Assembly: GCF_001949145.1 (NCBI RefSeq) | Contig: NW_019091356.1 | Span: forward strand, 1,240,789-1,304,788 | DNA: 64,000 nucleotides | Origin: Acanthaster planci | Taxonomy: Eukaryota | Direction: 5' to 3' | Part shown: positions 1-64,000 of the stretch, piece by piece | Position numbering within the stretch: the stretch's first letter is position 1 | How the letters are laid out: each line of letters begins with the position of its first letter | Notes under the pieces: model-generated | Seen by the model: only the letters and a program-made list of their open reading frames with translations | The model's database searches: none | Told to the model about the DNA's origin: nothing | Translations under genes and position numbers: made by a program

Positions 1-63
1 GTGAAGATGAATATTTTGGTTCGTACATGATTTTGTATTTCTTTGACTTTGGTTACTTTTTAG

Positions 64-125
64 GAGACAAGAGGATCTCTTGGGCCGAGTTCCAGTCAGT
101 CAGACATGTCTACACCAAGTACTAA
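64..125 (+). CDS. Probable terminal coding exon of an EF-hand calcium-binding protein (gene begins left of window)
   Basis: T-rich acceptor tttttag at 57-63. Phase-1 reading gives (G)DKRISWAEFQSVRHVYTKY-stop (TAA 123-125). GDKRISWAEF fits positions 4-13 of an EF-hand loop (D5, I8, S9, E12, F13). Only about 20 codons are visible. Confidence 0.55.
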
Positions 126-2097
126 AACGCACGCGACAGATTCCAGAGTACCGCCTACATCAGGGGAAGGTTGGGAACCTTATGCGTGGACTCAGCGGCT
201 CGATTTGAATTTCTCTCCATGCCATCCAAGAGTGCAGTGATGAGCTGATTTCTTTCAGCTAAATTGGCGATAAATCGTTTCGGGTGACTTGGCCCACAAC
301 ATGTCCACCCCGCTTGCACACCAAGGCTGAACTACAATTTATGAGCGTGACTTGAAAATAAACCGCGCCCCCAAAGGAAACTGACTTCATGCATTGCACA
401 TCAACGTCTGTGACATTTCAGTGGCAGCCATGTTGCAATATCATATGGCTGTATTCGGACTGGCCGCAATGCTTTGTATTTTTGTCTTAGAACTTTGAAA
501 AAGAAGCTGTTGACCACAAGTAAACACCACAGGATAGGCCACCGGTGTAAGGAAACTCAGCACTCATAGTACACAAGTAGAATGGAAAAGGCGCCGGCGC
601 CGTATTTAAAGAATTGGAGAATACTGTCACGTGATAAGTAGCCATTTCTAGTTTTGGACGACAGAAAAAAATTTTGCTCCAAGTAAAAACAGAACACGGT
701 CAGAAATGTGTGTGGAACTGAACTATTAATCATTCAAGATTTGTTTTCATTGCTAAGTCTGTTATGGTTAATAATGTATTATGTTATGTTATAATGTATT
801 TGATATATACCTTTAGAGCAATTTTCCAACAATACTTTAATTAAAAAAATATCATGGAAACGAAACCGAAATCATTTGTCTGGATGTGCTGTATTCGATT
901 GTCTCTGGATGTGTGAGAGTGATTTATCGATGGAGATCATTGCTGCAGACAAAAGTATCAATAATTTTCTTGCAAAAGACAAAAGAATATGATATTGTAT
1001 GTGTCCAGTTAACACATTTCTCGGTTAGCGCCTTCACTGACAGGAAATATTCCCAATGGAGAAAGGGGTGTACTCATGCTACACGTCTTTCCGCGGCCAA
1101 TCAAATCTGGCTATTTCTGCCCAGTGTAGGACAGCAAGACTTTTTTTTTAAATTTCACTTGTTCAAACACCACTTGGCATGATTTCCGCAGAACCTTTTG
1201 TGACAAATCTCAGTACTCTTGATTAAGCAATGATGTAAATCTATCACGAACTTAATATATGGCATTCTGTATCTACTTGCCCTTTTTCTTATTCAGAAGA
1301 AGAGATGATCTCAAGGGCCCATTTTCAGACCATCAGTGACGTCAATAAAACGAACTAAACTGCACGTAGCTAACCCCGTGATGCGAGACTTGCAAACGGC
1401 AATGATCTAGGTTCAAGTGATGTGGTGACTTCTTGGTTTCTTTTGGCTCTCATTGGAAGGATTTTGACCGGTGAATTTCGTCATCACTTCCACTTGCGCA
1501 GAAGGAATGCAAACAGGATCATTCTGAGTTTGGATCAAGGTTGAGTCAAAGCTTCTCCCGAGGTCTCAATTTCTGGGTCACCTTATTTTGTCAAATGAAA
1601 TGAAAAGTCACTAGCATCCTAGAAAAGGGCACTTAACACTGAAAAAATTGGCAAGTAGAATGGATCTGATAAAATCGCAACTATCAGTTTGTTTCTTTCA
1701 TTGTTCAGATCTTCTGGGCAAAGTTTTTGTCTAAAATACTAGAAACAAAGGAAAGGAGCCTCCGTTGCTCTGGGGAAATCGTGGTCTCTTGGTCCAGCGC
1801 ATGGCTCATAGGAAAGGGAACGACGTGATTACAAAGTTCTCCAAGGTTGCTTCAGTATAAGGTGGGTTTTGCTTATGGCAACATTGGGTCACCAGATGGG
1901 ATTCCATGTGCTGTATATCACTCGTGAGAGTTCACTGCCAATTTAAAGCAGGGAAACTTGTCAAGCAAAAATGTTGACGAAGAAGCTGAGCCCTGATTTT
2001 ACAGCAGGCCCAGGACCAATTTACAGACTGAGACAATCCGTGGACAATAGTACATCAATAAAACAACCGTTTGCAAGTTTAATATCTCAAAATTCTC

Positions 2098-2103
2098 TTT
2101 ATT
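2098..2103 (-). terminator. Candidate polyadenylation signal (AATAAA) of the lectin-ALP gene
   Basis: tttatt on + strand about 790 nt past the stop; such hexamers are common in AT-rich DNA. Confidence 0.3.
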
Positions 2104-2888
2104 TCAGTCATTTAACTTTCCACGATTTCTTGAAGGAAATTTACTCACGGTTGAGTTTGGTTTAGCTTTCCACGAAAAGCCCTGGAAACTACCCTGAGAG
2201 CCTTTGTGTAAACAATTGCAAGCAGGGGAAACCAGAAATTAATCATTACTGTTTCATATAGAGTTAAAATTATCTGTCGTTCTTTCAAAATTGTATTTAT
2301 GTTGTGTTACCATGATCCTTGTACAAAATCATTCCAAGACTCGTGCGGTACGTAAAGAAATTTGGTAGGATTAGAACGATTTCACAGTAAATTGAAAGCT
2401 TCATCAAAACATTAAGAGCACTTCAGAATGAAGATTTCAAAATAAAATTTATGAAGCGATCTTCAAATCAGAAATTTTCAAAGTAAATGAAGAGAGACGG
2501 TCAAAATTTTCATACTATCGGCTAGATTTACAAGATAGTGCGCAAGTGCAAAGAACAACCAATCATGAATTTTCTTATATCACCTCTTCTCTTCGCATAA
2601 ATGATTCAAAACGAAAAAAACTCTTCAGTGCTGTAAACAACTAATTATTTGAATTCGTTCCTCTTGACATCTTTGGGAAGAATGTAAAACAGAGAACACT
2701 CTACATTTTTCGGACTGTTAAAATGAATTTACCACCCCATGGCAAGCAGATGATGCTTGTGCAAACTGCCCATGTTGATTCCAAATACCCGCGGATATTT
2801 CGTAAAGATGTACTCTGGTTGCAGTTTAAGCAACGACCAATCAATCGTTATTGCTCAAGAGAAGACTGTTGTTGAGAATACGGCCATT

Positions 2889-3076
2889 TTAGTGGCAATT
2901 GGGTGCGAAGTCCCCGATGCAGGCGGCATACTGCATGGCGTGCATGATGTAGTTCTGTTCGTGCACGGAGTGGAAGAGATGCGACATGGGGCCGTGGGCA
3001 AAGATGGCCACGTCATCCCCAGCGTGCGCTCCAGGTACTGCAGCTATCAAGGCGCTCTGCATGTAATGGGGAGCCT
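2889..3076 (-). CDS. Exon 12: ALP C-terminus (…[51 protein letters not shown])
   Basis: H-x-G-x-DVAIFA-x-GP-x-x-HLF..VHEQNYI.H.M.YAACIG motif; TAA at 2891-2889. Confidence 0.95.
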
Positions 3077-6000
3077 CTGAAATGAATTACACACAGTCGA
3101 CAAGGAAAAATGAACTCACCACAATTCGGTCGAGTGGAATTCCATCAGTTTTGCCAGATTGTTTGCTTATTTTTCTGGTAAGTGTTATGTTAATTGAAAT
3201 ATTATGTGCTACTCATACCGATGACTAGTTTGGTGGGTTTTTAGTAAAGAAACAAAAATTAAAATCCCAGAGAATATGACGAAAAATTCAAGAATTTTAA
3301 ACTGGACATTCACGCTTGTTACCGCCATGTCTTTTGACCATCCACCCCGATATTACGTACACAGAGACTTTGTCTTTTCCAATATCACTTATATGCCAGC
3401 TTCACTCCTTTAGAAATGTTTTCGTGTTACAAAGCATCTGATCTGAAACGCTTCAGAAAGACAGAATTAGTTAAAATAGCCAGAACAACTAGATACCATT
3501 TCATTCGGTATTACTAATGGCAAAACACGATTTAATGGGATTCTCTGAAGAAAAAAAATGAACGAAGTCAGAACACCTGAGAGAAAACGATCAACAGAGT
3601 CGCAACGCTGTACCTTTTCAATGGCCAGCTCACGCTTCTTGCCGCCAAGGCCATTTGTGCGCATGCGTGCATAATTATGAATTTATTAGTGAAAAGGTCT
3701 ATGCCTATGCGCGCATAATACCTTTGTAAGTGAAAAGGTCAATGAGTCTGCAATTAAATGTGATTGAGATTTGACCAATCAGATGACAGAGAGGGAAGGA
3801 TCTCTGAAGATATGAGGTCGATTAACACCTGTGTACTTCCTAAAAGATAACGGGACGATTTCAGCTTACGTGTGTCGGTCTTGCTCGGGTCGGGGCGATG
3901 ACTGTTTTCTTTAAACGATTTCTGGACTTCAAAACCTCCAGGCCCGATACCGTAGTTCAGGGTCGTGTAGGGCAGCCCATCGCTGAAGATAATATCAGAC
4001 TTTTGCTGGTTGTAACCTGAAATTATACATAGGTTAAAAAACCAGTTGAAGGTAGGTTCGTTTGATGTCTTCAATGGGGGATCTTTTTTTCTACACATAA
4101 TTACAGCCCAACACACAGGAAGCGTTAGGACAGAGCGATCAACGGCGCGGTGATGGAAATCGACAGATATCACCAAATATGGTCATAACTGTGGCGGTCC
4201 AATAGCAGAAAATGGTGTGAAACGCAGGGCGTGGTTTCTACGCCCAGCGGGCGGTCGGTCTTACCAAGGATGGGATTGCCTCTGACCGGGTATCCAGTGA
4301 TGGTCAAGGTGTGGCTGTGGTCAGACGTGACGACGGTCAAGGTGTCGGTGCCTTTTGTCAGTTCCAAGGACTTCTCCACGGCCTTTTCCATACCCAGGGA
4401 TTCGGTCAGAGCAAGGTGGGCGACATTGACGTGGTGGGCGTGATCGATTCTACCCCCTTCAATGAAGCAAAAATTAGTTAAATAACAATATTATCATAAA
4501 AGTAAACATTATAAAGGGGTCAGTGATATGCAGTGTCGCTGTTAATTCTGTGGTGTTACATAAAGACCTTGTTAAATCTTTACTGGACCATGTTGTTCAA
4601 GCAGGTTAAATGCAGATTTGTTTCTGGTGCAACACATGTAACATAAAGTAAAATCATCCTCAAACTAAATGAGCTCTTTCCCGTGGCTTATTTAGAAGGA
4701 TTAAGGCGTATCAGTACGGAGGTCAGAAGGTAAATGGAAGTATAAATGGAAAAACCACTCCAGTTTTGACCAGTGCGATTTAGTTATGGTAAATCGGTAA
4801 GTCCATACACACACCTTCCACAAAGAGGAAATACCGCCTGCCACCCCTGGACAGCAAGCGGATGGCCTGCTCGGTCATCTCGGCCACGGTCGGTTGACCA
4901 GCCACGTTGTCCGCTTCGTAATCAATGTGGTCCGCGTTAAACAATCCTGGATTTAAGTTTTAAAAATGAAAAAAAAGTTTATCTTGATTATTTTTAGCCA
5001 CTCAGCGGCAAATCTGTCGGGGAACAGCAAACTAGAATCTTCTCAACGAGTACCGGTAATTTTCTGAGAGTGAGGTTATTTTGATTGACAGAAATCTTTA
5101 GAAGGTTGGTCGAATGTTAAGATATTAATTTGGGCTTAAATAAGCTTTGGACAGAAACACAGGGCCAGAAGACACCTGCGCCCCCCAAATAGTGCATTGT
5201 TTTACATTCATTACCAAGGACGTAGTCCGTTCCCTGTACATCCAGATTTTGTAGTTCATCGAGTTTCGTGATGTACTTAGCGTTTCCTTTTGATTTGTAT
5301 CTTGCTTCCCACTCTTGGATCAGGTCCAACGAGTCCTCACGCTTCCCAGAGCTGCCGCCCTCGATGTAGGAGGTGGGTCGAAACTCCCTCCATCCACCTC
5401 CCAATGCCACCTGCAGGATGCAGTTCAGGCGTAGATTTGAATAAGGGTAGGCCTACATTTTTTGTATTCAATTGAATCACTTCTGCCTTTGTGCTTGCCT
5501 ACAGAATAACAACGAAATTGAAACGCTCAGATGACCCATAAAACAAGAGTGAAACTGGTACCAAAGTTTAGTCTTTTGTTCTACCACTAATCTGCAGCAA
5601 GAGGAAAACCAAATCTACTGTTTTCTTGATGCATGGTGGTAGTGTCTTTAAACTGTCTCTGAAATTGTCTTTCCATCGGCCGAGCCAGATTCTGTCCGCT
5701 GTTTTCATTGGGTAATTTCTGTCATCACACGAAGTCATATCGTTTGGGGAATCGCACCCCCCGTTGTGTGTTCTGAAACTCTTGTTTTTTTTTCTTATTT
5801 CATCATCTGCAGAGATGCAAGAACTTTACTCACGTCAATGTCCATCTCACTTCGAACGAACTGTTTAGCGATGTCATCGCAACTGGTCCCGTCAGTGTCG
5901 TGTTCCCAGTGACGGTACGGGACGTGAGCGTACAGGCCAGCCGGCGAAGCGTGCGTGATACGGGTGGTTGTCACAAAGCCAACCGCCATCCCTGAGTAAA

Positions 6001-9000
6001 GAAATTGTGACCAGCTCAAGTGTGCCAGTTGTTGTTTGTTTAATGGTTTTTGAAAATTTGTAAAGATCGTTAAAATTCTCCCAAAATTTTGAGGTGTGGA
6101 CAAACATTTCGCAGCAATTTTCATGCACTTTCGAACCAAACTTGAAATCACATTCGGTGGGGATTCGAGTTCTGCTATAACCTAGGAATTGTTTACCTGC
6201 TTCCTTGGCGACTTTGAGGATGGAGGACACCTCTCTACCAGCAGCGGTGTCGCAATTGCGGTACAAGGCGCGACCATCTAGTCCAATGACTCCCTTCTTG
6301 GTCTTGACTCCCGTGAGATAAGCCGTGGCAGTCCCGGCAGAGTCTGGCACTTGGTGATCAGTATTGTAAGTCTGACGAGGTGGAAAGACAAAAAACGATA
6401 CCAAGCTTATTAAATTCTCATTACAACGGTCAAATGAATTATTTATTCGCTCCGTGCTATGAAAAGACTTCCTTATTCTTTTTTCAAATTGTTACAAATA
6501 ATGAACTATTTAACGGCATATTCCATTAGCATGCAGGATATCCATTACCAGTTTGTCACATGAAATGGGGAGGTAATTTGGGGTTCCATTTCTAACCTTG
6601 GACAGACCGATGTGAGGGAACGCCTCGTAAGACAGCACCGTCTCTTCTCCCGGATTCCCTGCATTCTGACCTTTCAAGATGCGCGTGCTGACCACAGTGG
6701 ATATACTCATCCCGTCACCCAGGAACATTATCACGTTGTGGGCGATTTTCTTGTTCTGTTTGGCGTCGTCCAGGGCCTTATGAAGGCTTTCGTAGGCCTG
6801 TCTCCTCCAGTGCTCCGGATAGTCAGTGGCTAGTGACATTAAATTGGATTGGCGATAATGTCAATGTCGGCTGCAATACTTGGAATTTTAAGAAGGGAAA
6901 TTTTGTCAAGGTAAAGCAGTCAGTGTTGTTGGTGCAAACTTGCCACGTGGACGTCAGTTAATATAGCATCAGTGACGCGCCTTTGATAAATGTTTGCTGC
7001 CACCAAGAGTCTGGAAGAGGCTTCATTTGGCATGCGCCTCATACATCCACTTCCGCTGATATTTTCGTGTCTTGAAAAGACCCCGTAATGGATATGGTGG
7101 ATTTGCACGACTGACAGACCCCACGTTTCCCTATGTAACTGTTCGTTTGCTTAAAAATACCTGAGAATTTTCTATTCACAGAAATGGTGTATGCAGTTGC
7201 ATGAACTTTGGACGGCAATGTCTTTGGGTGAGCCTATGAGGGCGCTCTGCAAAGCAGCAAGTAACACGTGGAGGTGTCATGAAAGGTTGCTATAATCTTT
7301 CCAGTCGTGCAGTCAACTTTGCAATGCCCAGTGTGTGTATTAAGATTATGCGCGTGCGCGTTGTGGAAATGTCACCGTAAAATGCGCAGACACCTCCTCA
7401 GGAGTAAATTCGTACGCTGTCGAGTTTCACAGTAGAAAGATCACTAGACAACCCAGAGAAAAAACCTAGAGACACGGGGCAGATTCGTTGTACTCGTAGG
7501 GTCTGGACTAGAAAATGAACCAGGCCCGCGATGGTGACTGTGGGCTTCATACACGCATTAGACACCCACGCCAGCCTATCATGCTTTGATCTCGATAAAA
7601 AAAAATGATTCTCACCTATGAGAGCTGGTTTCTTGCAAACGTAGTAGAATTCTTTGTCGCATTCCACATTGTTCCAAGTTTCTGCATATTTGTCGCCACC
7701 GGTAATTGCGCAGAGGTTGTTATCTAAATCGTTTGGTTGACCAGGATTCCAACTTTCAAAGTTCCTCTGTCATTTTGACGTAAAGGAAAGTATATCCTCG
7801 GTGACTGAATATAATCAACTAAGAAGATCTCGAAGTCAACCTTTTTTAATTGTGCAAGTTATAAAGCATGAAACACCAATGGTGTAAGTTTGAATGGGGA
7901 GGGGAATTTTGGGAGCCCTCATTTTCGGGGGGGGGGGCGCTCAGTGGGTTCGTTCACGGTGTACAATCACTAGATTGTGTCCCCCTCTTTTTTTGAGTGA
8001 GGCACGGAGGAGACAAGGCTACATACCTCGAGCTGTCCCTCCTAGTTACGCTATTGTCACGGTGATACAAAGCAAAAGCTTTAGAATACTTACACTGGGA
8101 TTTTACCCCAAAAATCACCAAAATATGTACATGTATTTCCAAATAGAAACTAAAGAAATGGAATTGGAAAGAGGGGAAATAAGACTGGAATGAAACCTCC
8201 ATAATCTTCAAAAAGTACAGGCCACTTTGAAAGAAACTCGAAGTGTGTGTGAAAAGTCGATGTATACCTTGCCGATGAGTTCACCTCAGTTAAGGTGTAA
8301 GGTTAATTAGCCTATTATGAGGTAAATGATGAACACAATAGGAGGGTGCTCTTTGGTTTGGGAAAGTTCTTTTGCGTTTATTCCGATTTCACCCACTTTG
8401 GAGGTATCCTCCAATAATTCTTGTCTCCGCCATGTTTCAAGAGGGCTAATCGGCTCTTTTATTTCTCAGGTTATATGCACGTGGGGAAATTAGTCGCAGA
8501 CTCACATAATTATGAGTTTGACTAGCGTCTGCATCGTTCTAAGGGGCAATATCTTCTTGGCCGATCAAACGTGCCGTTCCTTACCTCGGAGAAATCACTC
8601 CACCTGAACTGGCCTTGGAACGAATCCCAGATGTACCCGATCCAGAATTTAGTAGCGCCGAAGTTCTCTGTCAAAATAGTCAACGGGTAAATGAAGGCTT
8701 TGTGAAACTTTGGATTTCTGTCGATATAAAAGCACGACCCAGTGGGCAGAACGTCCAAGAGGCGATTTTTGCTTTTATTAGTAGTATTTTTTGTTACGTA
8801 CAACACGCTGGGGAAACTTGACTTGAATAAAGGCTGCAATCATTGCTCTCGAGATTTTTTTTCAAGAGAAGTAAATTCCGACATTTCATCGGAGGAAGCT
8901 TCCACGAAGCGTGAAGACTATCCCCTCTTAAAAACATAACAACTGCTCATTATAAAAAAAATTCTCGTAGACATTTAGTTATACGATTTATAGCATCTGG

Positions 9001-9753
9001 ATCGTATATAAATACGACGCTCCTGTTGTCTTACTTTAAAAATGATCACAGAAAAAATAGGCCTATGACTCCCCCAAGAGTTCAAAATACGCACGTTTCA
9101 GGAACAACTGTTCTTTATAGCTGCCAATGCTGACAACTGCCGCCCCTTCCTTCGCGCAGTTTTCGTGGGACTCCAGCCACTCCACATCCGTCTTGTAAAG
9201 TTTGTAGCAGTAGTCACCGAATGATATCCAGTCACTGTCACAGCCTGAGGGAAATCAATCAATACTCATGATGATTATTGTGCTACTGGGAGTGTACCCG
9301 AAGGACTAGTTTCGATTCGTTTTCGAGAAAGGAAAACCCCGTGCAAGGACGAGAATAATGCATTCAGCTATTTTTATCTCTCTCTTTTGATCTCAGTTTT
9401 AAATTCTTCCAATTTAACATTTGAGTCGTTTTCGTTTTTAAATTGTCCTTTGTTTCATGTTGAAAAGAAGAGAGCACCGTAAGGTGTTGTTATGTGGTGC
9501 TCTGGTGTTGAAAACAATAAACATTTTATAGTGTTTTGTGGTAAGACTGTAGCCTTGTTCGATATGTTGACGATTTGGGGCCAACCAAATACGCTCTTCA
9601 GAGATATTCGCTTGAACAGATTTGATATAAGAGTCATTTCTAGATTTCTGCCACAAAAAGTTTGGAGAAAAATGTTGGAATGTACTCACCTGCCACACAG
9701 TAGTGAGTGGACGCCGCTAGCAGCAGGACAGTCAGAAGCCTCAGACGCCCCAT
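2889..9753 (-). CDS. Gene model: secreted C-type lectin domain-alkaline phosphatase fusion protein, 12 exons, 1869 nt CDS, 622 aa
   Basis: All 11 introns are GT-AG and all phases join without stops: 9753-9690, 9244-9095, 8667-8585, 7766-7616, 6829-6597, 6371-6197, 5991-5834, 5410-5215, 4946-4815, 4456-4265, 4016-3870, 3076-2889. ALP motifs GDGM, DSA (nucleophile Ser), THAS, R in [22 protein letters not shown] and HAGDDV are all present. The 7616-to-6829 junction is the least certain. Confidence 0.8.
3870..4016 (-). CDS. Exon 11: ALP crown-domain region ([16 protein letters not shown]...RPDPSKTDT)
   Basis: D-G-x-PYTTL-x-YG-x-GPG motif; donor C|gtaagc. Confidence 0.92.
4265..4456 (-). CDS. Exon 10: ALP zinc ligands (GGRIDHAHH...[27 protein letters not shown])
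   Basis: RIDHAHH and DHSH metal-binding motifs; 192 nt, phase 1 to 1. Confidence 0.95.
4815..4946 (-). CDS. Exon 9: ALP ([11 protein letters not shown]...[15 protein letters not shown]...YFLFVE)
   Basis: GLF...H..YE, P.V.EMT..AI..L and FLFVE motifs; phase 1 to 1. Confidence 0.93.
5215..5410 (-). CDS. Exon 8: ALP ([10 protein letters not shown]...[13 protein letters not shown]...DYVLG)
   Basis: V-x-LGGG and G-x-R-x-D-x2-DLI-x-EW motifs; GT-AG, phase 0 to 1. Confidence 0.93.
5834..5991 (-). CDS. Exon 7: ALP ([32 protein letters not shown]...)
   Basis: [12 protein letters not shown] motif and phosphate-binding Arg; donor GAC|gtgagt. Confidence 0.95.
6197..6371 (-). CDS. Exon 6: ALP active-site serine ([24 protein letters not shown]...)
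   Basis: [10 protein letters not shown] signature; 175 nt, phase 0 to 1; GT-AG. Confidence 0.95.
6597..6829 (-). CDS. Exon 5: ALP N-terminal helix and first metal-ligand strand ([20 protein letters not shown]...[11 protein letters not shown]...GLSK)
   Basis: cactag is the first AG downstream of an in-frame TGA, phase 1; contains GDGM; donor AAG|gttaga. Confidence 0.9.
7616..7766 (-). CDS. Exon 4: CTLD C-terminal part ([50 protein letters not shown]), open-ended
   Basis: W-x-P-G-QPN...C...WNN..C......VCK pattern; no stop codon; ends at donor G|gtgaga, phase 0 to 1. Confidence 0.9.
8585..8667 (-). CDS. Exon 3: CTLD middle ([28 protein letters not shown])
   Basis: Acceptor attttgacag; WIG motif and F-x-W-S-D; donor GAG|gtaagg, phase 1 to 0. 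Confidence 0.9.
9095..9244 (-). CDS. Exon 2: N-terminal third of C-type lectin domain ([50 protein letters not shown])
   Basis: Acceptor ttccctcag; classic long-form CTLD pattern C-x3-W...CY...W..S...C...G..V.SI.S..EQ.FL; donor C|gtgcgt, phase 1 to 1. Confidence 0.9.
9690..9753 (-). CDS. Exon 1: start codon and signal peptide ([22 protein letters not shown])
   Basis: ATG in strong context agcaccATGG; basic N-region then hydrophobic core; donor G|gtgagt, phase 1. Confidence 0.85.
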
Positions 9754-9864
9754 GGTGCTTGAAGAAATCTCGCCTCGGATGGTTAGCAGGGAGAGAGAGA
9801 GGCAAGGATTATGTGTGCTTTCACGAGACCAACAGCTATGCCACACCACCAACCGAACCCACGG

Positions 9865-9883
9865 CCTTTTTATTGGCTATTGG
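9865..9883 (-). promoter_or_regulatory. Candidate proximal promoter of the lectin-ALP gene (two CCAAT boxes, A-rich TATA-like run)
   Basis: Minus strand reads ccaatagccaataaaaagg about 115-130 nt upstream of the ATG. Confidence 0.3.
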
Positions 9884-12235
9884 TTCTTTTGAAAAACAAT
9901 AGATCCAGCTCACCTTTGTTGGTTTAGGAGTGGAGAAAACAAAGTGAGTGCTTGATAAGCCTCTTTAAAGAATGCAATGGAGACATAACATCTGGTGATG
10001 ATCCTTTGAATCGTAGCATTTTTTTTTCTTTTCCTAAAGGTTATTTCACAATATCATATCTTTCAGCGGCTTTTTGAATGATCACTACTCGTTAAGTAAA
10101 GTAAATAAATAACCATTTAATAACACCTCACTACAAATTCTTTATCGTGATTGACAAAGAGCCAGTCACATGATATTCTCTATTTTAGCCCGGTGCGACT
10201 ATAACCGCAGCAAGCAAAGTAGGCCCACGCGTGGCCATCGGGGTTGCTTGCAAATTGTGCTGGCGCGGCGCGCCGTCGCGTGCGAAGAACTTGCGCAACA
10301 GAGCTCGGTTCATATATTTTGTGAAGATGTAGTTTAGTAAAGGGCTGCTGCATTTTTAACAAATTTCCTCGCCAAATTGACGTATTTGTATATGTAGTTA
10401 GACCAGATTAATCAATTATAGCTAAAATCAAGCAAAATACGTGGGGACAATTTTATAAAACAAACATCGACTGCTTTATCTTCTGGTATAATAAAACTAG
10501 CTTCCCTCGGGGATCCATGGAGCATTCCATTTTTCATGTGGCGAAATAGTCAATATTTGTATAATATCATGACTTTTTAATATTATCAGATTATAAGCAG
10601 ATGTTCAGTGATAGGTTTGTGATTATCAAACATTTACATTTCAAGATATCTTCTTTTCTCTTCACTATTTGACGCCGTTATGAAAGTGTTTGCCCTTAAC
10701 TGTTTTTTTCACTTTTCAAGAAAGCTGTTGCGTCAGCCATTGAAGTAAGTGGTTGCAAATTGTGTTTTTTAATCTTTGTACGAACGTCGACACAAAATGT
10801 TTCTTTCAGTGGATCGTAATTTTTATCGCTTCGGTTTTACGCACCTGGCAAGAAAAGATAGCTCTCATAAATTTTCTAATTTGCTTAAATTTCAAACTAT
10901 TAAACTGATGTGTTGATAAAACTTTGTGATCCGCAGAACCAACGAGCCCTGCCCGTCGAAGTTGTAACACCATAAACATATGAGGGGTGCTGCGTTGCTG
11001 TTTTGGGCGCTGCCGTGTGATGCTGAAAGCATTAGATGGTTATGGAATGGAATAAATAATGAATATTATAGGCAAAGTGTGGTTGTATACCCTGTCAAGA
11101 GCATAATAACCCCCCCAAAAAAGAGAAAGTATATGTAAATACATAGTTATTTTTAGTGATACAACAGCTATGGGTTATGATCACCCATTGGTATGGGATT
11201 TGTTTCAGTGGAAGGGTTCATAGTAAATTTGCGAGGAAATGGGATAAGTTGGGCGCATCGTGAACGGTGCACCATACAATTTCAGACATCTCTCTCAAAT
11301 AAAGTTTTTTATTCGGTCTGAAGGGCTATATGGTTACATGAGGAGCACACAATTCTGTCCGAGCTCTTTTCACTTTCTGATTTGGTTTCAGATGAAACAT
11401 TGCAACGGTGAACCATGAAAAAAAAAGAAAAAGATGTGAGTGACTCTCCCTTTTTCAGTTGAGGTGGTGTATGTTTGTCTCACTTGTGGTATGTGGGACA
11501 CAGACATACGAGTCTACTTGTAGTCCATGTTCCACCGGAGGGAGAGAGATCCTTGTTAAATTGTCAAGTATGGTGCACGGTAGGCCTAAACTTAGAAGTA
11601 GAACACACACCGTGTGAGGACTCAAGACAGTTACGCCATCCTATCCTGGAGGAAATAGGGGATCATGGAAACCAAGGACGAATCGGGACAGACGCGGGTG
11701 GTTACGATCTGTTCAGACCATATTTGAAGAATTTCAAACTCTGCAATTCTATACTTTTCAATACAATTCACGTCAAAACGCTAAAATGTCTCTAATTTTC
11801 ACAACAGATTTGAAAACTGTTGACTTAATTGCCTGCCAAAACAATGCATCCTGTGTGTACGTGACACATAGAATATCACATTGACATAAATAATCCACGG
11901 GATCTGTGTCTTTTTTTCATATTATGCAGTGCATCTTTGGGGAGTCAGTCTCGTACAAAAACCAGGCATCGGTAGAGGGTTTTACCTGACAATTAACGAT
12001 ACCTCAGTGTTTGTTACACAAAAGACACTGTTGTGCTGAAGAAACTCTCGGGAATTAATCCCCCCCCCAAAAAAACAAAGAATGAATGAAAAGAAAAACA
12101 TGCCTGTGATATCAGATGCTAGCTTAGGAACGAAACATGTTTAGAGATTCCAACCTTGCTGAATGATGAGAGAGCCCGAGGTTATCGAGAATAATTGTCA
12201 AAAAGTGTAACATTGTGCATGTATTTGCAAAGTGT

Positions 12236-12298
12236 CTAGCGCCCTCTAGCTCTGTAATTTTGTAAGCGTAATCAAAATGGCGACCAGCAGAGGGCTTC
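12236..12298. promoter_or_regulatory. Divergently oriented pair of CTCF-like motifs with a YY1-like AAAATGGCG between them
   Basis: Minus strand gagctagagggcgctag (12252-12236); plus strand CCAGCAGAGGGC (12284-12295) matches CCASYAGRKGGC. Confidence 0.4.
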
Positions 12299-12968
12299 AC
12301 GCACGCACGGATTTGCAAGTTCCAAACGGTATTTATTAGTTCTATTTTACATACAGGTTGTACGAATTACGATTCTCCCACAAATAGATTTAAGCACATT
12401 AATCAAATTAGACACACATGTACATCACAGCGTGAGTTCAGTATTAGGACGCGATGACGTTGATTGAATTCAATTCATCGTCCATTCTCGAACATGTTGA
12501 TAGCAGGCTAGGCCTGAAATGAAATCGAAGTGAAGGGCCAGCGGAGAGATTTTACTTTAATACCTCCAATTTTTTGCCTTTTTTGCTGCACCATAGCTCA
12601 AACAGACATTTGGACATACAAAAGATTGCCATTTAAACTGAGCTAGGTCTAAATATGGATTTGCATAATTTAAAAGGCGTTGGGACCTGTGGGTGATGGA
12701 CGCAAATCTACTTCTTTTCTCAGAAATAAGCATAATAAAAGTATACCTATCCATGATATCAGTTTGTGTTTTTTTTTGGAAAAGCGTAACCAGTGATATG
12801 AGGTATATAGGCATTTATTTTAGTGGCCGGGTATTTATCAATTTTGATGCCAATACTGACAGGGAACCCATACAATATTGTGTTATAATTACCAAATTTG
12901 CCCTCTGAAATAGATTCAGTACATGGTCTGGTGGTAATAGTAGCTAAACATGTTAAGTACAATGCTAA

Positions 12969-13008
12969 CTTTGAGCATGGAGGTAGAATTCTACCTCCAT
13001 GCTTTGAG
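12969..13008. mobile_element. 26-bp perfect palindrome flanked by a 7-bp target-site duplication (P-element-like footprint or micro-MITE)
   Basis: ctttgag [catggaggtagaattctacctccatg, 12976-13001] ctttgag. Confidence 0.7.
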
Positions 13009-13163
13009 ACCCGGGCTCCATGCCTTTGCTCGACTGTCCTGGGCATTTTGTAATTTTTCCCACTTGTGCCCCCCCCCAAAAAGTGCACGATTATCCTTTT
13101 ATTTATAATTGATTTCTATAATACATTACAGGATATTTCTATTTATTTTCTTGATTATAGCTC

Positions 13164-13358
13164 TTGAGAGAAGGTCCCAAATTGCACTAATTCTAAATTC
13201 CATTTCGTAAATATGATGTCAGCATCACCACCATCTGGTTGCTGGTGATGCTGACATCATATTTTCTTTTTTTTTCCTCAATATTTTGTTTTGAGAGAAG
13301 GTCCCAAATTGCACTAATTCTAAATTCCATCTCGTAAATATAATGTCAGCGTCACCAT
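13164..13358. repeat. About 67-bp direct repeat (period 127) interleaved with a perfect 22-bp inverted repeat
   Basis: ttgagagaaggtcccaaattgcactaattctaaattccat... at 13164 and 13291; aaatatgatgtcagcatcacca (13209-13230) pairs with 13243-13264 around a 12-nt loop. Confidence 0.85.
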
Positions 13359-14259
13359 CAACCAGATGCAGATTTGCAGTGTTAAAATTTCTGAGGATCC
13401 AAAACACTTACAGAAGGTGTTCATGTGCAACAGCAAAATCATATCGGGATCATGGACCAGTCAAATATCAAGGATTCTGAGTACAGAGTTAAAACTTGTT
13501 TAGTAAATTTTGTTTAAATTTCATTTCTTGCAGAGCCAATCGTCTACAATGAACTCGCAATTCGTACCAACATGTCCATATTGTCGTACTGGTAAGGGTC
13601 TCGCCTGCTCTGCTGTTTAACTTGGATGTCCCACTTTGGTTTAATATGTACCAATTAAGTGTATTCCAAAAATCATTGCTTCAAAAGTGAGAAGTTGAGT
13701 ACAATTGGAACATTTCATAGGTGTGCCCACAGTCCACGTACTTGTAAAGATGGTCCTTTTTTTCCAATTTCATTGCCTGGCTGGGAGAGAATACATGTAA
13801 GTCTGCCTGACGGAAATGGTTCTGTGATGAATCCACACTTCCTTCTGAAATGGTTCTCTTTCTTGCCCTGTCATTTGCCTGTCCTGCTTGTACCACTCTC
13901 ATTTGTCTATTTAAAACAGGAATTAAACATACTCAACAAAATCCAAGGGAATATTGAATTACAAGAGATGTTCATGAAAGTATTGACCGTGTTTCATTCA
14001 TCCTGCTGAGCTTCCCAGTTGTTACTATTTATCAATGGCTTCATATGATTTACCAAGGTTCACAATATGCCATACTGAATAAAACTGGTAAGCTTCCTTT
14101 TAAAAACTACACATTTAAGGGTGTACATGATGACATAATAATGGCCCATTCGTGTTGAGTTCCTTGCGGTTTCTATTCATGATAAGGAACTTTTACTTGT
14201 ATTAGATAGCCCAAAGCCAGTCTCCCAAAAGTTCATGGTCTCATAAGTGCGCTCACTGC

Positions 14260-14412
14260 TCCTTAAATATCCACCCTTTTCCTTCTGTTCTTTGGTACGA
14301 CAGTCGCACCTTTGTGTCGGCCCTCTCGGGCTCATCGGCAGGGATTCTGGGATTGACGGGACTGGAAGGGTTCATTTTCTACTTCATTGTCTCGTTTGTC
14401 TTCTCCGTAAGT
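14260..14412 (+). other. Possible non-coding leader exon of Gli
   Basis: TATA-like cttaaata near 14262, GC-richer stretch, consensus donor gtaagt at 14407. No coding support; assignment to Gli is inference. Confidence 0.25.
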
Positions 14413-17400
14413 ATTTTTCACCTTTATTTGTCCCATGTGTGATTCTTATGCTGTAACACTCCGGAATGGGGTTATTAACACACTATATATTCTATAGATA
14501 AACCATACCACATGCCCTGGATTCTGACTTTTGACTGTGATCGGGAGTTACGAATCCTAACCACTTGACTACCCCCCCTCCCTTCCACTAACAACCATAA
14601 AATCTTTACCTTACCTTTTTCCGCGATGGCTCTGGTAGCTTATGCTTTGCGTGAAGGCCGGGCGTAAATGGCAGGAATTCTTCCGTCACAGACAACCCTT
14701 GGTTACCAGCGGGCTGTTAGGAGGACTATTTGTATCCTTTCAAACGATATAAATCTCGTGCGTAGAAATGCCTCCCTATCTTCAATTGGTTGCTTTGACT
14801 CTTTGGGTGATTATAATGAGGATTCTGGTTTGCATCTGTTTGGCAAATACCGCTGAAATATTATCTTGAACCACTCCTTTCCAGCATAAAAAGGACCATT
14901 TAAATAATGTCAGTAACATGAAATTTATATATTTTGTAGCCCAACATTACAGATCAGTATAAATAATTGATATATTCAGTATTTCCCGGAAATGTTTTAT
15001 TGTAACCATTAAAAAATCCAAGGGGAGGGGTTGACACCTACTGCAGACCTGCTTACCAGCGTTGCGTTGAACCAATGCCAAATAGAACAGGGTGAAGTAA
15101 CTAAAATTTAGTTGCATAGATTTTGTTTTTAGACAGGTGTCACGGCAGCTGGAGATTAAATTGGGCTGCCCCTGGATTTTGGGTTTCAAAAGGGCAAATT
15201 GTCAAATTACTCCCTATCTACATAAATTGGCATTGAGTTCAGCTGATGAGACCAAGGCAATATGGGGTTGTTCTGAAAAACTGCACAATTGGATCTTTCC
15301 AAGTCTTACATGGGTAGTCACTCGTAATCCAAATTTCAGGAAAAATCTAGTTTGACATGACTTCGGTGTGCCAGTCTGAACTTGGTTTTAGTCGTGTTCT
15401 TCCATGTTGTGTAAAATGTGTGATTCATTCTTGCCTTTTTACTTTCCTTAACCTTCTTGCTTCAGACTTATGTACTGTTTTGGACGTATCCTTTTTTACT
15501 CAAATATGTTCGAGTCTGAGGAAGATGTGGGAGAGAATTGTGGGTGGGGCGTAGTGATCAATGGGAGGGGGGAACAACTTCAGAGAATAGTAAGTTATCC
15601 TGTTTAATTTACTTGCTTGGATTTGATATAATAGATCTGATCGTCTCAGTTTTGCTTATTGCCTCGTTCCAACTTATGCAGGCTTGTGCACTTGTTCCCC
15701 ATTTCAAAGTCTGTGACTGTTTCCATAACTAGTTATTTTTTTGGCAGATTTCTCTACGGGATGGTCCATGTGTACTGACACCAAATCGATGAGACCATTT
15801 CAAGCATACTTCACCGGAATTAATCACAGCACAGGTATCACAGGTGGTTTCCAACATCGAGGGGAGAATTCAGTACTAGTGTTACTCTACAGATGTATGA
15901 GCGGCCTGACCCAAGACGCTTAAATTCACCTGAGTTCTCTTTTGAGTCACAAACTCTTATACCAAATGTGGCACAGTGGAAATAGGTCAGAGGTTTAATG
16001 CGCCCATCCAGATACATTTTACTGCAATACTTTGCATAATGTCAAATGGAAATTTTTTTTTTTCAAAACGAGGGAAATTTGAAGGCTTTCTCCCACAAGT
16101 GAAACTGAAGAACTCAGGAAATCTTGTCTGCGGGAAAAGTGTCTGCTCATTTATTGCTTCAGAGAACTGGGCGTAAAGTTGGTGGCTTTATTCCATGATT
16201 TTTTTGAAATCTGCAGTACCCTTGTGAAACAAAGACACGCCTCGTATCCAGATGGACTGGTGCTGATTTGTAATTTTAGGGAGGGATAAGTTATTGTTGT
16301 GATGTACCCATGAGGATGTCGAGAACAAGACATCCTGTCTGCATTGCATTATGAAAAGCACCAAAGACCATCTTGTGAGCACATGTAGGTAGCTCCAAAA
16401 TGTGTCAGAGCTGCAGATTTGTATCAATCACAAACAAAAGAGCTTTTTCTGCCGTGTGAGGCACAAACCTGTATCATTTTATGTTTTACTGAAAACTATT
16501 TTTTATGACTGATAGACGGCAAGATCCTTTCTTTAAGGGTTCTCTTACCATTTGTTTCATAAATGTAGATGCATGTGAGTTGTCATCCACAGAAGTTAAT
16601 CGGAAAAGTCTATAAAAATACCCATTTGTCTATCTCACAATAAGCTCTATGCATAATTTTGTAAAGAGACTGGAAAAAGGACGGTTGTTACTTGTTCTCA
16701 TTTGTCAAAATCATGATGGTATTGATTTGAATGTTTTGTGAGAAATATCCCTACAAAGAAGGAAATGAGAATGATTACTCTTTCGGTACAGTTTTCAATG
16801 ACGAACATAAAAAGCATAGAAATTGTTTTTAGACCAATTTGGCTTTAGTCGGTATATGGTATCTTTTACATGTGTTAATTATGTAAATGATGGACATTAA
16901 AAAAGGACGGTGCAATTTTCCAGGTAAAACAATGTGTCATGTGTGTATTGTACGTCCAGATTGTTCATGAAACATTTGATGCTGAACAGCTTAATGTGTG
17001 TCAAGGACTGAAAAGATGCACATGTCTCTCATAATGTTTATGAATATGTAAAAAATTGGTAGTTTACAATGTACACTGGAAACAAGCTAGGTTGACATTG
17101 CTGTAGCAATCCTACAGTAATTGAATATCTTTTATTAAGTAAAAGCCTGTCAAATTTATTTTTAAAATAGTCACTTTTAAAAGCACTTCATCTGAAGCGC
17201 AATTATTTCCAAATTTTTATCATTGGAGCTTTCTTTTCTTCACTGAGCTAGGAGTGACAAACTTCAAGGCTGTTGATTAAGTAATTCAGAAAATGTCATC
17301 TTCAGTAACTGAACTAGTTTCAGTCGTTAGTCATCGGCTGCACCTTTAAACTTGCCCGCATTCCAAATACCCAAACATTTTAGAAATTTTGAAATTATTT

Positions 17401-17579
17401 GCAAAATAAAATGTTTGGAAATTCCACAACCGTGTCAAAACACTGTCGGCAGACAGCTCGACATAATGAACTGGCAAGATTTGGGATGTATCGCATGGTT
17501 TCGCCAGAACTGCAGGTCTTTTGTCTTTCTCGTCTGTCATTACATCGAGGTCAAACTTGGACCCTTCTCACTCGACGAG

Positions 17580-18054
17580 GCCAGACGGACTTCATTAAGG
17601 CTGCCGGCTGGTCCGCAAACACCCCTAAAATGAATAATGGTAGAATCCAATTCGGGCGCAGCCCTCCATTTTTTAAACATTATTGCAGCAAACTTGATGC
17701 AGAATATTATTTCCATCATCTCGGTATTTTTAGTATGAATGATATTTGTTAAAATTTGACAAAAGTGGGCCAGTAAAACTTTTGGTAGACGAGTCGATTT
17801 TGTACATGTGGGGTCTCAACAGCGCGATATTTGATACTAGTGGAGATAAACTGAGCTGAAGGAATGTGGGATAGCGCGAGAGTGTGTGCCCGTGCCATAC
17901 CGTTTGTATAATGTACGTGTACATATGTCTACGGCATGGTGCACGGCATGGTCTGGAACTCGGAAGGCAATGGATGAAGAGGCAACTTTGTAGCTGATAT
18001 GACACTTTTCCGTCCATGAACAATCATTTCACACAGGATTCTGTAAAGGTAAGA
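17580..18054 (+). other. CpG-rich segment ending in a strong donor (AAG|gtaaga at 18049): possible Gli promoter or 5' UTR exon
   Basis: Local CpG enrichment compared with the CpG-poor intron-like DNA that follows; strong donor consensus. The Gli ATG exon has its own acceptor, so an upstream exon is expected. Confidence 0.35.
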
Positions 18055-21000
18055 ATTTCTAGTTTCCATGGGGTGTGTTTGCCTAGCTTGGCCGATGAGT
18101 ACGACGTGCAATGAGGGATCATGGAAACGTAGAATTACCGATAATCCACGGGAGAGAGGACGAACTTTCCCCTCAAGCCGTCCTCTGGAGCGTGCCCTCC
18201 CTGCTGCCGCTTTCTCGTTAATACGCGGTACGACGTGTGCATGGCAGTTAAAAGTTGAAGGCAAATGGAGGGCTGATCATCAGTAGTGGAAATAAGTGTT
18301 GTTCTTCCCCATATAATGAACTTTGTGTGGTAATATTCGGCATACATCTTGTTACTTCATGAACTGATTAATTAAGTTCAATGTTTATTTGAACATGGTT
18401 TGAACTACTTATTTGTCATGAGTGTTATGATTTTTTGGATTAGTCACTTGTAACTTGTCGTGCTTGTAGCATGTGGTAGCCCCTAAAGGGCCTAATGTGT
18501 TAAGTTTTTGAATGTAGCTCTTGGCCTAGCCTGCTGGAAGAAGCTTTAAATCATTTCAGAAAAGGTCTGAACTTCTTGAAAAGTAAGTTTGCAGTGATAC
18601 AGTTTCGGCTGAAAATTGATGGAGAAACTGAACGGCATCACGAAGTTAAAAACATGCGCACATTCACTTTCTAGCCTGACAGTTTCACAGAATTATGCAA
18701 ACTTTTAATTGAAAATGTCAGAGACAGAATAGTAAGGTTCCATACAATACATGAAAATCATTCATTTTCCCTTATAGTGGTTTATTTGCCATCAGAAAGT
18801 GATAACACAGCCTAAAACATCAAATGTTTCAGGGAAAGTATTGAAGCATTTTCTTAGAAAACAGTTTTTCAGACCAGTCTCGTAGGGTTTGTGCACAGGA
18901 TGTTAAGTGATATGTCCAGATATGGAATTATTTTCAACAGAACTGATTGATAATAACAGGAAGACACAAATTTTGAGTTTCTCAAAGAATCTGCTGGTTC
19001 TCTTCTGTGGATTGAAATTCTAGCTGACCCTTTTTATGATGCAAGGTCATCCCATACTAGCGTGACCTCTGATGATAGGCTTTCTACAAGGGGCCCCTCA
19101 CATGGATGGGGATAAATCCCCTGCTCCACCAGAGGGGGCTTTGCCCAAATTAGCATGGTCCATTATTTTCAGCTTCCTCCTGGCATGGGGCCCTGCCCGG
19201 ACCCTGCCTTTTATTTCACAGGTGTCAGGGAGCAAGAAATTGAGAAAGACATTCATTGAATAGACCTGTCCTTTCTCTATGATATGACCAAGAGATCGAC
19301 GAAAGTTTCATGGCAAAGCCCAGGCATTGAAGAAAGGACACAGTTGTTTCTGAATGTTTTGTGCAGATGGTTTGATTTTTAGTGATGAAACAATGGCAGT
19401 CATTTGCCATTGTGCAAAGTCAGTGGAGACTGAGCGTGTACTTTGTGCCTTAATTTTGATAAGATTGCAGTGTGTGGCAATGAACTATACGCATTATTGT
19501 GTTTGCTGAATGTAAACTGGAAGTTGATTGATCTAATGAATAGCAAGCTTGATCCAAAAATCAGCAGTGAGAAGTTGACTTCACAAATAGTCACTGCATG
19601 CTGCAGCGTGCACCAGTCCGGTGTAAGTACATGTATTTGTGTACATTTTTGTTATGACATTAGGTTCTCTACTGTTTGTGGCCCACTTGTTTCAAATAAA
19701 CCCAGACGGTGGGTGAAGTTACAAACAGGCTCTACTCACTGGAGTAACCCAAATATTTATACAACAGGTGAATGGCCAGTTTCCGTTGACACTTTCAGTT
19801 TCAGCGTGCTCTCACCTTCACTGTCTGGGGTGTGTAGCACAGACTTCTGGGTATGACTTTTTCTCTTGGCCTGTCTTGATGATGTTTACTGCTGAGCTGC
19901 AGCCTAAAGCCCGGGAGCTCCAGCAGGCAAGAACAATTTGATTTGATCGTGTTATGATTTTGTTCCCTCTCAACTGCGGGTCGGTCGGGCCTGACTTTTT
20001 TTTTTCCAGTCTGGAATATTGTGTTGCCTAGTTGGTGCCTTGTTGACAAAGCTTGTTTGGCTGTGGCTGTGGCACAGCTGTTGGTGGATGATGTCACTGT
20101 GATGTCACAGTTATTTAAAGGAAAGCACTCTGTGGTGTCCTTCATGTTTTTAGGAGAAGATGGCAAGTTTTTATCACTGAGATTCTTGGTTGTTACATTG
20201 TTAGTTCAAACACTCATGTGCCTGAACTTTGAACAGCACAGTGTTCTAACTTTACAGTTGAGAACTTCAGTGCCTTTTCTAACAGATATGTTACTGTTTT
20301 TGTGTTTATACACTAGATCATGAGTTGGGTAAAGCGAGTTTGTAATTGGTTTTGTTGTATGTTGTGATGTGTAACCCTGGGTCCATGTTCGTCTGGTTTT
20401 TATCCAAGTATACTATACAGATAGCAGACTAGCTCAATTCCTTATTGAACAAGTGCGCCCATTGTTGAAAATTTGCAGTTACATGTACTTAAGGGATCCA
20501 ACTAAAGCTTGCACATTACAAATCTTGTCTTATCCCCCTCTGCTGAAATATGGTCACATACCAAGTACCAGCATGCTGTAACCAGTAATTGGCAGAGGTG
20601 TTAGGGGTACCACACGTCGGCCCTTTAAAAGCAGTGAGAGCGAGCATACATGTGTGTGCCCAGGAATGAGGATCAAGGCCAGGAAAAGTATCAGAAGTAG
20701 GTGGGGAGGTCCCTGGGGCCTTGTATTTTTGGTTCCACTTCACCTCTTCTCGGTTTGTAGGGCTGTAAAAACTTCACTGGGGCCAGAGAGTCTGGAAGTA
20801 GTATTCTAATCTGGGCGACATCATTATTTATATTCAGTGGTTTTGTTTTAAGTTGCTGAATGCCATAGTAAATAAAATACGACACTACCATTTTATTATT
20901 TTTTTGTTCAAAGTGCCCTATGTTAACCCTTTTTTATCAGGATTTCAGCATACCACTACCAACATACCGACAAAATACTGTGACACTAGTTCTATCCTCC

Positions 21001-24000
21001 TAGCATTTGTACATTTGCTTTGGTATTTCAAGCTTCACTCTTCCTTTCTTGACTTGAAACTTTTAAAATTTGTTGTAAAGGTGCGCACAGTTTAAATTTA
21101 CCGGTGGTACCCGTTTGCCCTGTCTGCTTTGCAAGTAAACAACCTTACATGTACATGTACATGCTCTGAGTTTACATGTAGGGCCTACATGTACATGTAC
21201 ATGGTGCCAAGGCTCTACAGTCACAATCCATAAAAAAACTCATAAAAATAAGTATTTTGGATTTGATTGGAAAGTTGTTACTTTAAAGAAGGTCACCAGA
21301 AGAAAGCACTTGTACACTGAAGGGATTTTTTTAAAGTTGTTGCTGTTATCTGCCTTAGATTTTTCCCATTCGTTGCACGTGCTTTTACCCATTTTAGCAA
21401 TACAATACGCACACTGCCATTATTTTCAGGTTTGTCATGTGAAAGAATGCACAAAAGTTGAAACATTTGAAGTCTTTAACTTTATCCGTTGACATCCAGC
21501 AGTTTAATCCTTATATCCCTTGTCAGGCATGCAAGTTTTCCTTGGATCAGCTGATTGCCTCGTTTTTCACTTCATGCTCATACCATTCACGTATGTTCAC
21601 CCAGCACTGTCGGTGTATCAATTTAGTTAATAAATGGGATTGTATGGGGTGGCGCCTGACAGGGGTAGCCATAATCTGGTCCTGTCTGCTGTGATGCGGC
21701 TTTGAATTTTAATAAAAAGAGGCAGCGGTGGAGAGCCGTAGCCAGTACATATTTGTGCATGCCGTAGTCTCTCATGGAGACACCACACCGCGTGTTGCCA
21801 ACATTGAGTACAACATAAACCGTTGAAAATATTTCTTGTTGGGGTTTTCCTGAAGATATATCCCACATGTATTTGTAACGGATGTTTGTAGTGATACACA
21901 TGATAAAGCCAAAAGTGCAAAAGTTTTTAAAAAGAGATATTGAGCCATTTCATGCAACAGCGTCATTAGAAGCGAGTATCATTCCTTGACATATCATTAA
22001 CTGATTTTTGTCGACACCATTAAACCCTACTAAATTCTACAGTATTCGAATATCAACTGGACTTTCAGTTAAGCAATGTATTGCTGTGACAGAGTCTCGT
22101 TAAGATTGGAATTTCCTTGTTTATTGTCAAAGTCCAAGTTACATACATGTACCTGCCTTATTCTTCTGGACACTTCAGTTAAAGCATTTTTGTAAATCCC
22201 CATATATAAAAAAAGTGGCTTTGCATTTTTGCCTTCTGTGGTCAGAGACTGTCAAATTTATGCCTCATAAACTGAATTTTGAGAATGCATTTGGCCACAA
22301 ATATGTGCAAGAGAAGAGGCTCATACAATCAGAGATGTTCTCTTGCTTGAAATATTACAGAGCTCGGAAGCAGGTGAAACATGTTTGTCAGTAGTGGTTG
22401 GTGGAGATGGAGTGGGTCATGGAATTTGTTTAATAACATAAAAAAAAAACAAAGATTTCTCTATCACTGAACTGGAAAAGGGCAGATATACTGTAATCTC
22501 TTTATCTGAGGAGTAGCTCCTACGGAAGATATCAATATAAATATATGTTATTCAAGTTAACCTTCTACGTACATGTAGTATATTAGCATTTAGAAGTAGG
22601 ACAAGACTGGATGCATGAATATAGAATGAGTGTTTCTGGACTGGAGGCATTGGCCTCACCCTTGGGAAGAATAAAATTCTTTCTTAGAATGATGCCGAGA
22701 CCCTAAAATGTTTATACCATTGTAATTTATGAGGCAATCTCTTCATATCAACAGCAGCAAATATTGAAATAGCAGTGTTTCCTGTTTTATCCAGCTGCTG
22801 TTTGTTTTTATTGATGTCATATTGACCACATTTTTGCATTCCAAACTATCTACTGCTGCATCCCCATTAAGTACGGCCACCATATTGAAGGGTGCTCGGG
22901 TGAACAAATACACAATGTACAACACCACTCTCCTGTTGAGTGACTTCTTAGAGGGGAGAAAAAATGCATGCATGCCTTTACAATACAAACTAGACAGCGA
23001 AGAAGAGAGAAGCTTAGGCCATTTCTGGCGTGAATTGAATTCCATTGGTCAGCCGTTTTCTTTCTTTTTTCACCCCTTTCATTGGTTGAACCTCATTATC
23101 TCTTTTTCACCCTTTCCCCTTTCAGCCCCCTGGGGCTGTCATGGCCCAGCAAGCAAATAACCCCCCATTTGTCCAGTCTCAACCCTGCTCTGCTCCTCTC
23201 TCTATTCATCCCTTTACGGGCTCCCTTTTCATCCAGGCTCGGACACAAACAAGATGCAAATCCTCCTGAAGCTGTAATATTGTGCCAATCCTTTGGTTTC
23301 ATTGTAGTCGAATTAAGACCCCTTTTTAGTCTGTTCTGTATCCCCCCTCCCATTTAACGCTCTTTTTTTTTTCTTTTTTGAGAAACAGGTCATGTTTCCT
23401 CTAATAGAGAGCAGTCTTTACGGTCTTTTAATGTACAGTGAGTGAGGATTTGTTTTCTGACAGAAATAACTTGAGACGAACACTGCACTGTAAACGGAGC
23501 TGTCCGTAGTTTACATACTATGTGGATAAATGAATGATTGACTCACTCAAAATTTACCCCTCCCGTTCTGAGAAGTTGTTGACCCCTCCAAAAAAAACCC
23601 CAGCATCTTGCGGTACATCCTTCCTTGGATTTATCTACAGCAGGTACCTGTGAAATTGTCAAGTGGTGTCCTCTTCAATCGTTGGATTGGGAATATTCGG
23701 AATGTTCTACAGGTATGCTCTTGCAAAGGTATTAGTTAAGGTAAGTCAGTGTGGTTGGTTGTACCAGTAAATGTTGAACACCTACATTAGTTTTGCTTTC
23801 AAGATGTTCTTTATCTAGTGAAGGAGAGTTTGAAAGTGAGGAACACGTTGGCGTTTGGCTGAGTTGTCTGCCCGTAAGTTGTACTTTTAAAGCCCGTTTC
23901 GTATCCAGTGTGTGCACTCGCTGTCTGTTTTGGTACAGATTTGTGATTTTTACTTCCAGTTTTAACAGTTCAAGGAAAGTTGATATCTGCTGTTGAAACT

Positions 24001-25511
24001 CTGTGTTTTAATTAAAAAACCCATTGCCAATGCAGTGGTGAAGTGAATTTAGTCATGGAGTTGAGTTGAGTCCTGTAATCTGCTTCAAGACATATTGAAC
24101 AGTTTAATGTATCTGTCCCACCCCTAGCTCTGTGCTCATCCAATGAATTTACATCATCAAATGTCTGTGAGGTTTCTCAATTTTCATAGACACGGTCTGA
24201 TTGCTTCAAGACCATTCTAATTTTAACCTCATAGGCCTTGCATACAGAACCTAGTCAAAAGATGCCTTAAACTACTCGGACTTGTTTCTTACATTTAAGT
24301 ACATGTACGGGTACCTGACAGACCAAGAAAAAAAAATCCCCTGAAAATTGCCACAGTGCCCCTCCATGTTTCTTCCTTTGCATTGTAATTATTGTATTTG
24401 TTTGTAACCTTGGTTTTTTCCCAACCCAGGCCCAACATCATAATGCTCCGCTGGAGCTCCTTCACCAGTTTCAGCCGACCTTGCTTGAAAGAAGTATTGC
24501 ATTACTGCACCGTTATGATTGATTTGTGTGGCATGAAGTGAATCAGGTTAATTGTCGGCTTATATTTGTTTGACATTGTGACCAGAAGGCTGATAGGGAC
24601 CGCCATATGTTGGGCCTGAGGAGGGGAAATGAATGCCAGGGGAGACTGGAAGATTGCACAAGCTTTGAACTATGACCTCGATGATTCTGACTATCTGGCA
24701 TGAAGCTCTGGTATGCAGAGGACTTCAGTGATCTGACTTGTGTGTGTTTGCAGGAGAGCATCATTTGGACTACAAAATGTGAAGACGGTGCATGAATTTA
24801 TAATGATCTAATGGTTAGGATCAGCTTAAAATTCTGGTTCTGTTCCGAATAAATGACAGTGTTTTTTCTCACTTTAAGCAGGCACACTGTTTTTGAATTG
24901 AAATATTGCTACAGTCACAGACATTCTGTAACAAATACATATATTGACAACTATTGATCCTGACAGGGTGCATGTATGCTGCATACATCAACACGTTTAT
25001 GCAGTTCACAGCTTGAGATAAATGTCGTTTAAGTTCAGCCTTGTCTCATTTGAATTGTGACTGCAGAACCAGAATTGAACTTAAGAACCTGAACTCAGAC
25101 ATGGCAGCTTTGTCACTGTTGATCAAGTTGCTGTTTACAAAATGATTCTTCCGAGTTCAAAAGTTCCTGTTTTCCCCTCTCTAATCAGATTCACAAATGG
25201 CTGTTTGGAAGCCTGGAGGTTGTCGACCTGCCCGTTAAAATGACACAAATGAATAAGAAAGGAGTCATTGATGGAATGGCGCTGCCGGAAAAGTCAGCAT
25301 GGGGGGGAAGAGATTGGATGCAGCCTTGGCGCCTTTCTTGAGTCTGAATAGGAGGCAAGGAATGTCTTGGAGGATAATGGGGTTCCCCTAGGGTTGCACA
25401 TGGTAGGGTAGGCGCAGCGTCAGATTGAAGCAGAGACTAGTTTGGCTGGCTATAGCCAGCCTGTTCCAGCTTACAGTTCATGTCCTCTTTGCTGGTAGAA
25501 TCCTCAAAAAG

Positions 25512-25790
25512 ACAGGGCTCCTGCGGCCTGGAAAAGTTAAGGAGAAGTCCTAGAGATTAATTTTTGTTTTCCAGGCCTTGAAAAGTCGTGGAATTTTGTG
25601 AATATGACTAAAGTCATGGACTTTTTCAAGCACTGTGTGTAATTTCTGTTATCAGAAATAAGTGCATAAACTACATAATTTAATTTGCAACTTAAAAAGT
25701 CTGAATAGACAATAGAAATTGCATTCTTGAGTCATAGATTTTCATAATTTGGTCGTGGAAAAGTCATGGAATTCAATTGTCCTTTAGCCT
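25512..25790. mobile_element. Degenerate MITE-like relic with repeated (g)aaaagtcRtggaa motifs
   Basis: cagggctcctgcggcctggaaaagt... followed by gaaaagtcgtggaa (25580), aaagtcatgga (25610) and ggaaaagtcatggaa (25757); far terminus not resolved. Confidence 0.4.
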
Positions 25791-26701
25791 GCATGTACAT
25801 GTAGGTGCACGAATCATGAAAAGGTTTGTTTCACTGACGTCAATATGCCTGTCTAGTTAGCAATCAAGAGCGCAAATTGGTCTTTCCATTTAGACTGTAA
25901 CTTTTTCCATGTACATGTATGTGACACATGATTTTGGTCCACTCATCTCATTTTCAGCCACCTGTCTGCCTCGATCTGATCTTTGACTCCATACCCTATG
26001 GACATGGTCTGCAGATGTAGTTGGATTTTCAACATGAAATTGGCCTTGACTTCGGAAACCTCGGCTTGCTTTTCGAATTGACATGCGGAGGGCTGAAATA
26101 TTGAACCTCTGGCCTACCAGTTTGCCCTGGATAAGTGAGTCACATGACACTGGCACGGACAGACTCTAAAATGAATTTTCCACTGGCAATGAAATGGGTT
26201 CAGCCTTGTAAACTCCATTCCTTAGAAGGTGTGTCCGTGTGGGAGGATGCATTGTTGTGGGCACATGTACCCATCTCAGGAGATGATTAACTTAATCCCT
26301 TCACAACAGTATACAGTGTCAGTTCCTGGATAGCCCCCTCCCCCTCTGTAAACTGGGAACTCAGCTCATCTGGTCTTAGATCCTGTAATATGCAAATCCC
26401 CTCTCCAGCCCTAAAAAAGGCCTTATCCCTGGTTTCAAAGGTGTATTCCATAGCTTGGGAGTACCCATGCGCCATGCCTTGTTTGCTTAGGTAACTGTTA
26501 GCAGTTGGCAAATGCTTGGTTCATTGCCAGTGAGTAGACAGTAGTAATGATGATTTGATTGTCACAAGACTTTTTTCAGTCAATTTTATTAACATACATT
26601 ACTGTTGCATAAATTTGTTTTTTTTAAGTGTTAGCCCAACTTGCAAGGGAGTATGTACATTGTATATATGTACAGTACTTCCAATGGGACATTGCACATG
26701 T

Positions 26702-26741
26702 GTACAACCATAGAGCTAGGAACATAGCTCTATGGTACAAC
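26702..26741. mobile_element. 26-bp near-palindrome flanked by a 7-bp target-site duplication (P-element-like footprint or micro-MITE)
   Basis: gtacaac [catagagctaggaacatagctctatg, 26709-26734] gtacaac; 10-bp perfect inverted termini. Confidence 0.7.
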
Positions 26742-29700
26742 ACATTTTTTGATATCTGCTATTGTTAACAGGGCACATGACAAAGCAGTTGGAATAAGAA
26801 GTATGTGGAAAAAATCTCATTATCTTGATCTTAGCTCATCCTAAAGTCCTCTTCCTTTGTGTTTACCCTGGAAACTCTGTACCCTCGTACAAGGTTGCAG
26901 TACACCTGTAGACCGTACTACACAGTCACATGTACATGTACGTCAAAAAAACTTGAGCCCTCGTCCATTTCGGTGCACCTGGGTATCTTTTTTACAGAAA
27001 GTTACAGAAAGTGACTTTTTCCAGAGCACTGCTTTGGTTTGGTTTTTTAGTTTCAGTCCATCAGAACATTTTTCTCTCCCCTTTACTTTTCAAGTGACGA
27101 TTTCCTCAGGCAGGTAAGGCTAGTAGTATTGCCCCTTCTCTTTGTCCCATAATGTTGAGAAGCCTCTCCTTATTCTCTTAAATTGCGTCTTCAGCCATTG
27201 CTGCTGTGCTTACTGGTACTAGCCACGTCTCCAATGTTGTCTTGTTGTTGAAATGTTTCTATTTTTCAGGGTGCCATCAATAAAACCCCAGTCTTGCCAC
27301 CCAGAGGCTCTCGTATAGTGTTTATGCCAACAGTCTTATTTACATAAAATAGCCACAACCCCTCCATTTCTTTGAGATACCCTAGATGTCAGTAGGGGAA
27401 AGTCAAAACCAGTTGTACGAGGGCACTCTACAATAATGAAACTTACTCTTGATCACTGACGTCTTGGGCCCAAGACTATACTATTGAAACCGCCGCTATC
27501 TAAAAACAAAAGAAGAAGCTGTAGTTCTTGGGATCTATTTCTTGCCCTCCTCTCCTGTAAAAAAAAAAAGTCTAGGGAGGGAGGGAGAGGGGGATTCTTC
27601 TATCCAGGAGAGCAGCAGGGGCGGGGAAACAAAGAGCCAGCCTGTGGCCAGATATTTCTTTCATGTGGGTTACTCATGCAGAGCAGGACTGTTTATTAGA
27701 TTTGCGCACTGATGGGAGAGGTTCTAGTAATGCAGCGGCATGACTTAAGGGTGTTGGTCACCGGTGCTGCTGGTACACACAGTTACCTGGTGTGCTGGGT
27801 GAGGGTTGCCTGTGTAATGGGCTCAGGCATCGGGTTACTGGAGCTCTTTGGAGTTAAAGGGCCATGGTTTACCCACTGGAAAAAGTCACTGTTTGGTGTG
27901 GAGTTTTGTTAATGCACCCGTGTATGGAGCTAATGCCCACATGTGATAGAAATGCTCGTACTTGGGGCCTTTAAATGAGGGAGACCTTTGTTTTACCATT
28001 AGAACAAGAATTCCAGCCTGTGGACTTGTTCAAAAGTTTGTTTATTTTATTTATTTATATCTGTACATCCAACTACCATTTAGTGGCCATGACAGGATGA
28101 AGTGCCCATCAAGAAGACGATGAAGAAATGTTCATTTTTAGAAAAACCCCAGTTAAAAAAAATGTTCCAGGGAAGACCCATTGAATCAGGCAGGGACTGA
28201 AAACCCAATCCACATGCTAACCTAGGTGGAAGGCAAGGAAAGAGCCCCCACACCATGTAGGAAGGAAAAGCACCACCTTGATTCCCTAGAATCCATCATT
28301 CAGTGGCATTCGCATCCCTAACCCCCTAGGGACCACTGAAATTATGCATGTCCTTGTTGGATTAGGGTTAAGTCTAAATTGACTTGTAAACAAGGAAGAA
28401 ATTACAAGACTGCTTCCAAGAAGAGGGAAATGAGAGGTACATTGTAAATCTCTAACCAAAAACAGAATATCCTGATATGATATATTTTTCCATATAGACA
28501 GTGAGCTATGCAACGTGTGAACATATCCATGGTCATGAATGCAGGTTGTTACTTGATAGGTCCTGTGTTGAGCCGTGGTTGAATCCCATAAAATGATGGA
28601 TTTCAAGTGGCCGGATGGACTGATCACAGCCCCCTTAACAATCCGGTGGGTGTGCGCAGGACTGGCCCGCAAATGCAATTTGTGGTGTATTTGCCATGGC
28701 CCGCTGGTTGTAAATTTGGACCCCCTTCCAATGTCGCGGAATGTCTGATCTCACTACACCATCAGATTATGAGTGGCAGCAACAAGTGTGTCCAAATTGA
28801 ACGTGGGCAAGGCATTACTCTCTCGGATGTTTGGACCATCTGTCAGGCTAAATTGGATAAAAGTTTTCTTGTAATAATACAGTCCTCTTGATCTTTTTTC
28901 TTGTTAGGGTGGGTGGGTTACTGTTTATACCCGGTACATGTAGTTAGTGAGGAACAGGTCGCTGTTTGTGCTTACCAGACTTGACTTGCATATGTGTAGG
29001 TTAAATTTGCTGTTCAGGAAAGGTGATTATTTCAAACATTAAGAATCATGTCCTTCAATCATAAAGAAGTGATAAATATGCCTACATGTGCAGTTAAAAA
29101 AGAAAGAAGTCTGATGAGAAGAAAAGTCTGAGAAAATTCCATGTCAAGCAGTAAGTGCAGGAGCCCCTTTAAAGTCTGGGGGATGCAGGGTTGTTTATTA
29201 ATTTACATTAGGGCCTACATCCAAGCTGGCTTTAAGGGTAAAGTGGATTATCAGTGTTAACAAGGAGAAATGTTCTCTCCATCTCTTCACATCCAATTAC
29301 CTCTGATCAACTGGTGTTCAACCTCTTTGAAAAAAGTGCCAACAAATTATCACCCAAAGCAGTTTGAATTTAATCCACCTGAGATGGGGTGTTGGAAGAC
29401 ACACAACAAGGGTAATTATGACCCAGATGGTGTGATAAACATTTTTTTTTTTCTGTTTGTGGGGAAGAAATACTGGTATTAGCCAAAGTTAAGAGCCTGA
29501 AGGGGAGAGGTAGGGAAGAGGTTATCAGTTTTGAATGCTTGGAGGGTGAGAGGGCTTGTTGGTACCGGTAGTTAATGGGCTGTGGTTGAGCACAGGCTTG
29601 GTACAATTCTCCCCCAGGGATATCGGTCAACCTTCATGGGGCATAACTTGTTCTCTGGAGATGGAAGAATATTATCTTGGAGCTGTTCTTGGCACTGTGA

Positions 29701-30309
29701 TTCACCTCCAAGCTATTTGTGATAAGAGGGATTTTTTTTTGAAGAGGCAGCTTGCTCAGAATACTCTGGTTACACTGTTCTGAAGATCTTTTGGTGTAAA
29801 TACAGTGGGTCTGAGACAGAAACTTCAAAGCTTTACAAAGTGACAAATGTATAAGTGTTAAAAATGCTTCAAAAATATGGAAATTGTAATATAACTGGTC
29901 CATAGTTGTTAAATGTCATTGATGTACCAGTAGTTAGTCGCAATACTACATGTACCTGTAACTTGGGGCCATTTTGAAAAGCAACATTTACTGTGTAACA
30001 TCCATTGACTGACTTTAGGATCAAGTAAGCATGCGTCTTGAAACCTCCATTTCAAGATGAATTAAAGTCTTGTTTAAGGAGTTGGCCTACACATCATTTT
30101 AATGACTGAGTTTTGTTTCATTTGTTTTTCCACCCATTGTCAAATTCCAACCATGATTCAACGTCAGTTTCGTGGAGTGCCATTTTGACAGTTGTGGTAG
30201 GAATGGTAGACATGTCACGTATTGACTTGGGTGAATTCAAGGCAACACAGTCAAGACACTGTTTCCTCACTGACTCTCAATATTACCCCGGGGAGATCCC
30301 TATGTGTTG

Positions 30310-30322
30310 GGGTCAGAGGTCA
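30310..30322 (+). promoter_or_regulatory. Nuclear-receptor DR1-type motif GGGTCA-G-AGGTCA (copy 1)
   Basis: Exact 13-mer, repeated identically at 35544-35556. Confidence 0.3.
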
Positions 30323-31893
30323 AGTAGGATGTTCAGGGTGTTTTGGTCGAAAAACAGCTTTCTGCTTGGAGGCGGCACGTACATGTTATGACCAGTGTAA
30401 CATCTGTGGAGGCATTCTTGTGATGAACCCCAGGCTTCCATGTTGGTCTACACATGGGTTTTTAACTTAAGAGTGCCACTTTTTCTTCAACACTACCTCT
30501 GACATACATAGAGACCATTTGCATGTGACACAGATTTGGGTTTGTTTTCATCTGTAAGCATGACTTTATGAAGTTTATGATTTAGACAAGAGTGAGCCAT
30601 CATGCTGCATTATGAACGGCTCTTATGAATATTCATACAGGTATGAATGTACTGGCATTCCTGGTCCAGACATTCCAGTCATTTCTGTTGCATACACAGG
30701 ATCAAGTAGAGCAAGAGACACGAAAATAGCATCAACTACAATTGATTTGTACCCTCATATCTGCTTTGGAGAATGTTATGTATGGAAAGTGCATGAACCT
30801 GGGATACTTCTGGCAGTTGTTGGAATTTTGAATTGTTCATATTTTGGGAAAAACTCTCCAGCCTTTGGCACTTTCTTGGCCAGAATGTCAGTATTCTTAA
30901 CCTGTACATGTAGAACCTAATACTGCACCTGCATGTTAAAATGTCTCCACATGTCACAATACACCTCTATAACAATTCCCTAGTATTGGTATAAACGTAC
31001 ACAAACATGTACATGTACGTGTATGTGGAACATGGGGTTCTTTAGAAGCAGTGTCCCTTGAAATATGTGCCAAAATGCAGTCTGTCTGTGAGGAACTAGC
31101 TTCATTGGTTCCCATGCAGTTTGTGTTCACTTAAGGTAATCAGAGTACCGGTACTACGGTAGTTGGGAACTACGGTAGTTACTGTGCTAGTATTTCTGTG
31201 GCTTCTCAAGTGTGCACATGGCAGAATAACATTAACAACATGCGGGGATCATGTCACTTTCGCAACAGGTCATTGCATTAAGGTTTGCCTTCTACCTCTG
31301 TAAAAACAGAAGATGAAGGGGTAAAATTGTTCGAATTAATCAATTCATGTGCAAAATAAATTCAAATTCAACAGACACTTTCCGGAATAAAAGACAGTCA
31401 TGGATGTTGTGTTTCATACATGTATGTTTTATAGAATATTGATTTAGCGGGAATTATACCACGATGACGCTTGTACTAAAGCAATTGTTGGTCAGACTTT
31501 CAAGGGCACCACTTTGTTAATCATTAGTCAGGTGTTCATGTGCACATACCGGTACAGTATTTTATCCATGTATTTTTGTATTTTGTGTCTAGGTGTCCTG
31601 CTCTAATAATTTTTCCGGTCCTGGACTAAGAACCCACTGGCATCCCTGATGAACTCTTCAGTTGATCATTTCCTATCGTAAGATGGATTGACAACACAGT
31701 GTGGTTGCTGTGGTGATCTAGAATGATATTCTAACCGGCAGGACCCTCATATTTTTTTGTTAGACTGCTTCACATGTGTCCACTGAGCAACTGGTTCTCA
31801 TCTTGACCTCTTTGTTTGTAATTTTTATGTAGAAATGCAAGTACGGTAGCAACAAGAAGTAGAATGTTGAGGTGAGGGGCTCTATGAGGCGGA

Positions 31894-31981
31894 ATGATGG
31901 CCACAATCAAACGGCACGAAGCGGAGACGAGCAAAAAGAGGAAGACCACCAGCAGTCCCAGGAACACGCCGGAAGAGCAAG
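31894..31981 (+). CDS. Gli: Gli first coding exon ([29 protein letters not shown]); exon begins at acceptor 31833
   Basis: In-frame TGA at 31885 just upstream; second ATG (31897) in strong Kozak context; donor AAG|gtatgt phase 1 matches the next exon. Little family-level conservation to check. Confidence 0.65.
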
Positions 31982-34900
31982 GTATGTCCTCCTTTTGGTC
32001 ATTTGTACATGTGGCCACTTGGTCTGAGCTGGTGGTGGACAAGTGAGCAGCCATCTCATCTGCCTTGGCACGGCACGTGGTGTGCTCGTCCTTTTGTACC
32101 GGTCCATTCATTACGCGAGTCCATGTGAGTTCATTTTGCAAACCTGTAATGTATTCTTGTCCTGAGTTTTTTGGAACACAGATGTAGCAAAGAAGCTCAT
32201 GTGGTCAGGCTCTGTCTCAATTAGTGGGCTATGGCTTAAAATGACACACGCCTATGGATAATGAATGAAGCCACTAGCAGGCAGCTTCCGTAGGCATGTG
32301 TATCAACTCTAGCCATAGTCAAGTTATATAGGCACGGGCCGTCTAGGCCTATTCCTGAAACCTTTTTAATAGTAGATGCCGTGAGTGACCCAGCTATTAT
32401 ACAAAATAAGTGATTCTTGACAGTTTCCTTAATTGGCCCCCGAGGGTGACGAAAAAGTACATTTTTGAACTTGGAAGATTCAGGCCTGTTGAAGGTAGGG
32501 TCAGTTTGAGTATTATTGGACACGGTGCTTTCTGCTAATCCACCCTGAGTCAAAGTGCACCCTCACTGGCGAAAGAAAGACAGATCGGTATGAGGTTTTT
32601 CCAACCAGATTCTTGCACGCATTGGGCGTGCACATGAAGACCATACATTCCAGAATAAATTCGTTTGGCGCATTTAGCCTGCCCCATGGCAAACGCGCAT
32701 AAACTTGCGCGTCTATGCAGTGAGTTCCTACCAGAGGATTTTCATTTAAAAACACCCCTTCTTTTGTTCCCGCTCAGAGTGGATACTGCAAGCTCCTAAG
32801 AGTGTGCAGTAATCTGGTACTCAAGATTTGTCAGGGTACCAGTTCTCATGGCCCTAACTCCCTCTTGTTTACATAGAATAGGCAAGGGTGTTAATCTGGG
32901 CAATCAATTAGGTAACCACCCCACCTGGGCCTTCTCAAAGAAATTGGACTTTGCAGTGTTCTTTTGCACCGTTAAAAGTTGGCACCCATTCGTGCACTTG
33001 TATTGAAGTGAGCCCTCATGTGTTGGATTAGTGTCATTCATTTGCCAGTCAGTTGTGTCATCCACATTTTGTAGATAAAAGTACAGCTCTTTTTCTGTAT
33101 GATCCTTGCAAGTTACTGCTGATTTGAATGATGTGACAAACTATTGTTTTCCGCTTTATTGCTTTTCTGGGGGAGAGAAATACTCTTGTGTCAGTGTCTG
33201 GCATTGTCAGAATGTCCAAAATTGAAACAAATCTGTGAACCTCTTCAGAGTGTGGTTGAGTAACCAATTTTTTGCACCCTCGTGGCCAGTCACCATGGCA
33301 ATCCATCCCACTCGTCATTTATCACCATCTTTGCCCGGGAGATGAAACAAACAGTGGATGCTAATGGCAGGGTCAAGAAGTTAATGCCATCCGGTGGGGA
33401 TTCAACCGGCTACTTCACCACCACTCTGGCATCCCCGAGATTTCTTTCCCCCTGCCTGGGACCCCTTGCACTTGTCTGCTGTTGATAAACTTGGCTGGGT
33501 CATAGTCGCTGCTGTGACGGACGTGCTTCAATCTAGCACTTTACGACTGCTGCTCTCTTGGAGCCTATCATGAATTTATTTTTTGTTTTTTGGTGGGGGG
33601 AGGGGATAGGGGAGAAGGGGGTGTAGGCAACATGTACCGGCAGCTTCTCAGGCGAGAAATTAGCTGCCCTTTTTGGTAGACAAGCTTTTACCCCAACACC
33701 TGTGGAGTTTGTGAAATAGGACCAGTTGAACGGCACTTAAAATTTTGAGTGGGCTTTTTTAGTGTGGCATGAAAATGAAGTGCATGAAGTGTCTTATTGT
33801 ATCTGGACATTGTGCATAACATAATGACCGTTGGATGCATGTAGACATGTACGGTGTGCTGGTACATTAAGACAAGCAGCGTGTTAGGTCCCGCTTCCAG
33901 TGATAGAAAACCCAGTCTCACTTTGCTTCCAATTCCGGAAAAAAATCTACACTCTACCTCTGCCGCTCCCTGCATGGCCTTTCTTTCCCTGTAACAATCT
34001 TTTGTTAAACTGCATTTGTTTCAAACCCTGAAAAGCTTTATTGGCAGCGTTATACTTCAAGCATATTCTCATTTGTTTTGAATCGTTGCATTTTGTTCAG
34101 TCTTTCCTTATTACATATTCAGTGGTGCTTGATCATGTTTACTGACTTGGCTCAGCCTCTCAAATCGTTACCCCTGTCCATATTGGCCCATTCCAATCGC
34201 TACTGGATTAGACTGAGGCAGTCTTCTGCTAACACTCCTTGATTAGTCCTGGATCAAGTGCCAGCAGCCGCTCTTCAAATACGCCCAGCAATCTTCCTTG
34301 TTTGCTGGAATACACTTGGCAAACTTGTAGAGGACCTTTGCAAGTTTGCCCAGGACTAAACTCAGAATGGAGACAAGCTCATAAATTCTTTGGAGAGGCC
34401 AGGGGACTGGAGTGGAGTTAACTGCTTTCGCCCTCCAGTTCACAAAGGATTAAAGTGGGAGACTCAACAGAGGAGGGGGGAATGCGGCTACTAGTGTTCT
34501 GTTGAGCCATTCCTGCTACCTGTAGTCAATGTTCCAAATTGCATTACTCTTTTCTGACTCATTGCTGGAACATGTTTGATCAGTCCACAGTTGGAATAAC
34601 CAACAGTAGGTACATAATTGAGCCAGAGGTAACGGTTTATAAACTACATGTAGATGAACAAGCCATTGGAACTCACATGGTCACATGTTTGGAAGTAACT
34701 CGACTTGACAAAGACTGTTGAGATGTGAGTTCTCAACAGTTCCATTCATACCAGTTTTTGTGCATTGAATGGGTCATTTGCATTTTAGTGAGTTGAAAGA
34801 GAGGCTGGACTTTAAAAGCTTCAGCCTCTTGAATTATACATGTAGGCCTACATGTACATGTACATGTAAGTGCACGAAGCTCAGCAACCTTTGTGGTAAC

Positions 34901-37900
34901 GGTGTGAGAGGGCCATTGTTTTCCGATTTTTGTGGTTTCTGAATCACATACATATACATGTACATGGAACAAAAAATTTCTTGAAATTACAAGAATAGCA
35001 AACGCAGCAAATAGAGCAGTTGTGTCTTGGCAAACTACATGTACATGTACTTTGTGCTGACTTTAGATTCATACATTGTAGGCCTGTATGTTGTGCTTTT
35101 TTAATCCTTTTTACACCGGTGTGCATGTCAGGCGTTGGAGCTGATCACATTTGAATTAGACAGATGTCGTTTGTCTTGATCATATTATTATGTTCTGTAT
35201 GTACATGTATATTTGGTTCATAATCCTGTGTAAATTTTGTTTATTGAGAGAGTTCTGACCCAGTTTCAAGCCACTTCACCAACTGCTTCTGTTCCTGTAA
35301 TCTAAAGTACAACCACTTTAACTGTCAACAGAAGAGAAGTCAGGAGTATTTGTTGTAAAGTTATTCTCTGTTTACTCCTGCTGATAGCCTCATTTGGGTT
35401 TTACATACACAGCCAAGGAGTGACACATTTATGAGATTGGTTTGGACGATGTTTCATCCAATATCCAAACCAAGGAGGTTTTCAGTGAGAGGAAAAAATT
35501 TCTCCAGTTTCACTCCAGTGTTAGGAATGAGGTGAGAGATTATGGGTCAGAGGTCACCTCATTCATTTTCCAGCCCTAACCCCAGGTTAGAATCAAGGCA
35601 GAGACCACCCAAGTGTTTGTTTGTGTGTGGGCCTTTGCGAGAGTCCCCGGCTGTTTTTTAAATAGTTGGGGGAGCGTAACATCCCCAGTTGCTTCTTCAC
35701 AAAAGCAAAGACCCGGTAAACAACTTGGTAAATAACTTAGGTGGCTGGGACCAGTGCGGTTGCACCTCCGCCCACATGATAGAAATTGATCTTGGGACAG
35801 ACAATGGATTTCCTGCTCATCTTGGAGAGTGGCCTCAAGTCATTCAATGGGCACCGACGACGTGTTGCCTGGTTAAGCAATGAGGGCCCGACATTCTTCC
35901 TGCTCCTCTCTCAGGCTGCTGCCCGGAATCGGATGGACAGAGGTGCTGAGCTGATTATCCTGCCTTTTGTGGACTAATAATGCAAACCATCCCGGTCAAT
36001 TTCTGTCGGCAATATTGAAAGAAGGACCAGTCATCCTTCCATCACCATGGAGTCATCATTCCTGGATTGAAATATAATTGTTGTCAGTGCTGGATTATTG
36101 CCGTGGACAATGTTGGATGTCACATTGTCAGGAAAGATGTTCAACACTCTTTCACTTTGAGGGGATCTGTTTTAAAAAAAAATTGACGTCAGAGCACAGA
36201 GCAAGGAAACTGCTGTAAGATCAGTGGAAAGGATTATATAGTTCTGCGTTCATTTGTTCTCCTGGGATGTGGTTAGCCAGCATCATTTTCATTTGAGGAA
36301 AGGTGTGATTCGTGGAGGAGTTTCGTCATGTTCAGGATAATATACATTTGCCATCGGAACTCTCTAGAGTAAGCTGTACTGTATCGCAGTTTAGTTTCAA
36401 TTTCAAACCAGCAACAGAGTCTAGTAAGATTCAACAGCAGGGCCAATTTCTGTTTGATCTCGTAAGTACATGTAGTGAACTTCTGTATTTGGAGTCATAG
36501 CTTTTTGTGGAATTCATCGAGTTTGATGCTTTACCTGTTTGTTTGGGGTTGACACTTTGGCGAATCTGCCAACTTCACCAACTGTGATCAAGTTAACCAA
36601 TCACCTATGTGGGAAACCAACAAATAAACAGGAAATGTGACATATTTTTGTCGAATTGGAGGTTTCATATGTCAAGCATTGAAGAAAGTTTTACATTGGC
36701 AGCATTAGTCAGAAACCTGTCTCCCTTTTACTCGATTGAAATGTCCATTTCAGACGGGTGTGAAATTTATTGTGCGGTTTCAGTGATAAAAGTTAGGAGC
36801 CAAATACATTTAGTCTGTGTTTTGTTTCCCCTGGTACCATTTGACATTTGTTCTTTAAAAGAGGCTGGCTCATTACATGTGCGTGTGTTGTAGTACCAGT
36901 AGCCCATTTCTGCACTTTTGCATTCAGAAGTACATGTATTTTAGCCAGTGGCCAGGACAACCTTGTACGTGTACCAGCTATATGATGCCTATGGGACTGG
37001 TAATGCTAGCCCTTGCATTCCAACCACACTAATACATGTAATTTGCCCATTATTCATCCTTGGATGAAAAGAGCACCAATGCCAGCAGTCTGTTCCCTGT
37101 CAGGTTAACACCTACATGTATAATCCCATACTGCATTTGTAAATAATCAAGGGCCCCCCCCCACATGCCATCTAAGGCAGGCTGTAAGGCAACACCACTG
37201 GCTTTATTTAACAACTTGGAGTGGCTCAATCATGAGGCCTGTTACTGTTGACCTATACAACTCAAGGAACAAGAGGCCTTTCTAGTCTGGTGGGGCAGAA
37301 TGGTGAACCACAGACCCCGAGATTACCAGAACTGCTGGTACAGAACATGTGCATCAGCTAGTGTTGGTAGACCAAGAACTTATGACAGCATTGGTCTGCA
37401 TTTGGTATAAGTACATGTACATAGTAGACTGGAGTTGAAACTAATAAAAATGCTGAGATCCATGTACTCAGAACAGGACTTGCCAGAACAGATCACCTCG
37501 ATAGGTGACATTAGAGATTTTAAAACTGTCGCAGAGTCATGTGCAGTTGGAATGAGCAACCCCGTACCATTCTGAGTGGTGCTCAAGTATTCATCCAGAT
37601 ACAGACGCTCTCCTTGCACGTAGGTTTTTTTTATCAGCCTGAAGGGTTAATTCCACCGGTCAACTTACTCCAAAAGTATGCAGTATTGTTAGTATCAAAA
37701 GTTTAAGACTGTTGTGTAGTTTGATCACTTGGATTTATGTGGAGTGAAACGGTTCATGATCAGGTTTTCTGATCTCTGAATGCTATGGTTTGATCAAGGG
37801 AAATGGTACCAAAAAGAAATTTGTTTTTGGCATTTCTGTGTGTCAAACTGTATAGGTTACATTTACATGTACAGTGGAGTTTGGGAAAGATATTCTCATC

Positions 37901-40900
37901 CCAGAAAGTGTGCAGTGCCCTTCCTCTGCCTCAGTTGTGCCCGTGTGACACATCCCTCCTCCATTGTTCTCAGCACACCCCTGAGGATAAAGCTGATTTC
38001 TTTGAATTTTATCAGGTCTTTGTGGGAGCAACTTAGTAAGGAGTAGTGGTGACTTGTCCCAGTCTGGCATGTGAGCATATTCCCCAGGGCCTTATACCAG
38101 TTGTCTGGTGAGACTTTCACCCAAGAGCTTCAATGGAAGAAACAGATGGCCACGTTTGGAGATAAGCCAACCTCCTAAGCTGGCCCTGGGCCCAATTGAG
38201 CTGTGTTCGCACTGGACAAATTTTTTTCCCATGGGTTAAACCCGGCCTAACGTTAAAAAGCGATCAAATGTGACCACTCTCTGCACTTGGACTTCCCACA
38301 CGAGAAAATTTTACCAAGATCGTGGGAAAAGTAACCAAGCCGGCAATGCAATGACTTATGAGAGCGCTTTGCGTAACCTTTCTGCCTTTCTGTCCCTAGA
38401 CACAACGTTACCGTCATCATTATCATCTGGAATTCGTGCACTCCTTAACACCAGTTAATCTTCCAGCAGTGTCCATAACAATTTCTGCCATGATTGCGAC
38501 CACAAAAGGAAACAATTTACTGGAAATATTCGCCTCATGCCATACCGCGGCGAAGTGTGCAACGTGCATGCGTTGTTTCCCTGTGCTTGGGCCAGATGTA
38601 TGCTCTACTGGCCACTTTGCTTTTAGCGACTCGGGCTGACCCCACTGGACTTTCCATCACGGGAAAAGTGTCTGGTTAAATTCTTCCTGGGCAGAAGTTG
38701 GCTGGTAAACATTACCACGCCGCTCAGTAAAATTAACCAAGATGAAAAATTCCTGGGGTGTCCACACTGGACGTAAAATGGGAAAAGTAACCGTCATCTT
38801 GGTAAGTTTGAAAAAAATGATCCAGTGCAAACACGGCTTTAGACCTTCTTCATGATGCTTCCATGTTTGTCTTGTTCCCTGTTGACCCACTGTCAAAAGT
38901 AATACAACTTCACATTTGATAAAAGGGAACAGCCTTTTTTTCCTTCCAGCCTCAGTTTGGTTTGGTTACATAGCTTCAGATGGTAACATAGCAAGATAGC
39001 TGCCCTATGTTAGAGGTGTAAAGGATGATTGGAAGTGAATGGATGGAGACAATGCCTTAGAGACCAGGCGCACATGATGCATGATGCCCACTTGTGTGAT
39101 TTGTTGAGGGTTAGATTTGAATTAAAGATCAGGATTGCTTGGCAATAGCATTGATGAAGATTGAAGGAGTTTCTGCTGTTTTAGAATTCTAGGACAGAAC
39201 CCTAAATTAGAAATACCTCCCCAAATGTTGGAGCCAATGTGTCAAACTGGTACATGATTGGGATAATCCCTTTTCTAGGTTGCATTTTTTCACTGTTTAG
39301 TGTGTGCCATTTGTCTAGCAAATGAGCTAGCCTTGTCATGTGGGTAATATCAGTGAACATTGCACACTCTGAGGTTGACCTCGGTCGATGCGAAAAGACA
39401 CTGTGCATGCCTTATGCCACGTGAAGTACCACAACTTGTCGTCGGTCATGAGTTAGTCACATGGCAGCTTAATGACAGCTCACACCACAAAGCAAATAAG
39501 CTCCATCTTACATTGTCTTATCTCTGCACAGTTTACTTATGAACAATTGAATGGAAATGCTCCCTGTACTCTCACAGAACCATACTACATGTAAATAATG
39601 AGGTTGTTGACTTTCATATATCGCTGATGACTTTCATCTTCCCAACAAATCAGAGGAGGAGCCTGACTAGTGGGAAATTATAATAAGGGTAGTCCAGTCT
39701 GGTTCTGGGCATGATTAATGATTAACTTTGGGTACCATGAGTTCCACCCCCCTCCCTGAAGACTCTTTTCTGCTGATCTTTTCACAGGAACTTTCTTGGA
39801 ATATGTTGTGGTTGCGGTCACTTACGGGGCCACTGATTCCTTGTGGTCTGCTCATTGAAAACAGACAAAGAAATGTCTATAGGGCTGTGCTGGACTTCCA
39901 GTTCTGTAGAGGTTTTTATTGCAACTTGAAGAACCACTTCAAGTTCTCTCATGTTTGGACTCTAGCCTCTGTCTGGACATTTAAGTCGAAGAAAGCCAAA
40001 TTATAGTCATAACTTAAGTAATGTTCTCCATAGTGTTAAGAAAAACTGAACATTTTAAAGTGCGAGTACACGTAGTTTACATGTAGTTGAACGTTAACAA
40101 AGCTGCTTTAGATTTGAATTTAGTAATCTTGTTTCTAAGTTCCAGTGAAGCCACTCACCACTGTGAAAAAATCCTGCATCACATAGTGCTGTGCGCGTGA
40201 TGTGGCACAGTGTGCATGGGCGTTTTCATTAAAAAGCCTCCTTTGAATTTCAAATTTTGGCGTCTGTACTTCGCACTCCGCGCTTGCAGTCTGGTTGCCA
40301 AATTTTCCTCATGTTTGCAGATGAAAGAGTTGCATGCCTGATCCTTTATATCATTGTGTTCATCGTGGTCAAAACGGGTCCACTTTTGGGTGGTGAAAGA
40401 GTGGCGAAAAATGTCAGGTGTCTACATGAAATTATTTCTCAGAATTTTAACAAACTTAAAAATTCTTTTGCTTGAGAAAAGGCTTGTCTGGAGTGGATTA
40501 TTTCCATTTATTTTCAGACTCTCAGGTTTGAAATTTGAATAAGGAGAATGGATTTTTTTTGGGGGGGGGGAATTATTCAGAAATTCGGACTATAGTCCCA
40601 ATACCAGTTCTTCTTAGGTTTGAAAAAGGGTTTTATGTATCTCACATTGTATGTTTGTACATGTACATGATCTTCTAAGAGAGGAAAATAATGAATTAAA
40701 AACAGCTTTTTGTAGATTTTTTGATAGAAATTTGACATTGACTCACAAAATCTTTGAATAAATTACAAATGTAGGCCTAGATGATAAAAGTTTGATGTGT
40801 GAATAATGAAACACAGACATCATAGTAAATATGTGTACAAGTGTCATTAATGGATTAAAAAATATTAAAAATAAAATTTAAGTCCATAGTGCTAGACCTT

Positions 40901-43900
40901 TAATCCACCTCTGTCCTTCCGTTTGACAAGTTTCCAAAATAAGATATGATTCCAGCAATACAGTTGCCTTACGCTGATAACCTTCCGCTGGTTGAGTGAT
41001 AAGTGTGCCGACTGCGTCCTGGTTGTGAGATTTGGTTTTGTATCATTCAGGTTCAGAAGCCGGAGTCAAGTTGAACTTTGATTCCAGATTGATTGTTTTA
41101 AATTTTTTTTTACGCCCTCCTCAGAAAGGCACTGCAAGTGACTTTGTTACACGCCACAAGCATGTGGCTGGGTACACAAACTAAGCCCATTACAAGCGTA
41201 CCAGATTCAGTTGATTTTTTTATGTTAACTTCCAAACTTGTACATGTAGATCCCTTAGTCTTGATGAAATGTGTAAATGAAATCTAGTGTAGACGAAAGA
41301 TGAACTCAAAGTGAGAGGTACATGTACCTTAGTTGTACTTAACAGAGAATGCTTAATTTGTGGCCGATTCGTCTTTTCTTTACAAAAAACGGTGTTTTTC
41401 AGGAAAAAAATTCATGGTTGGGGCCTGTGTCTTGTGATAAAATCATAACAGCAGTTAACAAAACTGTTATTCGGTATTGTTCAAGAATGATATATGGTTC
41501 ACATCCTGGGATTGTAATATCAGCTGTGCAAAGCACACAGATAAACTATAATCGTTGACTTTTTTCTTTCTCCAGTATCTTCGGCATTATTTCAATGGTT
41601 GCAGCCAAATTTGGACAGAATCTAACTTGGCCAGAGTCTCATGTGTAGTGACTAGCATGTTTGGCCAGTGGTCACTTGTAGTCATTTTCTTCAAAATGAC
41701 AAAACGCTGCTTCTTCCACAACCTCAGTCCAGTTATTGTCAAACTTGGTCAGTGGTATGTCTGGCAAAACCTCGTAAAAGATGTTCACAGAATTTGGCCA
41801 GTGGTCACTAGTGGTCATTTTATTCAACATTACAAATTCCTTCTTCTTCCACAAGCTTGGCCCATTAATTGTCAAACTTGGTCGATGATATCTCTGGACC
41901 TAATGTCATAAAATGTCTTTGTAGAATTTGGCCATTGGTCACCTGGTGGTCAGTACGAGTATGGTATATGTACTATTGATAGACCGATTCGCTGACACTT
42001 TTACTGCAGTGTCCCCACCACTCACATGTACAGCGACAGAAAAATTGAATCTGATCTGCACCTTCAAAATTTCCAAAAGCTGTTCACGACTGATATATCC
42101 TTCCTTCCTGAAGCACACTAGCTCTAGTTATCGACTGTAAACTTGCATGTTGCAGGGCAGTGATGTCATTTGTTGAGAACAGACACCCTGAGTTATGACT
42201 TCCAAGAAAACGTCAATGTCATTCCAGCCCCATGTTGTAAACTTTCGCATTTTCAGACAAAGATCAAGTGAAGCAGGACAGCCAGCAAGGCAGCAGCGAT
42301 ACCCCCGGCCGCGGCACTCTGAGCACGGTCTGCGAGGAGCCTGCCTCCAGTACCGATGAGGACCACCACCAGCGGGACAGCCAGCGAGCCAAATACCTGG
42401 CCAGCCTGCGCCCTTTTCCCCTGGCCCCCTCAGTCCATCCCCACCACTATCACCACCAGGCCTTGCACCACCATCACCACCACCACCACTCACCACCCTA
42501 CCTCATTGACCCCACCAATGGATGGGCAGCCTTGGACCCCCGTTATGGTAAGGCTATAAACAATGTCAGTGAATGTTTTTTAACTATGTTTGCAGTTGCC
42601 TTGTTGCAGTTTTGGTTGAGTTGTCCGTTAATGATTAATATAAAGCAGAGTTGATGAAAAGTAGTTTGATTTGGAGCCACATGCAGACTGGTCCTAGACT
42701 TGCGCTTGTGCAGCTCTTGTACCATTTATACGATGCTACGGAAACCAAGAACCACAAAGACAGATGCCACCCTTGAATTGCTCTTTTACTTTTTGGCACC
42801 AAGAAAGTTTTTTTTTTTTCAATCTGAACGCCATGGCAAACTCTGCAAGTCAGACAGCTGATGAATGAAAATAATTCAGATCTGACATCACACCGCCAAC
42901 CCAGTACCTGCCTCCCCAAACTATAAATAAAGCTCTTAGGAAAATTGCAGGTTCATACTCTAATTTTAAAGTCCAGTTTCACATTTTTTTTCTTTGTCGT
43001 ACGGGTATCGTACCAGTTTATTCCACCCACAGCCCTTCAAACATTGTACTTCAGGTAGACTTTGAGCTCTCCTTTTTTTAACAATTCCAATAAGTCAAAG
43101 GACTGGATAGGAATTAGTACAGATTTTGTACTTTGATTCTCAAAGTTTGACCCTGACATATCTTGGCCATCCAATGTGGTGATCATCATCTCTCACTGAG
43201 TGTACTTATACTGAATACCACTGTCGGTTCACGAGGACGCAATTGTCAAACTAACTTTTTGTGAACTGTTAACATGACCATGGAACTGTATGGAGCCTGC
43301 ATGCAAGGTATGTACTGTTACTTGTAACTAGTAGAAGATGGAGTCAAAATGACACATCTTGTGGGACTTAAGCACCTGTCAATTGTAATCCCGGCCCCAG
43401 GTGAACCGGGACGTGGGGGGGGGGCTTAGCAGGGAAGATAAAACAGGGCCAGCATGATAGTCCCCGTCATTTGCCCGACCAGGGCAGGGCGCCTTTTTTT
43501 GCATTCCCCGGCCCCAGCATGCCGGGCACCATTGTGGTAACCCCCGCGCAATCCTGGGTCCGGCGTGCGGAGCGTTGTGACCAATCCCCGCACCGTCCCT
43601 AGCATGCAGGGCTTGTGACGCAACAACCGCATGACTGAAAATAAATAATAGTCCCCTACTCTTCTGGGTCACTACTAAGACAACAATCGACTTGGCCTGC
43701 CGTAACTACAGGTACTGGTAAAATATCTCCGAAATAAAGCAAAGCAAGGGGCAGCTGCTTTAATTTTACCAAACTTTGGCGAAACATTCGTCCGCATATC
43801 TGAAGCACCGGAATCAGGGGGGCCGACAACCATAATCGCTATACTGGGTACTCTTCCCTTGCGGAGGTCTCAGAAATAATTATGGAAATTCATCCAGTAG

Positions 43901-46900
43901 CAAAATTTGTTACATGCGGTGTGGAGACTAATTGACCAGTTGAAATGGTCGTTTATGTACATGAGGCCATCACCCGTGCCAGCCCAATAAAAGTAGGGAC
44001 AGTTATCAGTGAGATATATTTTAGCGTATTCTTCCTCAGTCCTCAACACTTCATTCGTTTATTGAAGATTGATCAAGATAACCAATGATTTGAAATATAT
44101 CGCCAAAATACACGTGACCAGAGCTACTTGGTTGAAGGATAAATTACCACAATTGTTTACGCCATGTTTTAATCATTTGGCAGTCCAAAGAAAGTAGCGG
44201 CAGTGTTTGTAAAAAAAGAAAGGTCTATATTTTGCGGGCTCTGATCCCAAAATAAGACATCATCTTTGTCTGGTTTTCCTCTGTCAAGGTAGGGGAAACA
44301 CTTTGTATTTTATATCAAAGCTCAGTGCTATAAAATTTTACCGATAGACGGTGTAACAAATTGTACAACCCCGGCCAAGTCCCTGCTATCATCCCGAAGC
44401 CAGCCATTGTGCAACCCGGGCCAAGCCCCGGTATCGTCCCGGGCCAGCGGGGCAGCAATTGTACAACCCTGGCCAAGTCCCTGCTATCATCCCGAAGCCA
44501 GCCATTGTGCAACCCAGGCCAAGCCCCGCTATCGTTCCGGCCCAGCGGGGCAGCAATTGTACAACCCCGGCCAAGTCCCTGCTATCGTCCCGGCCAGTGG
44601 GGCACCTTTTTTGGGGGCATCCCGGGGTACGTCCCCGCTACATTTTCGAAAGTCCCGGGTCCCCTGGGGCGGGGATGACAATCGACAGGTGTATTAAAGA
44701 ATGTTGGCTTGAAGTAGAAGCTCATACAGGTGTACGTGTATTGATTTTTGCAGGGCTGGAGAATCGTGTGTGCCAAAAGTGGTGTACTTAACCACTTCAC
44801 TGCTTGAACAACCAACAATCAAGCATATTCATTTACTAGGACTTTGGAATCAGTTATTTATCAGGTGATCAATAAGCCAACCAGAGAGCTGTCATTGACA
44901 GACTCTCAGTATCTCTGATAATCATAGATTTGATCTTACCCAACTGTGAAAAACTTCAACTTAGAAGTTGTGTTTGCATTGCTTACTGATTTCAGCAAAG
45001 TATTTTAAATGATTGTTTTCAATAATTTTTCTTCTTACAAAAATGAAGAGCCGGGCAAGCAGCTCTAACAAAACCATAAAATTCTAGCTATAAATCACCG
45101 TAGCTGATCCCATTGAAAAACAAAGACCACATTCCAGGAAGTATTCCTAAGTTTAAGGTTGTGGGCTTGTGACCTTAACCATCCAACTGCCAAAATGGGC
45201 AAGTGACGAAGGACATCTTCCAAATGGCACCGATTCTCAAATCTCATCAAAGACTGCTATGACTAATACTATGGTTCGCACAAAGGCAAGCTTGTGGACA
45301 TATACTTCTGAGATCTTCGATATTGTTTTATAAACAGATAATGCCAGAAAATCCATGCCAGTCAGGGTGATTATTTTTTTTAAAAAGGTCTTTTGGTGGA
45401 AGCCATATAATGTTGACTTGCATATTTAAAATTTTAAATCTCCCTATGTAAATATTCTGCAGTTCAAAAAAAAAACTAATGCACTCTTTAAAATTAATGC
45501 AGTTTATTTGGAGGAATTTGAAAATTGAAAAAAGTGTTCTTGGTCCTTGAAACGTTCATCAGTAAGCCAAAATATTTGTCAGAATTGTGCCAACATTTCC
45601 GGCATAAAGCGGTTAATATTTTTCATGGTAGGCCAGTAGTTTTCAATGTTTTGTTTTTACGAACGTCATCATGGAGACTTAAGTGTTAATCCTGATTAAT
45701 TTTTCCATCTGTTCCTTCCCAGTGCATGCCATGGATGGGCGTCTAGGTTTCCACCCTCCCATCCCTGTGGATTCGAGAACCCACGAAGGACGATATCACT
45801 TTGACAGTCCTATTCACCACCCCTTACATGGGTTAGTTCACTCAGTACAACTCCTAAAGCAACTTGCATCCTAATAATCCACGATTTATAGCTGTATTTG
45901 CATAATGCTGTCTTTAGGAGTCGTACATGTATCTGATGAATATTCATGGCGTTTGGGCGAAGGTCATTTTCCCATCAGTAGAAAAAATGCTTTTGATTTG
46001 ATTTTTCTGAGTCCAGTGTATACTGCCAGAAAATTTCTACAGGCTTGCTCGTGCAGCATTTGAACCCACAAATTTTTTTTGCTTGAAGTGACATCAGACA
46101 TTTCATATGACTCTTGGCCAAAAGCAAACTTCAGACCTTCATTGATTAAATTTACACCCGATGATCTTAGCCTTCGTGGTGTGTATCATGCGCTGTGCTA
46201 ACTGCCCAGGTTAGGTCAGAATATGTGTTTGTAAGAAGTACTTGAAAGTTTGCCAAGCCACACTATTGGTTATGATCCATCATCTCTCCCCGCTTCTCAG
46301 GCATACTTCCGGAGGCAGTCCCTCTCTGTCCGATGTCTCGTTGATACGTCTCACCCCCCAGCGGGGATCATCAGCTGACTCGGCTAGCTACCCGCTGTAC
46401 ATGCAGCACTATGTGGACCAGTTTAGGGGGAGTCCGGCCATGTCAGCCCTGTCCCATGCCCGGGGAATCAGCCCCAGCGGCTCCTATGGTGAGTCAAAGT
46501 CAAAAACGTCACACTGAGACGAAGCCTGTGCTCATCCTCACTTTGTTTAAGACTTCAGTCAGACTGGAAACAGACCTTTCGCTATGAATCTCTTCTTTGA
46601 TGTGTTGAACGGGTATTTATTAGCTTTTCTGTCCAATTATTTTTTTCAGTCATGATATTGGTTCTATTTAAATTTTCCCAACACAGCTGTGCACCTACAG
46701 TACTCGGTTTACTACCTTTTTATCGTGTGAAAATAATGCACGGGAAACAATAAGTAATTTTGGCAACTTCAACTTCAGTCTTTTATGGACTGAACTGTTC
46801 TCAATATTCAAGGCTGTTTGTCCAGATCGCCTTTCGAAATGTTGTGACTTTCCCCTCTTCAGATATCTACAGTCATGAGCTGTTTGTTGCGATTGCACGG

Positions 46901-49900
46901 GGTATAGGATGACGATGGTACATAGGCCAACCATCACGTTACAAGAGATTTGATTGCTGAGATGTTCCATTACTAAGGAGAATGTGCCAGTGGTGTCGGA
47001 CAGATTGGTGTAGTTTGGAGGAATTAATAGGCTTGTTTGCCACAGAATGCTCGGAAAGTTAAGATTACCGGACCGTGATACAGCGAGGAGGTTTACTTAG
47101 AGCTGAAAATTTCGGCCGGCATATATCTGTCTCTGCATCGGGAGACACCCGGTTTGGGTTTTGGGTGTCAGCCGAGGTTGCATTATCGCCAGTTACATTC
47201 ATTGCAGTAGTTAATTTCTGAATGCAGCATAATTCTGGAGTAACTTGATGATTATTGCTTTGCATGTGCTTCGTTAGAGGAAACCTATGAAGAAAGACAC
47301 AGAAGCTAGTCAACATTATATTACAATGAACGTTTGATCAGAAGACACAGTAGCCAACGACCATCTGCATTGATGGCATATTTTCCCTGTGTCAGGATCT
47401 TGGCTTCCAGACATATTGGAAACTTACGATGCTCGCCCGATAACATCTGACATTTGGTGTGTGTTTTTTTGGTGTTGTTGTAAAGCTGATAGCGGGAACA
47501 GCTAAGAGTAGACGACAAGGCCCCCTTGGGCCAAGTTGAATTCTTGTCCCGGGTGAAACCAGAGGTCGGAGGTTATTGCAGAGGTGACCCCTGTATGCTG
47601 AATAGATTTTTTTGTGAGGGAGCATGCTGCATGATGTTGAGAACATCTGTGAATGTCTGAGTTGAGCATGGACATGGGCTTGGCAGATCAGCTTACCCGT
47701 TTGCCTCATTGGTTTTTTAAACTGAACAGAAAATATTTCCATTTTTGCTACTTCAAAATCAAGTCCCTACTTTGGTAATCCCGTAACAACATTTCACAGT
47801 TTACTTATTACTCAAGCTAAGCTGATAACTTAATTTACATTCCAAAGGCATCCAAGAAATAAGCGAGGAGACGACACGAGTTTGTTCTCTTAGGTTTTCC
47901 AAGCCCAACCTGTCCTAAACACCTGGCTCTCCCACCCACCCCATCCATGGTATTGTGGAGCACGCAGGCTTGAATCTTGCTTCTTTCATCTCGACTTCAA
48001 TTAAAAAAAAAGGCACAGTTTTCTTTAAAAAAAACCACCCCCACAGCAGTTTTCTGCTCTGTACTGTTCCAGACCCTTGATAAAGTTCATGCTAGCATCT
48101 GTAACTTTGCCGTCTTTGCTGTGTTCTTTTTTTCCCCGTTGATTTGGTTTTGCCTATTGTTCAGGTGAGGGTGCCATACCTCCCAGCCATCCCACCGCTA
48201 TGCCCTACCACACCCATCTCAGCCAGCACAGTCTCATCGCCCCGGAGTTCCTCAGTGCTCCACCCAGTACAGCGGGGAGCATCGAGCACCCAGCACTGGA
48301 TGTGGGATCCATTGAAGGTAAAGTGCTTTCTCGTAAGAAAAGAACCCCCCTCCCACCAGGCTTTTCTCCAGTGTTATCTCATGGCATTTCTTTCCTGCAC
48401 CTGGTCTTCAGTTTTTTTTCAGTCATATCTTGCGGTCATTCTGACACCATATTTGTGAAAATATATCATTTTTGCAAAATGCCTGTTTTTCCAAGACAGA
48501 TCAGCCAACGCTGTATACTTTTTGTTTGTGTGCTCATTGCATGCAAGCCAGCATGCATGAAATTCAGTTCATCAAATTTACTTTGCATTCCCCCTCCCCC
48601 CCCCCAGGCTCCCGATTTTCCACCCCGCGGCCCACCGACCGCCGCAGCCGCAAGAGAGCGCTCTCCATCTCACCTCTCTCTGGTGAGTGCCTGGACATCA
48701 ACGCCATGATCCGCACCTCCCCCAACTCCCTGGTGGCCTACATCAACAGTTCGCGCAGCTCTTCCAGTGCCAGTGGGTCCTACGGCCATCTGTCTGCGGG
48801 GGCTGTGAGTCCACTGAGCTGGCACCCCTCTGCCACGCCAATAGCCCACCTGCAACAACTCCAGCAACAGCTGATGAGACAAAGGCAAGGCCTCTCAGAC
48901 GACTGATAAAAAATTGAAGACTGCTGGATCATCTGTTTCTTGTGGTGTTTAAATTAATCAATCAATTGATAAAAGAGCTCCCTCACATCCGACCAATAGC
49001 CATAATGTCTAACTAGTGTACCTTTACATCAGGAGAATTATCCTACTTGAACCTCTTTGAAATAACTCTTTCAAAAGCAAATTTGTTGCAGTGTTCGCCA
49101 TTAATGAGCCCTCATTTTACCATGTGAGGTTTCAAAGTTTGAGAGGTGCTAACCTTATTGTACCAAGAATGTGGAACTTTGATAGCAGGTACAAAGAATC
49201 CAAGACAGTGTCCTCAAGTCAGCCAATGTTCTGCATGTCTTATTTCTCTGGGCGGAGACCAGTCTTTTGGGTCTTTAACATTCACTGGGCCTGGAGTGAA
49301 AAATGATAGTCCCTTTGACAAAACTGGCACTGAATCAGCTCAGATTTGGCATTACAGTTAACTGTTTTACCTCTTAAAGTTCCTAAATTTCAGTTATCAC
49401 TGAACAGGATTGTTTGAATTATGAATTGTCACGGAACAGAATAGTTTAATAACTTTTTGCATCATTTACAGGAGTTGCATCGCTGACCAAAGTTTCCATC
49501 TCCCACCCTACAGGACCGGGCTCGGGAACCCGTTCATGCCATCAGCCATCCCGCCCCCATCAGGGGCAGTCCAGCATCACCCAGCAATGGCAACGCTGCT
49601 GGCCCGGGCTCACCCTTCCAGTAACACCAATGAGGAGACCATGGTGCCTCCAATGACTACCGACATCCTAGCCAAGCACAGCAGCAGGCCTGCAGTTGAG
49701 AATAACACAGATGCAACTCACGTGAGTGTTGTATAATCAGGTAGTCACGAGTGTGAGTTTGGAAATTGTTACTCAAAGCACAGTTACGAGTGTTTGGGTC
49801 GAGCACAAGAAAAAAAAAATTAAACATCAGTATAGGGATTGTTATTACAACATCAGAGAAAGTGAAGACCAAATTTTTAGTTGATTTAGTCGTCTAGTTT

Positions 49901-52900
49901 CATAGTATCCGATGTTCTGAGGAAGCAAGTGGATTTTCTTCTCCTCTTTCAGGAGGGGCATAGTCCCCAGAAGTTCCTGGAGCCCAACAACAATGACCTA
50001 GTAACCAGCAGCCTGGACCCTGCCGACCGAAACCGGAGACAGGACGCCTCCCCGAATGTGGTCTCGTCCACCTGTCATGTGGACGCCAAGAAGATGTCGC
50101 CTGATGGGCACCGGGTAGGGGCGGAGAGGCATGGTAAGGGGGTGGGGATTGGCAGTGAGGACGGAACCAAGGGGCTGATTGAAGAGGATGTGCCCGTGGT
50201 GACGGACTGTGAGTGGAACGACTGTCAAGCGAGATACGATACATTGGATCAACTGGTGCAGGTATGTGTGGGTTGACGGCACTGTAAGGTTCCTTTAATC
50301 GCATGTATCAAGATTTGGAATTGCTTCAATAAAATAAGATTTGAAGTCGGAGATCGAAGAAAGTACAGCCCCGTCACTTGCTCTGGGCACTAGGGGTGAT
50401 AATTTTGATGTGGGGGGGGGGCAACCGTGCCCCTCCCCCCACCTGAGACGGGCCTGAGAAAGTAGCAAAGCGAGATGTAACCATTGTTTTGAAAACCAAA
50501 ATAACGAATTTCCAGAAATACTGTCTGCTGCTTCAAGTTTTTACTTGCAGTTCAGTTCTTCACAGTTTTGCCCTAATGCCAGTATTTCTGCTTATTCTTA
50601 AAGAAATTTTCAAAATTGTAATCCTGTACTGCTTACGTCACTCTTGCATCCTTGAAATTATTTGATAAGTCTGTCAAGTTTCTGCTGGACCTGTTGATCA
50701 GTTTTGTCCTGGTTACTTTGACAAGACGCAACTCTCGCAGATTTTGACTGATGGGGCTGTTCTCATTTTCTCTTCTGTCCACAGCACATCCTGAACGACC
50801 ACATCCACAACGAGAGGAAGGAGTTTGTCTGCCGGTGGCGGGGTTGCATCCGGGAGGAGAAGCCCTTCAAGGCCCAGTACATGCTGGTGGTGCACATGAG
50901 ACGACACACCGGCGAGAAGCCACATCAGTGCACGGTGAGCTCACACCTTGGTAGATCAGGTTCCTGTCAAATGCTAGACAGTTTCTCAGTAATCTGCTTC
51001 TGTCTGTCACATGTGCCGGCACAAAAACTCAAGTGCAGAAGCTGTATCGACAAACACACTTGATTCTGAAGATACCTTCATCCCACAGAGCTACTCTGAG
51101 CACCCTTGTGATACCTGCCAGCACAAAAGCTTTTTAAAACAGATTTTTGCTTTTATTAGAAAATTAAATTTATGATCGCGGTTTAGTGGAAAAACTTTGA
51201 ACAGTAAGCCTGCATCCTCCAAAAAATGTTGGCATGTTAGTACAGTCAGAGAGCAAATGCTGCTTGCTGCTATGGGCGAAGCTTCTGAGATTCGTCTTCT
51301 GTGATTCATCGAGCAATGAATGAGTCTTTAAGAGTTCTGTTTCCTGATAGTTTGAGGGTTGCAAGAAGGCCTACTCTCGGCTGGAGAACCTCAAGACTCA
51401 CTTGCGCTCCCACACCGGAGAGAGGCCCTACGTCTGTGAGTTCCAAGGATGCACCAAGGCCTTCTCCAACGCTTCGGACAGAGCTAAGCACCAAAACCGA
51501 ACACATTCCAATGCTGTAAGTATTTGCCCGGGCCGTGGTTGTCTTTACCTCACCAAGATCAGTGTGGAATTCAGTACAGAACAAGATGTAGTGACATTGG
51601 AAGGATTACGTTCAGATTTCTGACTGTTGAAAGATTGTTTGGTTATGATAGTCGGTGTATCAGTCACAGTTAGTTTTGGTGGAGGAGAAATGATTGAAAA
51701 CACTGATCAGCTCATTTAGAGCTTCTTCCACATTGCCGCATGTTTCAAACGTTTTATATGAAAGAGCGTATTCCATTTCAGGGAGAGTCTTCGGAAACAA
51801 CTGATTCAATCCGCCTTGAGCAGAAGCACCCCTCATTAGTTGAAAGAGCCATATTGGTCAGGAATGTTTATTTTGTTGGTAACGATATAACCGAAACAGG
51901 TGCATTTCGTAGTTGCTTGTAAACCAGCAAAGTTCAGTTCCAACCGAGGAGCCTCTGCTGCCAAGAAAATTGCGCCCTCTCTTGGTCCAAATTGAAGCTC
52001 ATACCCTCTTTCTCTTTTTATGTCCGACTCCGTTTGCAGAAACCATACGTCTGTAAGATCCCAGGTTGCACCAAGCGCTACACGGATCCCAGCTCGCTGC
52101 GCAAGCACGTCAAGACGGTGCACGGCCCTGACGCCCACGTTACCAAGAAGCAGCGTGGTGGGGACAGGCATGACCGCACTCCGGGTGGGGCCGGGGAGGG
52201 GCAGACCAGGGACCAGCAGCCAGGCTCGGTCAAGTCGGAGAGTGCCGAGAGTGTGGACGGGAGCGTGGTCAGTGTAGGCCGGCGCAGCGACCGGCCGCCC
52301 AGCGTACCTCCATCTGACTTGCACATTGATGTGGTGCACGTGAGTACCCTTCAGTTATACCCAAGCTATGACTTGATTCTCCAAACCGTCGATAGCTGTC
52401 CAAAGGCTCATTCTTATAGGCATGGAAATCTTTCCGGTTTAATAGGAATTCTGTTTTTTGTGGTCTTGAGTTCAGTTTTAAAATGAAATAAAATTTAGGG
52501 GGGTAAGTTGCAAGGGGGGTAAATGTTGGTTGACTACTCAAAATTTCCCTAATAACAGTATAAGCAATACCCTTAGAAATGTACAATGTATGTAGGAAAT
52601 AAGGAACGAATTTCGCGGATTCCCACAAACCTAAATTCTCTTTACGTAGCCAAAGGAGGGAACCGGTGACAAGTGCAGTTGCTCGCGCTTCCTCATAAAG
52701 CCACTTCGTGATTGCGTGAATGCCCGGTGTCACATGAAAATCCGACTCTCGTAAAAATCAGTCTCTTACCTGTTATTGGTTAATTCCTCTGACATGACCG
52801 GTCATTCTCCTAATTATTATACGTACGCATGCACATTACTCCCAATGGGTCCTTGTTTCTTAGACGTAAATTCATGGCAGCGCTGCTGCATGGCCATGTC

Positions 52901-55900
52901 TGAACTGGCTCACGGAAATTGGTACAAGAACGGGTGTATGTATACACGTTCACATGCAGTCGGGAAAAAATCGAAATCGTGGTGGAAGGAAAGAAGTCCA
53001 TTGAGCACTGAGCTGCCGATCCGAAAGAGATTGACAAATCAGTAAAACACAAGTGGAATTGGTCATGGTGTGACAAATTGTTTCTGGCTAAAACGGAAGA
53101 TGAGCACGTGGTGGGTGATTGCTTTCACAAGCTTTACAATCCTAGAGAAGCATGGTGTGAGTGGTATTGTATTTGTATCAAGTACGGTAGGCCTACTTTC
53201 CAGAGCTAAAGCATTGATACAGCATGCAGCTATGTACGGTAAACACCGCAAACACTTCCGTGAAAGGAGAACAAACTACACCTTGCAAAAGAAGGAAGAT
53301 GACGTCAAATCAACATCCTCATATTTAAACGGCCATTTCAGGTTTTACGAAATCCAATTAATAAAAAAAAATTAAGAGTAATTTAAAAGATAATGAGAAA
53401 CATCCTTACTGTCAAATATTCAATAAATTGGAGGCAAAGGGGCCATGAATTTCCTCAGATTGCACCACAGAGCATCTACAATCCAACATTTTTCAAGGGT
53501 CCTTAAGCCGGCCTCGGACCCCACACCATAAGGGCTTCGCGCTCGCAGTAGTTTCCCCGTGATAAATTTCATCACAAATTATTTTCAGGTTTTTTTCCTT
53601 CATGCCCGTTCACATGCCTGTTCTCATATCAAGGTATTCTCTTGATTGCTTTGATGAGTTTGAGCTGAAATGTTTTGAGCTGATGAATCAGTGGTTCTCA
53701 AGCGAAAATTGAAATCCAATCCCTCCACTTCAACGCAAAAGGAGGAGCTGGGTTTTGGCCAATGTTTGTCCCAAATTTCTCTAAAATGCAAGCTTGTGGA
53801 CATATTCCCCACCCAGATTGCTTATTTTTGCAAAGTTTGAGGTCAGATTCTTACGGCTGTAGTATGAAACAGATATAAGGGTAATTTTCTTAAAATTGAA
53901 CATTTTGACCATGTGGTAGGTTTTCAGGAGTAGATTTGTGTGGTCTTGACTTGAATTAATGCACCCCCCCTCACCACAAACAGGACAGCCCCATCACCGA
54001 GTGCCTGACGCTGCAGCACGAGTTCAGTTGCTCGCCGCACAACGACAGCGGCGTCGAGATGACAGTCCCCGGTGGCAGCCTGACTGACCTGACCACCATC
54101 GAAGATGACAAGATCCAGGACGACCACATCAGCTCCAACATGGGTCCCTCAAGCCAAGGGGGCCGGGGCAACGGGGGAGGTGGACGCACCAGGGGGTCAG
54201 CCCTGACCACCCTGTCCTCCCAGACCGTCCGGCCCATCAGTCCTTTGGTCTGTAAGCCATCCCGGCAGAGATTGAAAGTCAACACACCTGCTGTGAATCG
54301 ACTGGCTCAGAAGGTCAAGACGGCGCAAGGGTTACCGCAGCTACCACAAATCAATACGAGGAGTGAGTAATGCTAAATATTCCAAAGAACCCTTCCCTTG
54401 TCAGCAGCCAAACACATGAAGAAACTAGGATTCTGTGTAAAGAGGTTATCCATTAACACATACTCAGAGGGCAAGAGTTTCTGCATCGCTAGGACAAGCT
54501 CTAGGAAACATTTTGTGCGTTCATTGCAGCTCAACTAAACTAACAAAAACTGAGACTAAATTAATTTTGGGTTTTGCCCTGCCCGACGTGTATTTTAACA
54601 CATTTTGACATTTCCAAAATTAATTTACATCTCCCCGGCACAAATCCATCTTTGAAATAGCCACTGAGACACCATTGACATAGCAGCAATGCAAAACCTC
54701 TAATCTATATTCACAAATGCCCTCCTGGAGAGAAATTGATTTTAATATTCATATTTAAAATCGAGAAAAAGAACACTTTCTTGTCAATGAAACTGTACAC
54801 AGGGACTGCCATTGCAGTTCATGTGTAGGCGCAGAAGCTTTCATTGCTTATTACCAACTACTGATTATTTTCTCTTTTGATTGGCAGCAGGTCCTACATC
54901 CGTTCAGTTTGACTGACTTGTGTGTTGAGACTTCATGACATTTTCAGCCTCTGAAAAAACACATTATCTGTGTAGTTGCACTATGTTCCTAATTGATGTC
55001 CACCATGTCTTCCTCTAGGAGGAGCAATCGTGAACACTTCCAGCGAGTTCAAGCCCAAGGACCGCAATATCATCAAGCTGCAGGCTGAGGAGATGGGACG
55101 TTGCGACAGTAGCCAGTCATTTATTGGCTCCCTGGATAACCTGGGCGCGCGACGGGGTAGCAACGGCAGCACCGTCAGCTCCTACTACAGCAGCCGGCGG
55201 TCTTCAGAGGCATCCCCGTTCCCCCTCAGCCAATTCTCAAGTCGGCGCTCCAGCGGGGCCAGCACCTACCTGTCTTCGCGGCGGGCGTCTGGCGCCAGCT
55301 CGCAGTTCTCCAGCAGGTTCGGCGCCACCAGCTCCAACTTCGACCCAATCTCGCCAGGGTCATCGCGCCGATCCAGCGGGGCCATGAGCGGCATGAACGG
55401 CCCCACGGGCCTCCCCGGGTTAACCCTTGAGGAACAACGTCGGCTGCAGGCCAAGTACGACCAGGTGACCGGACAGCAGAACTCTTGGGGCGAAGACAAA
55501 TTCGCTCCTTCCCCGCTGCCTGGGTATAACGGCAATCGGCACGGCAGCTTCCCTAGTCGTACACCGCTCCCCCATGAGGTCCCTGGTGTTGGGATCCGGA
55601 GGGCTAGCGATCCGGTCCACCAGAGACAGCAAGAGCCCGTTTTGCATCGCTACAACAGCCTGACCAACATCAACCCCCACAATCCGCTGCCCATACCCCA
55701 AAATATGTCCAGCTTGAAGCAGCGATCCCGGCCCATGGAGATGCCGCCAGTGATCAGTAACCAGTGGCAGGACATGGCCCGGGAGAGCGCCATGGGTCAG
55801 CACAGTGGAACGATGGACATGATTAATGAAGACCCCACTGGGGACATGATGTCCATGCAGAATGCAGTGTACCAGCCGATGATACCGTCCAATCAGAACC

Positions 55901-56409
55901 GGGGATACAACAACGGATACGCCGAGCCCAAAATGATGACCGGCGGGTATGTGGACAGTAACGACATGATGCATTCGATCTTGGGGAACGTCAACGAACA
56001 GTACCAGCCTAACCAAATGCAGTTGAATGAAGCTCACTACATTCAGCTTCAACAACAGCAACAGCAGCGCGCGTACCAAAACTCAATGCCAACATCCATG
56101 GAGATGTCGCCGGGCTGCAACCAGGTTAGCAGCACGGTGGACCACCCCTACGACCAGCCCAGCATTCCTCAGATGGACTGCGACGACCCCGTGGCCAGCG
56201 GCCTGGCCGCACTGTCGGCCGACGGCCTGGACAACGTCCAGCCCCTGATCCCCAACCTGGTCAGCCCCACCGACCTGATGAACGGCATGGGCTGCGAGAG
56301 CCCCATGGTGCCCAACGTGAACCCTGTCTCCAACATGGTGGTGAACGACATGTCTTCCATGCTGACCTCACTAGCAGAAGAGAACAGGTTCCTGAACATG
56401 ATGAGCTAA
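31894..56409 (+). CDS. Gli: Gene model: Gli / Cubitus interruptus Hedgehog-pathway zinc-finger transcription factor, 13 coding exons, 4008 nt CDS, 1335 aa
   Basis: Exons 31894-31981, 42257-42547, 45723-45831, 46301-46488, 48165-48317, 48608-48884, 49514-49721, 49953-50261, 50785-50934, 51351-51515, 52040-52339, 53984-54362 and 55019-56409 join in phase. Diagnostic motifs: [85 protein letters not shown], RRxS cluster, [22 protein letters not shown]. Confidence 0.95.
35544..35632 (+). promoter_or_regulatory. Intronic motif cluster: DR1 (35544-35556), perfect Gli site GACCACCCA (35603-35611) and a variant Gli site on the opposite strand
   Basis: Motifs read directly from the sequence; function inferred only. 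Confidence 0.35.
38199..38838. mobile_element. About 640-bp non-autonomous TIR element (PIF/Harbinger-like MITE)
   Basis: Left agctgtgttcgcactgga vs reverse complement of right end agccgtgtttgcactgga (16/18); flanks ttg and tta; internal cactggac sub-repeats; no transposase ORF. Confidence 0.7.
41600..41952. repeat. Degenerate tandem repeat, about 133-bp period, about 3 copies
   Basis: Recurring caaa(c/t)ttgg...tttggcca(g/t)tggtcac...gtca blocks near 41606, 41737 and 41870. Confidence 0.6.
42257..42547 (+). CDS. Gli: Gli coding exon 2 (EEPASST motif, His-rich tract)
   Basis: Acceptor gcattttcag, donor G|gtaagg, phase 1 to 1; EEP.SS resembles the Gli2/3 N-terminus. Confidence 0.8.
43368..44697. 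mobile_element. About 1.33-kb non-autonomous DNA transposon with about 45-bp imperfect TIRs
   Basis: Left ttaagcacctgtcaattgtaatcccggccccaggtgaaccgggac vs reverse complement of right end ttaatacacctgtcgattgtcatccccgccccaggggacccgggac; TTAA at both ends; no coding capacity recognised. Confidence 0.8.
44359..44597. repeat. GC-rich minisatellite, 98-bp unit x about 2.4, itself a dimer of about 49-bp subunits
   Basis: aattgtacaaccc... recurs at 44359, 44457 and 44555; half-units ttgtacaaccccggccaagtccc and ttgtgcaacccgggccaagcccc. Confidence 0.92.
45723..45831 (+). CDS. Gli: Gli coding exon 3 ([19 protein letters not shown])
   Basis: Conserved Gli2/3 N-terminal FHPP.P.D.R.HEGRYH motif; phase 1 to 2. 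Confidence 0.92.
46301..46488 (+). CDS. Gli: Gli coding exon 4 ([15 protein letters not shown]...[15 protein letters not shown])
   Basis: GSP..SD.SLIRL.P and SP..S..S.ARG.SP motifs of Gli2/3; phase 2 to 1. Confidence 0.9.
48165..48317 (+). CDS. Gli: Gli coding exon 5
   Basis: Acceptor ttgttcag, donor AAG|gtaaag; open frame, phase 1 to 1. Confidence 0.8.
48608..48884 (+). CDS. Gli: Gli coding exon 6 ([17 protein letters not shown], Sufu-binding SYGHL); ends at a GC donor
   Basis: Highly conserved repressor-domain motifs; 3' end placed at AAAG|gcaagg because exon 7 needs phase 2. An alternative GT donor lies at 48805. Confidence 0.85.
49514..49721 (+). CDS. Gli: Gli coding exon 7
   Basis: Acceptor cccacccctacag-type pyrimidine tract, donor CAC|gtgagt; GC3-rich open frame, phase 2 to 0. 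Confidence 0.75.
49953..50261 (+). CDS. Gli: Gli coding exon 8 (VVSST motif and start of zinc finger 1, CEWNDC)
   Basis: Strong acceptor and donor; [20 protein letters not shown] matches Gli finger 1. Confidence 0.93.
50358..50464. mobile_element. 91-bp hAT-type MITE with 8-bp target-site duplication
   Basis: agaaagta [cagccccgtc...gacgggcctg, 50366-50456] agaaagta; TIRs 9/10 identical. Confidence 0.85.
50785..50934 (+). CDS. Gli: Gli coding exon 9 (end of finger 1, finger 2)
   Basis: [50 protein letters not shown]. Confidence 0.97.
51351..51515 (+). CDS. Gli: Gli coding exon 10 (fingers 3-4)
   Basis: [55 protein letters not shown]. Confidence 0.97.
52040..52339 (+). CDS. Gli: Gli coding exon 11 (finger 5 and basic NLS-like segment)
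   Basis: [40 protein letters not shown]. Confidence 0.97.
53984..54362 (+). CDS. Gli: Gli coding exon 12 (NDSGVEM degron motif)
   Basis: [10 protein letters not shown]...GGSLTDL conserved in Gli proteins; donor A|gtgagt, phase 0 to 1. Confidence 0.92.
55019..56409 (+). CDS. Gli: Gli terminal coding exon (PKA/GSK3/CK1 cluster, RRASDP, C-terminal activation motif)
   Basis: 459-aa ORF in the track; RRGS/RRSS/RRAS cluster, [35 protein letters not shown]. Confidence 0.96.
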
Positions 56410-56591
56410 AGAGGCCAGCACAGTACCGTCACAGCATTACTAACTACCACAATTAGGCCCCGTCTGCTTGCTCCACGTATTCGCACAGAGCTAAACACAG
56501 TGGATCGGAAAAAGAGCCACCCACAGTAATCCTCGTTGCTATTGTAAGGGCTTCCCTTCTGGAGAATTACAATTGGAAATACTGGACAGTT

Positions 56592-56726
56592 TAATAACAT
56601 CCTCCATTTGGATACTTTGTTTCTTAAGGAATTATGTTGAATACAAAGACATTTATCATAATAACATCCTCCATTTGGATACTTTGTTTCTTAAGGAATT
56701 ATGTTGAATACAAAGACATTTATCAT
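56592..56726 (+). repeat. Perfect 67-bp tandem duplication in the Gli 3' UTR
   Basis: taataacatcctccatttggatactttgtttcttaaggaattatgttgaatacaaagacatttatca at 56592 and 56659. Confidence 0.95.
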
Positions 56727-56846
56727 GCAGGAAGGAAAAGGTACTGAAAGCGGATTTCAACCCAAACTGGGGGTTAGATCTCAGTAGGTGCTCCACCAAA
56801 TTGCCGTGCTAAAAACTGAGCTATTTCCTGGTGCTGCATACATCTC

Positions 56847-56973
56847 TCAGAAGATGCGGTCAGAGACTGATCTTTCAGGGACATCCTGTCATCCTGACCC
56901 ATCAGTATTCAGAAGATGAGGTCAGAGACTGATCTTTCGGGGACATCGGGTCATCCTGTCCCATCAGTATTCA
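56847..56973 (+). repeat. Imperfect 62-bp tandem duplication in the Gli 3' UTR
   Basis: tcagaagatg(c/a)ggtcagagactgatctttc...cccatcagtat at 56847 and 56909. Confidence 0.92.
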
Positions 56974-59900
56974 TCCAGAGTCAAAGTGTGCTACTTGTGA
57001 ATTGTCTGTACAAGCTGGAGAAAGGTTTCTTTGCAGATGTCCTGTCATGCTTTATGAGCAAGTTTTGCTCCAGTGCCGATTGGCAAATGATAGTGCCGAA
57101 GACCAGTGGTCAAGGTCCTCCTCGCCTGTGATCTGAGCCCAGTTAGATGGACTATCCAGCAGAGCATATGCCCTCTGCTTAGGCATATCACGCAAACTAC
57201 CAGTCATAAGCTGTGTATGTTACATAACACTCCGGTTGGTAACATGCTGAGCATGTACTCTCTGTTCTCATCAAAATGTCGTCCTTTGAAATCCCACAAA
57301 TATAGATCCCTATTAACCCAAACTGTCTGGGTATTGAATTTTTAGATGAAAGGACCATATTATTGACTAGACCAGTCGACTGGAGCACTGGATACAGTAG
57401 GTTACACAAGCGATAGTTTTAGGCTGTACATGAAGGCAGCGTTAGCATACCAAGCATTTGCCTATTGTCAAGAAGAAAAATCATGCGTAATTTTTTTCTG
57501 GCGAGGCCTTGAAGGTAATAAAGTCATCTTTACTTAGCTTTTACTCATGAGATTTAAGAAATGTAACAAAAGGAGCTTTGCGATGGCAGAAACTGACGTC
57601 AGATTGACTTCGCTACCGATTTCATTGTGTATTTTTTGTACAGCCTTTTATAGTCTCTCAGGGAGTTGTTTGCAAATTGTAGCAGAGCTGAACAATTGTT
57701 ACTGGCTTTTTGCGGAGAGGCAATTTTACCTCGTAATTTGATACCAGACCTATGCAAGACAGTGTTTCAGTTGATGACACCTTGTCCAGTGTCATTCATG
57801 TGCTTCCAGTTGTAAAAAGAAATCGGTTTTAGAATTTAATCAAGAATTCACCATCCGACTTCAGTCAACAGCCCATAAAACATGCTTTACATGTAGGTCA
57901 TTGGTTCATCCTATTACGTTGTTTTATTTGGGGAATTTCTTGAAACCTTCAACAGCTTACATGCATTATTTTGGAAATAAAACATGAGCAACTTAAACGT
58001 GTTCAGAAAGTAGCTCATATATTTATGAAGAAAATGTGCATGCAAAAAAAAATCACTTTTTCATTTTTCTAAAAAATTTTTTAAAAAGTTTTTCTGGTTT
58101 TCCTCACTTTTAACTAAACTGTGGTGAAACCGTTTCCAGAATATTATCGAAAACAAATCACTACTGATGAACTAGATGTACTAACTTAATTTTATATGAA
58201 TGCAAACGCTACTTAGTAGCGATGAATACAATTTTAATATTTAATAATTGACGTATTCATTAGTACCATATCCTGCCCTCTCAAGTTCTAAATAAGTCAG
58301 ATGTTAATTGATCTATCATGAGTTGTGTCTTTCACATGAGAGGCTGATTTGGAAAGAAGTACTTAAGCACCTTTGGTTTAATTGTTACACCGAGCAAAGT
58401 TATGCATTCAAGTATTTCTGTAGGTGTGTGTTGCTTGCAGGATTCTTCTGAAGACGGCCTGAAATATTCGCTTACCGGCATTTTAAAATCAATTGCTTTG
58501 ATACATGGAAAGTGTTTCTGTGATTTTTTGTTTTTTGGGGCAATGTAGATGGATGTCTAAATTATCAAGCAAAGTAGCGGTGAAAGGGAATAAATAAAAA
58601 GCTACCACACTGACCTTCGGTATTGCCAATGATTTACTGCCGCACAAGGAAATGGGCTCAAAAGCAAGAAGGTATGAAACGTTACCTGAGGAGTATTTTA
58701 AATGTAACAAGATAAATAGGTGCTGGTGCCCGAATGCTGGATATTTCATGTGCTTCCCAATTGCCAGATGAAACTTGAATATTGACAGTGTGCTGAGGGT
58801 TTTTAAATCCTGTTTATGAACAGCTACTTCATAGATCCTCTTTTCACTTTTTTTTAAAGTCCATTTGTAATCGTGCTGTTTTAAGGTGCACCAAAAATAC
58901 TATGCAATGGGACAAAGTGAGGCTGAAGAGTTTATATAAATACTTTTTATAAGAAAACTTTATACAAAAGTAATAACTAACAAAACCTTTTATTAACAAC
59001 TTGTACATACGAAATTATGGTACTACTTCCATGCAAGAGTGTGCTTAACAATCAGTTGATAGATTTTCAGTCTTCAGAGAAAATCTTTGTATTCTGTTAA
59101 TACAATTGTAGAAAATGATTGTAGAATTTCTTATATTTTTTTTTTCTTTTCTTAACAAAGTGTACATATATACTTTTTGTATTTGGATTCAAAAAGATCT
59201 TTGCCTTCTGCCGTCTGTAATGCATCGAGAAGACGTGTTCATTTTGAAGACTTGAGATGATAACAGAAAATGTCAGAGGCGTGAATGAAGTTGTCATTTT
59301 TAAATCCATCACGTCTGCTGGAGGGATCTTTGCCAGAGGGATATTTTGGTATTTTTTGTTTTTTATTATTTAGTATAATTAATTATTATCAATCTCATAT
59401 GGACATTGCCAGAGCCCTTCTTTAAAATACAACTATTTTACGGGCAGGGAAAGAGCTTTTTTCTTGCACTCTGCTCGCAACCAGTTGTAATCATTGTTAT
59501 GTGATACTGTCAGATTGTAACATGCCCTGCTATTGGCTGGAGCTATTTTCAAGCCCTTGGCTAGCAGCATTTAAAGAGAAGGCACTGTAATATATGCCGA
59601 GGGTTGCAAGGCATATCCATCAGCAATAAACTTACAAAAGGCAAAGAAAAGTATGGTTTACGGCTCCTTAGGAAACCCTGAGAAACATTAGATGGGTTAT
59701 TAGTTTGAACAAAGTATTAAATTTTAAATATATTTAAGAGATTTCCTGCTGGGTTAAAAAGGGTAAAAAACATTTATTTTTATTCATTATGCTTTGTATT
59801 GAGTACAGTCAACCCTTTTTTTTGGACGAGAAACAAAAAGATAAAGTATTTCCTATCAGTGGCTGTTCAAAAAAAGTTCCATTTGAGTTCTTGGAGTTGC

Positions 59901-60253
59901 TGGGAGGTTTCAATTATCCGTCCAATTGTATCTTTGTCATTTTAGCATATTTAAGCCTTGGCTGTCATTTGCTGTTCAATTTGCATGAATTCCACGACCA
60001 AACATTTGCTACATGAAATGAGTTTTAATGTATATATACAAACATAAATGCTTCATTATGCATGGCCAAAGAATTTTGTACAAACGAAACTTTAACTGTT
60101 CTTTTCTTTGATTTGTTGTTTTAGAATCATGTAGATCTAATACATTTTGTAATCACATTTAGTAGTGTAGGTTTTTTCTTGCCATACAAATCTACATACC
60201 TGTACATGAGACTGTATGTAGGGGTTTTTTTAGTGAGAATTTAACAGCAATAT

Positions 60254-60259
60254 AATAAA
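60254..60259 (+). terminator. Candidate Gli polyadenylation signal (others near 57976, 58588 and 59624)
   Basis: AATAAA followed by T/GT-rich sequence at the end of a long AT-rich UTR-like stretch. Confidence 0.3.
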
Positions 60260-61606
60260 TGAATATTGCGTATTTTTGGTATCTGGAATTGATTGACCAT
60301 TTTCCATCAGTTAAGTTCAAGTTGTACTGTCTTATCACTGTGTTGGTAATAATTTTTACTAAAGGCACACCCCAGGGGTAAATGACCCGAATGCTGGTAT
60401 TTTGACCATTACCTGTTTAACCAGGGACTGATGATGGTTTTGCTTGGTTCTTATCAGATGGTAAGTACATGTATTACTTATGATGAATTGTGAAAAGTAA
60501 GATGCTGTGTTAAAATGTCAAGGGGGGGGGCACTGGACGAACCCATGGAAGGATTGTACTACGTGTAGTCTCTATTCAAGAAGCCAGTAAGCTGCAAATT
60601 GTTCAACAATTATTCAACTAGGATTTGATAAAGGGCTTGAAAACGTCTCCACTGACAAATTCAATTCATTTCTTAGATATGTTGGTAATGTGCAATGAGT
60701 GTTTCATTTCCGTTGTTACCTTGTTGTATTGCTTCTTGTTTATTTAACAGGAAGAAGCCATTCTGCAGTTTGCCGGTCATTTCATTACTTTTTACCAGAA
60801 GACCCCCCCCCAGCTTAATGGTAAGAACATATTGGCTTTCACGCACGTAATTGTGCAGCCATGAAGCAAAGGTGTGTGGATACAAGGGGTTGCTTGGCAA
60901 CAGTTTGATCAACAAATTATGTTTTCCCTCTGGAATCAGTACCGTCAACTGCCATAAGGTAATGGACGTGATGTGTGATCGTGTCGTGTACTTTCATTTG
61001 AGGGCAGTATCTCTTTTCCCCCAACAATTTTTTTTCAAGATGTGAATACAAGCTACCGAGTTTCAGCATCTGCAGTAAGTGTTACAAGACCAGTGGTGCT
61101 TAAACATATTCTTGAAGGATTTATTTCCTGAATGAAAAAAATTGCTACAACATTTGCTACATACCAGTTATCAATTCTGGTCATTAAGCAAAATGGTTTA
61201 TGTCAACAATTCTTTACACTGAGAAACTTCTCCCTTCAAAAGAGTAATTTTGATCCACTCAGTCTCTGCCATGCTTTAATATAAGTTTGAGGTCAAAATC
61301 CTGATTCTAACATCACTCAATGAAAAGAAAAGCAAACTTTTCACATGTATAAGTAGCAAAATCTATTCAGAATTTTCAGAACCATTCACTGACAATCTTT
61401 TACTTACAGTTATTAATGAAACAGTTTTTGTCAAGCAATGCCTTACCATTTTGACTCTGCATCTGCAATGGACCGATAGATATTTTTACCTGTAAATATT
61501 TTATATGTACACAAAAATACCTTAAAAAGGTTCACATCAGCCACAGCAAAACAAAATGAGCTTGAGTGGATTACTGTAAGAGGTCTGCGAATTTTGAAGG
61601 TATTTG

Positions 61607-61764
61607 CAGACCTGCCAAACTAGCCGTACTCCTTCCTGAGGTCAGGCATTGCCACAAAGTAGATTAATAAGGTATTTAAATGAACCTTCAGTTCAGTTAA
61701 ATTTTTAATCTATTGTGTGGTAATGCCTGACCTCAGGAAGGAGTATGGCACATTGGCAGGTCTG
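61607..61764. mobile_element. About 158-bp fold-back (hairpin) MITE
   Basis: cagacctgcc...tactccttcctgaggtcaggcatt...tagattaa pairs with ttaatcta...aatgcctgacctcaggaaggagta...ggcaggtctg; flanks tg and ta. Confidence 0.85.
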
Positions 61765-64000
61765 TATTTGATGTCATTAAACTGCTTGGTTCCTGGCTGG
61801 TCATTTATTTTTCACCTGCCCAAGCTCGAGTACAAGACAAATATAATGTGTTAGAAGCAGGTGAAAATCACCCGACAAAGTAGACAATAAATACCACCTG
61901 TATTACATGTGCACTCGGCACTCAACTTGTCAACAGAGGTAAAAGTCAGATCTATGTGATTTGCATATAGACGAATCCAACGAGACGCCATTCCGTGGGG
62001 CCATTTACACTCGGCTGTCTCGGGTCAGCGCAACGTGTGCCTGTTAGTCAAGGAGGAATTTCATGCGTGTGCACCACCTGCGCTCAAACAGGATGGCCCC
62101 GTAGTAATGGCTTCTAATTTTGGTCGGTTGATTTGTCTTAAGCAAACAGAAGTGCAGCAAATGTATTTGGATCGGCTGTTGCGAAAAGGACTAAGTGTGT
62201 GTTGGGCCTTTCTGTTATTACTGCAGTAAAAGGTTTAAAAAAGCAAAACTGGCAGTTTTCTTGCTAATAACTTGACCACTATAGGTATCTTATACACGTG
62301 TACATGTAGTCCTATGAATTCCATAATCGCTGTGGACTTCCTTTCAAAGGGTACATGATTTGAATAGAAAATTGAAATTTGACAGCAATAACGCAAGACC
62401 ACGAGGGTCATGGACAAACTACATCAATTATTACAGGCATGCAACTTAGTCTCGGATCAGATGATTTCCTTGTTTTTCACTTCACACACCTGCCATTAAT
62501 AATTGAAAAACACCGTGCAAAGTCATGTCAAGATTGGAATTTCCTTGTGTTTTGTCCTAGTCTACAAGTTGCATGCCTGTCATTAGGGGAAAAAATTGTA
62601 CAAATTTATACTGAAGTGATGTCAACTTTGCAAAATCAAACCCCAAGTCAACAATGAAACGTCACCCGACATAAGACACTGTGTTCCCATGTGTTCTGAG
62701 ATGAAATTCTGCTATTCATGATTTTTGTTCTCGGGCTACTGTGCGGCAAAACAAAGGAAATACAAAAGTGGTTTTTACCATACAAAAAATTCTTGCCTGA
62801 TTTTAACAGTCAATTTTATAGAAGGAAATGTTGAAGTGTTAAAAATGAAATTGTTTTTTCTGTTGAACCATACACTATCATAACAAATTTTGCCAAGTTC
62901 TGAGTGGTTCCAAAAAAAACCCCAAACATTTGAAACTGCTAATTTTTTAGAGCATTGAAGTTGAATTCCACAGACCTTTGCCAATAAAATGTACCTTTCT
63001 GACCACAAGGACAGAATCAAATTGCTAGTTGGCCCGTGATATCGTGTAGTGTGCACACAGCCCAAACGAGAGCCTCATGTGGAACCAAATCATTTCAGCC
63101 ATTTTCTTGCATTCTTCACCTTTTGTTGACCTTTAGAGAGGGATCCTGGCCTGAACAAGTAGTAGGCTGGGCTCGGATCAAACAAGGTCTAGCCTTCAGA
63201 GACATCCTGTGTGAGTCTGAACAGTGTACAACCACTACCATACCGGTCATGCCAACTGGCTTCATTACAAATGTGTGTGACATGCTAGGTCAAGCTATTT
63301 GTTTTAGAAATTACAGGTCAGAAAATCTCACTATCTAAAAACTGCTTTCAGGTACAACCATCAATACAGTGAAATCAACCTGTCTATTCCAGTCCATTTA
63401 ATTAATAGTTTCACTTTTTCCGCCATGTTCATGTACATAACGACCCACTTCAATCTTTGCATCACATTGAATTTGATATAAAAATATTATACTTCTACCA
63501 AGGTGTGGATTTTGCATATTATTGTTATTAAAGTATATATTTTTAATTTTTCTAACATGGTACTGAATACATTTTAAATCTTACGGAATAACTAAAAATA
63601 CCTCCAATTTCTTTTACACACATGTATATTCTACAAGATTTCTATTGAAACCTAAGTCACAGTAAATCTTCCTTTAGAGAGCTTTGCAGCAATCATAGAA
63701 TCTTGCACTGGAAACACATTTGTAAGTAGTTGCTGACAAAAGACTTTGCCAATACCAATGATGAAATTGGTATTAAGTTCAAAACACATCCCAGGGCTTG
63801 GTACCATCTTGTTTTTCGTGAGTCTCGCCTTCCTTCAATCCAAGTCCCTATTCTCAGCATTTCCTGGTGTCTATTCCTGACTCTCCTTCCACTCCATCCA
63901 ATCTTGTACAATTTTCTTCGGCATCAAAAGAAGCATCAAATTGATTGAAAGGCTTACTCTACAGCTTCTGGTATCTCGTTATCGTTGATGATCAGGGAGT

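Follow-up and report, generated by a model that had tools for sequence, protein, structure and literature searches.

A spliced C-type lectin–alkaline phosphatase fusion gene in Acanthaster planci

Gene organization and transcript evidence

The window analyzed here is a 64,000-nucleotide stretch of the Acanthaster planci genome (NCBI RefSeq assembly GCF_001949145.1, contig NW_019091356.1, positions 1,240,789 to 1,304,788). A gene of 12 exons lies on its minus strand (Table 1). All 11 introns have GT..AG borders, and the joined exons give a reading frame of 1869 nt, or 622 aa, with no internal stop. The frame encodes, in this order, a predicted signal peptide, a six-Cys C-type lectin domain (CTLD) and an alkaline phosphatase (ALP). 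The signal peptide is predicted from hydrophobicity: the most hydrophobic 19-aa window spans aa 4–22 and follows a basic N-terminus. When the exons were compared with Pfam one by one, Lectin_C was matched by exons 2 and 4, each below the cut-off when taken alone, and Alk_phosphatase by seven of the eight ALP exons. The CTLD is encoded by a cassette of three exons with phase-1 introns on both flanks, located at the ancestral signal-peptide intron, and the linker from Cys143 to the first conserved Trp of the ALP is 12 residues long.

Table 1. Features of the fusion gene, in positions of the window
Feature	Position	Strand	Content
Exon 1, coding part	9690..9753	-	Start codon; predicted signal peptide aa 1–21; phase-1 donor; joined to exon 2 in contig runs X1–X3
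Exon 2	9095..9244	-	First part of CTLD: Cys23, Cys34, Cys51; Pfam Lectin_C below cut-off; junctions in transcripts
Exon 3	8585..8667	-	CTLD middle: WIG motif, Trp94; junctions in transcripts
Exon 4	7616..7766	-	CTLD end: QPN 109–111, Cys118, WNN 130–132, Cys135, Cys143; no stop; phase-1 donor
Intron 4	6830..7615	-	786 nt, phase 1 on both sides, between CTLD and ALP; contains ATG 6839–6837
Exon 5	6597..6829	-	Start of ALP domain, Asp188; Pfam match
Exon 6	6197..6371	-	ALP: catalytic Ser238, Cys267; Pfam match
Exon 7	5834..5991	-	ALP: His299, Ser301, Arg312, Cys323; Pfam match
Exon 8	5215..5410	-	ALP; Pfam match
Exon 9	4815..4946	-	ALP: Asn407 and Gln421 (presumed peripheral Ca site positions), Glu447; Pfam match
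Exon 10	4265..4456	-	ALP: Asp452, His456, Asp493, His494; Pfam match
Exon 11	3870..4016	-	ALP, crown region by TNAP alignment; no Pfam match alone
Exon 12, coding part	2889..3076	-	ALP: His578, Cys613, Cys621, stop; no GPI tail
3' untranslated region	2083..2888	-	Putative extent; hexamers resembling poly(A) signals at 2103 and 2083; transcript contigs extend to 2300 or beyond

A first-pass annotation of the sequence had proposed the fusion from the missing stop in exon 4, its phase-1 donor at 7616 and the phase-1 acceptor at 6829, 786 nt away, all of which are confirmed. The in-frame stop that it reported just upstream of the first ALP exon is found at 6863–6861; an in-frame ATG between this stop and the acceptor had been overlooked.

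The same annotation had suggested looking for the 7616/6829 junction in RNA. The junction is present in single spliced contigs of three of the four RNA-like contig runs (X1, X2 and X3, all from one study); no matching run listed is on record as RNA. In X1 and X2, one contig each carries this junction, which skips 786 nt and has CT..AC borders on the forward strand, together with the other 10 junctions. One contig of X3 carries it with the other nine within the stretch compared. Two raw reads from a second study also cross the junction, with two different starts and 72 letters on the shorter side (run X14, one of three raw-read runs). Contig depth in X1–X3 is flat across all exons and zero within intron 4, and these three assemblies contain no other form than the fused one. 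The CTLD and the ALP are thus spliced into one fused transcript. The junction was not seen in run X5, which gave only unspliced pieces, in run X11, which covers 3' exons only, or in run X15, which has no exon cover. In the DNA-like run X9, the region 5019–10300 is found in one unspliced contig with no junction. Of the runs listed as X1–X24, the comparison covered X1–X3, X5, X9, X11, X14 and X15. In run X14, about 20 letters at the very edge of intron 4 are covered as well (depth 0.09 in the bin 6838–7054), so a minor form lacking the CTLD may exist. For the subset of rows covered, none of the 12 coding differences classified falls in the CTLD exons.

The RefSeq protein XP_022085217.1 from Acanthaster planci (UniProt A0A8B7XY76, 476 aa, "alkaline phosphatase, tissue-nonspecific isozyme-like") corresponds to aa 150–622 and is identical there. 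Unlike the 622-aa model, it starts at the ATG within intron 4 and lacks exons 1–4, and with them the signal peptide and the CTLD. This start would also suit two neighboring genes, a CTLD gene and the 476-aa ALP, linked only when read-through splicing occasionally occurs or when contigs are assembled. Assembly drops rare variants, and the trace of intron 4 depth in X14 points the same way. However, exon 4 lacks a stop codon, and an ALP made by itself would have no signal peptide, despite carrying the disulfide Cys of secreted ALPs. The flat exon depth and empty intron 4 of the contigs, and the raw reads that span the junction, also argue against two genes, and we regard this explanation as very improbable. 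According to the spliced contigs, XP_022085217.1 is a truncated gene model. Acanthaster planci is a reef-destroying pest whose secreted proteins are studied for its control. Its public gene model is corrected here; in proteome searches, the 476-aa model would read as non-secreted.

The alkaline phosphatase and its relatives

The ALP part covers the Pfam profile PF00245 completely (1–423 of 423, E 2.8e-127) and matches human TNAP with an E value of 1.5e-120. Residues D188, S238, H299, S301, R312, E447, D452, H456, D493, H494 and H578 fit the family columns, and the catalytic S238 and phosphate-binding R312 are the same residue in 13 of 14 alignment rows. We take D188, S301, E447, D452, H456, D493, H494 and H578 to be the Zn1, Zn2 and Mg ligands. 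The full ligand set agrees with both the family columns and the TNAP alignment, so the earlier description of intact catalytic and metal-ligand motifs stands. The protein is very probably an active secreted enzyme. C267, C323, C613 and C621 align with family Cys and would form two intrachain disulfides.

A C-terminal GPI signal is absent: one residue follows the last Cys, and there is no hydrophobic tail. Tails of 10 residues or fewer after the last Cys occur in 12 of the 100 parsed homologues. The mammalian peripheral Ca site is not kept, since N407 and Q421, which presumably occupy its positions, replace the E and D found in vertebrate rows. Most of the asteroid clade likewise has no acidic residue at the N407 position. 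Gly576 replaces the conserved Glu that precedes the last Zn-His.

The nearest relatives among the ALP matches listed, at 56% identity, are Asterias amurensis XP_071785567.1 and A. rubens XP_033625609.1. In a 21-row tree, they are sister to the Acanthaster ALP (SH-aLRT 93, bootstrap 90), and the Acanthaster branch has about twice the length of theirs (0.69 vs 0.36). This long branch and Gly576 may reflect a shifted substrate range or relaxed constraint. Unlike the Acanthaster protein, both Asterias models lack a CTLD and have a C-terminal extension. Neither has a full signal peptide; their 5' exons may therefore be missing. GPI-less ALPs without any CTLD are known from other ambulacrarians, so a tether is not required. 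Scanned with the Asterias protein, metagenomes yielded one contig of an unrelated animal that has two ALP genes and no CTLD. By our reading of its sequence, the mature-enzyme exon of both genes opens at a phase-1 acceptor in the same place. The fusion may have originated when a CTLD cassette of three exons, phase 1-1, was inserted in an ordinary ALP gene, within the intron after its signal-peptide exon.

The first-pass annotation knew of no described counterpart, and this holds among the ALP and CTLD matches listed and in the literature searched. No CTLD is found among the 181 ALP homologues listed (the homology search took the best 120 of 2379 matches), and no ALP domain among the 121 proteins listed by HMMER with exon 4, which are mostly multi-CTLD proteins (20 of the 121 were Pfam-scanned). 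A word-indexed search with exon 4 returned no candidate, which is weak evidence, and the protein-cluster Atlas returned ALP clusters only. The paper listings searched show no CTLD-ALP protein and no pairing of an alkaline phosphatase domain with a C-type lectin. ALP rows are absent from the supplements of PMC10448888 (three supplements of a spine-secretion paper), PMC9759900 and PMC11957666. The supplement of PMC9971248 has one ALP row, for a different paralogue, and the parts searched of the PMC11093393 supplements hold five ALP gene models of 467–580 aa, none matched to the fusion gene, which these supplements may still include.

The C-type lectin domain

The Cys residues of a long-form CTLD of the PF00059 fold (C23, C34, C51, C118, C135 and C143) fall in columns that are 85–100% Cys among 205 related domains, and the fold residues W27, W44, W80-I81-G82, W94, W105, P110 and W130 are retained. 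The retention of all six Cys, the Trp, the WIG and the Pro suggests that the domain is folded and maintained. In calcium-dependent carbohydrate-recognition domains, EPN or QPD, a Glu and WND provide the Ca site-2 ligands. At these positions, Q109, N111, N116, N131 and N132, all residues are amides and none is acidic. Among the 195 related domains that could be parsed (10 of the 205 could not), six likewise have no acidic residue at this site and 134 have three; QPN is present in 13. As the acidic Ca2+ ligands are gone (QPN, N for E, WNN), classic calcium-dependent sugar binding is unlikely. The domain is acidic (pI 4.5; 20 D/E vs 12 K/R). The best solved-structure matches of exon 4 are langerin and DC-SIGNR, with lithostathine also among the solved matches, and the nearest CTLDs are only about 35% identical.

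The degenerate sugar site and this low identity would suit a CTLD that is a mere passenger, a recent exon insertion that gives or preserves secretion and has no binding role, or that is clipped after secretion. The long ALP branch and the lack of a fused relative among the matches listed are in keeping with this, but every fold-defining residue is retained, the linker is short, and only the fused form appears in the three transcript assemblies. We consider a passenger unlikely; the domain probably has a binding role.

Its acidic, non-sugar-type character and the match to lithostathine are also consistent with a biomineral protein. In such a protein, the CTLD would sit on calcite or matrix like spicule-matrix CTLDs, and the ALP would act at ossicles or spines by clearing phosphates that inhibit crystal growth. 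CTLD proteins occur in urchin and brittle star skeletons, according to passages of PMC4336488. However, C-type lectins went undetected in a Patiria skeletal proteome whose main text makes no mention of any phosphatase (PMC5460417), and the spine-secretion supplements hold no ALP (PMC10448888). Echinoderm spicule-matrix proteins combine a CTLD with a Pro/Gly/Gln-rich repeat (PMC5460417, in part); no repeat of this type lies beside the CTLD here, and the 622-aa model has no low-complexity repeat. The mineral-matrix option of the first-pass annotation is weakened by the sea star skeletal proteome, and we keep it as a low-ranked and quite improbable rival.

Proposed function and comparison with known systems

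Animal ALPs are almost always single-domain proteins placed by a GPI anchor. We propose, with a probability of about 0.45, that the fusion protein is a secreted, soluble and active ALP in which the CTLD serves as a calcium-independent tether, holding the enzyme on a surface in place of the GPI anchor. The surface would most likely be gut or body mucus with its microbes, a setting that we suggest tentatively; the sea urchin larval gut is marked by ALP activity (PMC8022552, in part). The enzyme is presumably a homodimer and would thus carry two CTLDs, which would make binding avid. Its substrates would be monoesters in the vicinity, for instance lipid A, nucleotides or phosphates in food, from which it would remove phosphate.

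The idea of a protein that recognizes and dephosphorylates, put forward in the first-pass annotation, is still plausible, but its CTLD has lost the acidic Ca2+ ligands of a classic calcium-dependent lectin. In a strict immune form, the CTLD would directly bind a microbial pattern, either LPS or a glycan of bacteria, perhaps without calcium, and would place the ALP close to lipid A in mucus or coelomic fluid. Some QPN lectins of invertebrates bind microbes, QPN recurs in related domains, and exon 4 has langerin and DC-SIGNR as its best solved matches. ALPs dephosphorylate lipid A from mammals to squid, including the vertebrate gut and the squid light organ, as described in sections of PMC3469785. 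In contrast, the five site-2 positions are all neutral, and an acidic CTLD is a poor fit to anionic lipid A, so that this strict form appears doubtful.

The calcium-independent tether could be extended to a natural "ligand-alkaline phosphatase", in which two modules per dimer would bind microbes or LPS without calcium and phosphates would be stripped from lipid A. The same 5' exons may be present, unannotated, in the Asterias orthologues; the family would then extend across sea stars. We hold this extension to be unlikely; if true, one protein would both find and disarm a microbial signal. What is new here is the transcript-supported CTLD-ALP fusion and its all-amide calcium/sugar site. A soluble ALP with an attached binding fold would represent an alternative way to localize the enzyme. 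It also offers a direct way, through the enzyme with and without its CTLD, to learn if targeting makes the dephosphorylation of LPS or of other substrates at surfaces faster.

Among known ALPs, TNAP (PDB 7yiw), intestinal ALP (4kjd), placental ALP (1zeb) and shrimp ALP (1k7h) match over the whole domain, with E values from 1e-120 to 1e-109. They share with the starfish ALP the catalytic, Zn and Mg ligands and both disulfides. The starfish protein differs in its additional N-terminal CTLD, the missing GPI tail, Asn407/Gln421 at the peripheral Ca site and two short deletions, and it has Pro575-Gly576 where TNAP has His-Glu. The CTLD shares its Cys and Trp pattern with the calcium-dependent langerin, DC-SIGNR and mannose receptor, which among solved structures match exons 2 and 4 best. 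Compared with these lectins, EPN is changed to QPN, the Glu that precedes the third core Cys to Asn, WND to WNN, and the Asp after WIG to Trp.

A natural lectin-enzyme mosaic, a subtilase with two CTLDs, is found among the CTLD matches. Other enzymes with binding modules are horseshoe crab Factor C and engineered ligand-alkaline phosphatase fusions. The AP-tag fusion described in part of PMC11848016 has the reverse orientation to the starfish fusion. These mosaics are proteases or laboratory reagents, none of them a natural CTLD-phosphatase, but they resemble the starfish protein in carrying a binding module on a secreted enzyme.

Gene model and transcripts

The gene, whose features are collected in the table below, encodes a hydrophobic leader, a C-type lectin-like domain (CTLD) and an alkaline phosphatase (ALP). 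Rebuilding the frame across all exons without a stop shows that the coordinates and length in the first-pass annotation were correct. Its reading of intron 4 was right in size and phase and overlooked an in-frame ATG. Exon 5 is 100% identical to the Acanthaster planci protein XP_022085217.1 (476 aa), which starts at this ATG in the intron and lacks both the signal peptide and the CTLD; the public record therefore holds the ALP part only.

Features of the ALP gene and its surroundings
Feature	Position	Strand	Description
Coding region	9753-2889	-	12 coding exons, GT..AG introns, one 622-aa frame without stop
Exon 1		-	Hydrophobic leader
Exons 2-4		-	Six-Cys CTLD; Pfam matches on exons 2 and 4
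Exons 5-12		-	ALP; Pfam matches on 7 of 8 exons
Intron 4	6830-7615	-	786 nt, phase 1
In-frame ATG	6839-6837	-	Ten bases into intron 4
Intronic stretches	3540-3702, 4139-4190, ~8300-8330, ~8800-8835		Deep coverage with loose ends, seen in several runs; single-copy in the window
Zinc-finger gene	~42200-56400	+	ALP gene ~32 kb away, in head-to-head orientation
zf-C2H2 Pfam match	51923-52483		
Overlapping open frames	44293-44788		Repeated motifs; Gli gene region

Eight of the 24 runs on the list were examined: four RNA-like contig runs, three raw-read RNA runs (about one fifth of each) and one DNA-like run. All 11 introns are spliced out of a single contig in X1 and again in X2, and one contig in X3 has 10 spliced out, namely those within the stretch examined. 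The contigs of these three of the four RNA-like runs contain the 7616/6829 joint, with GT-AG ends, that connects the last CTLD exon to the first ALP exon, and depth over intron 4 is zero in each. The three runs come from one study and their RNA status is a guess by the tool; we take them as RNA because the introns are absent, whereas DNA would retain them. The fourth run, X5, gave short unspliced pieces only, and the joint was not seen in it. In the raw-read run X14, from a second study, two reads with two starts span the joint, the short side being 72 letters. In the same run, depth just within intron 4 amounts to about 20 letters, and therefore a minor unspliced or CTLD-less form may accompany the fusion. 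X11 covers 3' exons only and X15 no exon.

Given the joint in the X1-X3 contigs and X14 reads and the empty intron 4 in the former, the assembled form is mainly the fusion wherever coverage extends to the 5' part. Read-through of two genes is a highly improbable account of the transcript. The DNA-like run X9, which may be the window's own source, holds 5019-10300 in a single unspliced contig without the joint; it supports the genome assembly. This contig also argues against a retrocopy.

The four intronic high-depth stretches are interspersed genome repeats. The neighboring zinc-finger gene is presumably of Gli type, judging by motifs in its frames, and the overlapping frames within it are probably a tandem repeat.

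The two domains and a possible role

The fold residues of the CTLD are all retained. Among solved structures it matches langerin, DC-SIGNR and members of the mannose-receptor family best, and its identity to any match retrieved is about 35% at most. Three motifs are altered (EPN to QPN, the Glu before Cys118 to Asn, and WND to WNN), and none of the five positions of the calcium/sugar site (Q109, N111, N116, N131, N132) is acidic. The comparison set comprised 205 related domains of 70 proteins; of the 195 parsed, 134 carry three acidic residues at this site and 6 carry none. Because the acidic residues are missing, classic Ca-dependent sugar binding appears unlikely. This acidic domain (pI 4.5) is a true CTLD fold, yet no canonical lectin. 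It is unlikely that the CTLD is a passenger domain.

The ALP part matches the Pfam profile over its full length and human TNAP with E 1.5e-120; it is a true ALP-family member. D188, S238, H299, S301, R312, E447, D452, H456, D493, H494 and H578, to which we assign catalytic and metal-ligand roles, lie with four Cys in conserved columns of a 14-row alignment, which bears out the earlier claim that these motifs are intact. Asn407 and Gln421 occupy what we take to be the mammalian peripheral Ca site, Gly576 stands where 11 of the 14 rows have Glu, and there are two short deletions. The sequence contains no N-glycosylation sequon. Among the coding differences listed for other individuals, 9 of 12 are silent. 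Since the protein stops one residue past its last Cys, there is no GPI signal at the C-terminus; similarly short ends occur in 12 of 100 parsed homologues (113 examined). A Patiria miniata paralogue (XP_038069710.1) has Cys for the catalytic Ser, Gly in the His299 column and Ala in the Arg312 column, and is likely a pseudo-phosphatase or an enzyme of altered chemistry.

We propose, with a probability of about 0.45, that the ALP is a secreted, soluble dimer, whose CTLDs would act as calcium-independent tethers to mucus, matrix or microbial surfaces and stand in for the GPI anchor it has lost, with the gut as the likeliest setting. In the available parts of two papers, ALPs dephosphorylate lipid A in the vertebrate gut and in squid (PMC3469785), and ALP is a marker of the sea urchin larval gut (PMC8022552). 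Direct microbial recognition coupled to LPS detoxification is unlikely. A biomineral role is less likely still: in the available part of PMC5460417, CTLDs are missing from a sea star skeleton, which tells against it.

Relatives and origin of the combination

In a tree of 21 rows, two Asterias proteins form the sister group of the ALP (SH-aLRT 93, bootstrap 90) within an asteroid clade; the ALP branch measures 0.69 vs 0.36 for Asterias. The RefSeq models of A. amurensis (XP_071785567.1) and A. rubens (XP_033625609.1) lack a CTLD and a full signal peptide. Because the A. amurensis model start resembles a signal-peptide tail, we lean slightly toward absence of the CTLD from that orthologue. No Patiria orthologue is among the matches listed.

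CTLD exons are known to be mobile, and the CTLD exon block here has phase-1 introns at both ends. An unrelated animal contig from a metagenome collection (L001) carries two intron-bearing ALP genes tail to tail, at 6064-10005 (+) and 11843-15237 (-), neither with a CTLD. As read from the sequence, the mature-enzyme exon in each of them starts with a phase-1 acceptor whose position matches the one here and ends at the same phase-0 donor. The simplest history would be that the intron following the signal-peptide exon received a CTLD cassette of the 1-1 type.

The ALP and CTLD parts were searched separately, the ALP search covering the best 120 of 2379 matches. Among the matches listed, none of 181 ALP homologues has a CTLD and none of 121 CTLD matches an ALP domain. 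No description of a natural CTLD-ALP protein was found in the literature searched, and the searched parts of five starfish-study supplements (PMC10448888, PMC9971248, PMC11957666, PMC9759900, PMC11093393) contain no row matchable to this gene. The combination is transcript-supported in one species, absent from RefSeq and found nowhere else in the searches run.

Other domain combinations appeared among the matches. A Branchiostoma lanceolatum protein (P0139, 698 aa) joins ALP to a C-terminal Death domain and a B. belcheri protein (P0002, 1309 aa) is a tandem double ALP; each could be an artefact of gene models being merged. A protein of 1110 aa (P0274), with a subtilase, two CTLDs and a WSC domain, is another lectin-enzyme mosaic.
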